From positions 68,800 through 132,799 of the forward strand of contig CAWHOY010000007.1 in the NCBI GenBank assembly GCA_963831155.1: a stretch of DNA of 64,000 nucleotides. The letters run 5' to 3'. Under the pieces are notes generated by a model. It was given only the letters and a program-made list of their open reading frames with translations, was not told the DNA's origin and made no database searches. The position numbers were made by a program, and so were the translations under genes. This document shows positions 1-64,000 of this stretch, piece by piece. Every line of letters begins with the position of its first letter. The first letter of the stretch is position 1. The stretch comes from an uncultured Acidimicrobiaceae bacterium. GTDB lineage: Bacteria > Actinomycetota > Acidimicrobiia > Acidimicrobiales > Bog-793.

Positions 1-303
1 CTCGTGCAGAGCTGTCTTGCCGACAATCGAGGCGCCGGCACCGCGCAGAGTCGCCACGACCGGCGCGTCGTGTGGCGCTGGTACTGCCCCATGGAAAGCA
101 GCAGAGCCGGCACGCGTCGGACAGCCGGCCACGTCAATCAAGTCCTTGATCGCCACCGGAATGCTGGCGAATGGTCCATTGTCCATGAACTCGGGGTGAA
201 GAATCTGCGTGTAGGCACCACCCTCAGCGACCGAGCGTCTCATTTCGAGCGCCCGCGAGTGCGTCCCTTTCGGATCGCGCCGCGCATCGGCGAGCGAGAT
301 CAA
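1..303 (-). CDS. amidase (amidase-signature family), N-terminal part only; continues beyond the window edge
   Basis: Minus-strand translation reads ...FASIPVAIKDLIDVAGCPTRAGSAAFHGAVPAPHDAPVVATLRGAGASIVGKTALHE, a typical amidase N-region. It is absent from the ORF track because it is open at the window edge. The start is TTG 303 (TTGA overlap with the upstream stop) or ATG 243. Confidence 0.6.
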   Translation of the reverse strand, partial: MISLADARRDPKGTHSRALEMRRSVAEGGAYTQILHPEFMDNGPFASIPVAIKDLIDVAGCPTRAGSAAFHGAVPAPHDAPVVATLRGAGASIVGKTALHE

Positions 304-1148
304 TCGAGCAAGCGCTGTTCGAGCGCCTCGAGACGTGCACCGAGGGCAGCGGCACGATCTTCGCTCAACTCGACCCCGAACGCGCGTGCCGCCGCATCGA
401 CCCTTTCGGTGCCAGTCGACTCGCTCAGTTCGTTCCTTGCATCGGACGGAGCGAGGTACGAACGCACGTCGATCCGGTAACTGAGCTCGAGCGCCGCTCC
501 AGTCTGGCGGTCGGAGAGTTCGGCGCGGAACTCAGATCCTCCGCGCAGGCCACCAATCGCGGGCAGCGTCCCGCAGAGCACGACGAACGAACGCGGTCTC
601 GCCCTCCATGGGATCGCGCCGAGAATGTCGACAGGCGACAACAGTGCTTCGGTTGAACCGTCTTGATAGAGGTCGTTTGTCTCGGTGCCGATCCAGCTGC
701 GGAGCCACAAGCTGTCCCAGTGGTCGGCGACGTCGGACAGCGTCCACGCGTGCTGCGCGAGCACTTTGTGACAAACGCCCTTCGACAGCGCGACATCGAT
801 CCGCTCAGCGGCACGATCTGTGTGGTCTGAGGCGATGGTGACATAGACCTCGTCGCCCGCGACGAGCAGTGCGACCTCCGCCTCGCCGGACGTCTCTTCG
901 GCAGTCGTGATGAGTTGCTGGCTTTGGGTGAGCAGCGCAGGCGGAAGCGGATAGAAACACGGCACCGATTCAGGCGGCTCGATGCCATGCTCGGCAAGTT
1001 CGCGAACGTGGGAGAGGACGGCCTCGTGATCACGTCCGGTGTATCCCGCGACAATGAGAATCTCCGGCTCGAGCGCGACGTTGCCGCCCGTCGGTTCGAG
1101 CTCGAAGCGCAAGAACCGATCGGCCAGATTCTGCGTGGGCTGTTTCAC
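300..1148 (-). CDS. DUF2848-like protein
   Basis: 282-aa ORF. The RFELEP...ILIVAGYTGRD...VPCFYPL pattern was recognised as DUF2848-like from memory. It is co-directional with, and overlaps, the downstream amidase. Confidence 0.5.
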   Translation of the reverse strand: MKQPTQNLADRFLRFELEPTGGNVALEPEILIVAGYTGRDHEAVLSHVRELAEHGIEPPESVPCFYPLPPALLTQSQQLITTAEETSGEAEVALLVAGDEVYVTIASDHTDRAAERIDVALSKGVCHKVLAQHAWTLSDVADHWDSLWLRSWIGTETNDLYQDGSTEALLSPVDILGAIPWRARPRSFVVLCGTLPAIGGLRGGSEFRAELSDRQTGAALELSYRIDVRSYLAPSDARNELSESTGTERVDAAARAFGVELSEDRAAALGARLEALEQRLLD

Positions 1149-1269
1149 CTTTCAGCGCCGACCCGCCGCAGGGCGTGTTGACTCCGCCGCTGCCTTCCCG
1201 TCGCCCTCAACGGCGCCCTTTTCCGAGCGCATCTCGGTTCCCAGTTCCATTTCGATCCTCACCCGGCCG

Positions 1270-1283
1270 GTAGTATACTACAT
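1270..1283. promoter_or_regulatory. operator-like palindromic box S1 (minus-strand reading ATGTAGTATACTAC)
   Basis: The inner 12-mer GTAGTATACTAC is a perfect palindrome. It lies in the divergent intergenic region between the DUF2848 gene and the hydratase/lyase gene. It is identical to the box at 16139-16152. Confidence 0.55.
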
Positions 1284-1353
1284 GCTACATCTGTTTCGAG
1301 AAATGGATGCTCCCTCATCACCGGACCGATAGACCCCAGACATAAGGCGCGAC

Positions 1354-1375
1354 GGGAGGGCCCCTTGGCCCTCCC
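1354..1375 (+). other. perfect 9-bp GC hairpin in the 5' leader of the hydratase/lyase operon
   Basis: GGGAGGGCC-CCTT-GGCCCTCCC, ending 31 nt upstream of ATG 1407. There is no U-tract after it. Confidence 0.4.
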
Positions 1376-1406
1376 TCCGAGATCCAAAGCGAGGTCGACC
1401 GAGTAA

Positions 1407-2225
1407 ATGTCCAGCTACAAGACCGTGAAGATCGAGCGGGAAAACGGCGTCTCATTCGTCGTGTTGAATCGGCCGGAGAAGAAGAACGCCATGAATCCGA
1501 CGATGCACTACGAGATGCTGGAGGTGTGGGACGAGCTCGAATTCGACGCTGAAACCCGGGTTGTCGTCCTCACCGGCGAAGGCGACAGCTGGTGCGCCGG
1601 CCAGGATCTGAAAGAGTCCTTCCTCGAAACCGCCAACAATCCGCTGGAGCTACGGCGCTCCTCCTGGGCGGCGTCGGAGTGGCGGTGGCGCCGCCTCTAT
1701 TACTTCCCGAAGCCGACGATCGCGATGGTGAACGGCTACTGCTTTGGGGGCGGCTTCACCCAGCTGATCGCCTGCGACTTCGCCATCTCCGCCGAGGAAG
1801 CAACGTTCGGGCTCAGCGAGGTGAACTGGGGATCGTTCCCGGGCGGACTCGTCAGCCGCGTCCTTGCCGAGGTGCTGGGCACGCGCGACGCCCTCTACTA
1901 CATCATGACCGGCGAAACCTTCGACGGCCGGACCGCGGAGAGGATGCGCCTCGTCAACGAGACGGTTCCGCTTTCGGACCTCCGCAAGACCACATTGACG
2001 CTCGCCGACAAACTCCTCAGCCTCAATCCGCACACGCTGCGCGCCTGCAAAGAGGTGTACAAGCACGTGAAGGACATGGACTACGAAGATGCCGAGGACT
2101 ACATGTGGGCGAAGCTCGACATGCTCACGGTCCTCGATCCGGGCGGTCGCCAGCGCGGGATCAGACAATTCGTCGAGGACAAGAGCTACAAGCCTGGATT
2201 CGAGTCGTACGAGCACGATGACTGA
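1407..2225 (+). CDS. ech: 4-hydroxycinnamoyl/feruloyl-CoA hydratase-lyase-like crotonase
   Basis: 272 aa. NRPEKKNAM, KPTIAMVNGYCFGGGF, EATFGLSEVNWGSFPGG and YYIMTGETF align with my recollection of Pseudomonas HCHL along the whole length. Confidence 0.75.
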   Translation: MSSYKTVKIERENGVSFVVLNRPEKKNAMNPTMHYEMLEVWDELEFDAETRVVVLTGEGDSWCAGQDLKESFLETANNPLELRRSSWAASEWRWRRLYYFPKPTIAMVNGYCFGGGFTQLIACDFAISAEEATFGLSEVNWGSFPGGLVSRVLAEVLGTRDALYYIMTGETFDGRTAERMRLVNETVPLSDLRKTTLTLADKLLSLNPHTLRACKEVYKHVKDMDYEDAEDYMWAKLDMLTVLDPGGRQRGIRQFVEDKSYKPGFESYEHDD

Positions 2226-3429
2226 CGAGCAGCCGACGCCGCTGCTCGAGGGTTTCACCGCGCTCGACCTGTCGGGGAACGAGGGACAGTTCGCCGGACG
2301 TCTGCTCGCCGACCTCGGGATGCGCGTAATCAAGGTCGAGCCACCGAGCGGGGATGTCGTCCGCAGCATCGGGCCGTTCAAGGACGATCTCGTCGACCGC
2401 GAGGCGAGCCTTCGCTTCGCATTCTTGAACGGCGGTAAAGAGAGCATCACCCTCAACTTGGAGAACGCCGACGGCCGAGCGATGCTCCTCGATCTCGTCA
2501 CCCACGTCGACGTATTGATCGAGAGCTTCCCCCCCGGGTTCCTCGACCATCTCGGCGTCGGTTTTCGGCGCCTTCACGAGCGCAACCGTCAGCTCGTCAT
2601 AGTCTCCATCACTCCGTTCGGACAGAACGGCCCGCACGCGGACTATCTGGCGACCGACATCGTCGGTGTGGCGATGGGCGGGATCATGTTCATCTCCGGA
2701 GATCCGAGCCTCCCGCCAGTACGCCCGCCTGAGACGCAGTCGTTCTATTACGCCTCGATCTACGCGGCCTACGCGGTGTTGCTCGCGCTCTTCAAGCGTG
2801 GCGAGGACGGCGACGGGCAATACATCGATGTCTCGATCCAAGAAAGCGTCGCCTCGCAAGAACACATGATCCGCGAGGCGGCATTCGACGGCGTACAAAT
2901 CACGCGCAATGGCAGCCAACACAAGCACACGTCGCCGGCGAACATCTTTCCGTGCACTGACGGTTACGTCTATCTCTTCATCCTGGGCGCGCGTGATTGG
3001 GAGCGCCTGCTCGAGTTGTGGACCGATCATCCGATTGAGCTCGACGCTCCGGAGCTGAGGGCGCCCGGGCGTCGCCGCGCCAAAGCGGCGGCGATCAATC
3101 CGCTCGTCGAACAGTTCACCTCGCGTTATTCCAAGCGTGAACTGATGGGTTATCTGCAAGAAAACGGGATCCCTTGCCTGCCGGTCAATTCGCCGCGCGA
3201 CTTCCTCGGAGAAGAACAAGTCCGCGTCCGGGAGTTCCTTGGCGACGTGGAAAGCGCCTCGATCGGCCGATACCAGGCGCCACGGTTCCCCGCACTCTTC
3301 GACGGGCAGCGTCCGCCGGTCGCCGGCCCCCCACCACAACTCGGAGCGGACAGCTCGGCGATCTACCACGAATGGCTAGGGCTCGACGCCGACGAGCTCG
3401 AGCTGCTCGCGGCGAGAGGCGTGGTCTAG
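2218..3429 (+). CDS. CoA-transferase family III (CaiB/BaiF type), copy 1
   Basis: LDLSGNEGQFAGRLLADLGMRVIKVEPPSGD is a typical family III N-terminus. The ATG at 2218 overlaps the upstream stop. The longer track ORF (2089) is rejected. Confidence 0.85.
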   Translation: MTDEQPTPLLEGFTALDLSGNEGQFAGRLLADLGMRVIKVEPPSGDVVRSIGPFKDDLVDREASLRFAFLNGGKESITLNLENADGRAMLLDLVTHVDVLIESFPPGFLDHLGVGFRRLHERNRQLVIVSITPFGQNGPHADYLATDIVGVAMGGIMFISGDPSLPPVRPPETQSFYYASIYAAYAVLLALFKRGEDGDGQYIDVSIQESVASQEHMIREAAFDGVQITRNGSQHKHTSPANIFPCTDGYVYLFILGARDWERLLELWTDHPIELDAPELRAPGRRRAKAAAINPLVEQFTSRYSKRELMGYLQENGIPCLPVNSPRDFLGEEQVRVREFLGDVESASIGRYQAPRFPALFDGQRPPVAGPPPQLGADSSAIYHEWLGLDADELELLAARGVV

Positions 3430-3431
3430 AG

Positions 3432-4631
3432 ATGGAGAGTTTCCTTTCCGGTATCCGCGTCGTCAGCCTTTCGACAGGCATCGCCGGTCCGAACGCCGCA
3501 CGCGGCCTCGCCCTATACGGAGCCGAGGTGTTCAAAGTCGAGTCGCGCGCCGGCGGTCTCGACGCCTTCCGCTCCTACGGCGACAACCCCGAGGCATCCC
3601 CGCGCTTCGTCGAGGTCAACCTCAACACCCGATCGCTGACGCTCAACTTGAAGCGCCCGGAAGGGATCGCCCTCTTCAAGGAGCTCGTCGCGAAGTCCGA
3701 CGTCGTGATGGACAACTTCCGACCGCAGGTGCTCCCCCGCCTCGGACTCGGACCGGACGACCTCCTGGCGGTCAATCCGCAGGTGATCGTGGTGCGCATG
3801 CCCGGACTCGGTTCGCAAGGACCGCTCAGCGCATACGGCACCTGGGGTCCGACACTTACCGCGTACTCGGGGCTCACCTACCTCTGGAACCATCCGGGCC
3901 AGGAACGCCCGATCGGCTCGCAGGGTGTCTACCCCGACTACCTGACGGGAGCGGTCGTGCCGGCGATCGTCGTCGCCGCCCTGTTACGCAGACGCCGTAC
4001 CGGCACGGGGACGGCGATCGACGTCGCCCAGATGGACCTCGCCGCCTACACACTCGGGACGGTCTTCCTCGACGCCACCGTCAACGGTCGCGACCCGCAG
4101 CCGGTCGGCAACACCTCGCCGCACATGGAGCCACACAACAGCTTCCCGTGCCTCGGAGACGACCGTTGGTGCGTGATCGCCGTGGAAAACGACGCGCAAT
4201 GGGCGGCGCTCTGCGCGGTGATCGACGAAGAGGCGCTCGCGTCGGACGAGCGATTCGCGACGCTGCGGACGAGAAAGGCGAATCGCGACGAGCTCTTCGA
4301 GATCATCGCGAAGTGGACGCGACGCCACGAGGCGACTTCCGTGATGGAGCAGCTGCAGCATGCCGGCGTCCCGGCAGGTGTCGTGCAGGGAGGCAGTGAT
4401 CTCGCGGTCGACGCGCAGCTCGAAGCGCGCGGCTACATCGAGATCGTCGAGCACCCGATCCTCGGCAAGATGCCGATGGCGGGAATGCCGATGCACTTCA
4501 GCGCTGGCCGGCACGAAGCGCTGAAGAGTCCTCCCCCGCTCGGGTCGGACAACGAATACGTGATCACCGAGATCCTCGGTTACAGCGTTGACGACTTGAA
4601 GCGGTGGGAAACAGAGGAGGTCGTTTACTAA
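3432..4631 (+). CDS. CoA-transferase family III (CaiB/BaiF type), copy 2
   Basis: The N-terminus MESFLSGIRVVSLSTGIAGPNAARGLALYGAEVFKVE fits family III. The ATG lies 2 nt after the upstream TAG. It is a tandem paralog of the previous gene. Confidence 0.85.
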   Translation: MESFLSGIRVVSLSTGIAGPNAARGLALYGAEVFKVESRAGGLDAFRSYGDNPEASPRFVEVNLNTRSLTLNLKRPEGIALFKELVAKSDVVMDNFRPQVLPRLGLGPDDLLAVNPQVIVVRMPGLGSQGPLSAYGTWGPTLTAYSGLTYLWNHPGQERPIGSQGVYPDYLTGAVVPAIVVAALLRRRRTGTGTAIDVAQMDLAAYTLGTVFLDATVNGRDPQPVGNTSPHMEPHNSFPCLGDDRWCVIAVENDAQWAALCAVIDEEALASDERFATLRTRKANRDELFEIIAKWTRRHEATSVMEQLQHAGVPAGVVQGGSDLAVDAQLEARGYIEIVEHPILGKMPMAGMPMHFSAGRHEALKSPPPLGSDNEYVITEILGYSVDDLKRWETEEVVY

Positions 4632-4702
4632 GTGGTTGTCAAGGTGAGTGGAAGTACTGGCAAATCAAAGGCTCAATGCCCAATAAGCGCAGGAAGGAAG
4701 TA

Positions 4703-5740
4703 ATGGAGTTCGGACTTGTCCTGGGGCCGTTCCTCCCGCCACGAGAGGAGATGACCTCGCAGGACGCGCTCACCCTGCAAATGCGGTTCGCCGAACGCGC
4801 CGCCAAATCGGGCTTCGACTGCGTGAGCATGGGCCACCACTATCTTTCGGGTCCGCTCGCGCAGTTCTTCCAGCCGATCCCGCTCGCTGGGGCGATCCTC
4901 GCCCGGTATTCGTCCCTTTCGGTGGCAACCACGATCTTCCTCCTCCCGTATCACAACCCCGTGGAGATAGCTGAAGCTGTCGCCACCCTCGACGCCCTCG
5001 CTCCAGGACGTTTTGTGCTCGGCGTCGCCCAGGGATACCGCCGCGACGAAGCCGAAGCAGTGGGAATTAACCACTCGAGCCGCCAGCAACGGCTGACCGA
5101 GTCCATCACCGCAATGCGACTCCTCTGGCAAGGTGGTCCAGCGAATTTCGAAGGCAAGTACTTCCGGTTTCACGACGCCGACATCGGCATCACGACCAAA
5201 AGTCCGACTGGCCCGCCCATAATTGTTGGGGCCGATACCATCGGCTCGATCCTCCGCATTCCTGTGATCGGCGGCGACCACTGGCTTCCGAGTCCACGCA
5301 ATGGGACGACATTTATCAAGAAGGTGCTTCCCGCTTACATCGAATCTGTCCGTAAAGCGGGCCGCGATTTCCTTGGCATCCCAATCATGCGAAGCGTTTA
5401 CGTATCGACGGACGAACATTCAGCCCAAGAGGCGCTTGTCAAAGCGGTGCGACGCATGTCCGCCATCCAGGCGAAATGGGGCCAGCCGGGTGAGCGATCA
5501 AGACCCGATTTCGACCAGATCCGGAGAGAGAAGCAGATCATCTTGGGGAGCACCGAACAGATCGCTGAGTCGATCGTCGAGCTATACCGCGAGATCGCTG
5601 TCAGGTGCATCTTCCTCCATTGCTATACCCCGGGGATGGACCCTGAAGCATCACTCGACATGGTCGCTCAGCTTGGTGAGGAGACGCTGCCACTTGTGCG
5701 CAAGGAAATCGGATCGGATTCCTTTTTGTTGAACCACTAG
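4703..5740 (+). CDS. LLM-class (luciferase-like) flavin/F420-dependent oxidoreductase
   Basis: MEFGLVL...FDCVSMGHHYL...PVEIAEAVATLDALAPGRFVLGVAQGY matches the family. An AGGAAGGAAG RBS precedes ATG 4703. Confidence 0.8.
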   Translation: MEFGLVLGPFLPPREEMTSQDALTLQMRFAERAAKSGFDCVSMGHHYLSGPLAQFFQPIPLAGAILARYSSLSVATTIFLLPYHNPVEIAEAVATLDALAPGRFVLGVAQGYRRDEAEAVGINHSSRQQRLTESITAMRLLWQGGPANFEGKYFRFHDADIGITTKSPTGPPIIVGADTIGSILRIPVIGGDHWLPSPRNGTTFIKKVLPAYIESVRKAGRDFLGIPIMRSVYVSTDEHSAQEALVKAVRRMSAIQAKWGQPGERSRPDFDQIRREKQIILGSTEQIAESIVELYREIAVRCIFLHCYTPGMDPEASLDMVAQLGEETLPLVRKEIGSDSFLLNH

Positions 5741-5805
5741 TGGAGCTCTGTTGCCCGAAGTCGTATCGCCGATGCCCGCGTGCTACGACAGCCACAGCCG
5801 GACGT

Positions 5806-6570
5806 TCAGCCTGGCATGTTCCCTCCGCCGTCGACGACAAGCACTTGTCCCGTAATCCAGGAGCTCATCTCGCTAGCAAGGAAGAGCATCGGCCCGACAA
5901 TGTCGGCTTCCGAGCCGAAACGCTTGATGCACCTCCACTCCAAGAAACTGCGAACGACCTCCTCTGAGATCTCAGCTTCGTCGCCGGTTATCACCGGACC
6001 CGGCGCGATCGCGTTGACCCGTATGCGGTAAGGGGCAAGCTCGCGGGCGAGCGAGCGGGTGATGGGAGGTATCGCTCCTTTCGACACCGTGTAATGGATC
6101 CGTCCAGGCGGGTTCTGCCAGATCGCGGGTGATGTCTGATTGATGATCACGCCACCTCCGCGGGACCGCATCAAAGGAGTGACGGCGCGCGTGGCAAGCA
6201 GAATCGACGTCAAGTTCATCGCCAGCACCCTCTCCCACAGCTCAAGGACCATGTCCTCGAGCGGATCTGGCGGCGGAAGTGGCAATCCTTGAAACATCGC
6301 GGCGTTATTGACAAGGACGTCTGCGCCGCCGAAGGCATCGCCGACAGCATTCGCCATCTCAAGGGTGCTTGCTTCGGAGGTGACGTCCGTCGGAACGAGG
6401 AGCGGTTCGTGACCAGCCTTCCGCAACACGGAAACTGTCGTGTCGCCCGATTGCTCTCCGTCGGCGATTACGACGCGCGCCCCTGCCTCCAGCAGACCGC
6501 GGCCGTAGGCCGTGGCGAATCCTCCCGGGCCGGTAACGATCGCTACCTTGCCGTCGAGTCCAAATGCCAT
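5806..6570 (-). CDS. SDR-family oxidoreductase
   Basis: 254 aa. KVAIVTGPGG glycine-rich motif, NNAA, and YTVSKGA catalytic Y-x3-K. Confidence 0.85.
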   Translation of the reverse strand: MAFGLDGKVAIVTGPGGFATAYGRGLLEAGARVVIADGEQSGDTTVSVLRKAGHEPLLVPTDVTSEASTLEMANAVGDAFGGADVLVNNAAMFQGLPLPPPDPLEDMVLELWERVLAMNLTSILLATRAVTPLMRSRGGGVIINQTSPAIWQNPPGRIHYTVSKGAIPPITRSLARELAPYRIRVNAIAPGPVITGDEAEISEEVVRSFLEWRCIKRFGSEADIVGPMLFLASEMSSWITGQVLVVDGGGNMPG

Positions 6571-6737
6571 ATGCCTCCTTCGAGCGGTTCGCGATCGAGA
6601 TGACCAGAGTCACATTCATTCTGCTACGAATTACGCGGAAACGATCTAGAGACTTGGCTCGTGTATTCCACGACATTCTCTAAAAGAAATACCCATTGTC
6701 GTCGGTTAGCGTCGATAGAGATGTAGCGAGGACTTGA

Positions 6738-8321
6738 ATGCATGCTCAACCCTCTGCAAAGGACGTCGTCAAGGTGGCTGCAGGGCTTGGCATCCAGCTC
6801 GGCCTCGAAGCGGCGGCCCTCTATCGCGATGCGATCATCGAACAGCTCGCCGCGATCGATGAACTTCTAAGTTTTCGCTTGAGCGAGCAAGCACCGCCGT
6901 TGTCGTACCCCATTCGAGATACCGGTTATCGGCCCTCTGCTGAAGAAGATCCCTATCGAGTGTGGCTTTGGAAGTGCTCGATAGGCGGAGATACCGAAGG
7001 GCTGCTTGCTGGAAAACGAGTGAGTTTTAAAGACCACATCGCAGTTGCGGGCATTCCAGAGACATTCGGTGCGGAACCACTGGAGGGGTTTATCCCCGAC
7101 TTTGACGCGACGGTCGTCAACAGAGTGCTCGCGGCCGGTGGACGAGTGATCGGGAAGAACTCGATGGACGGCCTAACCGGAGGAAGAGCCTCCGGGGCGG
7201 TTGGCGGCGACTACCCGCCCCCGATAAATCCCCACGATGCGACTCGCATAACTGGCGGATCGTCGTCCGGATCAGCAGCCGCGGTCGCGGTCGGGGAGGT
7301 CGACATTGCCTTCGGCGGTGATCAGGGAGGTTCCGCCCGCGTTCCAGCGGCGCTATGCGGAGTAATCGGAGTCAAGCCAACGTTCGGTTTGGTGTCGCAC
7401 ATGGGGGTGGCGTTCGGCGCTGAACCAAGCCTTGACCACGTCGGCCCCATCGCTCGATACGTCGAAGACGCTGCGGCCGCACTCGAAGCAGTCGCCGGCC
7501 ACGATGACTTCGATCCGCGCCAAACAAAGGAGATTCCAGATTGTCTTGACGTAATGACCTCACTCAAACGAGGTGTCTCGGGGTTGAGGATCGGCATCCT
7601 CGATGAAGGATTCGCTACGCCGATCGACGAGGAGGTTCGCGAGTCCGTGCTGTCGGCATTAGACGTGCTCCACGGCCTCGGTGCGGAAATCAAACGGGTT
7701 TCAGTGGAGGCGCACGAGTTTTGCGCACCAGCGTTCCTCGCCTTGTCGATTTTCGGATCTTCTGCGATACAGAAGACGGGCATCATGGGGTTTGGATCGG
7801 CGACTTTCTATCCCTCGTCACTCATCGTCGCCTTCAACAAGATGTGGGCGTCGAGTCTCGAGCGGATGTCGCCACGAACAATCGTTGGGTATCTGACGGC
7901 AGAATTCAGCCGCCGAAGCGATTTCGGTGCGGCTTACGCGAAGGCGCAGAATCTCCGATCGACGTTCGCTCACGCATACGACCGGGCTCTCAGCGAAGTC
8001 GACGTCATTGCCTTGCCGACCTGCCCGATCGTTGCGCCGAAAGTGACGAAAGAGCCAACAAGTGATCACGAAGCTCTTCAGGCAGATCTAAGTTCTCGGC
8101 AGCAGGTAGCTGTGATGTCGAGAAATACTCTGCCGTTCAATTACACTGGACACCCGGCGGTCGCTTTGCCTTGCGGAAAGGTGAGTGGCGGACTCCCAAC
8201 GAGCATCCAGCTAGTGGGCCGACAGCTCGAGGATGCGCTCTTGCTCCAAATCGCTTACGCCTTTGAGAAATCCGTCGATTGGGAACACCTCATTACTCCG
8301 CCTCTTCAGGTGGGCGGATGA
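6738..8321 (+). CDS. amidase (amidase-signature family)
   Basis: 527 aa with the GGSSSGSAAAVA signature and a KDHIAVAGIP motif. Confidence 0.85.
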   Translation: MHAQPSAKDVVKVAAGLGIQLGLEAAALYRDAIIEQLAAIDELLSFRLSEQAPPLSYPIRDTGYRPSAEEDPYRVWLWKCSIGGDTEGLLAGKRVSFKDHIAVAGIPETFGAEPLEGFIPDFDATVVNRVLAAGGRVIGKNSMDGLTGGRASGAVGGDYPPPINPHDATRITGGSSSGSAAAVAVGEVDIAFGGDQGGSARVPAALCGVIGVKPTFGLVSHMGVAFGAEPSLDHVGPIARYVEDAAAALEAVAGHDDFDPRQTKEIPDCLDVMTSLKRGVSGLRIGILDEGFATPIDEEVRESVLSALDVLHGLGAEIKRVSVEAHEFCAPAFLALSIFGSSAIQKTGIMGFGSATFYPSSLIVAFNKMWASSLERMSPRTIVGYLTAEFSRRSDFGAAYAKAQNLRSTFAHAYDRALSEVDVIALPTCPIVAPKVTKEPTSDHEALQADLSSRQQVAVMSRNTLPFNYTGHPAVALPCGKVSGGLPTSIQLVGRQLEDALLLQIAYAFEKSVDWEHLITPPLQVGG

Positions 8322-8536
8322 CGTCATAACAAAAGGAGACCAGCGGCGCACGTAACTGCGCGACGCGACCGACGCCGTACAAGCTTCGTGAAGGGGACTT
8401 TCAACTGGGAGCGGAGGCACCCTTGAGGATACGTCGCTGCGCGCAGATCTCGAACTGTGCAATCACCGCATCTTTCGCGAAAACCAGTTTCGCGTTTACG
8501 GGTGCTGGCAAAGTGATCAATGACAGTCTGAGACGG

Positions 8537-9190
8537 TCAGCGGGATATGAGCGCTCTCTCGCGTTGGCCACCTATTCGGCAAATGACCTCATCAACGGTC
8601 ACGACTTCTGCGAAGCAAAACGCCATGATGGCGCAAGCTGTGCGCTGTAACTCCTCAGCTGAGCAAGCTGCGATACCTGGCCCACCAGGCAGATCAAAGT
8701 TCGCCGTTCCGTCGGCGAGGAAGATCACCTCGAAGTTAAGCGCTGCAGCCTCCCGCGCCGTGGTATCAACACAAATGTTCGTGTTTATCCCGCCTATCAA
8801 AAGCGTCGTTATGCCATTGCTGCGTAGGATGAGATCCAAATCAGTCGCGCTGAAGCTACCAAACATCGGTTTGTCCAGGACGATGTCACCCTTCGCGACC
8901 TCGACAGACGCGTCGATGGCGACGGTATCGGCGGTTGCGTCCATGACCCCTTCATTGACCGCCGGAACCGCGCGGGCGAGGAGTCCCGCGTTGCTTCTGT
9001 CCGGTCGGACAACATGCCGTGTCCAGATGACGGGTATGCCGACCTGACGGCACTGTCGTGCCAGTCGATTAAGGCGGGAGACGACGTCTGCTGCGTTCGG
9101 GGCTGCCACGGGAGAGTCAGACACGAATCGCGTCTGAAGATCGACTGCGAGCAAGGCCGTTCGCAGACAGTCGATCTCGAACTCAAGCAT
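8537..9190 (-). CDS. isochorismatase-family cysteine hydrolase, copy 1
   Basis: 217 aa. ALLAVDLQ, a later K (DKPMFGSF) and LLIGGINTNICVDTTAREA supply the D-K-C catalytic pattern. Confidence 0.8.
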   Translation of the reverse strand: MLEFEIDCLRTALLAVDLQTRFVSDSPVAAPNAADVVSRLNRLARQCRQVGIPVIWTRHVVRPDRSNAGLLARAVPAVNEGVMDATADTVAIDASVEVAKGDIVLDKPMFGSFSATDLDLILRSNGITTLLIGGINTNICVDTTAREAAALNFEVIFLADGTANFDLPGGPGIAACSAEELQRTACAIMAFCFAEVVTVDEVICRIGGQRERALISR

Positions 9191-9420
9191 GCTTTACTCC
9201 TCGCTCCAGAGCGGATCGGATATTGCCGGGCAATCCATCGATCGAGTGATCACACGAGATGCTTCACCGTGCGTTGAAAGAGCCTTGCACCGCGAGCGCG
9301 GCGATGAACGACTTGACTGTTCGACGCGGGACTTGGCGGGATCGGCTCACAGAAGCGAACGCACGGGTTGCTAGTCAACGGAACACCACAACATCGAAAT
9401 TAGGACGTCCTGTCGGCGGC

Positions 9421-9445
9421 TAGTATGTCAGATGTCAAATACTAC
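9421..9445. promoter_or_regulatory. split version (S5) of the palindromic box
   Basis: The minus strand reads TGTAGTAT-TTGACATCTGAC-ATACTAG. Both half-sites of the box are present but 12 nt apart. The site ends 25 nt upstream of the cupin-1 ATG. Confidence 0.35.
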
Positions 9446-9470
9446 AAATGGTCAATAAGAGAGGATACGC

Positions 9471-9884
9471 ATGCCAGAGATTTTTTCCCCGGAGGGTTAC
9501 ACCATCCCGCTGAAAGACGTGCCGTTCTTGAATTTTCCCCCTTATAAAGCGCAGTGGGTGCAATGGGCCGGACATGCGATGGCGTTCGAGGTAGCTCCGG
9601 CCGGCTGGCCGCGAGATCCGGAAAGTGAGGTCCTTTGGGACGGGCAGGCTGAAAATCGTTGTCAGTGCCCCCATTTCGGCTACCTCGTGAAGGGCAAGGG
9701 CTTGATGCGCCTGTCTGATGGAAGCGAGCACATAATCAACGAGGGAGATCTCTATTACGCGCCTGCCGGTCATAGGGTGTATTCGCTTGAGGGGTTCGAG
9801 AACATCGAGTTCAATCCCGATGTGAACGCCGCCTTAGCGGCAATGGAAGCTTTCGACCGGAACGCGCAGAGGGCCGCGGGATAG
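9471..9884 (+). CDS. small cupin, CQCPH family, paralog 1
   Basis: 137 aa. CQCPHFGY, GDLYYAPAGH and FENIEFNP are shared with three other ORFs in this window. Confidence 0.7.
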   Translation: MPEIFSPEGYTIPLKDVPFLNFPPYKAQWVQWAGHAMAFEVAPAGWPRDPESEVLWDGQAENRCQCPHFGYLVKGKGLMRLSDGSEHIINEGDLYYAPAGHRVYSLEGFENIEFNPDVNAALAAMEAFDRNAQRAAG

Positions 9885-10085
9885 CGATCCCGGGGTAGCG
9901 GCATCTGTGCGCAGCCGCGCATACGGGCGATTCCGCGCTGTTGCCGAGATGTCGGGTTTCGTGAAGATCGACGACTTCGCCGTGGGCATGCAGCGCTGCA
10001 GCGGCGTTGAACGCAACTGCGATTTCGAAATCGGAGGCCGACGACTAACTGGAAAACCGGACTAACAATTAGGGAGGGTGAGAAC

Positions 10086-10496
10086 TTGGAGTTCTTTTCA
10101 CCGCGTGGCTGGACGATCGCTAAGAACGATCTTCCGGTAGTCAGGATGGGTCCCGGCCAGGCACAGTGTGCACAGTGGGAAGGCTTCTTGATTGAGTTCG
10201 CGCGCGTCCCCGCCGGTTTCCCACCAGGTGGTGACGCCGCATGGCAAGGTCTGCCGAACAACCTCTGTCAATGCCCGCACTGGGGATATCTGGTCACAGG
10301 AAAGGCACTGCTCCGCTTGGCAGACGGGACTGAGACGGTGATAAACGGCGGCGATCTCTACCATTGCCCGCCGGGTCACAAGCTCTACGCGATCGAAGAT
10401 TTCGAACTCATCGAGTTCAATCCGGTGACCTCGATGTCGGGTGCAGCGATCCAATCCTTCACTACGAACCTCGACAAAGAACAGCACCAAGGATAG
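10086..10496 (+). CDS. small cupin, CQCPH family, paralog 2
   Basis: 136 aa with a TTG start after an AGGGAGGG RBS. CQCPHWGY, GDLYHCPPGH, FELIEFNP. Confidence 0.7.
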   Translation: MEFFSPRGWTIAKNDLPVVRMGPGQAQCAQWEGFLIEFARVPAGFPPGGDAAWQGLPNNLCQCPHWGYLVTGKALLRLADGTETVINGGDLYHCPPGHKLYAIEDFELIEFNPVTSMSGAAIQSFTTNLDKEQHQG

Positions 10497-10509
10497 AGGT
10501 GAGGATTCG

Positions 10510-10851
10510 ATGCCTCGTGCGGTATTACTCGTGCATACGCGGCCGGCAGGACCCACGCGCGAAGGGGAATATCTCGACTGGTATGAGAACATCCACATCC
10601 CCGAGGTGTGTCAGGTGCCCGGAATCCTTTCTGGTCGACATTTTCGGATAAGTGGTTCACAAATGAATGGAGCAAATCCGGACCAGACGGCACGTCCCTA
10701 TTTAACAATATACGAGATCTCATCAGCTAATATCGCAACAACTTTTGGTGAGATGGCAAGGCGTCGCGTCGACGGTACATTTCAAATGAGTTATGCCCTA
10801 GAGATGGATCCCCCGCCCGTGTCCACTTGTTACGAATTGTGCGGCCCCTAG
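10510..10851 (+). CDS. EthD/DUF4286-like ferredoxin-fold protein
   Basis: MPRAVLLVHTRP...EYLDWYENIHIPEVCQVPGILSGRHFRI resembles that family. An RBS precedes ATG 10510. The family assignment is tentative. Confidence 0.45.
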   Translation: MPRAVLLVHTRPAGPTREGEYLDWYENIHIPEVCQVPGILSGRHFRISGSQMNGANPDQTARPYLTIYEISSANIATTFGEMARRRVDGTFQMSYALEMDPPPVSTCYELCGP

Positions 10852-11096
10852 AAGCGGGCGCCTTGTCATCGGTTCTTCCGCGCGTCGATCGGCGAGAAGC
10901 TTGGCAACTTTCGAGCCGTCCGACTTCGCGCCGGCACACTCGCTGCCAGTCGCTTTTCCCGTGCGCCAGAGCTCGTCATCGACACGGCGGTGGCAGATTG
11001 CAACCTCGCGAGGGGACGGCCAAGAAGGCAAACGGAAGATCCCATACGGACCACCAATCCCACCGAACTTCGCGGGCCGCTGGAAAGGAGACTCCG

Positions 11097-11819
11097 TTAT
11101 TCGACAGTTGAGGAGCGATCGCCCAAATAGCTAGTCATTAGGAAGATTGAGTCATCGCGAAGAACTTCGGCCGGGTCCTCTCGAACGATTACGCCGTGCG
11201 AGAGTACGTAGGCTCGATCTGCAACTTCGAGCGCTCGCTCCACTTGCTGTTCAACGATCACGACGCCAGCTCCCGCATCCAAAGCGAACCGACGAATGAC
11301 AGGGAAGAGATTGTCGAGGACGACTGGGGCGAGACCGAGGGAAAGTTCGTCGAGCACTAATAGGGTGCACTTACTGCAGAGGGCGCGAGCTACGGCCAGC
11401 ATCTGCTGCTCTCCGCCGGATAGCAGGCCGACTCGGCGATTGCGCAGATTCCGAAGGGCTGGAAAGTACATAAACGCCTCATCAGGATCGAGCCGTGTCC
11501 CTCCAAAGCCAAGTCGAAAATGGTCGGCGACGGTGAGCCCAAAGAAGATCCCGCGCCCTTCGGGTACGTGCGCGAGTCCTTTCCGTGCGACTAAGTGAGG
11601 AGGTACCCGACTGATGTCTTTGCCATCGAATATAACTGCGCCGCTCATTGGTCGTATAAGTCCCGAAACCACTCGAAGTGTCGTGGTTTTTCCCGCGCCG
11701 TTGCTTCCAAGCAGCGCAACGACCTCGCCCTTCTCAACGTGCAAATCCAAATCCCGGAGCACCGCCGCGCCGCCGTACCCGGCGGTTATTCGTTCTAATC
11801 GCAATACGTCGTCACTCAT
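11097..11819 (-). CDS. livF: branched-chain amino acid/amide-type ABC transporter ATP-binding protein (LivF-like)
   Basis: 240 aa with GSNGAGKTT Walker A, LSGGEQQML signature and LLVLDELSLGL Walker B. Confidence 0.85.
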   Translation of the reverse strand: MSDDVLRLERITAGYGGAAVLRDLDLHVEKGEVVALLGSNGAGKTTTLRVVSGLIRPMSGAVIFDGKDISRVPPHLVARKGLAHVPEGRGIFFGLTVADHFRLGFGGTRLDPDEAFMYFPALRNLRNRRVGLLSGGEQQMLAVARALCSKCTLLVLDELSLGLAPVVLDNLFPVIRRFALDAGAGVVIVEQQVERALEVADRAYVLSHGVIVREDPAEVLRDDSIFLMTSYLGDRSSTVE

Positions 11820-12645
11820 ACTGCGCCTTCGAATTAGATGCTTTGGCCACCTCGGCCGTGCGAATCGGAGATTTCAAGACGGACTCGCCAAGGTACGCCT
11901 CTATGACGACTGGATTTTCCCTGATTTCCCGCGGACTTCCCTCAGCTATAATCTTCCCAAAATCGAGCACATAGACGTAATCGCACACAGTCAGCACCAA
12001 ACCCATATTGTGGTCGATGAGCAAAGTTGCGATCCCGCTCTTCGCGATGCCGCGAAGGCGCGAACCAAGGATCTGGCTCTCGTTAACGTCGAGACCAGCG
12101 GCAGGCTCGTCGAGACAGATGACCAGCGGAAGTGCCGCTAGGGCGCGGGCGACCCCGACTAGCTTCCTTTGGCTCAACGTCAGATCCGGCGGGTAACTCT
12201 TCTCAAGCGGAATCAAGCCGAGTATCTCAAGAGCGCGGTCAGCGGACGGAACATCCAAATTCCGCCCAGCGACAGCAGAAGCCACGAGGTGCACTAGAGG
12301 CGGGAGCCCGCAAGCTACCGTCACGTTTTCTCGGACGCTGAGATCATCGAATAATTCAGTTGATTGCCAAGTGCGTGCCAAACCTAGGCGAGCCCGGTGA
12401 TTCGGAGTGTGCTTGGTTATTTCAGTGTCACAAAGCATGGTCCGGCCGCTGGCAGGTGAGAATCCCGTTATCGCGTCAATGAATGTCGTCTTTCCCGCAC
12501 CATTCGGGCCGATCAAGCCAACAAGTTCGCCCTTCCGAACGTCGACACTTGCGTTGTCGAGAGCGTGAACGCCCCCGTACCGCACCGTCAGCGCTTCTGT
12601 ACGTAATACGACTTCTTCGTCACTCCGTACGCTTCTGTACGTCAA
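11812..12645 (-). CDS. livG: ABC transporter ATP-binding protein (LivG-like)
   Basis: 277 aa with GPNGAGKTT, LSQRKLVGVARAL and VICLDEPAAGL. It overlaps livF. Confidence 0.85.
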   Translation of the reverse strand: MTYRSVRSDEEVVLRTEALTVRYGGVHALDNASVDVRKGELVGLIGPNGAGKTTFIDAITGFSPASGRTMLCDTEITKHTPNHRARLGLARTWQSTELFDDLSVRENVTVACGLPPLVHLVASAVAGRNLDVPSADRALEILGLIPLEKSYPPDLTLSQRKLVGVARALAALPLVICLDEPAAGLDVNESQILGSRLRGIAKSGIATLLIDHNMGLVLTVCDYVYVLDFGKIIAEGSPREIRENPVVIEAYLGESVLKSPIRTAEVAKASNSKAQYE

Positions 12646-14714
12646 TCCGCCGCCTTTTCGATCACGACTGGCGACTTTGAGAGATAATTCGAACCTCTTG
12701 TGTGCCGCCTTACTAGCCGAACGATGAGTCTCGCCAAAAGGACCACCGGCTGTTCGCGCAGCGGCACGAGCGCAGCGCCGTTCGGCAGAGTAGTGACTGA
12801 CACTATGAGTCCGATTCCGCCCATTATCAGTAGGTAGTCTGGGGACAGGTGGAGCCAGTTCGCCATTGCTAGCGCTCCGAGAGCCCCCGGGGTAAGAACT
12901 CCGCCAATCATTGCCCCGCGGACCGTCGTGATCCCGCCTAGATACGCGAATGCCACTATCTCAAGAGCGACCGTCGTATCGAACGCGTTCGGTGTGACCG
13001 ACGAGAAATCGTACGCGTAGAGCACTCCAGCCACAGCCGCGATGAGAGACGAAATCGCGATCGCCAAGAGCTTGATTCGGCGGGGACTTATGCCGACCGC
13101 CGCGGCAGCTCGCTCGTTCGACCTAACGGCCAACATCCGTTGGCCAAGCGCGCTACGACGCAGGCTGGCGACGAAGACGCCAAAGACTGTAAAGGTCGCC
13201 AAGCAGACGAACCCGAACGTTGGAGTCGGGACCAAGTGACCGAACCCAGGGAAAGCCCCAGTCGGGCCAAGATTCAGACCGAACAGTCGCGGCGCTGGAA
13301 CCGCGATCCCGGTACCTTCACCGGCGCCCCACGAAATGTTGTCGAGCACGAAGTTCTCGATAGCCACCATGCCCGCAACGGTCAGGATCGCGAGCTGTAC
13401 ACCTCGAACACGAAACGCTGGCAAAGCCACGATTACGCCGAACACCGTGGCCACTGTGATTCCAATGAGAGGGGCAAGCGGGAAACCTATTCCGGCATTC
13501 GTCGCAAGTTTTGAAACCACGACGCCGGCGATGCCTGCGAGCCCAACCTGGAACAAGGACACTTGTCCTACAAAGCCAGTGATCACGACCAACGACAAGC
13601 AGATGAGCGCTCCAATTAGTGAGTTGATAAGAGCCTCTCGCACGCCGGTCGATACGGTAAGAATCGCTATTGACCCGACCAGTACGCCTAGCAGCGCAGG
13701 CAAACCGATTCGACGCGCGCTAGGGGCGATGGGCAGTCGCGCCTCAACGAGCGTTCCGCGGACGGGGATCGTGCGACCCGCGAGCAACAGCACCGCGAGA
13801 ATGACCACGAAGTAAACAAGGTCCGCGACGCCCGGTAACGAGGTGCCGGCGGCACTTGGAAACCATGGTTTGGTCTGAAGATAAATGAGTTCCGACTGAA
13901 TGATCCCCATGCCGAGACCAGCGGCCGCGGCGACGGCGAACGACGTAAATCTTGCAATCAACGCTGCACCAAGAGCAGGAATAACCGCGAAGGCGATTGT
14001 GGTCGGGTCCAACTGGGAAGTCGGCGCCACGAGGATGCCGACAGCGCCAGCTAAGACGAAGCCGAGAAGCGTGTTAACTAGTGAGATACGTTGTGGTCCT
14101 AAACCAGTCAGCACCGCGGCCGATTCGTTCTCCGCGACTGCGCGCGTCGCGAGTCCGAACCGCGTGAATCGAAATATCGCGCCCAAGATTGCGGCTATCG
14201 CAATCACGATGCCTGTGAGAATGAATCGGTCATCTGGAACCGCGGTGCCAAACACATGAACCACGTCCGATACGCCAGACGGCAATACACTCGGCGCCGA
14301 TTGGCCGAACGGACCGAATTGTTGGACCGCGATTGCTTGAATGGTTAGGAGGAGTCCAAGCGATGCCACTAACTTCGCCAGTGGCGAAGAAGCTCGCAAC
14401 CGCCCGACGACAAAGCGATCAAACAGCCAGCCAACGACCGCACACATAGCCAAGGCAAGGCAAAATGCCGGCAGCGCAGGCAAATTTCCACCCACACCGA
14501 TAAGCGGAACCCCAGGAAGCGGTACGAAGAGCGACCCAAGCGTTCGCAGGGTGTAGTAGTCGTACGCGCCCAGCGTCGCGATGGCGCCTGTTGCGAGATT
14601 GATGACGCCTGAGCCCTGGTAGTTCAGAATGAGGCTAAACGAGAAACCCGAGATCAGGGCGCCCGTTCCGAGTCCGAGAACCGCAAAGAGTCCGAGTTGT
14701 TCCAGTACGTTCAC
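12642..14714 (-). CDS. fused LivH/LivM-type ABC permease
   Basis: 690 aa, highly hydrophobic throughout. It is about twice the size of a single Liv permease, and there is no second permease gene in the operon. Confidence 0.75.
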   Translation of the reverse strand: MNVLEQLGLFAVLGLGTGALISGFSFSLILNYQGSGVINLATGAIATLGAYDYYTLRTLGSLFVPLPGVPLIGVGGNLPALPAFCLALAMCAVVGWLFDRFVVGRLRASSPLAKLVASLGLLLTIQAIAVQQFGPFGQSAPSVLPSGVSDVVHVFGTAVPDDRFILTGIVIAIAAILGAIFRFTRFGLATRAVAENESAAVLTGLGPQRISLVNTLLGFVLAGAVGILVAPTSQLDPTTIAFAVIPALGAALIARFTSFAVAAAAGLGMGIIQSELIYLQTKPWFPSAAGTSLPGVADLVYFVVILAVLLLAGRTIPVRGTLVEARLPIAPSARRIGLPALLGVLVGSIAILTVSTGVREALINSLIGALICLSLVVITGFVGQVSLFQVGLAGIAGVVVSKLATNAGIGFPLAPLIGITVATVFGVIVALPAFRVRGVQLAILTVAGMVAIENFVLDNISWGAGEGTGIAVPAPRLFGLNLGPTGAFPGFGHLVPTPTFGFVCLATFTVFGVFVASLRRSALGQRMLAVRSNERAAAAVGISPRRIKLLAIAISSLIAAVAGVLYAYDFSSVTPNAFDTTVALEIVAFAYLGGITTVRGAMIGGVLTPGALGALAMANWLHLSPDYLLIMGGIGLIVSVTTLPNGAALVPLREQPVVLLARLIVRLVRRHTRGSNYLSKSPVVIEKAAD

Positions 14715-14752
14715 AGCTCGGGCTCTTTGCGATTTGAAACTATTGTCAGCCT

Positions 14753-16072
14753 CTACGGGATGGGCGCACTAACAAAGTGGCCGTCATTGTCGGCCTTGTA
14801 CTTGTTGTTGCCAAGATACGTGTAGAACAACCCTCGGGTCGATCCAATTGTTGCGAACGGGGGAACGCCAAACTTGATGTGTGGGTCGCCCATCCACATG
14901 GGACCGGTAAATGTGGCCGCCTTATGGATAATGGCAGAAGCGGTGTATTTGTTTTGGGCTACCAACTGATTCAACCAATGCGCAACAGTGAGGATCATGC
15001 CAAATGTCAATGGCGCGTATCCGCTATTCAGAAGGTTTGGGTTCCCATATCTGTCCATCGCCGCGACGTAGGCAGCTGTATCTGAATCCGGCGCATAGTG
15101 GGCCAGGTAGTTCAGGTTCGTGAACACGTAAGTCCATTTTGGATAATCTCCCAGTCCTTTTTTCACACCAGGTTGCAGACAAAAGGAGAGGGCTACCGTC
15201 GGCTTGTGAATGCCAAGCTGATTGAGGGCCTTATCCACGGCGATGCATTCGCCAGTCGTGGACAACGCAAGAAAAGTGGCACCGTCGGACGCGGCTCCCG
15301 AAGCTGCGATCGCGGAAATTAGGTCGGTTGAGGCCGGCGGGAACTCGACGACCGTCGATGAGACGCCAAGTGCTCCGAATAGTTCCTTGAACATCGCGAG
15401 CACTCCTGCTACCGCAGGAAGATCGGGGCCGATCATGGCGACTGACTTCACGCCAACGATTTTGGCGAGATACGTGACGAGCGAGAGCTGCGAATAGATC
15501 CCTCCATCAACGTAGAACGCATTCTTCGCCGTTAAGCCCGGTCCGTCGGTGAAAACACCGATCACTGGCTTCGCTCCAGCCATCGAATCCGTGAAGTTTG
15601 CTTCGCCTGTAAGCAACTCCCCTTCCGTTACCACTTTGACGGCATGGTTATTGATCATCTGTTGCGCGCACGAAGTGCCTTGCGCGTCAGAAGTGGTGAT
15701 GTCGCAAGTGACAAGCTTTAAAGGGTGCCCGTCGATGCCGTCAAGGTCGTCGTTGATGAAGGCGACCGCTGCATCCACGGCGCTCTGGTTCCCGGGATGC
15801 CCGGTGAGAGCAGTCTGATCGCTGACCCATCCGATCGAAATCGGCGATTTCTTGGGATCGGCGGCTCCTGGGGTGCCACCGTCATACTTGAGTGCGGCCT
15901 TCAACGCGGCTGACGGAAACGGCGGTTTGCCTGACGCGGCCGAACTCGAAACCGTCGCGACCACCGTCGCGCATGAAGCCGCCAAAACGGTCGCGAGCGT
16001 GAACGCGAACAGACCACGCCTACGTGGTTTCGTTGGCTGCATCTTCCGTCCGCTCGTCACTTCTGCCCCCAT
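14753..16072 (-). CDS. ABC transporter periplasmic substrate-binding protein (LivJ/K-like type I fold)
   Basis: 439 aa. The N-terminal RRRGLFAFTLATVLAASCA signal/lipobox-like region (alternative start 16042) and its position as first gene of the ABC operon support the call. Confidence 0.7.
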   Translation of the reverse strand: MGAEVTSGRKMQPTKPRRRGLFAFTLATVLAASCATVVATVSSSAASGKPPFPSAALKAALKYDGGTPGAADPKKSPISIGWVSDQTALTGHPGNQSAVDAAVAFINDDLDGIDGHPLKLVTCDITTSDAQGTSCAQQMINNHAVKVVTEGELLTGEANFTDSMAGAKPVIGVFTDGPGLTAKNAFYVDGGIYSQLSLVTYLAKIVGVKSVAMIGPDLPAVAGVLAMFKELFGALGVSSTVVEFPPASTDLISAIAASGAASDGATFLALSTTGECIAVDKALNQLGIHKPTVALSFCLQPGVKKGLGDYPKWTYVFTNLNYLAHYAPDSDTAAYVAAMDRYGNPNLLNSGYAPLTFGMILTVAHWLNQLVAQNKYTASAIIHKAATFTGPMWMGDPHIKFGVPPFATIGSTRGLFYTYLGNNKYKADNDGHFVSAPIP

Positions 16073-16138
16073 GACCCTTACCTCCCCCGATGGGGCCTGC
16101 GTCGCGAAGATGCCTTCGCGCGCTGGCTGCTATTCCAA

Positions 16139-16152
16139 ATGTAGTATACTAC
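16139..16152. promoter_or_regulatory. operator-like palindromic box S2 (ATGTAGTATACTAC)
   Basis: Exact 14-mer identity with the S1 reverse complement. It lies 67 nt upstream of the ABC-operon start codon at 16072. Confidence 0.55.
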
Positions 16153-16256
16153 GGGTTTACGTTCGTTTAGCGTCTGGTCTCGCTCCGGTCGCGTCCGAGA
16201 AACGGCAGTCCGTCCGCTCACGTTCTCGGTCGCACCCTAATCGAGTCCTCGACATC

Positions 16257-16985
16257 TCAACTTGGCGAGGGCGTTGTCTGCGAGACCCGAACGGCGAGGA
16301 TATTGATGACTTCCTCGCTGAACGCCGGGAATCCGATCGACATGCCGATCTTCCTCACATCAGCATCGTGGTTCGGACCTGGCGGTCCGCAACAATCGGC
16401 TACGAGAACAACGCCATAGTCGCGAGCCATTGCGTCTCGACAAGTAGCCTCAACGCAACCCGATGTCGCCCGGCCAGTCATCAGGACGGTAGTGATGGCG
16501 GCCGCATTCAAGACTTTCTCCAGGTCGGTTCTGAAAAATCCGCTGGGTCGCGTCTTGAGGATCACGGGTTCGCCAGGAAGAGGTTCGAGGCCGGCGGAAA
16601 TTCGTTCCACCCACTCGCCCTCATAAGTGCTACGTAGGCACGTCGTTTTCCAAAAGCGCGAATCCGTCGCTTCTGTTAAGCGGGATGGCACCCAAACAAC
16701 GGGGATGTTCAAGGAGCGACATCGCCCGATGAGATTCCGAAGGGCTGGAATCTCGTCCAGGTCCGGGTCTCCCGGATACATGGGACCAGCGGGGTTGTAA
16801 GGCGGTAGAGAACTGACGTCGATGCCATTCTGAACGGCAATCCACCGTGAAACGTTTGACTCCCGGTGAGTGAATTCTTCTTGCATATCGACGATGACCA
16901 AACCCGTATGTTCAGGGTCGAGCCACTCCCGAAGTACGCGCATCCGATTCACGGTGGGCACCGCGAAAGTATCTAGGTTGGCCAT
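16257..16985 (-). CDS. isochorismatase-family cysteine hydrolase, copy 2
   Basis: 242 aa. GLVIVDMQ and VLMTGRATSGCVEATCRDA match the family. Confidence 0.75.
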   Translation of the reverse strand: MANLDTFAVPTVNRMRVLREWLDPEHTGLVIVDMQEEFTHRESNVSRWIAVQNGIDVSSLPPYNPAGPMYPGDPDLDEIPALRNLIGRCRSLNIPVVWVPSRLTEATDSRFWKTTCLRSTYEGEWVERISAGLEPLPGEPVILKTRPSGFFRTDLEKVLNAAAITTVLMTGRATSGCVEATCRDAMARDYGVVLVADCCGPPGPNHDADVRKIGMSIGFPAFSEEVINILAVRVSQTTPSPS

Positions 16986-17108
16986 ATTCTCTCCTGAGAG
17001 AGCCGCAAAAGCTGACGGCTAATGGATCGATTAGATCGATACATGCGCCTCCCTCTGGCGAATCGCGGCACGACGGAGCAGAGCCGTGTGGTAGCGAGCG
17101 GAACTCGC

Positions 17109-17122
17109 ATGTAACATACTAG
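17109..17122. promoter_or_regulatory. operator-like box S3 (ATGTAACATACTAG)
   Basis: It lies in the divergent intergenic region between two isochorismatase-like genes, ending 18 nt upstream of ATG 17141. Confidence 0.5.
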
Positions 17123-17140
17123 CTCGAGGATGCCCTTGAG

Positions 17141-17890
17141 ATGGCGGACCTGGAATGTCAGGGTTTGGAGCGACCAGTGGCGAAGCACATATGGGATGAC
17201 TTCATCACTACCCAGGATCGCCAGGTCTACGGCAGCGGCGTCTTCGGCGGGAGCGTCGGAATCGGCAAACGCCCGGCAGTCCTTGTCATCGATGTTCTCA
17301 ACAAGAGCATCGGCGACGAGCCGCTGCCGATCCTCGAGGCGATAAAGCGCTTCGGCAGGTCCTGTTGCGGCGAGTACGGCTGGGCGACTATCCCGAAGAT
17401 CCACGCGATCCTCGTGGCCGCGCACGACGCCGCGTTGCCCGTCTTCTACACGACCCCCCAAGATCCCGAGGAGCGGCCGCCCGAAACCTTCCGCCGCTTC
17501 GATGAGAAGATGCCGAACTGGTACGACTACTCGGGCAAACGGGCGGGCTACGCCTTCGCCGACGAGATCGCCCCGATCGCCGGCGATCACATCTTCCACA
17601 AACCGACGGCGAGCTCGTTCTACCTCACCGATTTCGAGGACCAGCTTCACAAAATGGACGTCGACACGCTCATCGTCACCGGCTGCGCGACAAGCGGATG
17701 CGTCCGTGCCTCGGTCGTCGACGCACACGCACGTGGCTTCAAGGTGAACGTCATCGAGGACGCTGTTTTCGACCGCGGCCAAGTGACTCACGCCATGAAC
17801 CTCTTCGACATGCAGGCGAAGTACGCCGACGTGATCGATGCCGAGGAGGCTGTCCGCCGAATCGAGGCGGCCGCAACCAACTCGCAATGA
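17141..17890 (+). CDS. isochorismatase-family cysteine hydrolase, copy 3
   Basis: 249 aa. PAVLVIDV, HKPTASSF and LIVTGCATSGCVRASVVDA match the family. Confidence 0.8.
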   Translation: MADLECQGLERPVAKHIWDDFITTQDRQVYGSGVFGGSVGIGKRPAVLVIDVLNKSIGDEPLPILEAIKRFGRSCCGEYGWATIPKIHAILVAAHDAALPVFYTTPQDPEERPPETFRRFDEKMPNWYDYSGKRAGYAFADEIAPIAGDHIFHKPTASSFYLTDFEDQLHKMDVDTLIVTGCATSGCVRASVVDAHARGFKVNVIEDAVFDRGQVTHAMNLFDMQAKYADVIDAEEAVRRIEAAATNSQ

Positions 17891-18690
17891 CGCCTTCGAG
17901 CCGAAGCGAGCCACAACCGGTGGCGCCGACCACGTGTCGGCGCTACGTCGGCCGCACCGCGATCATCACCGGCGCGGGCGCGGGCATCGGCAAGGCGACC
18001 GCCGATCGGATCCTCACTGAAGGCGGGAGCGTCTTCATCACCGACCGCAACAAGGAAGCTCTCGCCGCTGCCGTCGAGGATCTCTCAGAACGCGGCGGCG
18101 CCGTCCACTCTTCGGTGAAAGACGTTTCCTCGGAGGAAGATTGGGAACGCTGCATTGCCGAAGCTCGCGACGCGTTCTCCAAGCTCGACGTGCTCGTCAA
18201 CAACGCCGGCTTCAGTCACGTCGGGATTATCACCGAATACCCGGCCGAAGATTGGAAGACCCTGCACGAAACACAGCTCTTCGGCACCTTCCTCGGCATC
18301 AAGCACTCGATTCCCCTTTTGCGCGAAGGCGGCGGCGGCGCCATCGTCAACGTCGCCTCCTCGATGGGATTGATGGGCTTTCCTCACATCCCCGCCTATT
18401 CAGCCGCCAAGGGTGGAGTGATCGCCCTCACGCGCCAGGTGGCGCTCGACTTCGCGCCGGACAAGATCCGGGTGAACTGCGTCTGCCCCGGACCGACGCG
18501 AACTGAACGGCTCCGCGGGATCGTTGAGTCCGGCGACGTCGATGAGAACTACCTGATCGGGAACGTGCCACTCGGTCGGTGGGCGCACCCGAGCGAAGTC
18601 GCGGCCGTCATCGCTTTCCTCGGAAGCGATGACGCTTCCTTCGTCACCGGTGCAGCTCTCCCCGTCGACGGAGGACAGACGTCGCACTGA
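17887..18690 (+). CDS. SDR-family oxidoreductase
   Basis: TAIITGAGAGIGKATA, NNAG and YSAAKGG. The ATG at 17887 overlaps the upstream TGA (ATGA). Confidence 0.85.
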   Translation: MTPSSRSEPQPVAPTTCRRYVGRTAIITGAGAGIGKATADRILTEGGSVFITDRNKEALAAAVEDLSERGGAVHSSVKDVSSEEDWERCIAEARDAFSKLDVLVNNAGFSHVGIITEYPAEDWKTLHETQLFGTFLGIKHSIPLLREGGGGAIVNVASSMGLMGFPHIPAYSAAKGGVIALTRQVALDFAPDKIRVNCVCPGPTRTERLRGIVESGDVDENYLIGNVPLGRWAHPSEVAAVIAFLGSDDASFVTGAALPVDGGQTSH

Positions 18691-19541
18691 TCCGCTTCGG
18701 CCACGTCGCAAATCCGTTCTCGACACCAGTCAGTCGCGCCATCGACGACGGGGCCTTCGCCGCTTCCGGCATCGAAGTCGAGGTCACGCGCCTTCGAAAC
18801 GGTTCGGAGGTCGCGGAACTGCTCGACGGCGGCCGGCTCGACGCCGGTCTCGGAGGACACCTGCAGACTCTCGCGGCGGCGCTCTCCGGATCTGACCAGG
18901 CGTTCTTCTCGGCGGTCGGGTTCGAACAGGCACCAGACCACCTCCCGGTGACATTGACAGTCAGTGCCGACGGCCCGGCGAGAGGAATCGTCGACGGTGC
19001 AACTGTCGCGATGAGTGCTCGGGCGGCGATCAGCGATTTGCAGGTGCGCATCTTCTCGGCCGCAGAGGGACTGGAGTATGAATCGCTTCGCATCGTGACG
19101 ATGCCCTTCACCGAGATGCAGGCGGCGTTCGAAAAGGGCGAGATCGATGCTGCGTCGGTGCCGGATCCGTTTGCCGCGCAGATCGAGAGCTCGGGAGTCG
19201 GAGTGATCATCGACCGTGGCACGCTCAGCAGAAAGATGCCAGCGATTGGCCGCGTGATGATCACCGGGCTCGTCTCGACAAAGCGATGGATCGAGGAGCA
19301 TCACGACCTCGCGACCCGGTTCGCTGAGGTCATCGGTCAGGTCATCGCCGCCGCTCCCCCGCCAAGAGATGGCAGCGCTGTGCGAAGTTCGCGTATGCAC
19401 GAGCCGACGTTCGACACCCGACTGCGCGTCGCGGATCTGCAGCTCGCGTTCGACCTCGCCGCCGGCTATGGCGTCGTCGCAGACAGCGTTGCCGCCGAGG
19501 TGCTGATCGCACCACCTGGGTTCGAAACAAGTCGCCACTGA
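18687..19541 (+). CDS. NMT1/THI5 (SsuA/TauA)-like binding-protein fold, no signal peptide; non-canonical start inferred
   Basis: The frame is open from 18633. Codons 18690-18947 read IRFGHVANPFSTPVSRAIDDGAFAASGIEVEV..., a typical N-terminus for this fold. The first ATG/GTG/TTG is only at 18948. CTG 18687 overlaps the SDR stop (CTGA). Confidence 0.55.
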   Translation: MIRFGHVANPFSTPVSRAIDDGAFAASGIEVEVTRLRNGSEVAELLDGGRLDAGLGGHLQTLAAALSGSDQAFFSAVGFEQAPDHLPVTLTVSADGPARGIVDGATVAMSARAAISDLQVRIFSAAEGLEYESLRIVTMPFTEMQAAFEKGEIDAASVPDPFAAQIESSGVGVIIDRGTLSRKMPAIGRVMITGLVSTKRWIEEHHDLATRFAEVIGQVIAAAPPPRDGSAVRSSRMHEPTFDTRLRVADLQLAFDLAAGYGVVADSVAAEVLIAPPGFETSRH

Positions 19542-19554
19542 TCGCGAGGTTCTG

Positions 19555-19881
19555 ATGTCTCAGTACGTCATCATCGCCAGTCATCGACCCGACCTCTGCC
19601 CCATCTCAAACGCGACGGTGCGCGCCCGGGTCACTGCCGGCATGTCACAGCTCAAGTCCGAGCGGGCACCATCTACTGGCGTCACCTTCACGGTTGACCC
19701 GGTCCACTTGGACCCGAGCCACCGGACGATTGCATTCGTCGAAGCGCCGAACATCGAAGCCGTCACCAAGCTCGTCTCGACCATCGGACTGTCGCAGTGG
19801 AATGAGGTCGAGGTTTGGCCGGCGACGCCGACCTTCGAACTGTTCTCGAATCTCGACGATGTTCCGCCGCTGTTCTCGTGA
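19555..19881 (+). CDS. hypothetical small protein (possibly DUF3303-like)
   Basis: 108-aa ORF placed tightly within the operon. No motif was recognised with confidence. Confidence 0.4.
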   Translation: MSQYVIIASHRPDLCPISNATVRARVTAGMSQLKSERAPSTGVTFTVDPVHLDPSHRTIAFVEAPNIEAVTKLVSTIGLSQWNEVEVWPATPTFELFSNLDDVPPLFS

Positions 19882-19974
19882 TGGTGTTTCCAAGCGCCGT
19901 CCCAACGGGCGCGCGTCGATCGCGCGCCGGTACCCGCGCGACGGGTTGACCCGACTGACCGACAAGTCGCGCTG

Positions 19975-21609
19975 ATGTCGGCAAGCAGGCCGAGCGCCAG
20001 AGTAGACTACGACGTCGTCGTCATCGGCGCCGGCTTCGCCGGGCTGTACATGGCGTACAAATCAATGCAGCTCGGCTTCACGACCATCGGCGTCGAGGCC
20101 GGCGAGGGGGTCGGCGGCACGTGGTTTTGGAACCGCTACCCAGGCGCGCGCGTCGACGTCCAGTCGGTCGAGTACTCATTCAGCTTCTCGAAACAGATCC
20201 AGCAGGAGTGGAACTGGACCGAGCTGATGGCCGCCCAGCCGGAGGTCGAGGCCTATCTCAACCATGTCGCCGATCGCCTCGACATCCGCCGGCATGTGTT
20301 GTTCTCGAGTCGTGTGACGGCGATGACATTCGACGAACGCTCGGCGACATGGGAAGTCGTCACCGATCGGAACGGGCGCTTCCGCTGCCGCTTCGTCATC
20401 GCCGCAACCGGCTGCCTCTCGGTTGCGCTCGAGCCTCAGATCCCGGGTCTGGAGACCTTCGGCGGTGACTCCCTGTACACGAGCCGCTTCCCGCCTGAGG
20501 GCTACGACTTCACTGGCAAACGGGTCGCCGTCATCGGCACCGGGTCCTCCGGGGTGCAGGTGATACCCGAGATCGGCCTGCAGGCGGAGCATCTCGCCGT
20601 CTTTCAAAGATCCGCCGCCTACACCAGGCCGGCGAACAACCGGCCCTTCGAGCCGGGCGAACTCGAAAGGATCAAGGACAGCTACGACGACCTCCGGGCC
20701 AAAGAACGCGCCTCGAACTTCGGGCTGATGCAACTCGGGTCGATGGTCGTCGAAGGAATCGAGCCGCCGATACAACGCATCCTCGACACCCCAATGCCGG
20801 ATCGAATCGCCAAGCTCGACGTTCTCGGCTGGGACGCCCTTCACGCATGGGCCGACGTGACGACGGACCTAGAAGCGAACAAGGCGGCGACCGAGCTCTA
20901 CGCGATCCAGATCTCGCGGCTCGTGCGCGATCCCGCGACGGCGCGGTCATTGATCCCCTGCTATCCGATGGGATGCAAGCGGCAAATCTTCGACATCGGG
21001 TATTTCGACACCTTCAATCGCCCCAACGTTCGCCTCGTCGACGTCGCGGCGAACAACATCGTGGGCATCACGCCGAAGGGGATCGACACCGAAACCGAGT
21101 CGTTTGGGTTCGACGTGATCGTCTACGCGACGGGATTCGACGCGATGACGGGTGCGCTCAACCGAATCGCGATTACCGGCAAGAGAGGCGAGACGCTTTC
21201 AGCGGTTTGGAGGCAATCAGGTCCTGTCTCTTACCTCGGTCTGCAAGTCGCTGGCTTTCCCAACCTCTTCACCATCACGGGGCCCGGCAGCCCTGCGGTC
21301 GTGACGAACATGGTCGTGTCGATCGAGCAGCACGTCGAATGGATCGCTTCGTGCTTGGACCATCTGAGCCGGAACGACTATTCGACGATCGAAGCCGACC
21401 CCACGGCCCAGGACCGATGGGGCGACCATGTCCGTTCGCTCTCGGAGGGCCTGATCAGGACGGCACCGACGTGCAACTCCTGGTACCTCGGCTCGAACGT
21501 CCCGGGTAAAAAGCGCGTCTACATGCCCTATGCGGGGGGCCACGCGCGGTATCGGAAGGAGTGCGATGAAATCGCGGAGTCGAAGTACGAAGGATTCATC
21601 CTGAGCTAG
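19975..21609 (+). CDS. Baeyer-Villiger (type I flavin) monooxygenase with atypical fingerprint
   Basis: 544 aa. VVVIGAGFAGL, GGTWFWNRYPGARVD and VAVIGTGSSGVQ fit the family. The fingerprint position reads FGGDSLYTSRFP rather than FxGxxxHxxxWP. Confidence 0.8.
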   Translation: MSASRPSARVDYDVVVIGAGFAGLYMAYKSMQLGFTTIGVEAGEGVGGTWFWNRYPGARVDVQSVEYSFSFSKQIQQEWNWTELMAAQPEVEAYLNHVADRLDIRRHVLFSSRVTAMTFDERSATWEVVTDRNGRFRCRFVIAATGCLSVALEPQIPGLETFGGDSLYTSRFPPEGYDFTGKRVAVIGTGSSGVQVIPEIGLQAEHLAVFQRSAAYTRPANNRPFEPGELERIKDSYDDLRAKERASNFGLMQLGSMVVEGIEPPIQRILDTPMPDRIAKLDVLGWDALHAWADVTTDLEANKAATELYAIQISRLVRDPATARSLIPCYPMGCKRQIFDIGYFDTFNRPNVRLVDVAANNIVGITPKGIDTETESFGFDVIVYATGFDAMTGALNRIAITGKRGETLSAVWRQSGPVSYLGLQVAGFPNLFTITGPGSPAVVTNMVVSIEQHVEWIASCLDHLSRNDYSTIEADPTAQDRWGDHVRSLSEGLIRTAPTCNSWYLGSNVPGKKRVYMPYAGGHARYRKECDEIAESKYEGFILS

Positions 21610-21652
21610 TCGCAAGACTGCTCAGTACTGCGGCTCACAGCGCCCAGATTCC

Positions 21653-23062
21653 CTACGCGCCGACGAGGGATCTCGACTCGGCGACGAGATCGATGGCGCT
21701 CGAGGGTGGACGGCGCAGGTACTCGCCGAAACCCTCTTTGCCGACGATCTCGCCGTCTTTCATCACCGTTTGGCCGCGGACGAGCGTCTGCACCGACCAT
21801 CCCTTCAGCCGTTCTCCTTCCCAAGGCGAGAAATCAGCCCGGGACTGCAGGTAGCCGGCGTCAACGACCATCTCCTTGTCGAGATCGACGATGGCGAGGT
21901 CGGCGTCACTTCCGACCTCGATCGCCCCTTTGCGCGGGTAGAGGTTGAAGATTCGCGCCGTGTTGTACGAGGAGATCTCGGCGATCCGCTGCAGACTGAC
22001 CCCGCGGCGGTGGTAGCCCTCGGTGAGCAGCACCGAGAGCATCGTCCCGACCCCTGGGAAGGCGGATCCCGCCTTCCACACTCCTCCTTCTTTGTCCGCC
22101 CGGAAGCGAGCCGAATGGTCGCACCCGACCGTGTCGACCTGACCGGCCTCGACCGCCGCCCACATTGCGTCGACGTCCTTCGCCTTGCGGACCGGAGGGT
22201 TGACCTTCGCAAGCAGCCCGCATGGCGAGTCGATCGTGAGCGAGAGGTAGTGCGGGGTCGTCTCGATAAAGACCGGCGTCTCGTTGCTGCGAATGCTCGC
22301 GAATTCTCGCGCCGACTCCTCGCAGCTCATATGGACGAAGTACACAGGACAACGCGTTGTCCTCGACATGAACGCCGCGGTCATCATCGCCGTCGCTTCT
22401 GCCACTGGCGGACGCGCCGCATAGTGCGCCTTTAAGCCGTCGAGTCCTTGTTTTTTGACTTCCTCCTCGGCACGCCAGATCATCTCGATGTCCTCGGTAT
22501 GGACGTTGACGATCGCGCCGGGGATACCCGCGATCGTCTCGAGCAGCTCGTAGAACAGCCCGTCGTCGGTGGTTCCAACGCCGCGCGCTGTCCCCTCGTT
22601 GCCCTTGTAACTCATGAAGAGCTTGAACGACGAGATGCCGAGATCATTGATGTAATGCGGGATCTTGGCGATGTGCTCCGAGGAGAAGATCCCGAGGTGA
22701 ATCCCCATGTCGACGTAGGCGAGGCGGTCGATGTGGTCGAGGAACTCGTCGTAGTCGGCCTTGTAGGAGCCCGGCTTCAAGATGTAGTTGAGAATCGAGG
22801 TTGCCCCCCCGATGGCGGCCGATCGGGTCTCGCTGCTGACGTCGGAGAGCGGCTGGCCGACGAAGCCGATGTGCATGTGCGGATCGATGAGTCCGGGGAA
22901 GATAAAACGACCTTTCGCATCGATGTCCACGTCGGCACTGACGGACTCGTCCGGTTCTAACAGCGCGGCGATCTTGCCCTCACGGATGGCGATGTTGATC
23001 TTGCGCAATCCGTGGGCCGGGATGACCGCCGTGCCGCTCCTGATCACTGTGTCGAAACTCAT
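21653..23062 (-). CDS. dihydropyrimidinase/hydantoinase-type cyclic amidohydrolase
   Basis: 469 aa. GLIDPHMHIGF, a later K for carbamylation, VHTEDIE and GSDADLAIVD give the amidohydrolase-superfamily pattern. Confidence 0.85.
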   Translation of the reverse strand: MSFDTVIRSGTAVIPAHGLRKINIAIREGKIAALLEPDESVSADVDIDAKGRFIFPGLIDPHMHIGFVGQPLSDVSSETRSAAIGGATSILNYILKPGSYKADYDEFLDHIDRLAYVDMGIHLGIFSSEHIAKIPHYINDLGISSFKLFMSYKGNEGTARGVGTTDDGLFYELLETIAGIPGAIVNVHTEDIEMIWRAEEEVKKQGLDGLKAHYAARPPVAEATAMMTAAFMSRTTRCPVYFVHMSCEESAREFASIRSNETPVFIETTPHYLSLTIDSPCGLLAKVNPPVRKAKDVDAMWAAVEAGQVDTVGCDHSARFRADKEGGVWKAGSAFPGVGTMLSVLLTEGYHRRGVSLQRIAEISSYNTARIFNLYPRKGAIEVGSDADLAIVDLDKEMVVDAGYLQSRADFSPWEGERLKGWSVQTLVRGQTVMKDGEIVGKEGFGEYLRRPPSSAIDLVAESRSLVGA

Positions 23063-23090
23063 CGCGCTCGTTCGCCTTTCTCTGTCGATC

Positions 23091-23123
23091 GTCAGAACAA
23101 CAGCCGAGCCCGCGACGCTCGGC
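23091..23123 (-). terminator. possible intrinsic terminator/attenuator between the NMT1-like gene and the hydantoinase gene
   Basis: 7-bp GC stem GCCGAGC/GCTCGGC (23103-23123). On the transcribed minus strand it is followed by UGUUGUUCU. Confidence 0.3.
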
Positions 23124-23143
23124 GGTACCGCCCGTTCTGGTCC

Positions 23144-24193
23144 TCAATAGCCGTACTTGGCGGCGACTTTCTTCGCCCGGTCGCGATCGCCCTTCAGCTC
23201 CGCACGCCCCGAAAGCTCCGCGTAGGCGTCCTTTGCCATGTCGAGTTGGGAGATCTTGCTCGGCTCGACGTAATCGTCGATCGCCCCGATAGCGACCGCC
23301 TCTTTCAGGTACCCCTCGAGACCGGTCGGCAGCCCGTCGATCGGGAAGGGCATCATCTCGGCCTGCACCGCCGATCCGAACTGCGCCATGCGGACGCGCT
23401 CGTCGGGATCGGGGCTCCGCCTCCGCAGGCGCGCCTCGATCGCCGCGGTGAGTTCGATGTTGTCGGGCTGACGGCGGATGAACCAGTACGCCCGGATCAT
23501 CCCCTTGATGAACGCTGTGAGGTCATCGGGCCGCTCATCGATCGCCTTCTCGGTAGCTGCGATCACACGGTCGGGGCGACCGTCTGGGTAGTGCGCGCCG
23601 ACATCGAAGATCTGCACGTACCCCTCGTCGAGCAACCCGGGGAGATCGAGACTGTCGACGAACGACGCGTCGGCGCGCCCCTCTCGCAGCGCGAACGGTC
23701 CCCGCCGTGTGTCGATGCCCGTCACCCACTCGATGTCGTTTTGCGGATCGATTCCTTCTTGAATAAGCCAGTACGTGAGCATCGTCACGAGAATGTCGTC
23801 GGGATCGATAATGCCGACTCGCTTGCCGACGAGATCCCTTAGCGTCGACACGCCGGAACGGCCGACGACGTAGAAGGCCATTTGGTTGCGCCACCCGGCG
23901 ATGACCCGTAGCCCCTTTCCTTGTTGCTGGAGGAAGGCGACGGTCGAGGGCTTGACGTCCATCGTCACGTCGATCCCGCGTTCTTTCATCGTCTGCCAAA
24001 GCGTCTGCTTCTCGAACATGAACGGCGCGTGGCTGTCGGGGACGATCTCGTAGGTCTCAAGACCGTCTTCGTCGCGGAGTCCCTCGTCGTAGAAGTAGTT
24101 GAGCTCGTCGGCGATCGTCGGAGGGACGAGGTGCAACACGTGATAACAGGATGGGCCGATGCGAAGCGGGCGGCGGCTGCGACCGCGGGTCAC
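23144..24193 (-). CDS. NMT1/THI5-like binding-protein fold, no signal peptide, copy 2
   Basis: GTG 24193 overlaps the TGA of cupin paralog 3 (GTGA). The upstream part of the 421-aa track ORF is rejected because it overlaps the cupin gene. Confidence 0.55.
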   Translation of the reverse strand: MTRGRSRRPLRIGPSCYHVLHLVPPTIADELNYFYDEGLRDEDGLETYEIVPDSHAPFMFEKQTLWQTMKERGIDVTMDVKPSTVAFLQQQGKGLRVIAGWRNQMAFYVVGRSGVSTLRDLVGKRVGIIDPDDILVTMLTYWLIQEGIDPQNDIEWVTGIDTRRGPFALREGRADASFVDSLDLPGLLDEGYVQIFDVGAHYPDGRPDRVIAATEKAIDERPDDLTAFIKGMIRAYWFIRRQPDNIELTAAIEARLRRRSPDPDERVRMAQFGSAVQAEMMPFPIDGLPTGLEGYLKEAVAIGAIDDYVEPSKISQLDMAKDAYAELSGRAELKGDRDRAKKVAAKYGY

Positions 24194-24597
24194 GCGCTCT
24201 GGACCTTCTTGATGTTGGCGCTGAACGCTTCGATCGTGTCCGCCGCTTCCTTCGCCGGATTGAACTCGATGTTCTCGAAGTCCTCGATCGCGTACAGCTT
24301 GTGGCCCGGGGGCGCGTAGTAGAGGTCGCCGCCGTTGATCGTGACCTCCCGACCGTCCGCCATCCGCAACAGCGCCTTTCCCTTCACGAGGTAACCCCAG
24401 TGCGGGCACTGGCAGAGGTCCTCAGGGAGCCCCTCCCACGCCGCGTCGCCGCCGGGGGGGAATCCGCCCGGGACGCGTTCGAAGGCCATCGCGTACCCCT
24501 CCCACTGTGCCCATTGCGCCTGATAGGCACCCATGCTGACGACGGGAAGATCGTCCTTGGCGATGGTCAGACCGTCCGGCGAATAGAGCTCGGCCAT
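24190..24597 (-). CDS. small cupin, CQCPH family, paralog 3
   Basis: 135 aa from ATG 24597: MAELYSPDGLTIAKDDLPVV..., CQCPHWGY, GDLYYAPPGH, FENIEFNP. The longer track ORF (to 25236) is antisense to the aldehyde dehydrogenase gene and is rejected. Confidence 0.75.
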   Translation of the reverse strand: MAELYSPDGLTIAKDDLPVVSMGAYQAQWAQWEGYAMAFERVPGGFPPGGDAAWEGLPEDLCQCPHWGYLVKGKALLRMADGREVTINGGDLYYAPPGHKLYAIEDFENIEFNPAKEAADTIEAFSANIKKVQSA

Positions 24598-24652
24598 TTT
24601 CGACGACTCCTCTACTGTTCTGGGCGCCAGGGCCACCGGTGGCGCGATTCGT

Positions 24653-24666
24653 ATGTAGCATACTAG
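24653..24666. promoter_or_regulatory. operator-like box S4 (ATGTAGCATACTAG)
   Basis: It lies in the divergent intergenic region between cupin paralog 3 (ATG 24597) and the aldehyde dehydrogenase (ATG 24739). Confidence 0.5.
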
Positions 24667-24738
24667 GCGAGCTTTGGAGCGAGAAAATCCAGGCCACAAG
24701 CGGCAAACAGCGTTGCCGAGGCCCTGCGAGGGGGAGTC

Positions 24739-26262
24739 ATGACCACCACCGCCACATCCTTCGCCCAGGACTTCGTCGCCGGTCAGTCCTTCAAGATGCT
24801 GATCGGCGGGAGGTTCATCGGTGTCGATGAGCACCACGGTGCCGTCTTCGAAACGGTCGACCCGTCGACGGGGCTCACCCTCGCCGAGGTTCCCGATGCC
24901 GACGGAAGCGATGTCGGGCTCGCCGTCGAGGCCGCGCGCGGGGCGCAAGCGGCGTGGGAAAAGCTCGGCCTCGAGGGTCGCTCCGAGTGCTTTGCGCGCT
25001 TTTCGGCACTCCTCAAACAGAACCGCGAGCGCATCGCCATGCTCGATGCTGTCGACTGCGGCAATCCGATCCGCGCAATGCGCGTCGACGTCGACCTCTG
25101 TCAGGAGTACCTGCGCGCCTATCCGCCCATGGCGTGGGGACTGCACGGACGGGTGCACGAGATGAACCGCGGCGGTCTCCACTACACGATCTCCCGCCCG
25201 TACGGAGTGACCGGGCGGATCCTCGCCTTCAATCACCCACTACTCTTCGCCGTGTCGCGGGCGCTGCCAGCGCTCATCGTCGGCAACACGCTTGTCATGA
25301 AGCCGGCGCCGCAGACACCGCTTTCGGCGCTCGCGCTCGGCGAGCTCTTCGCCGAAGCCTTTCCCCCCGGCGTCGTCAACATCTTGAGCGGCGGCGCTCC
25401 GGCCGGCGAGGCGATCGTCCGCCACCCGGAGGTGAAGCGGATCTCGTTCACCGGCAGCGTCCGAACCGGTCTCGCCATCCAGCGCACGGCCGCCGACAGC
25501 GGGCACGTGAAGCACGTCTCGCTCGAGCTCGGCGGGAAGAACGCGATGGTCATCTTCCCTGACGTCGACGTCGAGGCGGCCGTCGAGGGCGCGGTGTTCG
25601 GCATGAACCTTGGCGTGTGCCAGGGCCAATCTTGTGGTTCAAATTCGCGCGTCCTTGTCCATAAGAAGATCCACGACGAGTTCGTTGAGGCGCTCGGGGC
25701 GCGTCTCGATCGCTTCCGCGTCGCGACCGCGTACGACGAGGCCTCGGAGATGGGGCCGCTCGTCACTCGGGCTCACCTCGAACGGGTGGCTGGATACGTC
25801 GCCAAGGGCAACGAGGAAGGCGCGCGCCTCGTCACGGGCGGCGGACGGCCTGAGGAGGTGCCGGATGGGGGCTATTTCATGCGCCCGGCTGCTTTCGATC
25901 GTGTCGAACAGTCGATGACGATCGCTCGCGAGGAGATCTTCGGTCCGGTGGTGAGCGTTCTCGACTGGGACGACTTCGATCAGATGGTCGCCACCGCCAA
26001 CGCCGTCGACCTCGGCCTCACCGCGAGTATTTGGACGAACGACTTGAACCTCGCCCAAAAGTCGGCGGAGCTCCTCGATGCCGGCTACGTGTGGATCAAC
26101 GACAGCACGGTCCACTACGTGGGTACGCCGTTCGGAGGCACAAAAGACAGTGGAACAGGGCGCGAGGAATCCGAAGAGGAGTTACTCAGCTTCTTAGAGC
26201 AGAAAGCGGTACACACAAAACTCGCTTCGCCCGGTATCGCAATGGAAAGGCACGGCTGGTAG
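24739..26262 (+). CDS. NAD(P)-dependent aldehyde dehydrogenase
   Basis: 507 aa with VSLELGGKNAMVIF, a QGQSCGSNSR catalytic-Cys region and EEIFGPV. Confidence 0.9.
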   Translation: MTTTATSFAQDFVAGQSFKMLIGGRFIGVDEHHGAVFETVDPSTGLTLAEVPDADGSDVGLAVEAARGAQAAWEKLGLEGRSECFARFSALLKQNRERIAMLDAVDCGNPIRAMRVDVDLCQEYLRAYPPMAWGLHGRVHEMNRGGLHYTISRPYGVTGRILAFNHPLLFAVSRALPALIVGNTLVMKPAPQTPLSALALGELFAEAFPPGVVNILSGGAPAGEAIVRHPEVKRISFTGSVRTGLAIQRTAADSGHVKHVSLELGGKNAMVIFPDVDVEAAVEGAVFGMNLGVCQGQSCGSNSRVLVHKKIHDEFVEALGARLDRFRVATAYDEASEMGPLVTRAHLERVAGYVAKGNEEGARLVTGGGRPEEVPDGGYFMRPAAFDRVEQSMTIAREEIFGPVVSVLDWDDFDQMVATANAVDLGLTASIWTNDLNLAQKSAELLDAGYVWINDSTVHYVGTPFGGTKDSGTGREESEEELLSFLEQKAVHTKLASPGIAMERHGW

Positions 26263-26336
26263 CAACGGATTAGGCCGGCACGGCTTCGCGTTCTCAATCG
26301 TTCGATCGCCACGATGGGGGCGCTCCGATCCTCTCG

Positions 26337-27104
26337 GTGCAGCGTCAGGTGGTGACGCTCCTCGAGCTCGTCGTGCTCGTCGGCGCGCTCTCCTTTGTTT
26401 CGGGGATGCTCGGCATCGGCTCCGCGTTGGTCGTCGCGCCCGTTCTCGCCCTCTTCGGCTATGCACTGAAAGACGTCGTTCAGCCCTGGGCGCTCCTGCT
26501 CAACGCCACGACATCGTTGAGCGCCAGCATCAGCTTCATCCGGGCCCGGATGGTCGATTACCGCACGGTGGTGCCAGTCGCCGTTATCTGCACGCTCGGA
26601 GCTCCACTCGGAGTGCTCATCGCCGATCGCGCTTCGACAACCCTCATCTGGTGGCTGTACATCGCCGCACTCTTCTTCGTCGCAATCCGGATGCTCGCCC
26701 CGCAAGGACAACGAAGCGAATCCGTCGCAAAGATCCCGCGAAGGGCACGGCGAGCGACCGACATCGCCTCCGTCCCGATCAGCGTCTTCTCCGGTTTCCT
26801 CGGAGTCGGCCCGGGGTTCCTGCTCGTTCCAATGATGATGGCAGTCGGACTTTCGGCTCGCCTCGCGGCGGCGACCAACTCGCTCGCCGTCGTCGTGCCA
26901 TCGTTCGCTGCGTTCGGCACCCACCTCGGAACGGCGCGGCTCGATTGGACGACCGTGATCGCGACCTGCGCGGTCGGTGTCGTGACGAGCATCGCCGGGG
27001 CGTCGTTCACTGTCAGCAAAGTGCGTTCCCGGCCATTGGCGGTGGTATTCGCATTCGTGATGATCGGGCTAGCAATCGAAAGAGCGGTCGTCCTTTTGCG
27101 CTGA
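26337..27104 (+). CDS. TauE/SafE-family sulfite/anion exporter-like membrane protein
   Basis: 255 aa with about 7-8 hydrophobic helices. GMLGIGSALVV and a second GFLGVGPGFLLVP repeat are typical of the family. Confidence 0.7.
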   Translation: MQRQVVTLLELVVLVGALSFVSGMLGIGSALVVAPVLALFGYALKDVVQPWALLLNATTSLSASISFIRARMVDYRTVVPVAVICTLGAPLGVLIADRASTTLIWWLYIAALFFVAIRMLAPQGQRSESVAKIPRRARRATDIASVPISVFSGFLGVGPGFLLVPMMMAVGLSARLAAATNSLAVVVPSFAAFGTHLGTARLDWTTVIATCAVGVVTSIAGASFTVSKVRSRPLAVVFAFVMIGLAIERAVVLLR

Positions 27105-27128
27105 GGAGCGACGGCCCCAATTGAACGG

Positions 27129-27701
27129 TCAGGAAAGCGCGGGAAGCGCTCGGCCGAGTGCTTCGAGGCGCGCGAGCGAAACAGAGACCGTCGCGAAGAT
27201 CTGGACCTGCGTCGTGTGATCAAGGACGTACAAGAAGCGGTCGGGCTCGGCGACGTACGTGTACGCCCCGGACTGTATGCCGGCGATCATGTGTTCCGAA
27301 TGCGTTTTCGCGAGCGACGCTTCGACCGCCGCGAACGCCGTTGGCGAGGCGGGAACGAAGTTGATCGTCGCCTCGTTCGCGGCTCGCCCGCCGTTTCCGT
27401 AGTACGAGCAGATGAGTGCTCCTGCAGGAGCTGCAGGATGGTGCGCGGTCACGTGCGCCGCGTCGATCCCGAGCTTTTCGTTCACGAGCGCAACCGACAC
27501 GACCCCGCACGTCGTTGGGGTCGAGCCGGCTTGGCCGTCTGCCATGAATGCGAAGACGCCAACCAGAAGACCGGAGAGTGAAAGCGCCAACCCGAGTTTC
27601 GACACGAGGCGTGTTATGACCCTCAACGTACCGTGCCGGCTCCCGTCCGGCGCTCTCCCTTTTCCGAGCGCCGGAAACAGAGGGGGGCAGGAGCGCCGCA
27701 C
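27129..27701 (-). CDS. hypothetical membrane-anchored/secreted protein
   Basis: 190 aa with a hydrophobic N-terminal segment (LGLALSLSGLLVGVFAF) and no recognised domain. It starts 4 nt after the stop of cupin paralog 4. Confidence 0.4.
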   Translation of the reverse strand: MRRSCPPLFPALGKGRAPDGSRHGTLRVITRLVSKLGLALSLSGLLVGVFAFMADGQAGSTPTTCGVVSVALVNEKLGIDAAHVTAHHPAAPAGALICSYYGNGGRAANEATINFVPASPTAFAAVEASLAKTHSEHMIAGIQSGAYTYVAEPDRFLYVLDHTTQVQIFATVSVSLARLEALGRALPALS

Positions 27702-27704
27702 GGT

Positions 27705-28118
27705 TCACAGGCCCTCTTTGGCCTCTCGCGCGAGATTTCGGGAGAAGGTCGTGATCGAGTGTTCAAGCTCCGGGGCGGGGTTCCACTCGATGTTCTCGAA
27801 GTCTTCGATCGCGGAGATTCGGTGGCCGGGAGGGCAGTAGTACAGGTCGCCGGCATGGACCACCGTTTGGTGGCCGTCCCCCATTTGCAGAAGCGCCTCG
27901 CCACGGAACACGTATCCCCAGTGGGGACACTGACAGAGGTTGTCGTGGAGCCCCTGCCAGGCAAGGTCCCCACCTGGCGGAAAACCCTCCGGAAACAACT
28001 CGAAGGCGAAGGCGTGGCCCGCCCACTTGGCAAACTGCGCTTGGTACGGGCCGATCTTGACCACGGGAAGTTCCGACTTCGAAATGACCAGCTATTGCGG
28101 AGCGAAGATCTCTGTCAC
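27705..28118 (-). pseudogene. small cupin, CQCPH family, paralog 4, N-terminus interrupted by an in-frame TAG (28092-28094)
   Basis: The minus strand from GTG 28118 reads VTEIFAPQ*LVISKSELPVVKIGPYQAQ... It is colinear with paralog 3 (MAELYSPDGLTIAKDDLPVVSMGAYQAQ), with the stop at the conserved Gly position. A residual ORF 27705-28064 remains intact. Confidence 0.55.
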
Positions 28119-28233
28119 GTTGGCGACTCCTTTCTCCCGCTCGATGTTGACATCATCCGAACACGTCCATGGAATACAGCTGCAACCACCCATTCGCTCT
28201 CGAGAAGAGCGAGCACACGATGGCACCTAAGGG

Positions 28234-28890
28234 CTAAGAATCGAGATAGCGAAGCACCGCTAGCACTCGGCGGTGGTCGACCTGCGACACCGGTAGGTCG
28301 AGCTTGGTGAAGATGCTCGTCACATGCTTCTCGACCGCTCCCTCCGAAATGACGAGCGTTGTGGCGATGGCCGCATTCGTTCGGCCCTCTGCCATGAGCG
28401 CGAGTACCTCGCGCTCGCGCACTGAAAGGCTCGAGAGTGAATCCCGTCGACGGCTTGCGCCCACGAGTTGGGTCACGACCTCGGGATCAAGCGCCGTGCC
28501 CCCTGACGCGACGCGGACGATGGCCTCGACGAAGTCAGCGACGTCGGCCACGCGGTCTTTCAGCAGATACCCGATCCCGCCGGCGCCGTCGGCGAGTAGC
28601 TCGGCCGCGTAGCGCGTCTCGATGTACTGGGAGAAGAGGAGGATGCCGAGGTCAGGGTGCGCTCGCCTGACGTCGATCGCGAGTCGGAGCCCCTCGTCGG
28701 TAAAGGTCGGTGGCATGCGGATGTCGATCACGGCGACATCGGGCAGTTCGCGCCCGATGACGGCCCGCAGCGACTCGGGGTCGCCGACCGCGTCGATGAC
28801 GTTGAAGCCCCGGCCGGCGAGCAATTGCGTCAGCCCGTCGCGCAAGACAGCCGAGTCCTCGGCGATTGCGATGCGGATGGCGTCAGACAT
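28234..28890 (-). CDS. LuxR/NarL-family response regulator
   Basis: 218 aa with a receiver domain (IRIAIAEDS...VIDIRMPP) and a C-terminal LuxR HTH (LSVREREVLALMAEGRTNAAIA). Confidence 0.9.
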   Translation of the reverse strand: MSDAIRIAIAEDSAVLRDGLTQLLAGRGFNVIDAVGDPESLRAVIGRELPDVAVIDIRMPPTFTDEGLRLAIDVRRAHPDLGILLFSQYIETRYAAELLADGAGGIGYLLKDRVADVADFVEAIVRVASGGTALDPEVVTQLVGASRRRDSLSSLSVREREVLALMAEGRTNAAIATTLVISEGAVEKHVTSIFTKLDLPVSQVDHRRVLAVLRYLDS

Positions 28891-30297
28891 CTAGGTGTGC
28901 AACGGCAGATCGACGGTGGCCACAGTCGGGCCGCCGGCAGGGCTCGTCACGTCGAGGTGCCCGTCGACGGCGCGGACGCGCTCCGCCAGTCCGGACAGGC
29001 CGCTCGCAGTGGAGCTCGTTCGGATCGCCGCCCCGCCACGCCCGTCGTCGCGCACCACGATGCGGAGCCATGAGCCGGTTTGCGAACAGGTCACGGTCGA
29101 TAGCGATGCCCCGGCGTGCTGAGCGACGTTGGCGAGCAGTTCGGCGACACAGAAGTAGGCGATGGACTCTATGGCTTGGACGGGACGGTCTGTGACCGAG
29201 ACGGTGAGCTCAGTGGGCACCGTGCTCCGGGCGGCGAGCGTGCTCAGCGCGCCTTCGAGGCCGACGTCCAGCGCGGGCGGGTGAATTCCTCGGGCCAGGT
29301 CACGCAGCTCGACGATCGCTTCCTTGGCGCCTCGGTGCGCGTCCTCGACCAGCTGGCGGACCTGGTCCAGTTCGGGGCTGGCTTTGGCGTTGACGTCGAG
29401 CCGCTCTTTGGCCTCGCCAAGCCGCATCGCGAGCGCGACGAGCTGCGCCTGGGTCCCGTCGTGGAGATCGCGCTCGATCTGTCGCAGCACGGCGGCCGAG
29501 GCGTCGACGGTCTGCGCCCGTGCTGCTTCGAGAACGCGCATGCGAGCGGCGACGGCGTCGGGACCGAGGAGCAGGTGGACGAGTTGGCGGTCGACGCATA
29601 CGGCCAGTCGCATCGGCCAGGGCGCGATAAACAACAGCACCACCCCGGTGGCGACGATGAAGGCACCGTGGATCACGCCGTGCTCACCGACGGAAAAGAA
29701 CCCGGGGAAGAACACGTTGTAAACGACACCGTAGATCGCCGGGTGGGCGTTGCCGCGCTCGAAGAGCGGATAACCGAGGCAGGCCAGGACGTCCCACCAC
29801 ACGCTGATCGCGAACCAGACATTGAAGGCCGTCCAGACGGCCTTCAAGAAGAGATAGGCGATCGTCTTCCAGCCGATCTTGTCGCGCAGCGCCGCCTGTA
29901 GCCATCCGAATAGGCCGCGACGGCTCACGAAGGGCTCCGGATCTTCGATGGCGTCGGCGAGGAAATGGCGGGCGAGGTTGCGCTGGATGCTCCCAAACCA
30001 GCGCGATCCACGCACCCCGAGCGCGACGATGGCGACGCCGATGAAGGTGACGGCCAGCGCGGCACCACCTCCCAAGAAAAGAACCGAGAACGCCAGCCCG
30101 AGGGCAACAACCGGACAACCCAAGACGAAGTACGCGAGCTCTGCGTAAGTCCGCCGAGAGAACGGCTCGCGCACGAAGGTTCCTGCCGAGCGGCGGATCG
30201 CGGCTACCTGCGGCTCTGAAAGCCCGATGACCCGGTCCTTGCCACCCACCCGAAACTGCACCCGGATGCCACGCGACTCGACCGCGGCCTCCGTCAT
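28891..30297 (-). CDS. sensor histidine kinase (HisKA_3/NarX-like) with multi-TM N-terminal sensor region
   Basis: 468 aa with an H-box (IERDLHDGTQAQLVAL) and a C-terminal HATPase region. It directly abuts the response regulator gene. Confidence 0.85.
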   Translation of the reverse strand: MTEAAVESRGIRVQFRVGGKDRVIGLSEPQVAAIRRSAGTFVREPFSRRTYAELAYFVLGCPVVALGLAFSVLFLGGGAALAVTFIGVAIVALGVRGSRWFGSIQRNLARHFLADAIEDPEPFVSRRGLFGWLQAALRDKIGWKTIAYLFLKAVWTAFNVWFAISVWWDVLACLGYPLFERGNAHPAIYGVVYNVFFPGFFSVGEHGVIHGAFIVATGVVLLFIAPWPMRLAVCVDRQLVHLLLGPDAVAARMRVLEAARAQTVDASAAVLRQIERDLHDGTQAQLVALAMRLGEAKERLDVNAKASPELDQVRQLVEDAHRGAKEAIVELRDLARGIHPPALDVGLEGALSTLAARSTVPTELTVSVTDRPVQAIESIAYFCVAELLANVAQHAGASLSTVTCSQTGSWLRIVVRDDGRGGAAIRTSSTASGLSGLAERVRAVDGHLDVTSPAGGPTVATVDLPLHT

Positions 30298-30446
30298 CGA
30301 TCACTCTGCCCGACAACGGGTCCGCCGAGTTCCATGAAAGCGACGCTGCGGCCGATGAAGTCAAATCGGACGACCGAAGCGAAGATCAGGATTGGGATCG
30401 AGACCGAGTTGTCAGACTTATTGGTCACTGAGTGCGTCGCGATCAT
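30294..30446 (-). CDS. possible small membrane protein translationally coupled to the kinase
   Basis: Its TGA overlaps the kinase ATG (ATGA at 30294-30297). It has one hydrophobic segment (VSIPILIFASVV). A longer version runs to 30647 in the ORF track. There is no family match. Confidence 0.25.
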   Translation of the reverse strand: MIATHSVTNKSDNSVSIPILIFASVVRFDFIGRSVAFMELGGPVVGQSDR

Positions 30447-30720
30447 GGGTTCATTTTCGGGAACCGGGGAAGGGATGGCTATGGCGCCACCGGGCGTTTC
30501 TGCCGGGGGATAACCCGACTCCCCGAATGCCCGACGAGCCGGTGAAAGCAGGCTCAGCTCAGTATGTGTAATCGAAGCCCCAATTGAACGCGACCTGACT
30601 TGTTCCGTTCTTGCAGGAGTACGCGCAATACGTGCCGCCCCAGGCACAAGCCCACTTTGATCCGACCCTCAGCGGTCGGCGAGCAGCAAAACCGTGTGCG
30701 GAATAGGGCTTGCCCCACGA

Positions 30721-31608
30721 TTAGCCGAGCGAAACGACCGCGACGATGCTTTGCGAGGCTGCGAAACCTGGCGATCCGCTGAACGACGCCTGCACCCCGA
30801 TGCTGTCATCGACGACATCGCTCGCGGGTACCAGAATGCCGGCTGGGCCGGACCAGGTCGCGCCGTCGCTCGATTTCGGGTCGACGACGAACACCACGCC
30901 CACAAGGTTGGTCGTGTACGACCATACGAAGCCGACCGCTTTCGATGTAGTCACCGTTGTCCATGTTCCAAGTGTCGCACCGGTTGTTACGTCGACGAGG
31001 CTGATCGATTCTTGACCGCCAGTCGGTGTGCTGCGCGTCGTGCAGAGAATGCAATACGTGCCGGCCGCGGCAACAAGTTCTTTAGGCGCTTGCAAAGCTG
31101 CGCTGACTGAAGTTCTAGTAGCGAACTCCGTCGCCGTGGTTGTTGTCGTCGTCGTCACCGGAGGTCCAGTTGTTGACGTCACCAGAGGTTGAGTTGTCGG
31201 CGTCGTCACCGGAGGCCGAGTTGTCGTCGTCACCGGAGGCCGAGTTGTCGTCGCCGGTCGTGTCGTCGTCGCCGGAGGTCGAGTTGTTGTCGTTACCGGA
31301 ATCGTGACAGAGGTTGCTGCGCGCGGCAGTCGGGTTGTCGCGACCGCAGCCGGATTGGGGGACGTCCGTGAAACCGGGATGGTTGATGGCGGAATTTCGC
31401 GACCCGCGTCAAATACGGGCTCGTCGGACGCAGCGATCGCAGGCGCGGATGTCGAGGTCGGGATAGAAGCAGCCTGTCGTGTCTTGGTGTGGTTTGAACT
31501 ACCCGTCGAGCCGAACTCGTAGGTCGCCCAGTCACCGATCAGCAGCCCGATCGCGATGAGGGCGACGAGGGTTGCTATCCCGCGTCGACGTGCTCGACGA
31601 GACTCCAT
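30721..31608 (-). CDS. membrane-anchored Thr/Pro-rich repeat protein with unknown C-terminal domain
   Basis: 295 aa with an N-terminal TM (IATLVALIAIGLLIG) and a TTTRPPATTTRPATTTRPPVTTTTRPPVTT linker. Confidence 0.6.
   Translation of the reverse strand: MESRRARRRGIATLVALIAIGLLIGDWATYEFGSTGSSNHTKTRQAASIPTSTSAPAIAASDEPVFDAGREIPPSTIPVSRTSPNPAAVATTRLPRAATSVTIPVTTTTRPPATTTRPATTTRPPVTTTTRPPVTTPTTQPLVTSTTGPPVTTTTTTTATEFATRTSVSAALQAPKELVAAAGTYCILCTTRSTPTGGQESISLVDVTTGATLGTWTTVTTSKAVGFVWSYTTNLVGVVFVVDPKSSDGATWSGPAGILVPASDVVDDSIGVQASFSGSPGFAASQSIVAVVSLG
31140..31300 (-). repeat. coding tandem repeats (about 24-27 nt units) encoding the TTTRPP linker
   Basis: GTCGTCACCGGAGGCCGAGTTGTC-like units are repeated on the plus strand. 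Confidence 0.7.
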
Positions 31609-31902
31609 CGCGCGCCAATCCTCCGTTGCCCTCGGAATCGTCGCATCGGGGCCGATGCGGATTCAATGGGGGATCGATATCAGCCGGAAGTTGATCAGGC
31701 AAGGCGGATAAAGGCTGTCTGTTACAGGCAAAAACCTGATGGCAGCGAGCTTGTCAAAAGTTTGTTCGGGTGCGATGCGGGGATCGTCGCCCTCTCAGGT
31801 CAGAACTTTCGGGAACGGACTAGGACATGCCGCGCTCCGTGGCTTGACGGTCGGCACGGGAGCTGTAATCTTACTATCTTCCTAGTGGAATGGTAGTTTA
31901 GC

Positions 31903-32295
31903 TTGATCGATTTCAATCTCGACCCGGCTTCCGGAGTCGCGCCCTACCTGCAACTCGTTCACCAAGTTCGCCGAGCGCTGCGACTTGGACTTCTTCAGGT
32001 GGGCGACCAACTCCCAACCGTCAAGGAAGTCGTTGGACGCATTGCGATCAACCCGAACACCGTCGCCAAGGCCTACCGAGAACTGGAGCGCCAGGGCCTC
32101 GTCGCAGCGCGTCCAGGACTCGGGACCTTCGTCGTCGCCACCTTGGGAGACGCCTCCGTGGCCGCCCAGGGACCGTTGCGCACGAAGCTGCGGCGCTGGC
32201 TCCTCGAGGCACATCGGGCGGGGCTCGACCAAGAGAGCATCGAAGCGTTGTTCCACGACACCTCCCGAGCACTTTCCGACGAGGAGACAGCGTGA
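31903..32295 (+). CDS. GntR-family (YtrA-like) transcriptional regulator
   Basis: 130 aa. YLQLVHQVRRALRLGLLQVGDQLPTVKEVVGRIAINPNTVAKAYRELERQGLV is a winged-HTH. The short C-terminus is typical of the YtrA subfamily. Start is TTG. Confidence 0.8.
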   Translation: MIDFNLDPASGVAPYLQLVHQVRRALRLGLLQVGDQLPTVKEVVGRIAINPNTVAKAYRELERQGLVAARPGLGTFVVATLGDASVAAQGPLRTKLRRWLLEAHRAGLDQESIEALFHDTSRALSDEETA

Positions 32296-33188
32296 CGACC
32301 GTCCTTGAGACCGACGGGCTCGGCAAGCGCTACCGCCGGCGGTGGGCGCTTCGCGACTGCACTCTCGCCATTCCCGACGGACACGTCGTAGGCCTCGTCG
32401 GACCGAACGGCGCCGGGAAGAGCACGCTGCTGCAGCTCGCGGTCGGGCTCTTGGCACCGTCCGAGGGGAGCATCGAAGTCCTCGGCAAACACCCCGCAGA
32501 CGACGCCGTCCAGCTCAACCGCGTCGGCTTCGTTGCCCAAGACACCCCGCTCTACGCCGGACTGTCTGTGTCCGACCACCTCCACATGGGACAGAAGCTC
32601 GCCTCGCACTGGGACCCCGAACTCGCGACGCGTCGAATCTCCGAAGTGGAGCTCGATTCCCATCAACGAGCCGGCACGCTCTCCGGTGGTCAGCGAGCAC
32701 AGCTCGCCTTGACGCTCGCACTCGCGAAGCGACCAGAGCTGCTGCTCCTCGACGAACCCGTGGCGAGCCTGGACCCACTCGCCCGGCGGGACTTCCTCCG
32801 AGGGCTCATGGAGGTGGTTGCTGAGCACGAAACGGCGGTGGTCCTCTCCTCCCACCTCATCGCCGACCTCGAGCGAGTCTGTGACTACGTGATCGTCCTC
32901 GCGGCGGCGCGGGTGCAGCTTGCAGGCGAGGTCGAAGATCTCCTTGCTACTCACCACCGGCTGATTGGTCCCCGTCGGGATCTGAGCACGCTGCCGTCAA
33001 ATCACGAGGTGGTGGAGGCGAGCCACACCGACCGATCGAGCACCCTGCTCGTTCGAACGGACGACCCGATCCGCGATCCTTCGTGGTCCGTGGAGCGCAT
33101 CACCCTCGATGACCTCGTGCTTGCCTACATGGGCCGCGCTGTCGGGCAAGCACGGGATCGAGCATTCACGTTGGAGGCCGTCAGGTGA
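32292..33188 (+). CDS. ABC transporter ATP-binding protein
   Basis: 298 aa with GPNGAGKST, LSGGQRAQL and LLLLDEP. There is a GTGA overlap with the regulator gene. Confidence 0.9.
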   Translation: MTTVLETDGLGKRYRRRWALRDCTLAIPDGHVVGLVGPNGAGKSTLLQLAVGLLAPSEGSIEVLGKHPADDAVQLNRVGFVAQDTPLYAGLSVSDHLHMGQKLASHWDPELATRRISEVELDSHQRAGTLSGGQRAQLALTLALAKRPELLLLDEPVASLDPLARRDFLRGLMEVVAEHETAVVLSSHLIADLERVCDYVIVLAAARVQLAGEVEDLLATHHRLIGPRRDLSTLPSNHEVVEASHTDRSSTLLVRTDDPIRDPSWSVERITLDDLVLAYMGRAVGQARDRAFTLEAVR

Positions 33189-34240
33189 TCTGGCTCACGT
33201 GGCGACAGTTCCGACTCCCGGCGGTCGTCGCGTTCGCGGCGCTCGGAGTCGTGGCGATCATCCTCGCAATCACCGGCCCCCATATCGCGGACCTCTTCCA
33301 CACCAGCGTGGCGACATGCACGGTCGGTTGCTCGTCCGCGAAGAGCACCTTCGCTCGCTATGACCTCACGCTCCAGAATGGCTTGAACGCGCTCGTGATC
33401 TTTGCTCCGGCCCTGATCGGATTGTTCTGGGGCGCGCCGCTCGTGGCACGCGAGTTCGAGACGGGGACGTTCCGTCTGGCGTGGACAGAGGGCGTGACGA
33501 AACGATCCTGGATGGCGACGAAACTCGCCGGGGTTGGCCTCGCGTCGATGTTGCTTGCCGGGCTGCTCTCGTTGTTCGTCACCTGGTGGTCGAGCTCGTT
33601 CGACCGGGTGAACCTGAACCGCTTGTCGCCTGGCGTGTTCGCCGCGCGGGACATTGTCCCCATCGGTTATGCCGCTCTTGCGTTCACGCTCGGAGTGACC
33701 GTCGGACTCGTCATTCGCCGAACGATCCCGGCGATGGTGGTTGCGCTCGGCGCGTTCTTCGGAGCGCGACTCGGCATGACGTACTGGGTGCGTCCGCGCC
33801 TCGCGGCACCGTTGACCCTTGCCCGCAGCTACTGGACCCCCTCCCTCGCTCGCAGCTACGGAAGCGCTCTGTCCAAAGGCAAACCTTTGCCCTTTTCGTA
33901 TCCGATGACCGTCGCGGCTCCCCAGGGGGCGTGGGCGGTCTCGAACAACACCGTGAATGCAACGGGCCAGGTCGTCAGCACAATCGGTTGTGCCGCGAAC
34001 AGTGGCGTGAGAGTCCATGGCCACAAGCCAGGTCACCCAAGAGCGATCTCCATTCGCGCCAACAACGAAGCGGGCGACCGAGTGCTTCACGCTTGCCTCA
34101 CCCAGTTCCATCAGGTGCTCAGCTATCAGCCCGCCAGTCGCTTTTGGGGGTTCCAATGGGAGGAGCTAGCAATATTTGCCGGAGTCGCACTAGCGCTAAG
34201 TGGCTTCTGCGTCTGGTGGATCAGCCGCCGACTCGCCTGA
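33185..34240 (+). CDS. ABC-2-type transporter permease
   Basis: 351 aa with multiple TM segments. There is a GTGA overlap with the ATPase gene. Confidence 0.7.
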   Translation: MIWLTWRQFRLPAVVAFAALGVVAIILAITGPHIADLFHTSVATCTVGCSSAKSTFARYDLTLQNGLNALVIFAPALIGLFWGAPLVAREFETGTFRLAWTEGVTKRSWMATKLAGVGLASMLLAGLLSLFVTWWSSSFDRVNLNRLSPGVFAARDIVPIGYAALAFTLGVTVGLVIRRTIPAMVVALGAFFGARLGMTYWVRPRLAAPLTLARSYWTPSLARSYGSALSKGKPLPFSYPMTVAAPQGAWAVSNNTVNATGQVVSTIGCAANSGVRVHGHKPGHPRAISIRANNEAGDRVLHACLTQFHQVLSYQPASRFWGFQWEELAIFAGVALALSGFCVWWISRRLA

Positions 34241-34431
34241 ACGTTCGGGCGTACTAGTGGTCTCCACCGCGGCTCGATCGCTGCGCGATTTTGCCGTGGC
34301 TCATTCGAACCGCCCGCCAGTCGAAGTTGTCAGAGCGTCCGCTACCGCTCGTTGAAGTTGGCCGGGTCCCCGTGAAGTGAGCCATGCGTTGTGCGAGTCC
34401 AACGCCCATCATTGGGCAGGAGGACCGCACG

Positions 34432-34710
34432 ATGAAGCACCGTCATCACAGCCCCGAGCAGATCGTGAGGAAGCTCGCCGAAGCAGACAAGCTCCTCGCT
34501 GAAGGAAAAGACGTCGATGAAGTCGCCCGGCAGCTCGAGATCTCCGAGTCGACCTTCCACCGTTGGCGCAATCAATACGGCGGCATGAAGGCCGACGACG
34601 CGAAGCGCCTGCGCGAGCTCGAGAAAGAGAACAGCCGGCTGAAAAAGCTCCTCGCCGAAGCCGAGCTCGACAAGGCGATGCTGAAGGAGTTGGCTGAGGG
34701 AAACTTCTGA
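34432..34710 (+). CDS. IS3-family transposase OrfA (HTH)
   Basis: MKHRHHSPEQIVRKLAEADKLL...STFHRWRNQYGGM...LRELEKENSRLKKLLAEAELDKAMLKE shows an HTH plus a leucine-zipper-like end. A GGAGGA RBS precedes it. Confidence 0.8.
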   Translation: MKHRHHSPEQIVRKLAEADKLLAEGKDVDEVARQLEISESTFHRWRNQYGGMKADDAKRLRELEKENSRLKKLLAEAELDKAMLKELAEGNF

Positions 34711-34742
34711 CCCCGGACCGCCGAAGGAGAGCCGTCCTTCGG
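34698..34742 (+). promoter_or_regulatory. programmed -1 frameshift signal: slippery heptamer G_GGA_AAC plus downstream hairpin
   Basis: GGGAAAC at 34698-34704 is in correct X_XXY_YYZ phase with orfA, 1 codon before its stop. A hairpin CCGAAGGA-GAGCCG-TCCTTCGG lies at 34721-34742. Confidence 0.55.
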
Positions 34743-35573
34743 CTCGAGGAACGGTTCGGGGTCTCCGAGAGAAGGGCGTGTCTGGTCACCGGACAGTCGC
34801 GCTCGACTCAGCGCCTCCCGGTTCCCGTCCCATCTGACGACGAGCTCGCCCTCAGAGCGTGGCTGCGCGACTTCTCGCGTCGCCGTCCCCGCTGGGGATG
34901 GCGCAGAGCGGCGACCGAGGCGAAAGGAGAGGGATGGCGCGTGAACGACAAGCGCATCCACCGCCTGTGGCGAGAAGAAGGCCTGCGTGTGCCCCATCGC
35001 AAGCGCAAGAAGCCCCTGCGGGGCATCGGTGTCCACGTCGGCGCGATGTGCCCGATTCGACCGAACGTCGTCTGGGCGGCGGACTTCCAGTTCGATCAGA
35101 CGAGCAACGGCCGCACGATCAAGATCTTGAACCTCATCGACGAGTTCACAAGAGAAGCGCTTTCGACCGAGGTCGCCAGGTCGATCGACGCCGACCACGT
35201 CGTCTCGGTCTTGGACAAGATCGCGAAAGAACGCGGCCACCCCGCGTATCTCCGCTTCGACCACGGACCGGAGTTCATCGCCTACACGGTCGCCGACTGG
35301 TGCCGCTTCAACGGTGCACGAACGATCTTCATCGATCCCGGATCACCATGGCAGAACGGCTGGATCGAGTCGTTCAACGGGCGCATGCGCGACGAGCATT
35401 TGAACGGTCAGCTCTTCGACACCGTGTTCGAGGCACAGGTGCTCACCGAGGACTGGCGCGTCGACTACAACATGAACCGACCGCACAGCGCCCACGGCTG
35501 GAAGACACCAGCTGCGTTCGCCGCGGAGTGGACCATCACCCACCAACCAACACTCGCAGAACGAGTGGCTTAG
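34698..35573 (+). CDS. IS3-family transposase OrfB (rve/DDE integrase core), -1 frame relative to OrfA
   Basis: The frame is open from 34698. It reads ...RRACLVTGQSRSTQR...VWAADFQF...NLIDEFTRE...FDHGPEF...IDPGSPWQNGWIESFNGRMRDE, showing the D, D, E pattern. Confidence 0.8.
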   Translation, partial: GKLLTPDRRRRAVLRLEERFGVSERRACLVTGQSRSTQRLPVPVPSDDELALRAWLRDFSRRRPRWGWRRAATEAKGEGWRVNDKRIHRLWREEGLRVPHRKRKKPLRGIGVHVGAMCPIRPNVVWAADFQFDQTSNGRTIKILNLIDEFTREALSTEVARSIDADHVVSVLDKIAKERGHPAYLRFDHGPEFIAYTVADWCRFNGARTIFIDPGSPWQNGWIESFNGRMRDEHLNGQLFDTVFEAQVLTEDWRVDYNMNRPHSAHGWKTPAAFAAEWTITHQPTLAERVA

Positions 35574-35758
35574 TTATCGGGTCCCGGTCAAAGTGAGACT
35601 CAAGCGCGCGGCATAGGTACCGAACTATGACGCAAAGCCGGCGTTTTGGGGCGCTCCGAAATCATCCGACTCGTGAAAGTTTAGGGTCAGGCGAACGCTG
35701 CCGGCGGGTATCCGTTCATCGCCACGGGTTACGCCGGACGCAAGCGAATGTCCGTTGC

Positions 35759-36184
35759 TCAAGCTGCGTTATCGACCGGCTGAAGTGAGCCGTCGATAAC
35801 GAGCGAGTCGTCACGACCGCCGGAACGACTGCGCAGTGCCTCCCAGGCGCGAAGTCGCTCGGGCCTTAGCTGCCCTCCCTCGTAGAGATCCTGGAGGTAG
35901 CAGTGAAGGGCGGTCTGATCCCCGTTGGCCTCGAAACGTATGACCAGCGATTCCTCGCCGGACGACGAAAACTGACTCACTTCGCGGATGAACCGAACAC
36001 GTTTAACCTAATCAAGTCGCACGTCGAGGACCCATTTCGATTCCGGATCGCCGTGCTCAACGTGCCACCAGCGCCGGTCGTTCGTCACCCGAAAAAGCGG
36101 TTGGGTCGAGCCGCGCAGGTGGGTGGTGAGCCAGCCATTGCCGAAGACGAAGACAACTGGACCGCTCGACGATAGGTCGGTCAC
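35759..36184 (-). pseudogene. hypothetical gene interrupted by an in-frame TAG (36008-36010)
   Basis: GTG 36184 is followed by 58 codons (MTDLSSSGPVVFVFGNGWLTTHLRG...WVLDVRLD), then TAG. The same frame then continues into the 73-aa track ORF 35759-35980. No family was recognised. Confidence 0.3.
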
Positions 36185-36420
36185 CAGCGCGTCTCCAGTT
36201 CGTTGGCCGGAGCGTCTGATACTTCAACGATGTCCATGCCCGCGCTCCTTCCGATCGAGTGGCGAATCCTTCCTTGCAAACGCGGTCCGGTCCCTTCCCA
36301 TTCCCGCACCGCACTGACCCGGCGATCGGGGATTCGCGAGTGGGAAAGCAGTCCATGAGCGGTTGGCAGGTCAGAGGGCTATGGTGCGCGAGCACCTCAA
36401 CCGAGTGAAGGGAGCGATCC

Positions 36421-36600
36421 ATGAGCCGAAAAGTTGCAGATTGCCGAGACTTCCCAAGTGAAAGTGGATGCACGCTCACCATTTCGGGCGAGGAAGACGA
36501 GGTGGTAACTGCTGCAACCCAACACGCTGTCAGCGTTCACGGACACCAAGACACCGAAGAAGTCCGGACCTGGCTGCGGCAAAACTTGAAGGATGAGTGA
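36421..36600 (+). CDS. DUF1059-family small metal-binding protein (59 aa, below the ORF-track cutoff)
   Basis: MSRKVADCRDFPSESGCTLTISGEEDEVVTAATQHAVSVHGHQDTEEVRTWLRQNLKDE shows the C-x-D...G-C...EE-V...HA...HGH pattern of DUF1059. A GGGAG RBS precedes it. Confidence 0.65.
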   Translation: MSRKVADCRDFPSESGCTLTISGEEDEVVTAATQHAVSVHGHQDTEEVRTWLRQNLKDE

Positions 36601-36722
36601 CCCGTCGCCTCATAACGCTAACTGCGTCACATATGTGCGTACTGGGGCGGTCGCGTAACCGGAAGACACGTCTTAATTTACGCCGCCTGCTTCGAGAGCG
36701 CCCTCTTTGATGACGATCTGAG

Positions 36723-37172
36723 TTACCGGATCACTTCGGTGGCGTACTTCGCCATCGTTCGGCCGATGTCGGCCGGGTTGAGCATCCCCTGATCGTCGAC
36801 GGGGAGCTTGCCCAGATCACGGAAGTACTCGACGTAAAGGTCGGGCGTGAGCGTGCAGATGAACTCGGCTGCTTCGCCGAAAGGATTCGAGAAGGTGTGC
36901 GGCGTGCCCGCGGGGACGGTGACGCAGGATCCTGCGTCGACCTCGACGCTGTCTGCTCCCGAGGTGAACCTGAGCTTGCCTTCGGTCACGACGAAGATCT
37001 CGTCGTGGTCACGGTGAAGGTGCTGAGGCGGCGCGCCCGGGCCCGGCGGCACCGTCGCTTGGATAAGACCGAGGCGGTGGTCGGTGTGCGAGCCGTCCTC
37101 GATGATGCGGCAGCGGATCGGCCCACCGCCTGATTGCTCGCCGCCGTTCGGTTCGACGACATGGATCGACAT
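36723..37172 (-). CDS. cupin-domain protein (classical HxH type)
   Basis: 149 aa with PPQHLHRDHDEIFVVTEGKL and VPAGTPHTFSN. Confidence 0.75.
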   Translation of the reverse strand: MSIHVVEPNGGEQSGGGPIRCRIIEDGSHTDHRLGLIQATVPPGPGAPPQHLHRDHDEIFVVTEGKLRFTSGADSVEVDAGSCVTVPAGTPHTFSNPFGEAAEFICTLTPDLYVEYFRDLGKLPVDDQGMLNPADIGRTMAKYATEVIR

Positions 37173-37214
37173 CTTTCTCTCCTTTGCGATTGCGTAGATG
37201 TTGTGACTTCGGGG

Positions 37215-37703
37215 TTATGAGCTTGGGTTCGGTGCCGCCAGCGCGAACTCGTACGAGGCGCGTACCAATCTCAGGACCATCTCACGTTCGCGTTCGTCTC
37301 GGGGGGCGTAGAGCATGACGACGGTTGCGGGCGCTTGGCCCGTGTGAACGAGGAAGTGGGGTTCGGCCCACCCCGCGCGCTCGGCGGCCTTAGCGAGTGG
37401 AACCGGCAAGGTGGCGTGCAGGCTGAAGTCCCCCTGGGCGTGCACGTGACAGAACTCCTTACCGACCATGAACGCCTCAGCCGGCCCACGTGCGATGCTG
37501 CCGTCCAACGTCAGCGCCCGCGCGCCCTCCACGGATATTTCGGAAGGCCGTCCGAGCACGGCTGGCCACGAGAGGGCCTCGGCCAGGATGGCGTCCACGT
37601 GCTGGCTGTCGGCAGGTTGCTGATCGAGTTGGCTCTGGGGGAACTCCTCAGTGATACGCGGCCGGGACCCTGCCCGGGACGGCAGGTGTGCGTCGCTGAT
37701 CAT
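37215..37703 (-). CDS. DUF5519-like ('luciferase family') protein
   Basis: 162 aa from ATG 37703, which lies 1 nt after the upstream stop. EFCHVHAQGDFSLHATLP...GWAEPH...LRLVRASYEFA resembles that family. The longer track ORF is rejected. Confidence 0.45.
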   Translation of the reverse strand: MISDAHLPSRAGSRPRITEEFPQSQLDQQPADSQHVDAILAEALSWPAVLGRPSEISVEGARALTLDGSIARGPAEAFMVGKEFCHVHAQGDFSLHATLPVPLAKAAERAGWAEPHFLVHTGQAPATVVMLYAPRDEREREMVLRLVRASYEFALAAPNPSS

Positions 37704-37704
37704 C

Positions 37705-38154
37705 TCAGCTGCCGAACCAAAAGAGCTCGATCGGGATACCGTCCGGGTCGCGCACCAGCACAAGGGCGATCGGAACTGGCCCGGCGCTCTCGACGGTCGC
37801 TTCGTGTTCGACGCCGATGGCATCGAGGTGCGTGGTCCATTCCTCGATCGCTTCCCGGCTGGGAAGTTGAACCGCCAGGTGGTCCAGGCCGGTGCGTCGC
37901 GGGCTGAACCGTGACCGGTCGGCCCCGGGATGGTGGTGGAGGCCGATGAACAGCCCGGTATCCGGCCGGGTCATCACCACGGCGTAGCCGTCGTCAGCCG
38001 GGTGGGGCTCGACGAAGGCTCGGACAAGGCCCAGAACCTTCGCGTACCAAGCCTCGCTGGCGACGATGTCGCGGACGGTAAGGCCGAGGTGCTGCAGACC
38101 GGTCAGCTCCGGCAAAGCCGGGCTGAACGGGGAAGTTTCGGTGACGGTGGTCAT
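37705..38154 (-). CDS. VOC-family (glyoxalase/bleomycin-resistance/dioxygenase) protein
   Basis: 149 aa with LQHLGLTVRDIVASEAWY and GLDHLAVQL paired beta-alpha-beta-beta-beta motifs. Confidence 0.8.
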   Translation of the reverse strand: MTTVTETSPFSPALPELTGLQHLGLTVRDIVASEAWYAKVLGLVRAFVEPHPADDGYAVVMTRPDTGLFIGLHHHPGADRSRFSPRRTGLDHLAVQLPSREAIEEWTTHLDAIGVEHEATVESAGPVPIALVLVRDPDGIPIELFWFGS

Positions 38155-38197
38155 AGTGCCCCTCCTAATTGGCGTCTCCTCCGAGTTAGACTCGGCA

Positions 38198-38230
38198 TCT
38201 CAATATGAGAGTATTTGTCTCATAATGAGA
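38198..38230. promoter_or_regulatory. two tandem 13-bp palindromes, candidate TetR operators
   Basis: TCTCAATATGAGA (38198-38210) and TCTCATAATGAGA (38218-38230) are 20 bp centre to centre. They lie in the divergent region between the VOC operon and tetR. Confidence 0.45.
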
Positions 38231-38279
38231 TGTCGAGTATCATGGACCCCAGCTCCGGTTTTGTCAAGGAGGCAAGTCA

Positions 38280-38897
38280 ATGGAACGCCCAGATGACGTT
38301 GGGGAGCGGTCCGGCCCGAGAGAGCGCACGATGCGGCTGCTGAGGGGAGCAGTGCGGGAGTTGTTGCGCACCGGCGGCCCGCTGACGGTCCCCGCCGTCG
38401 CCGAGCTCGCCGGAGTGTCTCGGGCAACCGCCTACCGCTACTTGCCGAACAACGACGCGGTGGTGCTACACGCGACAATGACCTTGGCCGACGATCCGCT
38501 CGATGACACCGACTTAGTCCCGTCGGCGGCTACATCGCGGCACGACCTCGACGCCCGGTCGGCAGACCTCGTGCGAGCGAAGGCGGGTTGGGCTTTCGAG
38601 CACGAGACCGAGCTACGCACGATGCTGCGCCTCTCGCTCGAAGCGGAGAGGGATCAAGTCAAACCCCGCCGAGGACTGACCAACCGCGGTCGCTGGATCG
38701 CGACGCTCCTCGAAGGCCTGCCCAGCGATGTCCCGCAAGATGCTCGAGATCGCCTCGCAAAGGCGCTCGTCCCGCTGTTCGGCGCCGATGCCATCGTCTG
38801 GACCACCGACATGGCAGACCTACCACGTGAGCAGGCAATCGACCTCCTCGCGTGGATGGCACAAGTCCTCGTCAAAGCCACTCTGGCGGGCTGGTAA
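38280..38897 (+). CDS. TetR-family transcriptional regulator
   Basis: 205 aa with an N-terminal HTH (LTVPAVAELAGVSRATAYRYLPN). Confidence 0.8.
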   Translation: MERPDDVGERSGPRERTMRLLRGAVRELLRTGGPLTVPAVAELAGVSRATAYRYLPNNDAVVLHATMTLADDPLDDTDLVPSAATSRHDLDARSADLVRAKAGWAFEHETELRTMLRLSLEAERDQVKPRRGLTNRGRWIATLLEGLPSDVPQDARDRLAKALVPLFGADAIVWTTDMADLPREQAIDLLAWMAQVLVKATLAGW

Positions 38898-39263
38898 CGC
38901 CCCTACGGACGGGGCTTGGGTGCAGCAGACCTCGCACGGTCGGAGGCGCGCAAGCGCGTCGTCACCCCGACCATGTCACCCACTGTCCCCGAATTCAGAT
39001 GGATTTCCGATTGGGGCATCGCCCGGAAGTGCCGTACTGCGTCACACTCCCGGCGACGCTCCTATCAGTTGTCAAGCCCTGTGAGTCTTCGGGAGTGGAA
39101 ACAGCGGGCAGAACAATGAAGAGCCACTCCGTGTCGGAGGGCAAGCTCTTATCAAGCCACGCGTTTCGAAGAAGTGTGTGCCGGATCGTGGATCGGCGAG
39201 TCGCCGGAAAGTCAACCCGTGTGGGCGACAGTTAGGTGATGAGCCAGATCCACGGTCGCGGGC

Positions 39264-40310
39264 TCAGCCGCGAGGTAAGTGGCGATACACCTCGCGGGCT
39301 ACGTAGCGCTTCAAGATGCGGATGACCTCGGGCTTCGTTCGTCCTTCTTTCACGCGCCGCTCGAAGTAGGCAGTCGTCTCTGGGTCGTGGGCGATGCGCA
39401 CCATGACGATGCGCCACAGCGCGCTGTTCGCTTGACGATCACCACCGCTGTCGAGTCGAAAACGACCGGTGCTCTTTCCCGATGACGCTGGGATCGGCGA
39501 CACTCCGCACAAGTGTGCGAAGGCGGCTTCTGAATGGAGGCGCTCGGGATTGTCGCCGGCGGTCACCAATAGCGCGGCGGCGGTGTCGGGGCCGACTCCG
39601 AACAAAGCGAGCAACTCAGGAGCGGTGACTGCAAGAAGCGAGTTGATCTTCGCGTCGAGATCGGTGAGCTCTCTTTCGAGCGCTTGGATCCGACGGGCCA
39701 ACGAGGACACGGCGGCCTTCGTCGCCGCGGTGACCGGATCACTCGACTGCGCGGGGCGGAGCTTCGCTCCTTCTTTGACCAAGGCGGAGACGGTGAGGCC
39801 CTTCAGGCGACGATGGAGCACGTCGGGAGCAGTGACGACCAGGTGACGCACTTGGACGACGGCTTTGACCCGAGCCTGTCGGGCGGAGCGCTTGGCGACG
39901 AGGAGGACCCGGATCGCCTCGACTGCGCCGTCTTTTGTCTTGGCGACACTCTTTGCTCGGCCATTGAGCGCTGATCGCGCGGCTTCCACTGCATCGAGGG
40001 GATCGGACTTGCCCGACCGACGCCGTTCGGCTCGGTTCGGCCGGTCGACCTCGATGACATCGACGCCGTGACGGTGAAGAAAGCGCGCCAGCCCGGCTCG
40101 ATAAGAACCGGTTCCTTCGACACCGACTTTCCCCACCGCACCGAAGCTCTCGAGCCAGGAGAGCAAGGACTTGTAGCCGGCCGGGTTGACTTCGAACGAC
40201 TTCGTGCCGATGAGACCGCCGAGTGGATCAAGTGCGGCAGCGACGTGCACGTCGAGGTGGGTGTCGACACCACCGGTCACTCGACGCGTATCTAGCATTG
40301 TCATCGCCAT
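39264..40310 (-). CDS. IS110-family DEDD transposase/recombinase, copy A
   Basis: 348 aa. VTGGVDTHLDVHVAAALD..., VGVEGTGSY and the C-terminal SGG...RQANSALW...RYVAREVY region fit the family. Confidence 0.9.
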   Translation of the reverse strand: MAMTMLDTRRVTGGVDTHLDVHVAAALDPLGGLIGTKSFEVNPAGYKSLLSWLESFGAVGKVGVEGTGSYRAGLARFLHRHGVDVIEVDRPNRAERRRSGKSDPLDAVEAARSALNGRAKSVAKTKDGAVEAIRVLLVAKRSARQARVKAVVQVRHLVVTAPDVLHRRLKGLTVSALVKEGAKLRPAQSSDPVTAATKAAVSSLARRIQALERELTDLDAKINSLLAVTAPELLALFGVGPDTAAALLVTAGDNPERLHSEAAFAHLCGVSPIPASSGKSTGRFRLDSGGDRQANSALWRIVMVRIAHDPETTAYFERRVKEGRTKPEVIRILKRYVAREVYRHLPRG

Positions 40311-40571
40311 CCCTTCCTTTCTTCAAGCGGGATTGAGGGGTGGCACGGCCGTCCCGGATCGGAGTGACGGGTGGTCCGCCTTGTTGCTGCAAGACGGGCC
40401 AATCACCCTTGCTTCGGAACGGGACGTGCCGTTTTCAATGTGCGGCCGAAGGAGCTCAACCGACGACGACCGAGGTCGTCATCACTTCAAGTCAGGCTGA
40501 ACTCCTAGCGCTCCCGAAACTATTGAGAACCAACGAACACGCGGTGGACCCTCTGGGGCATTGTCATTGTT
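40311..40571 (-). ncRNA. candidate bridge RNA (IS110 left-end non-coding region), copy A
   Basis: The conserved structured region upstream of the recombinase has the hairpin CCGTCTTG-CAGCAA-CAAGGCGG (40377-40398). Only its loop differs from copy B. Confidence 0.35.
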
Positions 40572-40680
40572 CTGTGACACCGTCGCCTAAGTGGGCTGCG
40601 CATTATGGGGCAGCCGCTCGCCACGACGACCGCGCGGATTTGGCTCACCAGAACTTGCGGCCGTGGCGAATCGGACGGAA

Positions 40681-41280
40681 CTACATCTCGGAGGCGGGGA
40701 AGATCATCGCCGCGAGGCGCTCCACATCCTCGGGTGCGAGCCGGTTTGGCTGACCTTTTAGCCACTTCGTGATCTCACGTCTCTTCACCACTGCCACTCC
40801 GTCAGGCTGAGCTTTGATGACAATGCGATCACGGTCAGCGATCACGACAATCACTGGTGTGACTTCGAACTGGACACTCGATCCGGCGAGCCGCCTCGTC
40901 ACTTCCCGCTTTTCCCACTGCGCTTTGCGCAGATAGTCGGTCGGTTTCCCGTTCACATAGAAAGCATGCTCCGTCACCCACACTCGGCCAGACAGGTTCT
41001 TCGCGTTCACGGAGAAGACGCCTCCCGGGCCGATGACGAGGTGATCCACGTTGTGATCTTTCTTATTGAGAGGAATATCGGGGATCACTCGCCAAGAATC
41101 CGGCAGATGCGCGAGCTGCTCGTCGACCAACTTCTCGCCCTTGGCGCCTTGGCTCCAAGCTCGCTCGGTCGTGTGCTCTCCCAGGACCCGGCCGAGAAAC
41201 GAGCGAAATGGGGCCGCCCTTCTCGCCCCGCGAGCCATTCGCCGCGCGCTGTCACCGGCCGAAGTCGGGACCTCACTCAT
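40681..41280 (-). CDS. NERD (nuclease-related domain) protein
   Basis: 199 aa. GEKLVDEQLAHLPDSWRVIPDIPL...NVDHLVIGPGGVFSVNAKN fits NERD. Confidence 0.7.
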   Translation of the reverse strand: MSEVPTSAGDSARRMARGARRAAPFRSFLGRVLGEHTTERAWSQGAKGEKLVDEQLAHLPDSWRVIPDIPLNKKDHNVDHLVIGPGGVFSVNAKNLSGRVWVTEHAFYVNGKPTDYLRKAQWEKREVTRRLAGSSVQFEVTPVIVVIADRDRIVIKAQPDGVAVVKRREITKWLKGQPNRLAPEDVERLAAMIFPASEM

Positions 41281-41601
41281 TCCGTCTGTCTACAGGTTTT
41301 CGGCGGTTTGGCGATGAGCGCTCGTAGGATCCCGAGGCGAAGGGGCCTCTCGGAGGTGGCGGTTAATGCAGGAGCAGGAGGCATCGTCGGCCAATCAGCC
41401 CTATATGCAACTTGCCTCCTATCGGCATTGCGTCGATCGCATTCGCGGCGCTTGGCCCGCGTACTCCACACGACGCCGTCAACGGTTGCAGCAGGGTCTG
41501 TTCGATGCCCCGGTCGAAAAGATCGCCGAGAATATCTTGGAGGATCTCTTCACCACCGTCCTTGACTGGTCGCTCGACTTTCGCAAAGCGAGCAAAAGTG
41601 A

Positions 41602-41889
41602 TCACTCGCCAAAGATCAAGAGTCGGGAGTCGGACGACCGTTGCCTGATCGTGAGCGCTTCGCGGTACTCGATTGAGCCGTACCAAGCCCGCGCAGACTC
41701 TCGATTCGGAAACGAAATGAGAATGGTGATTCCGCCGGGCTGCCAGTCGCCCTCCATCACTTCGACATCCCGGCTAGCGGCGACCATCTCACCTTTGTGG
41801 GCCGCAAGGCTTACTCCTACCAGCTCGACATATCTGTTACGCCCCTCCTCGTTCGTCCAAGTGACGTCTGCTAGCACGTATCCGCTCAT
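41602..41889 (-). CDS. DUF1330-family protein
   Basis: 95 aa. MSGYVLADVTW...Y...EGDW...ILISFPNRESARAWYGSIEYREALTIRQRSS fits the family. Confidence 0.8.
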   Translation of the reverse strand: MSGYVLADVTWTNEEGRNRYVELVGVSLAAHKGEMVAASRDVEVMEGDWQPGGITILISFPNRESARAWYGSIEYREALTIRQRSSDSRLLIFGE

Positions 41890-42270
41890 AGGACCCTCCG
41901 AGTCGTCGATGGGAGCGAGGATTCGCAGCCTCGCTCAGCGTCTCACCGACGAGATGAATATCAGGTGTTGTGCAACCGTGGCACTCCGAGCGGAGGCGGT
42001 CGCCGTGCGACGCACCCGACGATTAGGGTCACCTCGTCGACGACGTCGATGCTCGATTCCATGGGCGCAGGGGTTCGCGTCGGAGGAGGGACGCGCTCGT
42101 TCTGCTACCGAGCACTGGCGGCTGGATGTATCGAAGGGCGGAAGGTGACTCCGATCGGCACCTCGAGGCCACCCCTGACGCTCGTTGAGATGCGCGTTAT
42201 GAGCGACCTCGGGGCTGGTGCTGTCGCCTTTCCTCGCCCGTTTGGGTGTCGGTACCGACGCGAGGCCCTC

Positions 42271-42855
42271 TCAGAGCTTGGTCACTGCGGGACAGCTCCA
42301 GCTTCCTGTCATCGTGCTAGCGCTCGAGTGCGCGCTTGTGGTGCCGTCTGACCAAGTCATCTTGAACTTGAACGAACCGGTCTTCCCCCCAATGGTGATC
42401 GTCCCGGAGGTCGCTGAGAAGTAGTTCGAGACGATCACCTTTGTGGGGGAGTACGGAGAGAGCAAGTCCGCCTTCGACTCGGGGATACTGCTTTGGGTGA
42501 ACGTCCCGTTGCCCTTCGCCCCGGCGATGAAGCTCCACTCGCCGTAGCTGAGCCCTGACAGCTTGCCGAAGTAGTACAACTCGACAACGTCTCCCTTCTT
42601 ATTGGGCAGGTTGTCGAAGAGCTCCTTGCAGTCCTTCGCTGGGTTCTCGAGCTCCAAGGTGCCCGAGTACTTGCCGGACACGACGATGGTGTTCGTCGCG
42701 ACGTGTGGCGCGAGCGCCGCCGACCTCGCAGCAAGAGCGGTGTGCTCGGCAACAACGCCGCCGGGGGCGACAACGAGCGCGGCACCAAGCAGCAACGACA
42801 TCGGCCTGCCACCCGGCCAGCTCGGCAGCGTCATTCGGCGCAGGATCTGTCGCAT
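42271..42855 (-). CDS. hypothetical secreted protein
   Basis: 194 aa with a signal-like N-terminus (MSLLLGAALVVAPGGVVA) and no recognised domain. Confidence 0.5.
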   Translation of the reverse strand: MRQILRRMTLPSWPGGRPMSLLLGAALVVAPGGVVAEHTALAARSAALAPHVATNTIVVSGKYSGTLELENPAKDCKELFDNLPNKKGDVVELYYFGKLSGLSYGEWSFIAGAKGNGTFTQSSIPESKADLLSPYSPTKVIVSNYFSATSGTITIGGKTGSFKFKMTWSDGTTSAHSSASTMTGSWSCPAVTKL

Positions 42856-43108
42856 CTCGTCCTCCGCTCGTCGATGCCGACGCCTGCCTCTCCTACCTCC
42901 AGCTTCTCCATCTGACCTGGGAACCCCGGAAGGACCCGTACGTCCGGTGGGAACGGCGAGGCGACTTCGGCTACCGCATCATCGCTCAGGGTCCCGAGCC
43001 TGTTCCTCCTCGTCCTCGGCTGCCTCCTCCGAAGTTGCGCGGGGTCAAGACTGCAAACGGGATAGCCACGCAGCGTGCCGGCCGGCGGTCAGGCCCCGGG
43101 CTCGATGC

Positions 43109-43669
43109 TTAGGCGGCGATGTCGAGCGTGAGCAGGCGCTCGCCGACTGGCACGTGCCCCGCCGCGGCACCAAAGGTCTTCGCCGCGCCGCCCAGCGCGA
43201 CGCCATAGCCGGTGGTTCCCTTGTTGTCGGCGACGCCGACGAGCTGCCCGCCGTTCAGCGCTTCGCCATAGGTCCAGCTGAACGCGGTCGAGCCGACGGA
43301 CGGAAGGGAAGTGAAGATCAGCTTCACGCCCTTCGGGGACTCAGCGGCAATCCTCGCCTCCGCCTTGGCCCGGGTGGCGAGCTGAGAAGCCGGGATACCG
43401 GGCTGCTTCGTGATGACGACCTCGTCGATCGGATGCGCGACAGAGGCCGCCACCTTGCCGAAATAGATGCACTCGAGGGCGTTGCTTTTGACGACGGCCT
43501 CAAAGAGCGAGACCGTTGTCCCGACGATCGAGGAGACCTTTGTGGCCGGGATGTGTGCACAAAAGGTCGAGACAGTGGAGCGCGGTCCCGTAGCACTGGG
43601 CTGCAGAGCCTCCGCCGTGGCCGGGAATATGGCCAGAGACACCGCGCAGCTGCCCGCCGCGAGCAGCAT
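43109..43669 (-). CDS. hypothetical secreted protein
   Basis: It starts at MLLAAGSCAVSLAIFPATAEA (signal-like). An upstream GTG is an alternative start. The 311-aa track ORF is probably over-extended. Confidence 0.45.
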   Translation of the reverse strand: MLLAAGSCAVSLAIFPATAEALQPSATGPRSTVSTFCAHIPATKVSSIVGTTVSLFEAVVKSNALECIYFGKVAASVAHPIDEVVITKQPGIPASQLATRAKAEARIAAESPKGVKLIFTSLPSVGSTAFSWTYGEALNGGQLVGVADNKGTTGYGVALGGAAKTFGAAAGHVPVGERLLTLDIAA

Positions 43670-44208
43670 GCCCGCGGACCGCCAAGCCCAGGCCCTGCAC
43701 CGGATCGAGATCGTCGTGGGGGTGTGCGACGCGCCAGCACTGAAGGTACTCGTCACCTCTGCTCCTTGGTTGATGTTGATCGGGGTGTGCCCGCAAGTGG
43801 CGCCCCGGTCCTCGAATGATGTCACTCCGTGTGACCGGTGTCGGAGGGCCGACTTCCACAATCTCCGACTGGGCTTGAGCCTTGGGGAGGCGCCTAACCG
43901 ACGAAGCCCCTTCGGCGACGAAATTGTTGGCCAGGACCGTCGGACGCGTCGCTCTGACCAGCCGGTCGCGGGAACCATCGTTGTTCTTACGGCATTCCGT
44001 ATGGGGCGAATAAGGGAGAAATGCGCGTTAGGGAATGCTCTCAAGGACGAAGCGTAAACGGATGACTATTGCGCGGTGCCGTTGCACCGTAACGCTGCCC
44101 AATACAACTCGTCGACTAAGCGATCCCTCCGGTACAGATCGGCCACTACCAGGGGTCGTCAAGTAGCCTTCGCGGTCCAACGCCTCACCGGAGCCCTAGA
44201 AGATCCAA

Positions 44209-45162
44209 ATGAAGAAGTCCGGAATACTGTTGGGATTGATCGTGTATGTGTTGGGCTTGGCCGTACCCGCGGGATCATCAGTCAATCTCAAGTCTGATCT
44301 GCTGACTCTCTCCCAGCTTCCGAAGGGCTGGGTGACAGCCTCGGCTTCGAGCGCTGAGTTACCGGGCTGCAAAGCGACCGCACTTCCGGCGAAGCCCACG
44401 ACGCAGGCGAACGCCACGTTCAACTACCGAGCCCTGAAAGGGTTTCCCCAACTCGTCGAGGTGCTGGCGGCCTATACGAACATCGATAAGGGGTTCAACT
44501 CGCTCACGTCTGGACTGAACGGTTGCAAGAATGTCACCGGGAACAAGAACGGAAAGTCATTCACCACCACGGTTTCAAAGATGGCTTTCAGCAGCTACGG
44601 GGACCAATCCGCCGCCTTTCACGCCAGCATCAAGGCCTCGGGCTTGCTTGTTGCCATCGACATCTTGGTCGTGCGCAAGGGGAAGGTGTTGCTCGAACTT
44701 CAAGAGGGCAATAACAACTCCAGCGTTAGCCTGAGTACATTCCACGGCTTCGCAACGGCCGCGGTTCGCAAGCTGACATCAACCACGACGGTCTCGTCGA
44801 CAAAGGCGTCTCAGCAGTTCCTGGCGACCGCCACGGCCTCCAAGGCCGCGTACCTCACGTGGAGGGCCGCGATCAAAGGCAAGACCACGGTCAGCCAGGT
44901 AATCGGTCCTTGTGACACTTACGCGGCCGCGTTGACGAACTTCGACAACGCGATATTGCGCATCGCCGTCACTGGCAAGACGGAAACCGACATTCAGACC
45001 TTGGTCGCCGATGACCGCGTCGTCATCAAGGATCTGGAAGCTGTGAAAACAGAAACCGCGGCCGAAATCAGGAAGGATGCCGCTCAACTCATAGCCACTG
45101 GCGAGACGGCGATAAGCGCCGGCGACGTTGTTCGGAGCGACCTCGGGTTGCCGCCGAGTTGA
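44209..45162 (+). CDS. hypothetical secreted protein, N-terminal half possibly PknH-like sensor-domain fold
   Basis: 317 aa with a clear signal peptide (MKKSGILLGLIVYVLGLAVPAGSS) and conserved Cys pairs. It has visibly lower GC than the flanks. The domain guess is tentative. Confidence 0.55.
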   Translation: MKKSGILLGLIVYVLGLAVPAGSSVNLKSDLLTLSQLPKGWVTASASSAELPGCKATALPAKPTTQANATFNYRALKGFPQLVEVLAAYTNIDKGFNSLTSGLNGCKNVTGNKNGKSFTTTVSKMAFSSYGDQSAAFHASIKASGLLVAIDILVVRKGKVLLELQEGNNNSSVSLSTFHGFATAAVRKLTSTTTVSSTKASQQFLATATASKAAYLTWRAAIKGKTTVSQVIGPCDTYAAALTNFDNAILRIAVTGKTETDIQTLVADDRVVIKDLEAVKTETAAEIRKDAAQLIATGETAISAGDVVRSDLGLPPS

Positions 45163-45355
45163 GTTTGGCGAGCCCGACGCGATCAGGCAACCAACGAAGT
45201 TGATCGGGACACGGTGGGCAGTAGCGACGCCCACTGTCACACGCGAAGTGCCATAACTGGTCGATCTGATCGACACCTCCGGCACGTTCTCGGACTGGAC
45301 TTGCCCCGCTTTCGTGGACACCTAATTTCGGCTGAAGCCGAAGGGAGGGTGTCCG

Positions 45356-45778
45356 GTGGCGAGACCGTCGAAGTATCCAGAGGAGTTCCGTCAGGAAGCG
45401 GTGCAGATGGCTTTGGCGAGCGACGGATCGCGAGCCTCTGTGGCTCGGCGACTCGGGGTCAACGAGACCACGCTTCGCAACTGGATCCAGGATCACCTCG
45501 CTGAGGAAGCAAGGGCAGCCGATCCCTTGGCCGTGAGTCCCTCTGAGTTCGAGGAGCTTCGTCGACTCCGTCTTGAGGTGAAAGAACTCAAGATGGAGAA
45601 GGAGATCCTCAGAGATGCAGCCGCGTATTTCGCGCGGGAGACGATCCGCTCTGCCGCTTCCGGTTCGTCTCCGAGTACCGACACCGCTACGGAGTCAAGC
45701 GGCTCTGCCGGGTCCTCTCTGTCTCACGCTCGGGCTACTACGCCCAAACGCTCCGGCCGCCGTCAAAGAGGTCGCTGA
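45356..45778 (+). CDS. IS3-family transposase OrfA (reading frame runs on unusually far)
   Basis: MARPSKYPEEFRQEAVQMAL...ETTLRNWIQ...ELRRLRLEVKELKMEKEILRDAAAYFARET. GTG start. Beyond about 45650 the frame is probably non-functional read-on. Confidence 0.7.
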   Translation: MARPSKYPEEFRQEAVQMALASDGSRASVARRLGVNETTLRNWIQDHLAEEARAADPLAVSPSEFEELRRLRLEVKELKMEKEILRDAAAYFARETIRSAASGSSPSTDTATESSGSAGSSLSHARATTPKRSGRRQRGR

Positions 45779-46512
45779 CAGACGCCCTCCTAGAAGAGGC
45801 GATCTGCGAGATCTACCTCGATTCACGCAGCACCTACGGGGCCCCAAGAATCCACGCCAAGCTCGCTCAACGAGGTGTTCGCTGCGGGAGGAAGCGAGTC
45901 GCCCGCCTCATGAAAAAACACCGCCTGGTCGGCGTGCATGCGAGGAAGCGCTGGAGAAGGTCCAAGCCCGGAGAGGCACGAGCTCCGGACCTGTGCCGGC
46001 GCGACTTCAACCCGTCTCGGCCCGACGAGATCTGGGCCGCAGACGTCACCCAGTTCCGGACCGGCCAAGGCTGGCTCCATCTCGCCACCGTTCTCGACCT
46101 GTGGTCGCGCCGGGTGATCGGCTGGTCGATGGGTCCTTCGGCCAGCACCGAGCTCGTCACAGACGCCCTCGTCATGGCTGCCGAGCGCCGGCGCCGCGAC
46201 CAGAGGGTCGTCCATCACTCAGACAGAGGATCTGCCTATACGTCGCTCGCTTTCTCAGAAAGAGTCACAGAACTCGGACTCGACCAGTCGTTTGGAAAGA
46301 CCGGCGATTGCTATGACAACGCGGCAGTCGAATCCTTCTTTGCGACTCTGAAGCGAGAGCTCGCGTGGATTCACGCGACCAAACGTTGGAATACCCGAAC
46401 GGAACTGCGCACCGCGCTCTTCGAGTTCATCGAGGGCTTTTACAACCCGCAACGCATCCAACTGAGGCTTGGATACCTGAGCCCAATAGAGTTCGAGGAG
46501 AGAGTTGCTTAA
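45577..46512 (+). CDS. IS3-family transposase OrfB (rve/DDE), -1 frame
   Basis: The frame is open from 45577. It reads ...RFRFVSEYRHRYGVKRLCRVLSVSRSGYY...IWAADVTQF...HSDRGSAYTS...DCYDNAAVESFFATLKRE. Confidence 0.8.
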   Translation, partial: GERTQDGEGDPQRCSRVFRAGDDPLCRFRFVSEYRHRYGVKRLCRVLSVSRSGYYAQTLRPPSKRSLTDALLEEAICEIYLDSRSTYGAPRIHAKLAQRGVRCGRKRVARLMKKHRLVGVHARKRWRRSKPGEARAPDLCRRDFNPSRPDEIWAADVTQFRTGQGWLHLATVLDLWSRRVIGWSMGPSASTELVTDALVMAAERRRRDQRVVHHSDRGSAYTSLAFSERVTELGLDQSFGKTGDCYDNAAVESFFATLKRELAWIHATKRWNTRTELRTALFEFIEGFYNPQRIQLRLGYLSPIEFEERVA

Positions 46513-46598
46513 TAACCGCGTGTCCGCGGAACCGGGTCAACTCCAGACGCCGACAGTCACGGATAATCGGCTTTCTGCAGTGCACTCAAGTAGCCCAT

Positions 46599-46852
46599 AA
46601 CAATGACAATGCCCTTGAGGGTCCACCGCGTCGTTGTTGGTTCTCAATAGCTTCGGGAGCGCTGGAGCGTTTAGCAGTGATGACGACCTCGGCCATCGTC
46701 GGCTGAGCTTCCGGACCCGCACATTGAAAAACGGCACGTCCCGTTCCGAAGCAAGGGTGATTGGCCCGTCTTGAGCGAACAAGGCGGACCACCCGTCACT
46801 CCGATCCGGGACGGCCGTGCCACCCCTCAATCCCGCTTAAAGAAAGGAAGGG
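46599..46852 (+). ncRNA. candidate bridge RNA (IS110 left-end non-coding region), copy B
   Basis: Hairpin CCGTCTTG-AGCGAA-CAAGGCGG lies at 46766-46787. There is long-range pairing between GGCACGTCCCG (46733-46743) and CGGGACGGCCGTGCC (46807-21). A variable block at 46664-46720 differs from copy A. Confidence 0.35.
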
Positions 46853-47899
46853 ATGGCGATGACAATGCTAGAAGCGCCTCGCGTGACCGGTGGTGTCGAC
46901 ACCCACCTCGATGTGCACGTCGCTGCGGCACTCGACCCAGTCGGTGGCCTGCTCGACACGAAGTCGTTCGAGGTCAACCCCGCCGGCTACAAGTCGTTGC
47001 TCGCATGGCTCGAGAGCTTCGGCGAGCTCGGAAAGGTTGGTGTCGAAGGAACCGGTTCTTATGGAGCCGGACTGGCACGGTTTCTTCGCCGACAAGGTGT
47101 CAGTGTCATCGAGGTCGACCGGCCGAACCGAGCTGAACGGCGCCGATCCGGAAAGTCCGATCCCCTCGACGCAGTGGAAGCTGCCCGATCAGCGCTCAGT
47201 GGCCGAGCAAAGAGCCTCCCGAAGTCAAAAGACGGTGCGGTCGAGGCGATCCGCGTCCTCGGTGTCGCCAAGCGCTCGGCACGCCAGGCGCGGGCGAAGG
47301 CTGTCGTCCAGATGCGCCACCTCGTCATCACGGCTCCTGACGAGCTCCGTTCCAGGATGAAGGGCCTGAGTGTCCCCGCCTTGGTCAAAGAGGGAGCAAA
47401 GCTCCGCCCCTCGCGATCGGCCGATCCGGTCACCACCGCGACAAAGGCAGCCATCTCCTCGTTGGCGCACCGGATCCAGGCGCTCGAGTCCGAGCTCGCC
47501 GAACTCGACGAGATGATCACCGCTCATCTCGTTGCGACCGCGCCCGATCTGCTCGCCATGTTCGGAGTCGGTCCCCACACGGCCGCCGCTTTATTGGTGT
47601 GCGCCGGCGACAACCCCGAACGGCTCCACACAGAAGCTTCCTTCGCGCATCTTTGCGGGGTGGCACCGATCCCGGCGTCGTCGGGGAAGACCACGGGTCG
47701 TTTTCGACTCGACACAGGTGGTGATCGTCAAGCGAACAGCGCGCTGTGGCGCATTGTCATGGTGCGCATCGCCCACGACCCAAAGACGACGGCCTACTTC
47801 GAACGCCGCCTGAAAGAGGGTCGAACCAAGCGCGAGGTGATCCGCATCTTGAAGCGCTACGTCGCCCGCGAGGTCTATCGCCATCTACCTCGCGGCTGA
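46853..47899 (+). CDS. IS110-family DEDD transposase/recombinase, copy B
   Basis: 348 aa, colinear with copy A. Many substitutions are scattered throughout, so the two are clearly diverged (I estimate very roughly 80-90 % identity by eye, not computed). Confidence 0.9.
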   Translation: MAMTMLEAPRVTGGVDTHLDVHVAAALDPVGGLLDTKSFEVNPAGYKSLLAWLESFGELGKVGVEGTGSYGAGLARFLRRQGVSVIEVDRPNRAERRRSGKSDPLDAVEAARSALSGRAKSLPKSKDGAVEAIRVLGVAKRSARQARAKAVVQMRHLVITAPDELRSRMKGLSVPALVKEGAKLRPSRSADPVTTATKAAISSLAHRIQALESELAELDEMITAHLVATAPDLLAMFGVGPHTAAALLVCAGDNPERLHTEASFAHLCGVAPIPASSGKTTGRFRLDTGGDRQANSALWRIVMVRIAHDPKTTAYFERRLKEGRTKREVIRILKRYVAREVYRHLPRG

Positions 47900-48262
47900 G
47901 TCCGTGGCCGTGGGTCTGGCTCTGCCCATAACTGTCGCCCGAACGGGCTGACTTTCGCGCGACCCGCCGACCCACGGCCCGGTATTCACTTCTTCGAAAC
48001 GCGTGGCCTCATAAGAGCTTGCCCTCCGACTCGGAGTGGCTCTTCATTGTTCTGCCCGCTCCACTAAAGAAGATCACCAACGGGGCTTGACAACTGATAG
48101 GAGCGTCGCGCGCGAGCATGCGCAACTGATGCGTGGCAGAAGTGCCGATCGGTGGCAGTTCCTCCCGGAGGGGCTGTGCGGAGTTAGACACCTGTCTGAG
48201 CGCTGTGCTCTCCGTCTCAGCGGTGCCGCTGTTCCTATTACCCCAGTTCAGTAGCCATTTAG

Positions 48263-48336
48263 TGGGCGCTGACGGACTCGAACCGCCGACCTGCTCGTTG
48301 TAAGCGAGCTGCTCTAACCACCTGAGCTAAGCGCCC
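48263..48336 (-). tRNA. tRNA-Val (anticodon TAC)
   Basis: The reverse complement folds as a cloverleaf: acceptor GGGCGCT/AGCGCCC, D arm GCTC..GAGC, anticodon arm GCTCG-CTTACAA-CGAGC, T arm GGCGG-TTCGAGT-CCGTC. It is 74 nt with no encoded CCA. Confidence 0.9.
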
Positions 48337-48389
48337 TTCGCGCTCATCTTCGCATCGCGGTGATCGTCGCCGCCCGCCCAGCGCGCGCC

Positions 48390-49025
48390 TCAGGGATGTT
48401 CGGAGCCGGGCGTCCCGATCGCGTAAACCTCGACCGATCCCCCACAGACCGAGATCGCAATAGCGGTCGAGAGCACTTGATCCGTGGCAGGGAGCACGAC
48501 GCCCGCCGACGCGACCGTCGAACAGCCCAACCCGCCAACAGGGACGTCGTGATAGACGACGATGAATTGCGCGTCCTTGCCCGTCGCGACCGACACCGTC
48601 GTCGCCGCCGGACCGGAGTCGACATCGGTGATCGAAAGACGTGGGCCTGTGGTCGTGGTCCCAGTCTTCGCCGGCCCGTAGAAGGTCACCGAGGGGTACC
48701 CCTCGAGCGAGCAGGAGGCACCGTGGTTCATGAGAGCGAACACCGAGTACGACGTCCCGGCCGCGGTGCCACCGAAGGAGGTCGCGAGAACGATCGCCGT
48801 CGGCGTGCATGCCGGCGGCATCGTCGTCGTCGTTGTTGACGTCGAAGTGCTCGGCGTCGAAGTCGTGGTGGTGGTCGTCGTCGCGTGGCTGTGGTGCTGA
48901 TGGTGCTCTCCAGAAGCTGACGGCGTCGAAGTGCAAGCGGCGAGCGCGACGGCGCCGAGCGCGACGAGAACTACAGCGGACAGCGGACTGCGAGTGCCCG
49001 CGAGGCGAGAACTGCCTGAGCGCAC
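48390..49025 (-). CDS. DUF4232-like lipoprotein with His-rich and Thr-rich linker
   Basis: GTG 49025 lies 5 nt after the gdh stop. It has an LAAC lipobox, HHQHHSH plus poly-T/S, then ...ALMNHGASCSLEGYPSVTF...VVYHDV...C, which resembles DUF4232. Confidence 0.6.
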   Translation of the reverse strand: MRSGSSRLAGTRSPLSAVVLVALGAVALAACTSTPSASGEHHQHHSHATTTTTTTSTPSTSTSTTTTTMPPACTPTAIVLATSFGGTAAGTSYSVFALMNHGASCSLEGYPSVTFYGPAKTGTTTTGPRLSITDVDSGPAATTVSVATGKDAQFIVVYHDVPVGGLGCSTVASAGVVLPATDQVLSTAIAISVCGGSVEVYAIGTPGSEHP

Positions 49026-49030
49026 AGGGA

Positions 49031-50284
49031 TTACGGGAACAGCCCCCGCAGTCGCGTCGTCTCGGCAACGCGGCTGAGGCCGAGCGCGACCGCCGCGCGC
49101 CGGAGCGACACCTTCAACGCTTCGTGTTCGTTCCACGTCGCCTCGAAGGCACGCTCCATCGTCGCGAGATGGCGTTTTGTGAACAGCTCCTTGTCCCATG
49201 CATATCCCTGGCGCGCCTGGGCCCACTCGAAGTACGACGCGACGACGCCGCCAGCGTTCGCCAGAACATCAGGGACGACGACAACCCCGCGCTCTTCGAG
49301 AATCGGGTCGGCCTCCGGCGTCGTCGGGCCGTTGGCCGCCTCAACGAGCACGCGACCCCCGAAGTTTTTTGCAACATCGGCCGTGATCACGCCGTCGAGC
49401 GCCGCAGGGATGACGAGTTCGCATTCGACGGCGAACAGTTCAGCGGGGTCGATAGCGTCGGCGGCCTTGAAGCCGGCGATCGTCCCGTGCTCGGAGAAGT
49501 GGTTCGCCAACTCTTCGGGGTTGAGCCCTTCCTCGCTGTGGATCGCACCACCCACGTCCGCGACCGCGACGACGCGCGCGCCTTCCCGCGCGAGCAGATC
49601 GAGGAGCGGCGCGCCGACTTTCCCGTACCCTTGGATCACCGCGCGCGCTCCGGCGAAGTTCATGCCGAGCTTGTTGAACGTCTGCTTGGCGCACAAAACG
49701 ACGCCGACCGATGTGGCGCCGACGTGTCCGACAATGCCGCCGACCTCGACGGGCTTTCCAGTCACGACACCGGGAACGTTGTTGCCCGCCATCATCGTGA
49801 CGGTGTCCATGATCCACGACATGATCCGTGCATCGGTGTTCACGTCCGGGGCGGGGACGTCGCGATCAGGGCCGAGCAAGCTCGCTATGTCGTACGCATA
49901 GCGGCGCGTGAGCCGCTCGAGTTCACCGTAGGAAAGCGTCGAGGGTTCGACAGTCACTCCCCCCTTTGCCCCGCCGAACGGGATGTCGACGACCGCGCAC
50001 TTGATCGTCATGTCCGCGGCGAGCGCCATCACCTCGAACTGGTCGACGTCGGGGTGGAAGCGGATCCCTCCCTTGCCCGGGCCACGCGCCGTCGAGTGCT
50101 GCACGCGCCAACCCGTGTAGACCTCGATCTCCCCGCTGTCGAGTCGGATCGGGATCGCGACTTCCAAGATGCGCTCGGGCTTGATGATCTGCTCGGTAAG
50201 ACCCTTCTCTACGCCGAGGAGATTCGCCGCGTCTTCGATCCGTCCTCGGATCGACTCCCAGGCCCGCAAACCGACGTTGCTCAT
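49031..50284 (-). CDS. gdh: Glu/Leu/Phe/Val dehydrogenase family, glutamate dehydrogenase-like
   Basis: 417 aa from ATG 50284, with GPGKGGIRFHP, PFGGAKGG and VIQGYGKVG. Confidence 0.9.
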   Translation of the reverse strand: MSNVGLRAWESIRGRIEDAANLLGVEKGLTEQIIKPERILEVAIPIRLDSGEIEVYTGWRVQHSTARGPGKGGIRFHPDVDQFEVMALAADMTIKCAVVDIPFGGAKGGVTVEPSTLSYGELERLTRRYAYDIASLLGPDRDVPAPDVNTDARIMSWIMDTVTMMAGNNVPGVVTGKPVEVGGIVGHVGATSVGVVLCAKQTFNKLGMNFAGARAVIQGYGKVGAPLLDLLAREGARVVAVADVGGAIHSEEGLNPEELANHFSEHGTIAGFKAADAIDPAELFAVECELVIPAALDGVITADVAKNFGGRVLVEAANGPTTPEADPILEERGVVVVPDVLANAGGVVASYFEWAQARQGYAWDKELFTKRHLATMERAFEATWNEHEALKVSLRRAAVALGLSRVAETTRLRGLFP

Positions 50285-50321
50285 CGAATCACCGTTCCTT
50301 CGCCGATCACCACGAAATTCA

Positions 50322-51230
50322 TCATGGGACTGGAGTTCCGACAGGTGCGTCCGCAACGACTCTGCGCTTCGACAGTCGTTCCGCTTCGCGCGACGTCGAG
50401 ATGAGCGGCGACTGCGCGAGGACGAGGAGCGACGAGAACATCAACCCTAGGAAGACTCCCTCCACCACCGCACGCGCGCCTGTCGCGTGCACGTGATCAT
50501 CGAACAACCAGATGCCGATGACGATACTCGACAACGGATTCACGATGAGGAGCGCGGCTTGCGACGCGGCGACCGGACCGGATTCGAGCGCGCGTTGGCT
50601 GATGACAAGACCGGCGAGTCCGCTCGCTGCAACGGCGTACGCCGCGGGGTGGGAGAACACGTACGCGAGTCCCTGTTGCCATTCGTTTGCGACTGTTTTG
50701 ATGAACGTCGCGGTCAGCGCGAAGACGATGCCGGCGCTCGCGCCGTACGCCGCGGCACGAAAAGAACGCGAACCGTGCCGCGCGAAAATGAGCGTGATGA
50801 TGACCGCGGCGCCAGCGGCGGCCAACAACAAGACCCAGTCCTGGAAGTCTGGCTGTCCTGTACCGCGGCGCGAGTAACTCAGCCCGAGGAAAACGCCGAG
50901 TCCGACCGCGGTGCCGATCGTACCGACCCACTCCCGCCAGCCGAGGCGCTGGTGGAACCAGATCCCGAGGATCAAGACGAGAAAGACGATCTCGGTGACC
51001 ATGACCGGCTGAACCGAGGTGAGGTTCCCGAAGGCGAGCGCGACCGCTTGGAGAAGGAAACTAGCGGTCGTCAAGCCCAGTCCGATGAACCAGATCGGCC
51101 GGCGAAGGACGGCTGCCATCAACTTCCTCGTCGTCGCGTTCCCCGACGCCACCGACTCCACTCCGAGGCGCTGGAGCACCGTCGCCGCCGCGTTCGCGAC
51201 GGCGGCGAAGAGGGCGAGCAGGATGGACAC
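50322..51230 (-). CDS. multi-pass membrane protein, DMT (EamA-like) superfamily guess
   Basis: About 302 aa from GTG 51230, with about 9-10 hydrophobic helices. The upstream part of the track ORF overlaps rnhB and is rejected. Confidence 0.5.
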   Translation of the reverse strand: MSILLALFAAVANAAATVLQRLGVESVASGNATTRKLMAAVLRRPIWFIGLGLTTASFLLQAVALAFGNLTSVQPVMVTEIVFLVLILGIWFHQRLGWREWVGTIGTAVGLGVFLGLSYSRRGTGQPDFQDWVLLLAAAGAAVIITLIFARHGSRSFRAAAYGASAGIVFALTATFIKTVANEWQQGLAYVFSHPAAYAVAASGLAGLVISQRALESGPVAASQAALLIVNPLSSIVIGIWLFDDHVHATGARAVVEGVFLGLMFSSLLVLAQSPLISTSREAERLSKRRVVADAPVGTPVP

Positions 51231-51238
51231 CGGGACCG

Positions 51239-51880
51239 TTATACCTGGCGGGGCGTCGACTCGACCACGGCGTCGGTCGAACGGACATTCCAGCTGCGAC
51301 GGTGGATCGGCGACAGGCCGAACTGCCCGACCGCTGAGCGATGCGCGGCCGAGACGTAGCCCTTGTTGTGCTCGAAGCCGTACTTCGGATGCTCGGTCGC
51401 GGCATCGATCATCCACTCATCTCGCGTCACCTTCGCGAGCACCGACGCGGAGGCGACGAGCGCGCACCGCTCGTCACCGTCGATGACACAGCGGGCGTTC
51501 GTATTCGTGTAGTCGATCGGTCCGTCGATGATCACCGCGTCGAATTCGCTGCGCAACCCGGAAAGCGCGCGCTGCGCTGCGAGCACGAGCGCCGCCGTCA
51601 TACCCATCGCGTCGCACTCGAGCGCGGTGACGTGACCGAACGCGTAGGCGCGCACCACGTCGGTGAGCGGACCGTACAGCGATTCGCGTTGTCTCGCCGT
51701 CAGCGCCTTCGAGTCGCGGACACCGTCTGGCAGGCATCGGAGTTCTGTCCGACTGACCGCCACCGCGCCAACGGTCAACGGACCGGCCCACGCCCCCCGT
51801 CCCACTTCGTCCACGCCGACGATGACGCGGCATGCCCCCGACAGCAGTTCCGTCTCGACGTCGACGGTCGGCTCGATCAT
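51239..51880 (-). CDS. rnhB: ribonuclease HII
   Basis: 213 aa with VGVDEVGRGAWAGPLTVGAV, DSKALT and ASVLAKVTRD. There is an ATGA overlap with gpsA. Confidence 0.85.
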   Translation of the reverse strand: MIEPTVDVETELLSGACRVIVGVDEVGRGAWAGPLTVGAVAVSRTELRCLPDGVRDSKALTARQRESLYGPLTDVVRAYAFGHVTALECDAMGMTAALVLAAQRALSGLRSEFDAVIIDGPIDYTNTNARCVIDGDERCALVASASVLAKVTRDEWMIDAATEHPKYGFEHNKGYVSAAHRSAVGQFGLSPIHRRSWNVRSTDAVVESTPRQV

Positions 51881-52890
51881 CGGTCCATCCCGAAGACGAG
51901 CGGGTCGACCTCTGATTTCGGTGCCCGCCGCATCAGGATCGGAATCGCCTCTTGGGGAGAGCGACCACCGTGGCACACCGCGACGACCTGCTCGGCGACG
52001 GGGACCTCGACACCGAGGCGGTTCGCGAGCTCGAGCACTGGGCGGCAGCTCTTCACACCTTCGGCGACCATGCGCGTCGAACCGGTCGCCTCGGCAAGCG
52101 TTCGTCCTTGTCCGAGCGACACGCCCACCGAGAAATTCCGGCTCTTTTGGCTCGTGCACGTCGCGACGAGGTCCCCGAGACCCGCGAGGCCCGCAAAGGT
52201 CGGCGGGTCCCCGCCGAGCGCGACTCCGAGGCGGGTGAGCTCGGCGAGCGAGCGGGTGATGAGCGCGGCGCGGGTGTTGTCTCCGAGACCGAGACCGATC
52301 GCCATTCCGCTCGCGATCGCCATCACGTTCTTCACCACCCCGGCTATCTCACAACCGGTGACGTCAGGGTTCGTGTAGATCCGCAACGTTTCGGTTGCGA
52401 AGAGTTCGCGCACTTCGACCGCCAGTTCTTCGTCGGCGTAGGCGATAACCGAAGCCGTCGGCTGGCCGGCGCAAACCTCTTGGGCGAGATTCGGTCCGGT
52501 GAGCACGCCGACCGGGCATCCCGGCCAGCATTCGCCGACAACCTCGCTCATGCGCGCCATCGTGTGCTCCTCGAGACCCTTTGTGAGGCTGAGCACAGTC
52601 GCGTGCGGGTGGACGAACGGCGATGCCTCGACGAGCACCTGGCGAAGCCCGTGACTCGGAATGGCGAGGACGACTACGTCTACCTCCCGGAGAGCTTCGG
52701 CGAGCGAGGCGGTGGCGCGCAGGGTCGGCGGCACTTCGAAGGATCCGAGGTACGCCGCATTCGTCCGCCGCTCGCGGAGCTCCTCGGCGACCGCCGCGGA
52801 TCTCGCCCAGAGCGTCGTCGAGGTCCGTGGCGCGAGCAGCGCGGCGATCGTCGAACCCCAAGACCCGGCGCCCAGGACCGCAACGGTCAT
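51877..52890 (-). CDS. gpsA: NAD(P)H-dependent glycerol-3-phosphate dehydrogenase
   Basis: MTVAVLGAGSWGSTIAALLA, GPNLAQEV and GVVKNVMAIASG. The alternative start at 52914 adds 8 aa. Confidence 0.9.
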   Translation of the reverse strand: MTVAVLGAGSWGSTIAALLAPRTSTTLWARSAAVAEELRERRTNAAYLGSFEVPPTLRATASLAEALREVDVVVLAIPSHGLRQVLVEASPFVHPHATVLSLTKGLEEHTMARMSEVVGECWPGCPVGVLTGPNLAQEVCAGQPTASVIAYADEELAVEVRELFATETLRIYTNPDVTGCEIAGVVKNVMAIASGMAIGLGLGDNTRAALITRSLAELTRLGVALGGDPPTFAGLAGLGDLVATCTSQKSRNFSVGVSLGQGRTLAEATGSTRMVAEGVKSCRPVLELANRLGVEVPVAEQVVAVCHGGRSPQEAIPILMRRAPKSEVDPLVFGMDR

Positions 52891-53024
52891 CGGTGCGCGG
52901 CGCGAACCGGGCACGGAGAGTTCAGCACCACGGCCACCATACTGAGCCGACCCTGCCTCCTACGGGACTGATCACCGCACCCGCGCCCAGATTGCAGGGC
53001 AAATGACCCTCGTAAGCTGCGCTC

Positions 53025-53633
53025 GTGCGAGCCTTGCTCGTCCCACTGAAATCCTTCGCCCAGGCAAAGGCGCGTCTCGCGTCTTCCCTCGACGAACAGG
53101 CACGCGTCATCCTGATCAAACGGTTCGCGACGCGGGTGCTGCTCGCCGCAGGCGCCCTGCCGGCCTTTATCGTCTGCGACGACGGCGGCGTCGCAGACTG
53201 GTCGATCCGCCATGGCGCGCTGGCCCTCTACGCGCCGGGTCTCGGCCTCAACGGCGCCGTGACCGCCGGAGTCGAGCTTCTCGGCACCCTCGGGTTCGAC
53301 CTCGTCGTCGTGGCGCACGCCGATCTCCCCTTCGTCGAAGGGCTCGACCGCTTCGGCTCGGACGGCGAAGTCACGATCGCCCCCGATCGGCGTGACGACG
53401 GCACGAACGTGATCGCCATGCCGATCGGCGCGCCCTTCCACTTCTCGTATGGCCCGGGATCCTTTTCACGCCACGTGCGCGAAGCCGAACGACTCGGTCT
53501 TCCCTACAGGATCGTGCGTGATCGCAGATTCGCCACCGACGTCGACGTTCCCGACGACCTCGCCGAGCTCGGTCAGATCCCGCTCACCCAGGCCTGCCTC
53601 GGCGTCGAAGGAGACCCCGCAGCGAATGAGTAA
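53025..53633 (+). CDS. cofC: 2-phospho-L-lactate/phosphoenolpyruvate guanylyltransferase (F420 biosynthesis, CofC/FbiD)
   Basis: 202 aa with a GTG start. ALLVPLKSFAQAKARL, VVAHADLP, PDRRDDGTNV, FSYGPGSFSRH and DVDVPDDL fit the family. Confidence 0.7.
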   Translation: MRALLVPLKSFAQAKARLASSLDEQARVILIKRFATRVLLAAGALPAFIVCDDGGVADWSIRHGALALYAPGLGLNGAVTAGVELLGTLGFDLVVVAHADLPFVEGLDRFGSDGEVTIAPDRRDDGTNVIAMPIGAPFHFSYGPGSFSRHVREAERLGLPYRIVRDRRFATDVDVPDDLAELGQIPLTQACLGVEGDPAANE

Positions 53634-54011
53634 GGCATTCCAACCAGCACCGACGTCGGCCCCGCAAGCTTCGCCATCGCCGACATCGGGGCCCCAAGAG
53701 TTCTCGCGCCGCACCCACTGTTCTATAGAGCGCCGTCCTCGCCCCGTCGGCCCGAGGTCCTCGCCTAAGGGCAGGCCGGCGAACGGATCACCTGGAGCAC
53801 ATCGGCGACAGTTTCGGGGAGAAGATCGAAGCCCTGCTTGACCAAGGCAGCCAGCTGCGAACGACGATGGAGATCACCGATGAGCTGGCTTTTCCCGGCG
53901 CGCAGGTCGAGGCCCGCCGGGTGCGCAGCGAGCGCTGGGCAAGACAGAATGGTGAGCGAGCGGGGCGGGCGTTGGCCGAAGCGCTGCTGCGCCACACCCC
54001 GTGAAAGCGCT

Positions 54012-54049
54012 CGTCCCGGGCACCGGCACACAAGCCGGCGCCCGGGACG
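54012..54049 (-). terminator. strong hairpin downstream of the HU gene, candidate intrinsic terminator
   Basis: A 16-nt stem with 15 pairs (CGTCCCGGGCACCGGC / GCCGGCGCCCGGGACG) and a 6-nt loop lies 25 nt after the stop. The U-tract on the minus strand is weak (GCUUUC). Confidence 0.45.
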
Positions 54050-54073
54050 AGGGTGGTGGAGCTGCCGCTTGAA

Positions 54074-55030
54074 CTAAGCGGCGATCCGCGCCAGACGACG
54101 CATCGATGCGCGTGCTGGACGGCGCCTGCTCGGTGCGCGGCGTGACGTTGCTCGTTTCGCCGGGCGCCTGCGGGTCGTCCGCCGCTTCAGCGGAGCAGTG
54201 CGCTTCGCTGGCCGACGCTTCGCTGGGGCCTTCTTCGCCGGGCGACGCTTCGCTGGACGACGCTTCGCCGGCGCCTTCTTGGCGGGACGACGCTTCGCCG
54301 GGCGACGCTTCGCTGGGGCCTTCTTCGCCGGGCGACGCTTCGCTGGGCGACGCTTCGCCGGTGCCTTCTTGGCGCCACGTCGCTTTGCTGGGCGACGCTT
54401 CGCCGGTGCCTTCTTGGCGCCACGTCGCTTTGCTGGGCGACGCTTCGCCGGTGCCTTTTTCGCTGCGCGCTTCTTTGTCGCGCGGCGCTTTGCGGGGGCC
54501 TTGCGGGCCGCACGCTTCTTCGCCGGACGCTTCTTCGCCGCAGCCTTGCGTGTTGCGCGCTTTTTCGCCGGAGCCTTCCTGGCCGCCTTCTTCGGCGCAG
54601 CCTTCCTGGCTGTCCGCCTCTTTGCGGCCTTCTTCGGCGCAGCCTTTTTGGCTGTGCGCTTCTTCGCTGCCTTCCTCGGAGCCGCCTTGCGAGCCCTCTT
54701 CTTCGGCGCAGGTGCCGCTGACGCCGGAGCCGGTGCAGGCATGGGCAGTTCCGCGCTGGCGTTCAGATCCGTCTTCAATTGCGACCCGGGGGTAAAACCA
54801 ATTCCCCGAGACGCTTTGATCGCCACCGTGGCACCAGTTTGCGGGTTACGTCCGCTGCGTGCGGGACGCTGACGCAACTTGAATGTGCCAAAACCGGTGA
54901 TACGGATCGGATCACCCGAACGCACGCTCTTCGTGATCTCATACACGAGAGCGTCGAGCGCGGCCTCCGATTGCTGACGGGTCAGTCCCGAGTCGGCACT
55001 GAGTCTCCCGATCAGTTCGGTTTTATTCAC
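54074..55030 (-). CDS. hupB: HU-family nucleoid protein with about 220-aa Lys/Arg/Ala/Pro-rich C-terminal tail (HupB/MDP1-like)
   Basis: GTG 55030 lies 5 nt after AGGAGG. The HU fold reads VNKTELIGRLS...ITGFGTFKLRQRPARSGRNPQTGATVAIKA. It is followed by PAKKR/PAKRR repeats. Confidence 0.85.
   Translation of the reverse strand: MNKTELIGRLSADSGLTRQQSEAALDALVYEITKSVRSGDPIRITGFGTFKLRQRPARSGRNPQTGATVAIKASRGIGFTPGSQLKTDLNASAELPMPAPAPASAAPAPKKRARKAAPRKAAKKRTAKKAAPKKAAKRRTARKAAPKKAARKAPAKKRATRKAAAKKRPAKKRAARKAPAKRRATKKRAAKKAPAKRRPAKRRGAKKAPAKRRPAKRRGAKKAPAKRRPAKRRPAKKAPAKRRPAKRRPAKKAPAKRRPAKRRPAKKAPAKRRPAKRTAPLKRRTTRRRPAKRATSRRAPSRRRPARASMRRLARIAA
54195..54475 (-). repeat. near-perfect 45-bp coding tandem repeats (AKKAPAKRRPAKRRP units) in the HU tail
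   Basis: GACGCTTCGCCGG.GCCTTCTTGGCG...-type units recur about six times on the plus strand. Confidence 0.75.
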
Positions 55031-55302
55031 GGCCACCTCCTGTACATGTGGTGTAGCCGACGCAATAAAAGGCGATTTCGCCATGAAATGCAAGCATTTT
55101 CGATTTCGCGCGACGCGCAGACGCGCAACGTGTGTCGCGACGTCGCGAATATCTCTCACCGCTCGCGCGTCATCGCACGAGATTTACCTGTGTAACCCAT
55201 CAAAATTGCACTCACGACGAATTTTTTGCCGCCCTTTGCGATTTCATAACAGCCGTTATCTCAATCGGGAGTGGCACGCGTCAGCATCGCCTTCGCCGAC
55301 CG

Positions 55303-56739
55303 ATGATGATGCAAGAACACGACGACGCGTGGGAGGTCCATCGCCGCGTTCTCGCCGTTTCGCGGCGTACGACGCATGCGATTCTCCTCGGTGAAACTTG
55401 GGGAGAACTTGTGTTCGCGCCGGTGGAACACGGCGTGCTCGTTCTCGGACCGCCGCGTTCTGGCAAGACTTCGAGCGTCGTTGTGCCAAATGTTCTCGCG
55501 GCGTGCGGACCGGTGGTCGCAGTGTCGACGAAACGCGACGTCCTCGATCAGACGCTGTCGGCGAGGACGCGTCTTGGGGACTGCCTCGTCTTCGATCCGA
55601 CAGGATCGCTCGATGGACTCCCCGATGCGCGCCGCGTCGGATGGTCGCCGCTGCCTTCGTCTCGTTCGTGGGATGGCGCGGTGCTCGCCGCGGAAGCGAT
55701 GGTCGGCGCGAGCCGCGAAGGCCGCAATGCTCCCGACGGTTCGCATTGGACCGAGCGCGCTGCGGCCCTGTTGTCGACGATGTTCCACGCGGCCGCCACC
55801 GGTGACATGGCATTCAAGGACGTCGTCTCCGCCGTGAACCGAAGAGAGCCGCAACGATTCCTCTCCGCGCTCGCGCGCGCCGGTGCCGAGCAGGCACTCG
55901 ATCTTCTGAAGGGCTTGACCGAAACCGAGGAACGTGAGCAAAGCGGAATCTGGTCGACGGCGTCGAGCGTTCTCTCTGGCTATCGCACCCGCGCCGCGGT
56001 CGAGAACGCCTCGATCCCCTCTGTCGATGCCGATCGCTTCGTCACGTCGTGCTCGACGCTCTACATCGCGGCGCCGGCCGAGCACCAGTTGCATCTCGCA
56101 CCACTCGTCGCCGGTGTCCTCCGCGAGATCCGCACCGCCGCGTATCGCCAGTTCGCGGCGGTGACGCGCGCAACTCGGTCGCCGACGCTGTTCGTCCTCG
56201 ACGAGCTGGCGAACATCGCGCCCTTGCACGACCTGCCGGTCCTCGTCGCGGAAGGCGCGAGCCAGGGAGTCATCACCTTGGCCTGCTTGCAAGACCTCTC
56301 CCAGGCGCGAGCGCGCTACGGCGTCGCGGCCGACGGTTTCCTCACCTTGTTCGGCTCCAAGCTCGTTCTCTCCGGGGTGAGCGACGTGCGGACTCTGGAG
56401 GCGCTCTCGGCGCTCGCGGGTCGGCACGACCTGACGACGCTCACCCGGTCGTCGTCCCGGGTTGCGGGTCGGTTCCGTCGGCAGCGCACCGTCTCGTCCT
56501 CGCTGCGCAGCGAGCCGCGCCTACCAGTCGACCGGCTGGCGAGCCCGCCGTTGGGAACAGCCGTTGCCTTCATCGGCGCCGAGCCGTACCGGGTCGGCCT
56601 GACGCCTTGCTACTTGTCATCGACGTGGTCACGGATCGTCGTGCCTGCGTCGCGAGGCGAGATCGGCCGTCCGCCCCGCGAGGCCGAAGGTGTCCGTCGA
56701 CGCCTCGCCGGCACGCCTCATCATCGTTCCGACCTCTGA
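55303..56739 (+). CDS. type IV secretion coupling protein-like ATPase (VirD4/TraG/TraD family), no TM anchor
   Basis: 478 aa from ATG 55303. Walker A is VLVLGPPRSGKTSS and Walker B is TLFVLDELANIA. LACLQDLSQAR...FGSKLVLSG is typical of T4CPs. Confidence 0.75.
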   Translation: MMMQEHDDAWEVHRRVLAVSRRTTHAILLGETWGELVFAPVEHGVLVLGPPRSGKTSSVVVPNVLAACGPVVAVSTKRDVLDQTLSARTRLGDCLVFDPTGSLDGLPDARRVGWSPLPSSRSWDGAVLAAEAMVGASREGRNAPDGSHWTERAAALLSTMFHAAATGDMAFKDVVSAVNRREPQRFLSALARAGAEQALDLLKGLTETEEREQSGIWSTASSVLSGYRTRAAVENASIPSVDADRFVTSCSTLYIAAPAEHQLHLAPLVAGVLREIRTAAYRQFAAVTRATRSPTLFVLDELANIAPLHDLPVLVAEGASQGVITLACLQDLSQARARYGVAADGFLTLFGSKLVLSGVSDVRTLEALSALAGRHDLTTLTRSSSRVAGRFRRQRTVSSSLRSEPRLPVDRLASPPLGTAVAFIGAEPYRVGLTPCYLSSTWSRIVVPASRGEIGRPPREAEGVRRRLAGTPHHRSDL

Positions 56740-58893
56740 TTAAAGGTCCCGACCGATCTCGCGAGGTCGGCGAAGCGAGCGATCGAACGGCGTCCGATCC
56801 AAGGGTCGGACAGGATCGAGCGCGATCACTCGATCGGGTGCTTCGCTGCGGGAGCTCCACCTGGCGCGCTCTTTGGAGCCGAGCGGGAACCGTCCGAGGG
56901 ATCGCCGCGCACCGAGCGGCTCAGCGAAGCCGAGCGCGGCGGCCCGCCCGACACGGACCCGCTCGATCGAAGAGAGCAGGATATGAGTGCGGGATCCATC
57001 GGCGACGTCGTCGATCGCCCGCGACAGAACGGCCGCCGGGCCAACGGCGATGACCTCCGCGCACGGGTGACGGTCAAGAGCGCCCTTCAGGCGTCTCGGA
57101 TCGGTCGTCTGTCCGACGAGGTCGGCGATCGAATCCGGACGGGCGCTCACGACAATCGGTTCGTGGCCGTTCGCCCGGGCCGCTTCGGAGAGGCGACGGA
57201 CCTCGAGTGCGAGTCGCGTGAGATCCGGAGCGACGACGACGCGCACTCCGTCCACATCGAAACGCTTGAGCGGCGCCGAATCGTCAGCAATCGTCAGATC
57301 GCGGCGCGGCAGATCGCCGTGCGCGCCTCCATCGAGGAAAACGGCGGCGATCCGACCGGACCGGGCCAACGCGACCAGCTCGGCGGTTCCGCGAATCGGC
57401 GTGAAGCGTGGGCCGTCGATGACGACGAAGGCATCCTTTGGAATCGTCGAGGCCCTGGTCCAGGGCTCCGGCTCGATCCCTGTCACCGCTTCCAGGTGCG
57501 CGGCGCCGACGCGGCTCGCGGCGAAAGCGAGGATCGGCCGGCCGGCTTCGTGCGCGCTCCTTGCCGCAGTTCGCACGAACTCGTAGGCGCTGGTCGTCGG
57601 AGGGACAACAAGTCCGCCGCGTTCAAAGGCACGGGCGTCGTCGACGGCGAGAGCCAGCTCCGAGGGGCGGAGGCCGGCGAGACCGTCGTCGCGGTCGCGG
57701 ACGAATTCGGCGACTTCTTGTGTCATGTAGCGCGCTTCGGTGACGCCCGATGGAAACCGACCAGAACGCGGGCCACTCAAGTACGCGACGCGCTCGTCCG
57801 CTCGAACGAGCGGTGCCCTCTTGAGTTCGCTTTCGATTACGGATTCGACCGCTTCGACAGGCGCCCCGTCGACGAGACGCCCCGAGGTCGCGCGGACAAG
57901 CTCTCCTCGCGTGAACGGTCGACAAAAGGACGAGACGGATGCCTCCACGGCGCGGGCCAGATCGATGATCGATCCGGGGGCGTCCGCCACGTCTCGGGAG
58001 GGAGACGACAGCCGGGTGAGCGTCGAGCGCGAGATGCCGAGGTCGAAGGCGCGCTCACGCCACTGTCGAACGAGGCTCTCGTAGTTGACGTCGAGCTGTT
58101 TCGGGCGCCGGGTGCGGTTGGCGGCGACGTCTTTTGCTCGTCGCGACGATCCGTGGGCTTCTCGCAGCTCGGCGTCGATCTCGTCCGACCGCTGCGAAAA
58201 GCCCCGCAGCGCTAGCTTCGAGATCCCAACGAGATCGGCGAACCCCTCGACGCGGCGTTCCCAAGAGATGTCGAGACGATCGGAAATCGCTCGCCGGAGG
58301 CTCGCCCGGTATAGCGACCCGACGGTGCCGGCCTGCGCGTAGATCGGACGGCCGTCGATCGCCGACCACCGGCCTTCGCCGTCGACGCCGAGGTTCGCGA
58401 CAAGCAGGTGGGTGTGCAGGTGCGGGTCCGGCGCTCGGCTCGTCCGATGGACGAACGCCGCAGCGAGCAGACCGCCCGTGTCGACGAGCCGCCCGCGCCG
58501 CCGGACGAACGCCGCATGGCGCTCGAGATAGCCGAGCGCTCCTTCGACGGCGGCATCGTGCGCCTGACGCACGATGCCGCCGACCTCGTCAGAACCGAGG
58601 GCGTGCAGGACACTCACCGATTTCGGTGCGGCGAAGACGCAGTCGATGGCGGAGACCGAAACCCGCTCGTGGCGCGCATCGAGCGGTTGTCGGCGCGTCG
58701 GGTCGAGTCCTTCGAATGCGGCGGCGAGACTCGGCTGATCGACAATCGCGTCATCGATCGCAAGGTCTTTCGCGAGCGATCCCTTCCATCGCCCGTCGGC
58801 TTCGACAAGACCGTTCGGGTCCGCTCCGCCGGCGAGCGTTGTCATCAGGTAGTACGCGCCGTTCGAGCGGTGGAGGCTTCGCAGCCGCAGCAC
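56740..58893 (-). CDS. MOBF/TrwC-type relaxase with degenerate C-terminal helicase-like region
   Basis: 717 aa with a GTG start. It has an N-terminal GAYY tyrosine motif and the HUH motif PDPHLHTHLLVAN. I could find no GxxGK[ST] P-loop anywhere in the protein. Confidence 0.8.
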   Translation of the reverse strand: MLRLRSLHRSNGAYYLMTTLAGGADPNGLVEADGRWKGSLAKDLAIDDAIVDQPSLAAAFEGLDPTRRQPLDARHERVSVSAIDCVFAAPKSVSVLHALGSDEVGGIVRQAHDAAVEGALGYLERHAAFVRRRGRLVDTGGLLAAAFVHRTSRAPDPHLHTHLLVANLGVDGEGRWSAIDGRPIYAQAGTVGSLYRASLRRAISDRLDISWERRVEGFADLVGISKLALRGFSQRSDEIDAELREAHGSSRRAKDVAANRTRRPKQLDVNYESLVRQWRERAFDLGISRSTLTRLSSPSRDVADAPGSIIDLARAVEASVSSFCRPFTRGELVRATSGRLVDGAPVEAVESVIESELKRAPLVRADERVAYLSGPRSGRFPSGVTEARYMTQEVAEFVRDRDDGLAGLRPSELALAVDDARAFERGGLVVPPTTSAYEFVRTAARSAHEAGRPILAFAASRVGAAHLEAVTGIEPEPWTRASTIPKDAFVVIDGPRFTPIRGTAELVALARSGRIAAVFLDGGAHGDLPRRDLTIADDSAPLKRFDVDGVRVVVAPDLTRLALEVRRLSEAARANGHEPIVVSARPDSIADLVGQTTDPRRLKGALDRHPCAEVIAVGPAAVLSRAIDDVADGSRTHILLSSIERVRVGRAAALGFAEPLGARRSLGRFPLGSKERARWSSRSEAPDRVIALDPVRPLDRTPFDRSLRRPREIGRDL

Positions 58894-58990
58894 GTTGTGA
58901 CGGTACGAACCGGCTTCGCCTTCAGACCTACCGCCACCGCGACACGGTCATCGTGGGTCGATCTCTGATCACGACAGCGCTCGCTCGGCG

Positions 58991-59944
58991 TCAGGCGGTG
59001 ACGCCGTACCGCGCAAGCGCGCGTCGAGCCACCTCACGGCCGGCGTCGGCGAATTCTGGGGGCTCGAGCACCTCGGCACGCTCACCGAGGCCGAGGAGCA
59101 GGCGCCCGAGGAAGTGCCGGTCGGCGACGTCGATCGGAACAACGACTCGCCCGTCGTCTTGATGTTCGATCGGTCCTGACGCGAATCGGTCGAGGACGAC
59201 CGAACTCGATTGGTCGATCGCGACGCGTACCCTCGTCGCCGAGCGCCCGACGAAGGCCCGAGCACTCGAGAACTCGGCCGGCAGACTGCGCGGTGCGACC
59301 GGTTCGCCGAGTCGACGGACGCGACGGATGCGGGCCACCTGGAACCGCCGCCAGTCGCCGACCGCGTTCGAGTAAGCGTCCAGGTAGAAGCGGCCCTCGC
59401 GCGCCACGACCGCGTACGGCTCGACACGGCGGACCGATTCGTCGCCACGCTTCGCTCCGAGGTATTCGATCTCGATCGCCTCGCCGGCGACCGCCGCGGC
59501 CCGCACCTCGGCGAGTTGCTCGGGAGCATCGATTTCGACGGCGACGGTCTCGGCTCCGAGAACGACCTCGAGCTTCGCGAGGGCGCTGGCGAGCGGTCCG
59601 TGCGCGTCGACGCCTGGCATCGACAACATCGCCCGCACGGCTGCGGCGAGCGCGAAGCCCTCCTCGGCGGTGAGGCGCGGGGGACGCCCGAGAGCTTCGA
59701 GACCGTGAACACGGACGTGCTCGCCGTCGACGATCAGCTCCAACAACGCGTCCGGCGTGTACGGGGGCAATCCGCAGCACGCGGCGAGCTCGAGCTCGGC
59801 GATCAGCACGCGCTCGTCGACAGAGAATCGCTTGGCTACCTCGCCGAGGTCGGCTTCGCCGACCTCGGCGAGGTAAGCGAGGACACCGAGGAGGCGTCGC
59901 AGTCGGGTCCCGGCGTCGAGCACGTCGATCGTCTCCGCGCTCAT
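58991..59944 (-). CDS. pafC: PafC-like HTH/WYL-domain transcriptional regulator
   Basis: 317 aa. RLRRLLGVLAYLAEVGEADLGEVAKRFSV fits the family. It is the second of two tandem, 4-nt-overlapping WYL paralogs. Confidence 0.75.
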   Translation of the reverse strand: MSAETIDVLDAGTRLRRLLGVLAYLAEVGEADLGEVAKRFSVDERVLIAELELAACCGLPPYTPDALLELIVDGEHVRVHGLEALGRPPRLTAEEGFALAAAVRAMLSMPGVDAHGPLASALAKLEVVLGAETVAVEIDAPEQLAEVRAAAVAGEAIEIEYLGAKRGDESVRRVEPYAVVAREGRFYLDAYSNAVGDWRRFQVARIRRVRRLGEPVAPRSLPAEFSSARAFVGRSATRVRVAIDQSSSVVLDRFASGPIEHQDDGRVVVPIDVADRHFLGRLLLGLGERAEVLEPPEFADAGREVARRALARYGVTA

Positions 59945-60894
59945 CTCCGCGAGGACTCGACGCCGAGTTCGCGCAGCCGGTCGATGACCCGTGATCGCAC
60001 GTCCGGCGGCTCGAGGACCTCGGCGCCGTCGCCGAGGCCGATCACCCAGTGATCAAATGTCGCCCCATCGTCGATCGGTACCTCGACCGTGGCCGAGCCG
60101 TCGTCGAAGCGCGAGCGGATCGCTGCTTCTCCGAGAGCCCCGACGACTGCTGGCAGCTCACGGGCGTCCACAGCGACAAGCGCGCGCACATCGGCGTCGT
60201 GCGCGCCCTCGCCGCGAAACGGCGAGAAGTCGGTCTCGTCGGCAAGGTCGATGTCGCTCGGCACCTCGTACTCGCCCGACGATCCAACGCTCGGCAGGCT
60301 CTCGATCCGATCGACGCGGAAACTCCGTCGGCCGGCGCGTCCTTCGATCTCGAGGTCACGTCCGACGAAATACCACCGCCCGTTGCGGAAGATGAGCCCG
60401 TAACCCTCGACGCGCCGCTTGCGTCCCCGAAAGGAAAAGGTGGCGACTGCGCGGTCACGGACCGCCTGTTGCAACGGCGCCAGCGCCGGGAAGGCCGGCA
60501 ATACGGCGAGCGGCGCAACAGCGTCCGATCCCGGCGCGCCGAGCTTCTGCACGACGTCGGCGCCCATCCCCCCGTCGACGCGAACCGCGACCAAAGCGAG
60601 GACGAGCGCCGAACGCTCGTCCTCGGTCAAGTCGAGTTCGGGCAGGTAGTAGTCCTCGGGACGGATCCGATAGCCGAACTGCTCGTCGCCGCCGACTCGT
60701 TCGACGGTGATCGGGATGCCGCTGTCCCGCAGCGTGCGCTTATCACGCTCGAAGGCCTGGCGGATCGCACTCGCCTGCGCCGGGTAGCCCGCCACCTGGC
60801 CGCCGATCTCACGCAGCGACAGCGGCCGGCTCGTCTGCAACAGTGCCAGCACGAGGTTCGTCAACCGCTCGAGCCGGTCGGTTCCCGTCGCCAC
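59941..60894 (-). CDS. pafB: PafB-like HTH/WYL-domain transcriptional regulator
   Basis: 317 aa. DRLERLTNLVLALLQTSRPLSLREI...RQAFERDKRTLRDSGIPI...GYRI fits the family. Confidence 0.75.
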   Translation of the reverse strand: MATGTDRLERLTNLVLALLQTSRPLSLREIGGQVAGYPAQASAIRQAFERDKRTLRDSGIPITVERVGGDEQFGYRIRPEDYYLPELDLTEDERSALVLALVAVRVDGGMGADVVQKLGAPGSDAVAPLAVLPAFPALAPLQQAVRDRAVATFSFRGRKRRVEGYGLIFRNGRWYFVGRDLEIEGRAGRRSFRVDRIESLPSVGSSGEYEVPSDIDLADETDFSPFRGEGAHDADVRALVAVDARELPAVVGALGEAAIRSRFDDGSATVEVPIDDGATFDHWVIGLGDGAEVLEPPDVRSRVIDRLRELGVESSRR

Positions 60895-60953
60895 GCTCGC
60901 AATCTACGAGCCGCCGGGCGGCGCGCCGCGAAGCACGCGATCGGGCGCAGAAC

Positions 60954-61436
60954 TCAGATGAGCGGGGGGAACTCCTTCGACAGCCGCAGCGGCGACCGGC
61001 GCAGGACGACGGTCGCCACGACGTCGGGTTTTTGCAGCCGCACGACCACGATCGCGAGCGTCCCGTTCCTCCCCGTCGGCGACCAACCGTGCGCGACGCG
61101 GTGCGGGTCATAAACGCCGCGGTACGCGACGGCACAGATCGGCCCCTTCACATCTACGAGCGCGTGGGGAAGATTGACCCTCCCGCGCGCCTCCACCTTG
61201 GCTTTTCTGATCGCCGTGGTGAAGTCGCGCGCGCTGACGTAGCGCACGCCGGAGAACTTGCCCTTGTCGTTCACTGCGGCGCGCGCGAGCGGGATCGCCC
61301 GAAAACACGGGCTCTCGCTCGGGCCGAGGGCGTTGCGGGCGGAGGTGCACCCCGCCGCGCCCACCGCGACGAGCAGCACCGCGCCGAGGAACACGCGGCG
61401 CATCCCGCCTTTTGGAAGCTCGCGTCGTCGCCTCAT
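60954..61436 (-). CDS. hypothetical lipoprotein
   Basis: 160 aa from ATG 61436 (ATGA overlap with the upstream gene), with the lipobox LLVAVGAAGC. Confidence 0.6.
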   Translation of the reverse strand: MRRRRELPKGGMRRVFLGAVLLVAVGAAGCTSARNALGPSESPCFRAIPLARAAVNDKGKFSGVRYVSARDFTTAIRKAKVEARGRVNLPHALVDVKGPICAVAYRGVYDPHRVAHGWSPTGRNGTLAIVVVRLQKPDVVATVVLRRSPLRLSKEFPPLI

Positions 61437-62554
61437 GAGGTCATCTTCCTCTCCCCTCCGGCCACTGCGCGAGAAGGCGCTTCGATGAGTGGCGCGGCGT
61501 GATGTTCGACGGCGGCGCTCGCAGCGGCGCGTCCCCGACGCCGGCGGTCCAAGGCGAGGCCGGCCCACGACAGCCAACCCACTGGCAAGAACCCCCAGAA
61601 ACTGACGATCCGGTAGACGAGCACGGCGGCGACCGTGGACAGTTCCGCTCCGCCGAACGCGACGAGGGCGACGGTGAGGCTGCCCTCGACAACGCCCAGT
61701 CCGCCCGGCGTGACCGGCAGGTTCGCCGCCAGCTGTCCGGCGCCATAGGCGAGGAGCAGGCCGCGCCAAGGAACCGAGGCGCCCGTCGCCACGAACCCGC
61801 ACGCCAGGCAGCCGCAGTCGAATACCCAATTCCCGAAGGCCGCCGCGAGGACCACAAAGAGGTCGCGCCGCGTGAGGTGCACGTCTTCGAGCCGTTGCAG
61901 CCAGCCCTCGACGACCGCCGCCGATTCCTGGCGCGGACGGCCGATGACGCGACGGAGCAGGTCCAGCATCCAGATAGCGACGTTTTCGAGCCAGCGCCGC
62001 TGAAAGACGATCGCGTCGACCGCGATCGAGAGCGCGAAGACGCCGAGAATCACGCCGATCAGGTCATAGGACGCGCTCTCCTGGGTGGCGAGGATCACCC
62101 CGGCGGTCGCGATCAGACCGAGACCCGCAGCCGCGCAGGCGAACGTCGCGAGCAGCGTCCACGCGGCGAGGGTGTCGTTGGCGCCGCGCCGGCGATAGAC
62201 GCCGAAGGCGTACACGCTGGCGAACGCCGGGCCCGCTGGCAGCGAGTTCGAGATCGCGCCGGCGGCGAGGGTGAGAAAGGTCATGAACGACAACGGCGTG
62301 CGCACCCCGCCGGCGTTGAGCAGGCGGCGTTGCAGCTCAGCGAAGCAGACGAACGATGCAATCTCGGACGCGATCGCGAGCAGAAGCCACGGCACGACGA
62401 GTCGCGCGAGTTCTCCTGAAGCGTCGACCAGCTCGCTTCGCCGGCCGTTCAGCGCCCACAGCGCGAGCGCCCCGAGCGCGAGGCCGACGACGAGCCGCAG
62501 CGCGTGCCACCAGCGGGTTTGCGTGACGCGTCGCCGAGGGTTGGGCGTCGACAC
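61433..62554 (-). CDS. flippase-like / lysylphosphatidylglycerol-synthase TM-domain (UPF0104) membrane protein
   Basis: 373 aa with about 8 TM helices. The C-terminal PVTPGGLGVVEGSL motif is typical of this family. Confidence 0.65.
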   Translation of the reverse strand: MSTPNPRRRVTQTRWWHALRLVVGLALGALALWALNGRRSELVDASGELARLVVPWLLLAIASEIASFVCFAELQRRLLNAGGVRTPLSFMTFLTLAAGAISNSLPAGPAFASVYAFGVYRRRGANDTLAAWTLLATFACAAAGLGLIATAGVILATQESASYDLIGVILGVFALSIAVDAIVFQRRWLENVAIWMLDLLRRVIGRPRQESAAVVEGWLQRLEDVHLTRRDLFVVLAAAFGNWVFDCGCLACGFVATGASVPWRGLLLAYGAGQLAANLPVTPGGLGVVEGSLTVALVAFGGAELSTVAAVLVYRIVSFWGFLPVGWLSWAGLALDRRRRGRAAASAAVEHHAAPLIEAPSRAVAGGERKMTS

Positions 62555-62617
62555 GCCGAAGCGTACCGAGCGCAGGACTTGGTGAGGTGACGCAAATCGC
62601 TGTCACTTCGAAACGAG

Positions 62618-63760
62618 TTAGCTGGCTGGGACCACCTTGTGGTCGCTGCCGCCCTTCAGCGCCGACTCGATCAACTCGCGAAAGGCGCGTTCTGCGCGGT
62701 CGGGGCCGTACCGCTTCGCCCGCTCGCGCCCACGGGCGAGGAACGTCGAGCGCGTCTGTTCATCGTTCAGCAGGCGGTGGACGACCGACGCGACGAGCGC
62801 CGGCGACTTTTCTGTGAGAAGGACGCCGGCGTCACCGAGGGTTTCCGGAACGGCCGCCGCCGCGTAAGCGACGACGGATGTTCCCCGCGCCATCGCCTCG
62901 ACGATCGGTGCGCAGAAACCCTCATGGTTCGACAGGCACACGAAGGCGTCGGCCGTCTCGTAATACGCGGCGAGCGTGCCGACGGGAACCGAGCCAGGAA
63001 ACTCGACGACGTCGGCGAGTCCGAGCGATGCAACAAAGCGGCGCAGTGCGTCGATGTAGATGCTGCCCATCTCGCGTCCGACGATGTGCAAGCGGGCTTT
63101 CGCGTCGTACACGCGCCGATAGATGGCGAACGCTTTGATCACGTCGTGTTGGGCCTTGTGTGGTCCGATCTGGCCGACGAACAGCCAATCGGTGCCGCCA
63201 TCGCGTTTTCGGGCCCGGAACCGCGCAAGGACGCGCGCGTCAGGCGCCGCGAGAAGGTTGCCCGACTCGACGAGGACCGGCACGACCTTTGCGCTCGGAT
63301 AACCGAACGAGTCGAGCTCGGCGGCGTTGAACGCCGAGTCCGCGAACGCCACCGAGACCATCGGCGCGAGCGTCGCCAGCTGGCGCCGTCCCAGTCGGGA
63401 CTCCTCGGCGAGCGGGGGGAGCCACTTCTCGACGAGCTCCTCGGGGACGATGTTGTGGTAGTCGAGGAGTTTGCGCCCCGGGTGGTTGGCGACCGCGTCA
63501 GCCGCTGGACTGCCGATCGAGCACTGGTAAAGGATCCATTGCGACCCGTCCCGGTGCTTCGCGATCTCACGCAGCGGACGGACGCGTCCTTCGCAACCCG
63601 GCCCGATGATCAGCGCGTAGATCTCCGAATCAAAGCCCAGCTCCCGCAAGAGCCGCTCGACTGCGAAGGTGTGGTTGCTCACCGCGTCGTGCTCGACGAT
63701 CGCCGGGATGATCTGATCGATGCGCGCCGGACGCTGAATTTGGGGTGCATCGCCGGTCAT
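62618..63760 (-). CDS. glycosyltransferase family 4 (GT-B fold)
   Basis: 380 aa. LFVGQIGPHKAQHD, SNHEGFCAPIVEAMARGTSVVA and the E-x7-E region fit the family. Confidence 0.85.
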   Translation of the reverse strand: MTGDAPQIQRPARIDQIIPAIVEHDAVSNHTFAVERLLRELGFDSEIYALIIGPGCEGRVRPLREIAKHRDGSQWILYQCSIGSPAADAVANHPGRKLLDYHNIVPEELVEKWLPPLAEESRLGRRQLATLAPMVSVAFADSAFNAAELDSFGYPSAKVVPVLVESGNLLAAPDARVLARFRARKRDGGTDWLFVGQIGPHKAQHDVIKAFAIYRRVYDAKARLHIVGREMGSIYIDALRRFVASLGLADVVEFPGSVPVGTLAAYYETADAFVCLSNHEGFCAPIVEAMARGTSVVAYAAAAVPETLGDAGVLLTEKSPALVASVVHRLLNDEQTRSTFLARGRERAKRYGPDRAERAFRELIESALKGGSDHKVVPAS

Positions 63761-64000
63761 TTCTGTTCCCGACGATCGCGAAAGACTTCGTAGACCCGCT
63801 CGATCCGTGCCAGCGCCCGGCGCAGCTTCGGCCGCAGCGGCCGCGGGATCGTGCGCCGCGCAATTTTGCGGAGCCGGACCGAGCGTTCAGCGATCCGTGG
63901 GGCCCGCAGCGCGTCGTACGTCGCGCGCGCGAACCGCCGCTCGAGATCGTTGTCGTCCTCCGCGCTCCAGCGACCCTCAGCGTCGAGCGAGTCGACGTCG
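63757..64000 (-). CDS. hypothetical protein, C-terminal 80 codons only (gene continues beyond the window)
   Basis: An open minus-strand frame reads ...RWSAEDDNDLERRFARATYDALRAP...RIERVYEVFRDRREQK. It ends in a TGA that overlaps the glycosyltransferase ATG (ATGA). It is not in the ORF track. Confidence 0.4.
   Translation of the reverse strand, partial: DVDSLDAEGRWSAEDDNDLERRFARATYDALRAPRIAERSVRLRKIARRTIPRPLRPKLRRALARIERVYEVFRDRREQK

Follow-up and report, generated by a model that had tools for sequence, protein, structure and literature searches.

A 64,000-nt stretch of DNA from an uncultured Acidimicrobiaceae bacterium (GCA_963831155.1, contig CAWHOY010000007.1, positions 68,800-132,799 of the forward strand; here called the window) carries two copies, A and B, of a mobile element. 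They probably represent two subfamilies of an insertion sequence of the IS110 family that is guided by a bridge RNA and common among Acidimicrobiaceae, with ends slightly inside those read earlier from the sequence and with a sigma70-type promoter that would be assembled only when the two ends are joined in an excised circle.

The two copies and their recombinase

Copies A (minus strand) and B (plus strand) are 89% identical, and both contain an ORF of 348 aa with the N-terminal DEDD RuvC-like domain and the C-terminal Tnp domain of IS110-family recombinases (DEDD_Tnp_IS110, PF01548, E 4e-18; Transposase_20, PF02371, E 1.5e-17). Against the NCBIfam profile NF033542, "IS110 family RNA-guided transposase", the recombinase scores 171 bits, with a cut-off of 140. 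The genome that contains the window (G000) has seven full copies plus three partial ones, and its sister genome G003 has more. The elements and their genes are located as follows.

46602-48107, plus strand: copy B, corrected element, AATGACAATG ... GGAGCGT plus the shared C at 48107, as placed by empty sites, the variable flank triplet and the match between guide LTG and flank
39055-40568, minus strand: copy A, corrected element, by the same end logic as copy B
46853-47899, plus strand: copy B recombinase gene, 348 aa, from Pfam and NCBIfam profiles
40310-39264, minus strand: copy A recombinase gene, with the same Pfam domains

Ends of the mobile unit

The ends inferred in the sequence-only reading were merely the points at which the two copies stop aligning, as their similarity runs from AACAAT (46599 in B, 40571 in A) to ...GGAGCGTCGC (48109 and 39053). 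The shared block does begin with AACAAT, and the letters and coordinates that put TTGACA 17 nt from its other limit in both copies are accurate, yet the first three bases are target sequence and the right-hand limit marks a loss of similarity and not an element end. The left triplet is AAC in some copies and ACC in others, and it differs (AAC versus ACC) even between L002 (copy A) and L003, whose interiors share about 100% identity. On the right side, copies in G003 read GT-CAC and the others GT-CGC.

Uninterrupted sites follow the pattern LT-A(N)C-GC-RT. One on contig C5 of G000, ATCACCGAAC-GC-CGGTTACT, matches the right flank of a copy in G003 (L059), which reads ...GGAGCGTCGC-CGGTTACT; because it belongs to a repeat family (typically A-N-C-GC-CGG), it is treated as a paralogous uninterrupted target and not as a strict ortholog. 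The homolog of another insertion site (L005) is uninterrupted in G003 and reads TATCACCT-ATC-GC-GGTT, while the ortholog of the copy B site in genome G002 is empty (TAGCCGAAAAC-GCGCGAC). For copy A, L003, L004 and L060 of G003, the search gave no empty site, the sister-genome flanks being rearranged or absent. Since A-N-C and GC are already present in all three empty targets, the mobile unit is AATGACAATG...GGAGCGT plus one C common to target and donor, and AAC on the left (46599-46601) and GC on the right (48108-48109) are target bases, which occur at all targets because the guide RNA of the element specifies them. Empty-site comparison thus places the ends 3 nt (left) and 2 nt (right) further inside than previously called, and because the earlier calls miss by these distances, the promoter-like spacing once taken as independent support for them lends none. 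The CA dinucleotide reported as common to both left flanks is indeed present, at -3/-2 in both copies.

The target rules can be written as N7-A-N-C / GCCGG or GCGCG, with TGCCCATAAC|GCGCG as left target and right flank of copy B and ATCACCTAAC|GCCGG of copy A. Junctions and empty sites display a single shared C and, as is usual in the IS110 family, neither terminal inverted repeats nor a target-site duplication; a search for a two-nucleotide core identical in donor and target returned only this C. As a separate candidate, GTAGCCCAT, the left flank of three B-type copies, was considered as a repeat and dismissed, as it occurs in the genome at chance frequency.

A bridge RNA in the right end

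When ten right ends from three subfamilies are folded to a consensus, two stem-enclosed internal loops appear directly 3' of the stop codon, with 37 pairs, four of which show compensatory changes. The loops hold four guides in the register listed here.

47902-48059, plus strand: copy B bridge RNA with two internal loops, from the consensus fold and guide/flank matches
About 39261-39104, minus strand: copy A bridge RNA
47923-47932, plus strand: LTG, 5' side of the first loop, TGCCCATAAC in copy B, matching the left flank in the same sense
47953-47963, plus strand: RTG loop, 3' side of the first loop, reverse complement of GT-C-GCGCG (copy B) or GT-C-GCCGG (others)
48011-48020, plus strand: LDG, 5' side of the second loop, AUAAGAGC(G/U)U, matching the last ten element bases
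48041-48053, plus strand: RDG loop, 3' side of the second loop, reverse complement of A(A/C/U)C-A(A/G)UGA, matching the left junction

RTG matches the final two bases of the element, the shared C and five bases of the right flank, while RDG covaries with the left end. When flank and end probes were compared with the whole element, the best matches fell in the right-end loops and none in the left end. A covariation diagonal links flank positions -9, -5 and -3 with right-end positions 32, 36 and 38, and the left end has no such diagonal with the flanks; because subfamily structure confounds the mutual-information scan, the right-end diagonal is its one informative result. Among 33 non-redundant elements, the 9 nt to the left of AATGA, ATTGA or AGTGA match the element's own LTG at 7.76 of 9 positions, compared with 5.86 of 9 for non-cognate pairs, and the last three flank bases (AAC, TAC, TTC, ACC or ATC) change in step with LTG. 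In L004, for example, LTG is ACCCCTAACC and the flank of the copy GCCCCTAACC.

An Rfam scan of 36-51 kb in the window returned a tRNA-Val only and no match to a bridge-RNA family. The element has what IS110-family members are known for, a two-loop bridge or seek RNA with guides that match flanks and ends, and this predicted RNA follows the recombinase gene immediately beyond its stop codon, within the right end, as in the IS1111 group.

A structured leader in the left end

46602-46852, plus strand: copy B left end, conserved structured 5' leader, alifold structure with compensatory changes, no guides

The 251-nt left end (46602-46852 in copy B; 40568-40311, minus strand, in copy A) is more conserved than the coding region and, by alifold, forms a long closed structure in which pairs show compensatory changes between subfamilies. 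Target or donor guides were sought in it and none were found; with neither guide complementarity nor flank covariation, the left end was discarded as a candidate bridge RNA. It may instead be a leader that controls translation of the recombinase. The junction promoter had been described as facing a bridge-RNA/recombinase region, and of these two it does face the recombinase gene, behind the structured leader, while the bridge RNA lies downstream of the stop codon.

The start of the recombinase gene (ATGGCGATGACAATGC) includes ATGACAATGC at 46859-46868, a repeat of the opening bases of the element (AATGACAATGC, 46602-46612). TGACAA also lies inside the right-end block TTGACAAC, so that the same short word stands at three functionally loaded places.

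A promoter predicted at the circle junction

48087-48092, plus strand: copy B TTGACA, predicted -35 half, 15 nt from the shared C
39075-39070, minus strand: copy A TTGACA, predicted -35 half
46605-46610, plus strand: copy B GACAAT, predicted -10 half, 18 nt from TTGACA in the predicted junction (17 without the shared C)
40565-40560, minus strand: copy A GACAAT, predicted -10 half

Joining the right end to the left end would give ..GATAGGAGCGT(C)AATGACAATG.., in which the junction reads TTGACA ACTGATAGGAGCGTC AAT GACAAT. Sigma70-like sites were called with at least 4/6 matches in each hexamer, at least 9/12 overall, and A2 and T6 in the second hexamer, using the E. coli consensus; promoter rules for Acidimicrobiia are not established. 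By this E. coli standard, the predicted -35 is perfect and the -10 matches at 4/6 positions with A2 and T6 kept. All 10 full copies, from three subfamilies and down to 72% identity, would form TTGACA-N18-GACAAT (N17 without the shared C), and TTGACA is exact in every copy of the own genome and of G003. The N18 spacing, with the C retained, is inferred, since donor and target visibly have one base in common here, in contrast to the CT of IS621. Circle or tandem junctions between right and left ends were sought in metagenome contigs and in 401 genomes of the order and none were found, so the junction sequence is predicted and not observed.

The idea that a right-end -35 and a left-end -10 meet only in the excised circle appears to hold and is strengthened by the conservation of the pair, with a -10 of GACAAT at N18 instead of AACAAT at N17. 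In the earlier version, the element spans 46599-48109 and its circle contains TTGACA-N17-AACAAT (..GTCGCAACAATG..), with a spacing of exactly the optimal 17 nt and a pair that passes the sigma70 criteria where the flank happens to be AAC. However, the first three bases of that -10 belong to the flank: AAC and GC are present in uninterrupted targets, the triplet varies with the LTG of each element across the family, and it differs between L002 and L003, which are the same inside. With ACC, as in L003-L006, the -10 test fails and no site is formed; the earlier ends yield a site in 5 of the 10 copies only, those flanked by AAC. This version is very improbable.

Conservation extends to relatives. 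Acidimicrobiaceae genomes contributed 80 related loci; 67 of them have the right-end motif, and 66 of these 67 right ends contain an exact TTGACA. When a pattern was used to locate left ends, TTGACA-N17/18-GA(C/T)A(A/C)T resulted in 56 of 57 elements. Because that pattern itself contains the hexamer, the family-wide count was redone with left ends located by the element's own LTG, and 45 of 51 elements give the site, with GATACT in 31, GACAAT in 13 and GATAAT in one. Judged by sequence alone, the features of a hybrid promoter are thus found in all copies and in 45/51 relatives, and the promoter-like pair across the junction occurs far more often than chance would allow.

In the GATACT subfamily, the left end is altered (ATTGATACTTCT in place of AATGACAATGCC) and many right ends are one base shorter (GGAGCTC), yet TTGACA, A2, T6 and the 17-18 nt spacing are all kept. 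Since TTGACA stays constant while the left end changes, it is not maintained by pairing with the left end, and the pattern fits a promoter better than an inverted-repeat or pairing constraint. It could be argued that TTGACA and GACAAT/GATACT are recombination signals, either recombinase contacts or donor-site architecture, with no role in transcription. Neither block is more than about 25 nt from the crossover, and the DBL guides pair with the terminal 10 nt of the right end (through LDG) and the initial 5 nt of the left end (the GA of GACAAT lies within the RD segment paired by RDG). The TGACAA direct repeat is found at both ends and once more at the start codon of the recombinase gene, and ISPpu9 dispenses with a junction promoter (PMC12288879). 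Yet the promoter consensus is matched outside the guide-paired parts, with a perfect TTGACA and with A2 and T6 kept while positions 3 and 5 vary; the 17-18 nt spacing persists even where the right end loses a base; and the integrated element is otherwise devoid of sigma70-like sites. A purely recombinational role is therefore unlikely, while promoter and recombination roles of the two blocks could coexist.

The integrated copy B region has no sigma70-like site on either strand, with 0.2 expected per 1.9 kb, and none was called in 10 integrated copies, again on both strands, or in 57 related integrated elements. This also bears on whether TTGACA is the -35 of an outward hybrid promoter that activates genes beside the integrated element. 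Outward-directed -35 boxes are found close to an end of many insertion sequences, and TTGACA is directed outward, 15 nt from the end. However, the right flank is GCCGG or GCGCG in nearly all insertions, no -10 follows TTGACA at 16-18 nt because this guide-specified flank is G+C-rich, and no site was called across any right junction, which makes activation of neighboring genes scarcely credible.

Comparison with characterized IS110-family elements

Hybrid junction promoters are documented in the family, as the sequence-only reading had stated. The circle junctions of IS621, ISEc11, ISEc21 and ISPpu10 are active hybrid promoters that combine a right-end -35 with a left-end -10, and integrated IS621 is weakly expressed by read-through, while its circle raises expression and favours insertion (PMC11208160, PMC11187229, PMC12288879, PMC13626964). 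The ISPpu10 minicircle junction is a strong promoter of this kind, with -35 from the right end and -10 from the left (PMC12288879), and its arrangement is the one predicted here, although neither ISPpu10 nor ISPpu9 is closely related to the present element. ISPpu9 circles form without a hybrid promoter (PMC12288879); the feature is therefore not universal in the family.

ISEc11, of the IS1111 group, encodes a seekRNA in non-coding sequence downstream of its gene, and abutment of its ends in the circle creates the promoter Pjunc (PMC11187229; Prosseda et al. 2006 as cited in PMC13626964). Like the present element, for which the junction promoter is a prediction, it combines a DEDD recombinase, a guide RNA downstream of the gene and no target duplication, and a bridge RNA after the gene is the position known for the IS1111 group (PMC11208160, PMC11187229). 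In contrast, the left end of ISEc11 is short and subterminal inverted repeats are present, whereas here the left end is 251 nt long, conserved and structured, and a convincing subterminal repeat is lacking. The short left and long right end of the IS1111 group is not seen either, with 251 nt on the left and 208 nt on the right, and its subterminal inverted repeats (7-17 bp) have as counterpart an imperfect match found by eye, TGACAATGCCC versus GGGCTTGACA, which is lost in the ATTGATACTTCT subfamily.

With IS621 the element shares a two-loop bridge RNA with the four guides in the same order, in which left guides have top-strand sense and right guides are complementary, and the handshake guides of IS621 resemble the right-hand guides here, which reach 2 nt into the non-cognate partner (PMC11208160, PMC11208158). 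A junction promoter across the core, with low or no promoter activity when integrated, would be a further likeness (PMC11208160, PMC11208158, PMC13626964), predicted in the present case. Unlike here, where it lies about 1.3 kb downstream, after the gene, the bridge RNA of IS621 is in the left end behind the junction promoter, and in IS621 donor and target have the same 2-nt core, CT, whereas one C is visibly shared here (donor ..GT-C-AA.., target ..AA-C-GC..). Similarity at the protein level is weak (E 4e-6, C-terminal domain only); the solved relatives ISCro4 and IS621 both give weak matches to the recombinase.

Proposed mechanism

In the proposed cycle, rare excision would produce a circle, released when the left junction (LT-..A-C-AATGA) recombines with the right junction (..GAGCGT-C-GC..). 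The circle would join ...GGAGCGT-C to AATGACAATG, with the shared C retained, and so create TTGACA-N18-GACAAT. From this junction, a single transcript could be driven that comprises the 251-nt leader, the recombinase gene and the 3' bridge RNA, and transcription switched on in the circle would favour re-insertion. Once integrated, the element would form no hybrid promoter with host DNA, because the guide-specified right flank is G+C-rich. As a whole, this account of a guide-RNA-directed element with an excised circle that builds a sigma70-type junction promoter is likely to be correct.

Atypical insertions and remnants

Several insertions depart from the target rules. In L006 (G000 C6:29012-30525; C-AATGGAATGGG) and L131 (C-AGTGACGCC), the right flank is similar to the left end of the element itself and not to the right target that the guide specifies, and both flanks of L110 are donor-like (GATAGGAGAT | ... 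| C-ATTGGGG). These three may be natural products of half-matched or donor-loop-guided recombination. L006 and L007 (G000 C3) have an identical left flank of at least 40 nt with different interiors, and contig C3 ends inside the element; the common flank could reflect either a duplicated segment or an assembly variant. L005 (G000 C6:756277-757792) is chimeric: its left part and flank fit the guide of the A/L003 type (9/10), and its right part, bridge RNA included, is of the L004 type. It is probably a product of recombination between copies.

Truncated B-type left ends of 405 and 185 nt (L009, G000 C5:338284-338688; L010, G000 C6:716644-716828) retain the left junction of copy B, GTAGCCCAT-AAC. 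Since a full copy (L061) occupies the L010 locus in G003, L010 is an old insertion that was later partly deleted. At L057 on contig C3 of G003, the ortholog of the left flank of copy A, a 12-nt remnant, CAATGACAATGC, is followed by unrelated sequence, which points to an old insertion with subsequent deletion or rearrangement. Finally, an intergenic repeat family (G000 C5:706481-706611, with paralogs at C5:365837, C7:13639 and C6:752639) starts with A-N-C-GC-CGGTTAC and ends with ...GCCAGTCGGAGATTGTGGACG, and looks like a natural repeated target of these elements.

Implications for the family

Comparing copies overshoots the ends of RNA-guided insertion sequences, because the guide RNA makes all flanks alike. 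Here, the overshoot moved the predicted -10 box and obscured the position of the bridge RNA, and correcting the annotation is the main gain. Exact ends, target rules and a predicted junction sequence are now given for bridge recombinases that form a large, uncharacterised family in Acidimicrobiaceae. It is possible, as a tentative proposal, that this lineage represents a distinct architectural type, with a guide RNA after the gene, a long leader, a one-base core and hints of loop-swapped or half-matched recombination. Junction promoters are already established in the IS110 family, to which this element would add another case, and the predicted reconstitution of a promoter is conserved in Acidimicrobiaceae despite the position of the bridge RNA at the distal end of the transcript.

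Follow-up and report, generated by a model that had tools for sequence, protein, structure and literature searches.

The locus analysed here raises the question whether a relaxase and a coupling protein encoded side by side downstream of pafBC are the remnant of a mobile element, a functional mobilisation module or a module recruited by the host. The answer matters for annotation, as relaxases and coupling proteins are the markers of mobile DNA used by MOBscan, CONJscan and MOB-suite, and such tools would misread a core-fixed, vertically inherited pair in each Acidimicrobiales genome as a mobilisable element. In the 64-kb window (the whole stretch of DNA that was analysed), the gene of the coupling ATPase (T4CP; plus strand, 55303-56739) runs convergently into that of the MobF/TrwC relaxase (minus strand, 56740-58893), both ORFs matching their earlier description. 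The two stop codons adjoin each other directly (TGA|TTA, 56737..56742), just as had been claimed, with no terminator between the two genes, while in relatives the 3' ends range from an overlap of at most 11 nt to a spacing of ~60 nt. The relaxase gene lies downstream of pafB-pafC, and its start (58893) is separated from the pafC stop (58991) by the 97 nt given before. On the other side, a gene for an HU protein with a long Lys/Ala/Pro-rich tail (54074..55033, minus strand) is divergent from the T4CP gene; it is a conserved neighbour, to which we assign no functional link with the pair. The Rfam scan returned tRNA-Val as its sole match. The sequence occurs in soil DNA metagenomes only, no RNA-seq runs containing it were found, and the search for contigs encoding the window's own relaxase gave no record.

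The relaxase and the coupling ATPase

The relaxase (717 aa; AF2 pLDDT 92) matches Pfam TrwC over residues 31-282 (1.2e-64) and reaches 207 bits with the NCBIfam MobF model, the cut-off of which is 100. Its trans-esterase (HUH) domain, conserved in relatives, comprises residues 1-290 (58024..58893, minus strand) and is similar in the Foldseek search to TrwC (E 2e-16, TM 0.84-0.86). The initial annotation had claimed the N-terminal YY and HxHTH motifs, and both were located: the first pair of catalytic tyrosines, Y14Y15 (58846-58857; TrwC counterpart Y18/Y19), is conserved across relatives, and the His triad H158/H160/H162 is invariant in the relatives compared. The segment HRTSRAPDPHLHTHLLVAN (58393-58449, minus strand) within the HUH domain is likewise conserved across relatives. 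At the position of the second Tyr pair (TrwC Y26/Y27) the protein reads ADPNG, and this pair is seemingly missing throughout this actinobacterial clade. Judged from these residues, the predicted TrwC-type site of nicking and covalent attachment is complete.

The C-terminal half matches the RecD2 structures 3gp8 and 3e1s (Foldseek with the AF2 model, E ~1e-5), and these fold matches, together with the alignment to helicase-active relatives, delimit a vestigial RecD2-like helicase domain at residues ~420-695 (56809..57636, minus strand). No GxGK[ST] occurs over the full protein, in agreement with the earlier claim of a missing helicase P-loop, and the guess that a decayed P-loop could be recognized proved right, since GLVVPPTTSAYEF (57577-57615, minus strand) aligns with VVVGKAGTGKTFAL of the helicase-active relatives in every column. 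The decayed Walker B, FVVIDGPRF (57403-57429, minus strand), stands opposite VIIVDEAGMV of the same relatives. Both ATP binding and hydrolysis by this domain are thus predicted to be lost, and in one clade the C-terminal helicase domain is entirely deleted. The disordered, Arg-rich C-terminal tail (56743..56772, minus strand) ends in a family-wide motif, here EIGRDL (DLGLGR, GLSR or HGIEL in other members), which is common to mobile actinobacterial relaxases and is kept even in short forms of 445 aa; a tail shared with mobile relaxases is equally compatible with continued docking to a secretion pathway. The closest plasmid relaxases share just 26-35% identity with the relaxase of the window.

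The coupling ATPase (478 aa, AF2 pLDDT 88) is of the soluble VirD4/TrwB type and corresponds to the cytoplasmic part only, i.e. the nucleotide-binding domain and the all-alpha domain (Pfam: T4SS-DNA_transf 6.5e-21; TraG-D_C 1.8e-19; TrwB_AAD_bind 5e-16; Foldseek: TrwB-deltaN70, TM 0.70-0.72; Cag-beta, E 4e-17). It had been considered that the two proteins could turn out to belong to unrelated families, but the profile searches place them in T4SS-DNA_transf/TraG-D_C and TrwC/MobF. An alignment of 59 homologs of the T4CP contains 66 invariant columns, among them G49, P50, P51, R52, G54 and K55 of the Walker A motif GPPRSGKT (55447..55470, plus strand) and L299, D300 and E301 of the Walker B motif LFVLDELANIAP (56188..56223, plus strand). 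The start at 55303 is supported by the orthologous ORFs, which cannot extend upstream. No hydrophobic segment or transmembrane (TM) anchor was seen at the N-terminus, so that the earlier description of an ATPase with intact Walker motifs and no anchor holds in both respects. The nearest plasmid homologs (36% identity, from Rhodococcus and Mycobacterium plasmids) are TM-anchored, and the closest of them, the 619-aa T4CP of pRWAY04, has hydrophobic helices ~150 aa before Walker A. The protein of the window is therefore predicted to be a natural "delta-N" coupling protein, cytoplasmic and with an intact ATPase.

Conservation, selection and the pafBC neighborhood

The two adjacent, paralogous genes upstream of the relaxase encode proteins similar to mycobacterial PafB and PafC. 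The product of pafC (58991..59944, minus strand) comprises HTH_PafC, WYL and WCX domains (Pfam HTH_PafC 7e-28) and matches M. smegmatis PafC (7p5x, E 3e-27), PafBC (6sj9, E 8e-23) being a further PDB match, while pafB (59941..60894, minus strand) encodes the WYL and WCX domains and has its own -10 element, TAGATT, six nt ahead of its GTG start. Upstream of pafB follow genes for a small hypothetical protein, an LPG-synthase TM protein and a GT4 glycosyltransferase; pafA and the Pup-proteasome operon are not present next to pafBC.

Comparison of 80 Acidimicrobiales genome loci revealed the order pafB-pafC-relaxase-><-T4CP-HU-cofC-gpsA in 28, the relaxase-T4CP pair on 4 further contigs not long enough to include pafC, and pafBC-relaxase without T4CP in another 11. 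The synteny check proposed in the initial annotation thus found the relaxase directly downstream of pafBC at a recurrent core-genome site, and the extended order GT4-LPG synthase-x-pafB-pafC-relaxase-><-T4CP-HU-cofC-gpsA-rnhB-GDH is repeated in independent MAGs from several studies. Sequence identity among genomes that share the site falls to ~35-45%, and the pairwise identities of the relaxase domain, T4CP, PafB and PafC are correlated over 27 loci (Pearson r 0.87-0.95). Purifying selection acts on both genes, with dN/dS values (relaxase domain 0.17-0.20, T4CP 0.16) within the range of the neighbouring core genes (0.07-0.25, the repeat-rich HU tail being an exception with 0.49 in the comparison with L001); in the C-terminal helicase domain of the relaxase the ratio rises to 0.33-0.41, and the dS of both genes equals that of the adjoining core genes. 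Inspection of the N-termini showed YY in 43 of 44 pafBC-linked relaxases, a strict regular expression found the His motif in 42 of 44, and Walker A and B of the T4CP are invariant across relatives.

A helicase Walker A or B was found in none of the 44 pafBC-linked relaxases, whereas ~29 of the 33 unlinked relaxases of sufficient length have both. All five unlinked relaxase loci that were examined lie in accessory contexts, with an integrase and/or a DDE transposase nearby in L027 and L084, Type I or III R-M genes in L041 and L054, and Fic in L054. The series from an active helicase through a motif-dead fold to full deletion amounts to a natural experiment on what a relaxase needs once DNA transfer is unnecessary.

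The module appears dispensable in some lineages: apart from the 11 linked loci in which the T4CP is missing, a defence island interrupts the relaxase at codon ~88 in the closest relative, and the T4CP ORF is split in L016 and L067.

A promoter of its own is predicted for the relaxase (58900..58933, minus strand), with a CGGTAGG box (58927-58933) separated by 21 nt (19 nt from the extended box CGGTAGGTC) from the -10 element TACCGT (58900-58905), which lies 6 nt before the GTG start; the transcript would be leaderless. We scanned ~1.4 Mb with the pattern CGGTAGG-N18-22-TAnnn[TA]-N5-9-start, requiring an ORF of at least 80 aa downstream, and obtained 20 matches, 17 of them ahead of relaxase genes, two ahead of pafB and one ahead of an unrelated gene. 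The rare GGTAGG box is common to relaxase and pafB promoters in one clade only; pafB in this window is without it, and the T4CP gene also has such a box ahead, at a different spacing. Over the whole window the 8-mer CCGGTAGG occurs about as often as expected (45 observed, 44 expected), and it is informative solely by its position at orthologous promoters. The sharing of the promoter box suggests linkage to PafBC, whereas control of the pair by PafBC itself would be a further, putative step. The known mycobacterial target motif, tGTCgg-N10-tAnnnT (PMC8635444), had no match with up to two mismatches between 53.1 and 64 kb, and the RecA-NDp/PafBC box TGTCRGTG-N8-TANNNT, which the initial annotation had proposed to look for, gave at the same tolerance no site near the pair (20 in the window, 12 expected). 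A motif scan for deriving a local PafBC box found no recA, uvrA, ruvB or similar gene in 87 loci. Among the earlier proposals, that of a domesticated HUH/ATPase pair under PafBC has the best support as regards domestication and linkage, favoured by the common promoter box and by the pafBC-relaxase adjacency that survives in lineages without T4CP; PafBC control is conjectural, and no mycobacterial-type box lies near. In the literature on PafBC and relaxases, on relaxases of Acidimicrobiia and on domesticated or orphan relaxases, the papers found do not describe this arrangement; new here are the conserved pafBC-linked synteny, the co-divergence, the helicase split between linked and unlinked relaxases and the common promoter box.

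Mobile-element hallmarks and alternative explanations

The Pfam scan of the window covered 36 chosen ORFs, mostly of at least 180 aa, and the four proteins of the locus, and among these detected no VirB4, FtsK/TraB, second T4CP or tyrosine/serine recombinase; together with a search that revealed no att-like direct repeats flanking the pair, this agrees with the initial annotation, which had seen neither such genes nor a repeat boundary. Mobile-element genes in the window are limited to three transposases, one of IS3 type and two of IS110 type, at a distance of 8-20 kb. A low-GC stretch at 5-17 kb was considered as a T4SS island and rejected, as it encodes metabolic genes. No conserved hairpin was found across loci in the pafC-relaxase and T4CP-HU spacers by a perfect-stem scan, which misses imperfect or distant sites, and no nic site was recognized. 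The palindrome GTCGCGAC in the T4CP-HU spacer, with two copies here and five in L053, was rejected as a possible oriT, since it has a background of 0.08 per kb and is unconserved across loci; an 18-bp perfect hairpin inside pafC was set aside as lineage-specific.

The strongest competing explanation, in our opinion possible though rather unlikely, is mobilisation of the chromosome in cis or DNA export, in which the relaxase would nick a chromosomal oriT and the T4CP would pass the complex to a T4SS or channel encoded elsewhere, possibly with a membrane partner, resulting in Hfr-like chromosome transfer or in a secretion of ssDNA of the kind known from the gonococcal genetic island. Everything that a relaxosome and T4CP need, the helicase and the TM anchor excepted, is retained, including the TraG-D_C substrate-recognition domain and the tail motif of mobile actinobacterial relaxases with its persistence in the 445-aa forms, and a TM-less T4CP of plasmid pIP501 is reportedly recruited by a partner. 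However, no T4SS gene was found among the scanned ORFs of the window or among the annotated or conserved neighbours of related loci, where the conserved neighbours within ~10 kb in 32 loci are core genes (few of these loci being Pfam-annotated), and the HMM search detected no second T4CP in any locus. Moreover, the helicase motor normally needed by MOBF conjugation is dead in 44 of 44 linked copies, the T4CP has no membrane anchor, no conserved oriT hairpin was found, and the relaxase is kept without T4CP in 11 lineages.

A role as a decoy against plasmids or phages, with a WYL-regulated chromosomal relaxase/T4CP that would trap or nick conjugative or rolling-circle DNA entering the cell, is improbable. 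In its favour, defence systems are often under the control of WYL regulators, PafB and PafC are matched by the WYL models of PADLOC, the T4CP weakly matches mad8 (E 5.5e-6, the only other PADLOC match), and a defence island is inserted at the locus in L002; on the other hand, defence islands are not typically fixed in core synteny and vertically inherited as this pair is, no match to a defence family was obtained for the relaxase, and the WYL pair is of the PafBC type, as judged by the HTH_PafC domain and the match to M. smegmatis PafC. A little less credible still, and largely refuted, is the simple decay of an integrated mobilisable or conjugative element not yet purged, one of the possibilities raised at the outset. 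The lost helicase motifs and the C-terminal domain deleted in one clade would fit such decay, as would the loss of T4CP in some lineages, the island disrupting the relaxase in L002/L003 and the raised C-terminal dN/dS (0.33-0.41), but a neutral remnant would not persist intact at one and the same core site while dozens of genomes that carry it diverged to ~35-45% identity, with a dN/dS of 0.16-0.20, conserved catalytic residues and a dS matching that of the neighbouring core genes. Nor did relatives reveal a complete ICE at this site: they carry the same pair there, and no integrase, att repeats or element borders were seen.

We conclude that the relaxase/T4CP pair is not a decaying element, and we lean towards the view that it is a domesticated and ancient offshoot of a MOBF conjugative DNA-processing module, vertically inherited, selectively maintained and fixed in the Acidimicrobiales core chromosome downstream of pafBC. 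Recruitment of a mobile module for a host function is suggested because the pair is core-fixed beside PafBC, vertically inherited and stripped-down. Either a PafBC-linked processing of ssDNA or the export of chromosomal DNA could be its function; most likely it would serve the host by processing ssDNA in connection with the DNA-damage circuit of PafBC, rather than the self-transfer of a mobile element, which we propose because PafBC is activated by ssDNA (PMC11804915). We speculate that the relaxase would nick the chromosome at a specific site, single-stranded or hairpin, and then remain covalently attached to the 5' end, that the dead helicase domain could act as an ssDNA clamp by analogy to the vestigial helicase domain of F TraI, and that the soluble T4CP, as a hexamer, would be the motor that spools the ssDNA. 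More tentatively, the order or class (Acidimicrobiales/Acidimicrobiia) may have recruited the DNA-processing half of conjugation as a cytoplasmic ssDNA machine, composed of a nickase-only relaxase and a soluble ATPase and wired genetically and transcriptionally to PafBC. It would then be the first relaxase/T4CP system domesticated by a host. Should the module indeed serve the host, cells can turn the conjugative chemistry of nicking, attachment and pumping to internal use, and PafBC gains a concrete and testable partner.

Comparison with known systems

With the MOBF relaxases TrwC of R388 and TraA/MobF of actinobacterial plasmids the relaxase shares the N-terminal HUH trans-esterase fold (TM 0.85 to TrwC), the His triad HxDP.LHTH, the first catalytic Tyr pair, a MobF score over the cut-off, the RecD2-like C-terminal architecture and the C-terminal tail motif. 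It differs from them in the loss of Walker A/B in every linked copy, in the absence of the second Tyr pair (TrwC Y26) and in being core-chromosomal and vertically inherited, with no oriT, T4SS or accessory relaxosome gene found. The succession of a trans-esterase and a RecD2-like domain lacking both Walker motifs resembles F/R1 TraI (TraI 1-863), whose vestigial helicase domain binds ssDNA (PMC5422253); TraI, however, has a second, active helicase domain, whereas the relaxase of the window is without an active motor. The T4CP is comparable to VirD4/TrwB/TraG and in particular to the engineered soluble TrwB-deltaN70 (nucleotide-binding and all-alpha domains, Walker A/B, TraG-D_C), but its TM anchor is naturally missing and no T4SS adjoins it.

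The adjacent PafB and PafC, with their ssDNA-sensing WYL architecture, are as in the mycobacterial PafBC regulon, and the promoters resemble the mycobacterial ones in the combination of a sigma-A type TAnnnT -10 element with a specific upstream box. The box itself is different (GGTAGG at ~-35 here, tGTCgg at -26 in mycobacteria), pafA is not adjacent, and no relaxase near pafBC is reported in the papers found.

IMEs and orphan pairs, such as the chromosomal relaxases and VirD4 homologs of H. pylori, likewise combine a relaxase with a coupling protein but have no mating-pair apparatus of their own. IMEs are by the usual definition strain-variable islands with integrases and att sites, while the pair described here has a fixed core synteny, and neither an integrase nor att sites were found. 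A parallel for domestication is RAYT/TnpA-REP, a single-strand nuclease of the HUH class that stems from a mobile element and is passed on vertically as a gene of the host. RAYTs belong to the Y1 transposase family of HUH enzymes, are REP-associated and have no ATPase partner, unlike the pair in the window, but the concept of a domesticated HUH endonuclease is common to both.

The relaxase and the coupling ATPase

The ORF listing and profile searches agree with the gene description in the initial annotation. A relaxase of 717 aa (56740-58893, minus strand) and a VirD4/TrwB-type coupling ATPase (T4CP) of 478 aa (55303-56739, plus strand) are indeed convergent with abutting stop codons (TGA directly followed by TTA), and the relaxase starts, as had been stated, 97 nt after the pafC stop. 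The relaxase is recognised by Pfam TrwC (1.2e-64) and scores 207 bits with NCBIfam MobF (cut-off 100 bits), the known-family match being confined to residues 31-284. In the AlphaFold2 model (mean pLDDT 92) the N-terminal domain superposes on the TrwC-oriT structures (E 2e-16, target TM 0.84-0.86), while the C-terminal half matches RecD2 (3gp8, 3e1s; E ~1e-5) and F TraI. The N-terminal tyrosine pair noticed earlier is confirmed, Y14Y15 aligning with Y18Y19 of TrwC; TrwC's second Tyr pair has no counterpart here. The guess of a decayed P-loop was likewise borne out by an alignment with helicase-active relatives (108 sequences), in which GLVVPPT--TSAYEF occupies the columns of VVVGKAGTGKTFAL, FVVIDGPRF those of VIIVDEAGMV, and intermediate forms bridge the decayed and helicase-active states. 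Given these decayed columns and the RecD2 and F TraI fold matches, the C-terminal half is a vestigial SF1B helicase. A search against defence families gave no hit for the relaxase.

The extreme C-terminus carries a motif, D/H-x-G-[ILMV]-[GE]-[LR], in the window relaxase (56743-56772) and in the related loci L001-L083. Its forms among actinobacterial MobF relaxases are DLGLGR, GLSR, HGIEL and GVGLG; it is common to chromosomal and island-borne members, is kept even in 445-aa relaxases that lost the helicase domain, and may be a docking signal.

The T4CP matches Pfam T4SS-DNA_transf (6.5e-21), TraG-D_C and TrwB_AAD_bind, and its Walker A (GPPRSGKT) and Walker B (LFVLDELANIAP) are intact as first read and invariant among homologs. 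There is no hydrophobic segment at its N-terminus, in keeping with the annotated lack of a TM anchor, whereas the nearest plasmid homolog (Rhodococcus plasmid pRWAY04; ~36% identity, 619 aa) has hydrophobic helices ~150 residues before Walker A. An in-frame upstream GTG at 55132 was rejected as the start, since orthologous ORFs extend no more than a few codons beyond the aligned start. The structure model (pLDDT 88) matches over its full length Cag-beta (E 4e-17) and TrwB-deltaN70 (TM 0.70-0.72), so the T4CP is a naturally occurring counterpart of the soluble, cytoplasmic portion of coupling proteins. A protein search reported 756 clusters at 50% identity with E<=1e-30; relatives above ~45% identity mostly begin at the ATPase domain, and more distant ones often have 100-220 additional N-terminal residues.

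Conservation of the locus

Relatives of both proteins form large families, labelled Acidimicrobiales wherever the protein searches gave a source name. A scan of species-representative genomes yielded 80 loci. The order pafB-pafC-relaxase followed by a convergent T4CP was found in 28/80, usually with HU, cofC, gpsA, rnhB and GDH next in order, and on three further contigs by protein look-ups; 11/80 have pafB-pafC-relaxase without the T4CP and with ordinary metabolic genes downstream, and 4/80 are relaxase and T4CP on short contigs. In the remainder the relaxase is unlinked. None of the 44 linked relaxases (415-1127 aa) has GxGK[ST] or hhhDE[A], and one linked clade has wholly lost the C-terminal domain (~445 aa); the YY pair is present in 43/44 by inspection and the His motif in 42/44 by strict regex. 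Of the unlinked relaxases, 33 were of sufficient length to be judged, and ~29 of these have both helicase motifs (positions ~440-470 and 505-537). One of the four exceptions, L038, adjoins cofC, rnhB and GDH on a contig cut upstream and is probably a linked copy too. All five unlinked loci examined show accessory context: L027 and L084 have a DDE transposase and/or a tyrosine integrase, L041 and L054 have restriction-modification genes of type I or III, and L054 also has Fic. No T4CP homolog was found within ~10 kb of any unlinked relaxase. In a neighbour-joining tree of the relaxase domain, crude and without resampling support, the linked relaxases fall into deep clades distinct from the helicase-active one.

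Identity to the window drops in parallel for relaxase (85 to 33%), T4CP (92 to 39%) and PafC (88 to 37%), and the four pairwise-identity matrices (relaxase domain, T4CP, PafB, PafC) correlate with r 0.87-0.95 across 27 loci. In comparisons with two relatives, the relaxase domain has a dN/dS of 0.17-0.20, the T4CP of 0.16 and the vestigial helicase of 0.33-0.41, compared with 0.07-0.25 for neighbouring core genes (except the repeat-rich HU tail, 0.49 against L001); dS of the pair equals that of these neighbours. The relaxase gene of the closest relative (L002/L003) is interrupted exactly at the APKSVS motif (window 58629) by foreign, AT-rich DNA; the island (L002 1-9988, at least 10 kb) encodes a serine recombinase and an N6/N4 methyltransferase beside ThsB-TIR, 8xMP and DUF7701, and the DNA examined stops short of the pafBC side. 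This insertion and the T4CP loss in 11 linked loci are signs of dispensability. The module is intact in a second close relative, L085; in two loci the T4CP is apparently frameshifted, with long-read sequencing errors possible there.

Pfam scans of 36 selected window ORFs (mostly of 180 aa or more) and the four proteins of the locus found no VirB4, FtsK/TraB or tyrosine/serine recombinase, an HMM search no second T4CP, and neither att-like repeats flanking the pair nor a conserved oriT-like hairpin was found; the absences listed in the initial annotation hold within this coverage. Elsewhere in the window, two inverted IS110-family transposase copies (39103-40435 and 46728-48060; 85% identity over 1333 nt) bracket 6.3 kb, with an IS3-type (rve) ORF upstream (34381-35573) and tRNA-Val just downstream (48262-48336), which by its layout looks like a composite transposon or small island. 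The stretch ~5000-17000 has a lower G+C (0.56-0.59 versus 0.63-0.70 elsewhere), and its genes are those of a branched-chain amino-acid ABC transporter, an amidase, an SDR and two isochorismatases; it was rejected as a T4SS on this metabolic content and may be a horizontally acquired metabolic island.

Promoters and neighbouring DNA

In 11/25 loci of the window's clade the relaxase start is preceded, at a distance of 40-42 nt, by CGGTAGG (expected 0.005 per sequence). Between this box and the start codon is a TAnnnT -10 whose end is only 6-8 nt from that codon, a spacing suggestive of leaderless transcripts. Searched on both strands of all related loci (~1.4 Mb; ORF of at least 80 aa required), the full pattern gave 20 matches, 17 before relaxase genes, 2 before pafB and 1 before an adenylate cyclase gene. 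GGTA[GT][GC] occurs at the same distance from the -10 in most pafB promoters of this clade, is absent from the window's own pafB promoter, and accompanies T4CP promoters at other spacings; the housekeeping-type HU promoter next door has TTGCAT as -35 instead. In the short-relaxase clade (L046, L061, L068, L070, L073, L081) the DNA ahead of the relaxase gene is rich in A+T and, in place of the box, shows recurring (A)CATGAAA / ATAGAAAG-like words, suggesting a different regulator.

PafB (59941-60894, minus strand; WYL+WCX) directly precedes PafC (58991-59944, minus strand; HTH_PafC+WYL+WCX), which matches M. smegmatis PafC (7p5x) with E 3e-27. A GC-rich hairpin overlapping the pafC stop in the window and two relatives fits separate transcription units. 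Inside pafC, a perfect inverted repeat of 18 bp around a 3-nt loop (59837-59875, codons ~23-36) keeps only 15/18 pairs in the closest intact relative and 3-7 bp in other orthologs, and is lineage-specific. The HU homolog (54074-55033, minus strand) has a long Lys/Ala/Pro-rich C-terminal tail with 15/45-nt tandem repeats (54111-54700); its promoter and RBS region is near-invariant among relatives, unlike the T4CP side of the spacer between the two genes. In this spacer the palindrome GTCGCGAC has two overlapping copies in the window (55134-55152) and five within ~100 nt in the related locus L053 (3852-3942), without conservation across loci.

Candidate function of the pair

The initial annotation had considered a remnant of a mobilisable element and, more speculatively, a domesticated pair under PafBC. 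Decay is contradicted by the same core site in relatives, core-like dN/dS and conserved active sites. Synteny depth, co-divergence, core-like dN/dS, conserved catalytic residues and complete separation from the island-borne paralogs with active helicases jointly exclude an element that is recent or decaying neutrally, and establish a domesticated module that became fixed before these Acidimicrobiales lineages radiated. Domestication is the best supported of the earlier readings; as to PafBC control, the mycobacterial PafBC box (PMC8635444), proposed as a check, was not found near the pair.

We tentatively favor, as a possible function, cytoplasmic ssDNA processing tied to the PafBC circuit, because pafBC is the most persistent partner of the module, a private promoter box is common to relaxase and pafB in one clade, and PafBC is activated by ssDNA (PMC11804915). 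The relaxase would retain its predicted nick-and-attach chemistry, the dead helicase domain would act as an ssDNA clamp, and the soluble T4CP would drive ATP-dependent DNA translocation. The main rival, chromosomal mobilisation or DNA export via a channel encoded elsewhere, draws on the retained tail motif common with mobile relaxases, and we regard it as rather unlikely. Both protein families are well known, and existing MAG annotations read 'MobF family relaxase' and 'type IV secretory system conjugative DNA transfer family protein'; a literature search found no published description of a pafBC-linked, helicase-dead, core-genome relaxase/T4CP module. The dead helicase half of the relaxase has a precedent in F TraI, whose vestigial helicase domain has neither Walker A nor Walker B and functions in ssDNA binding (PMC5422253).
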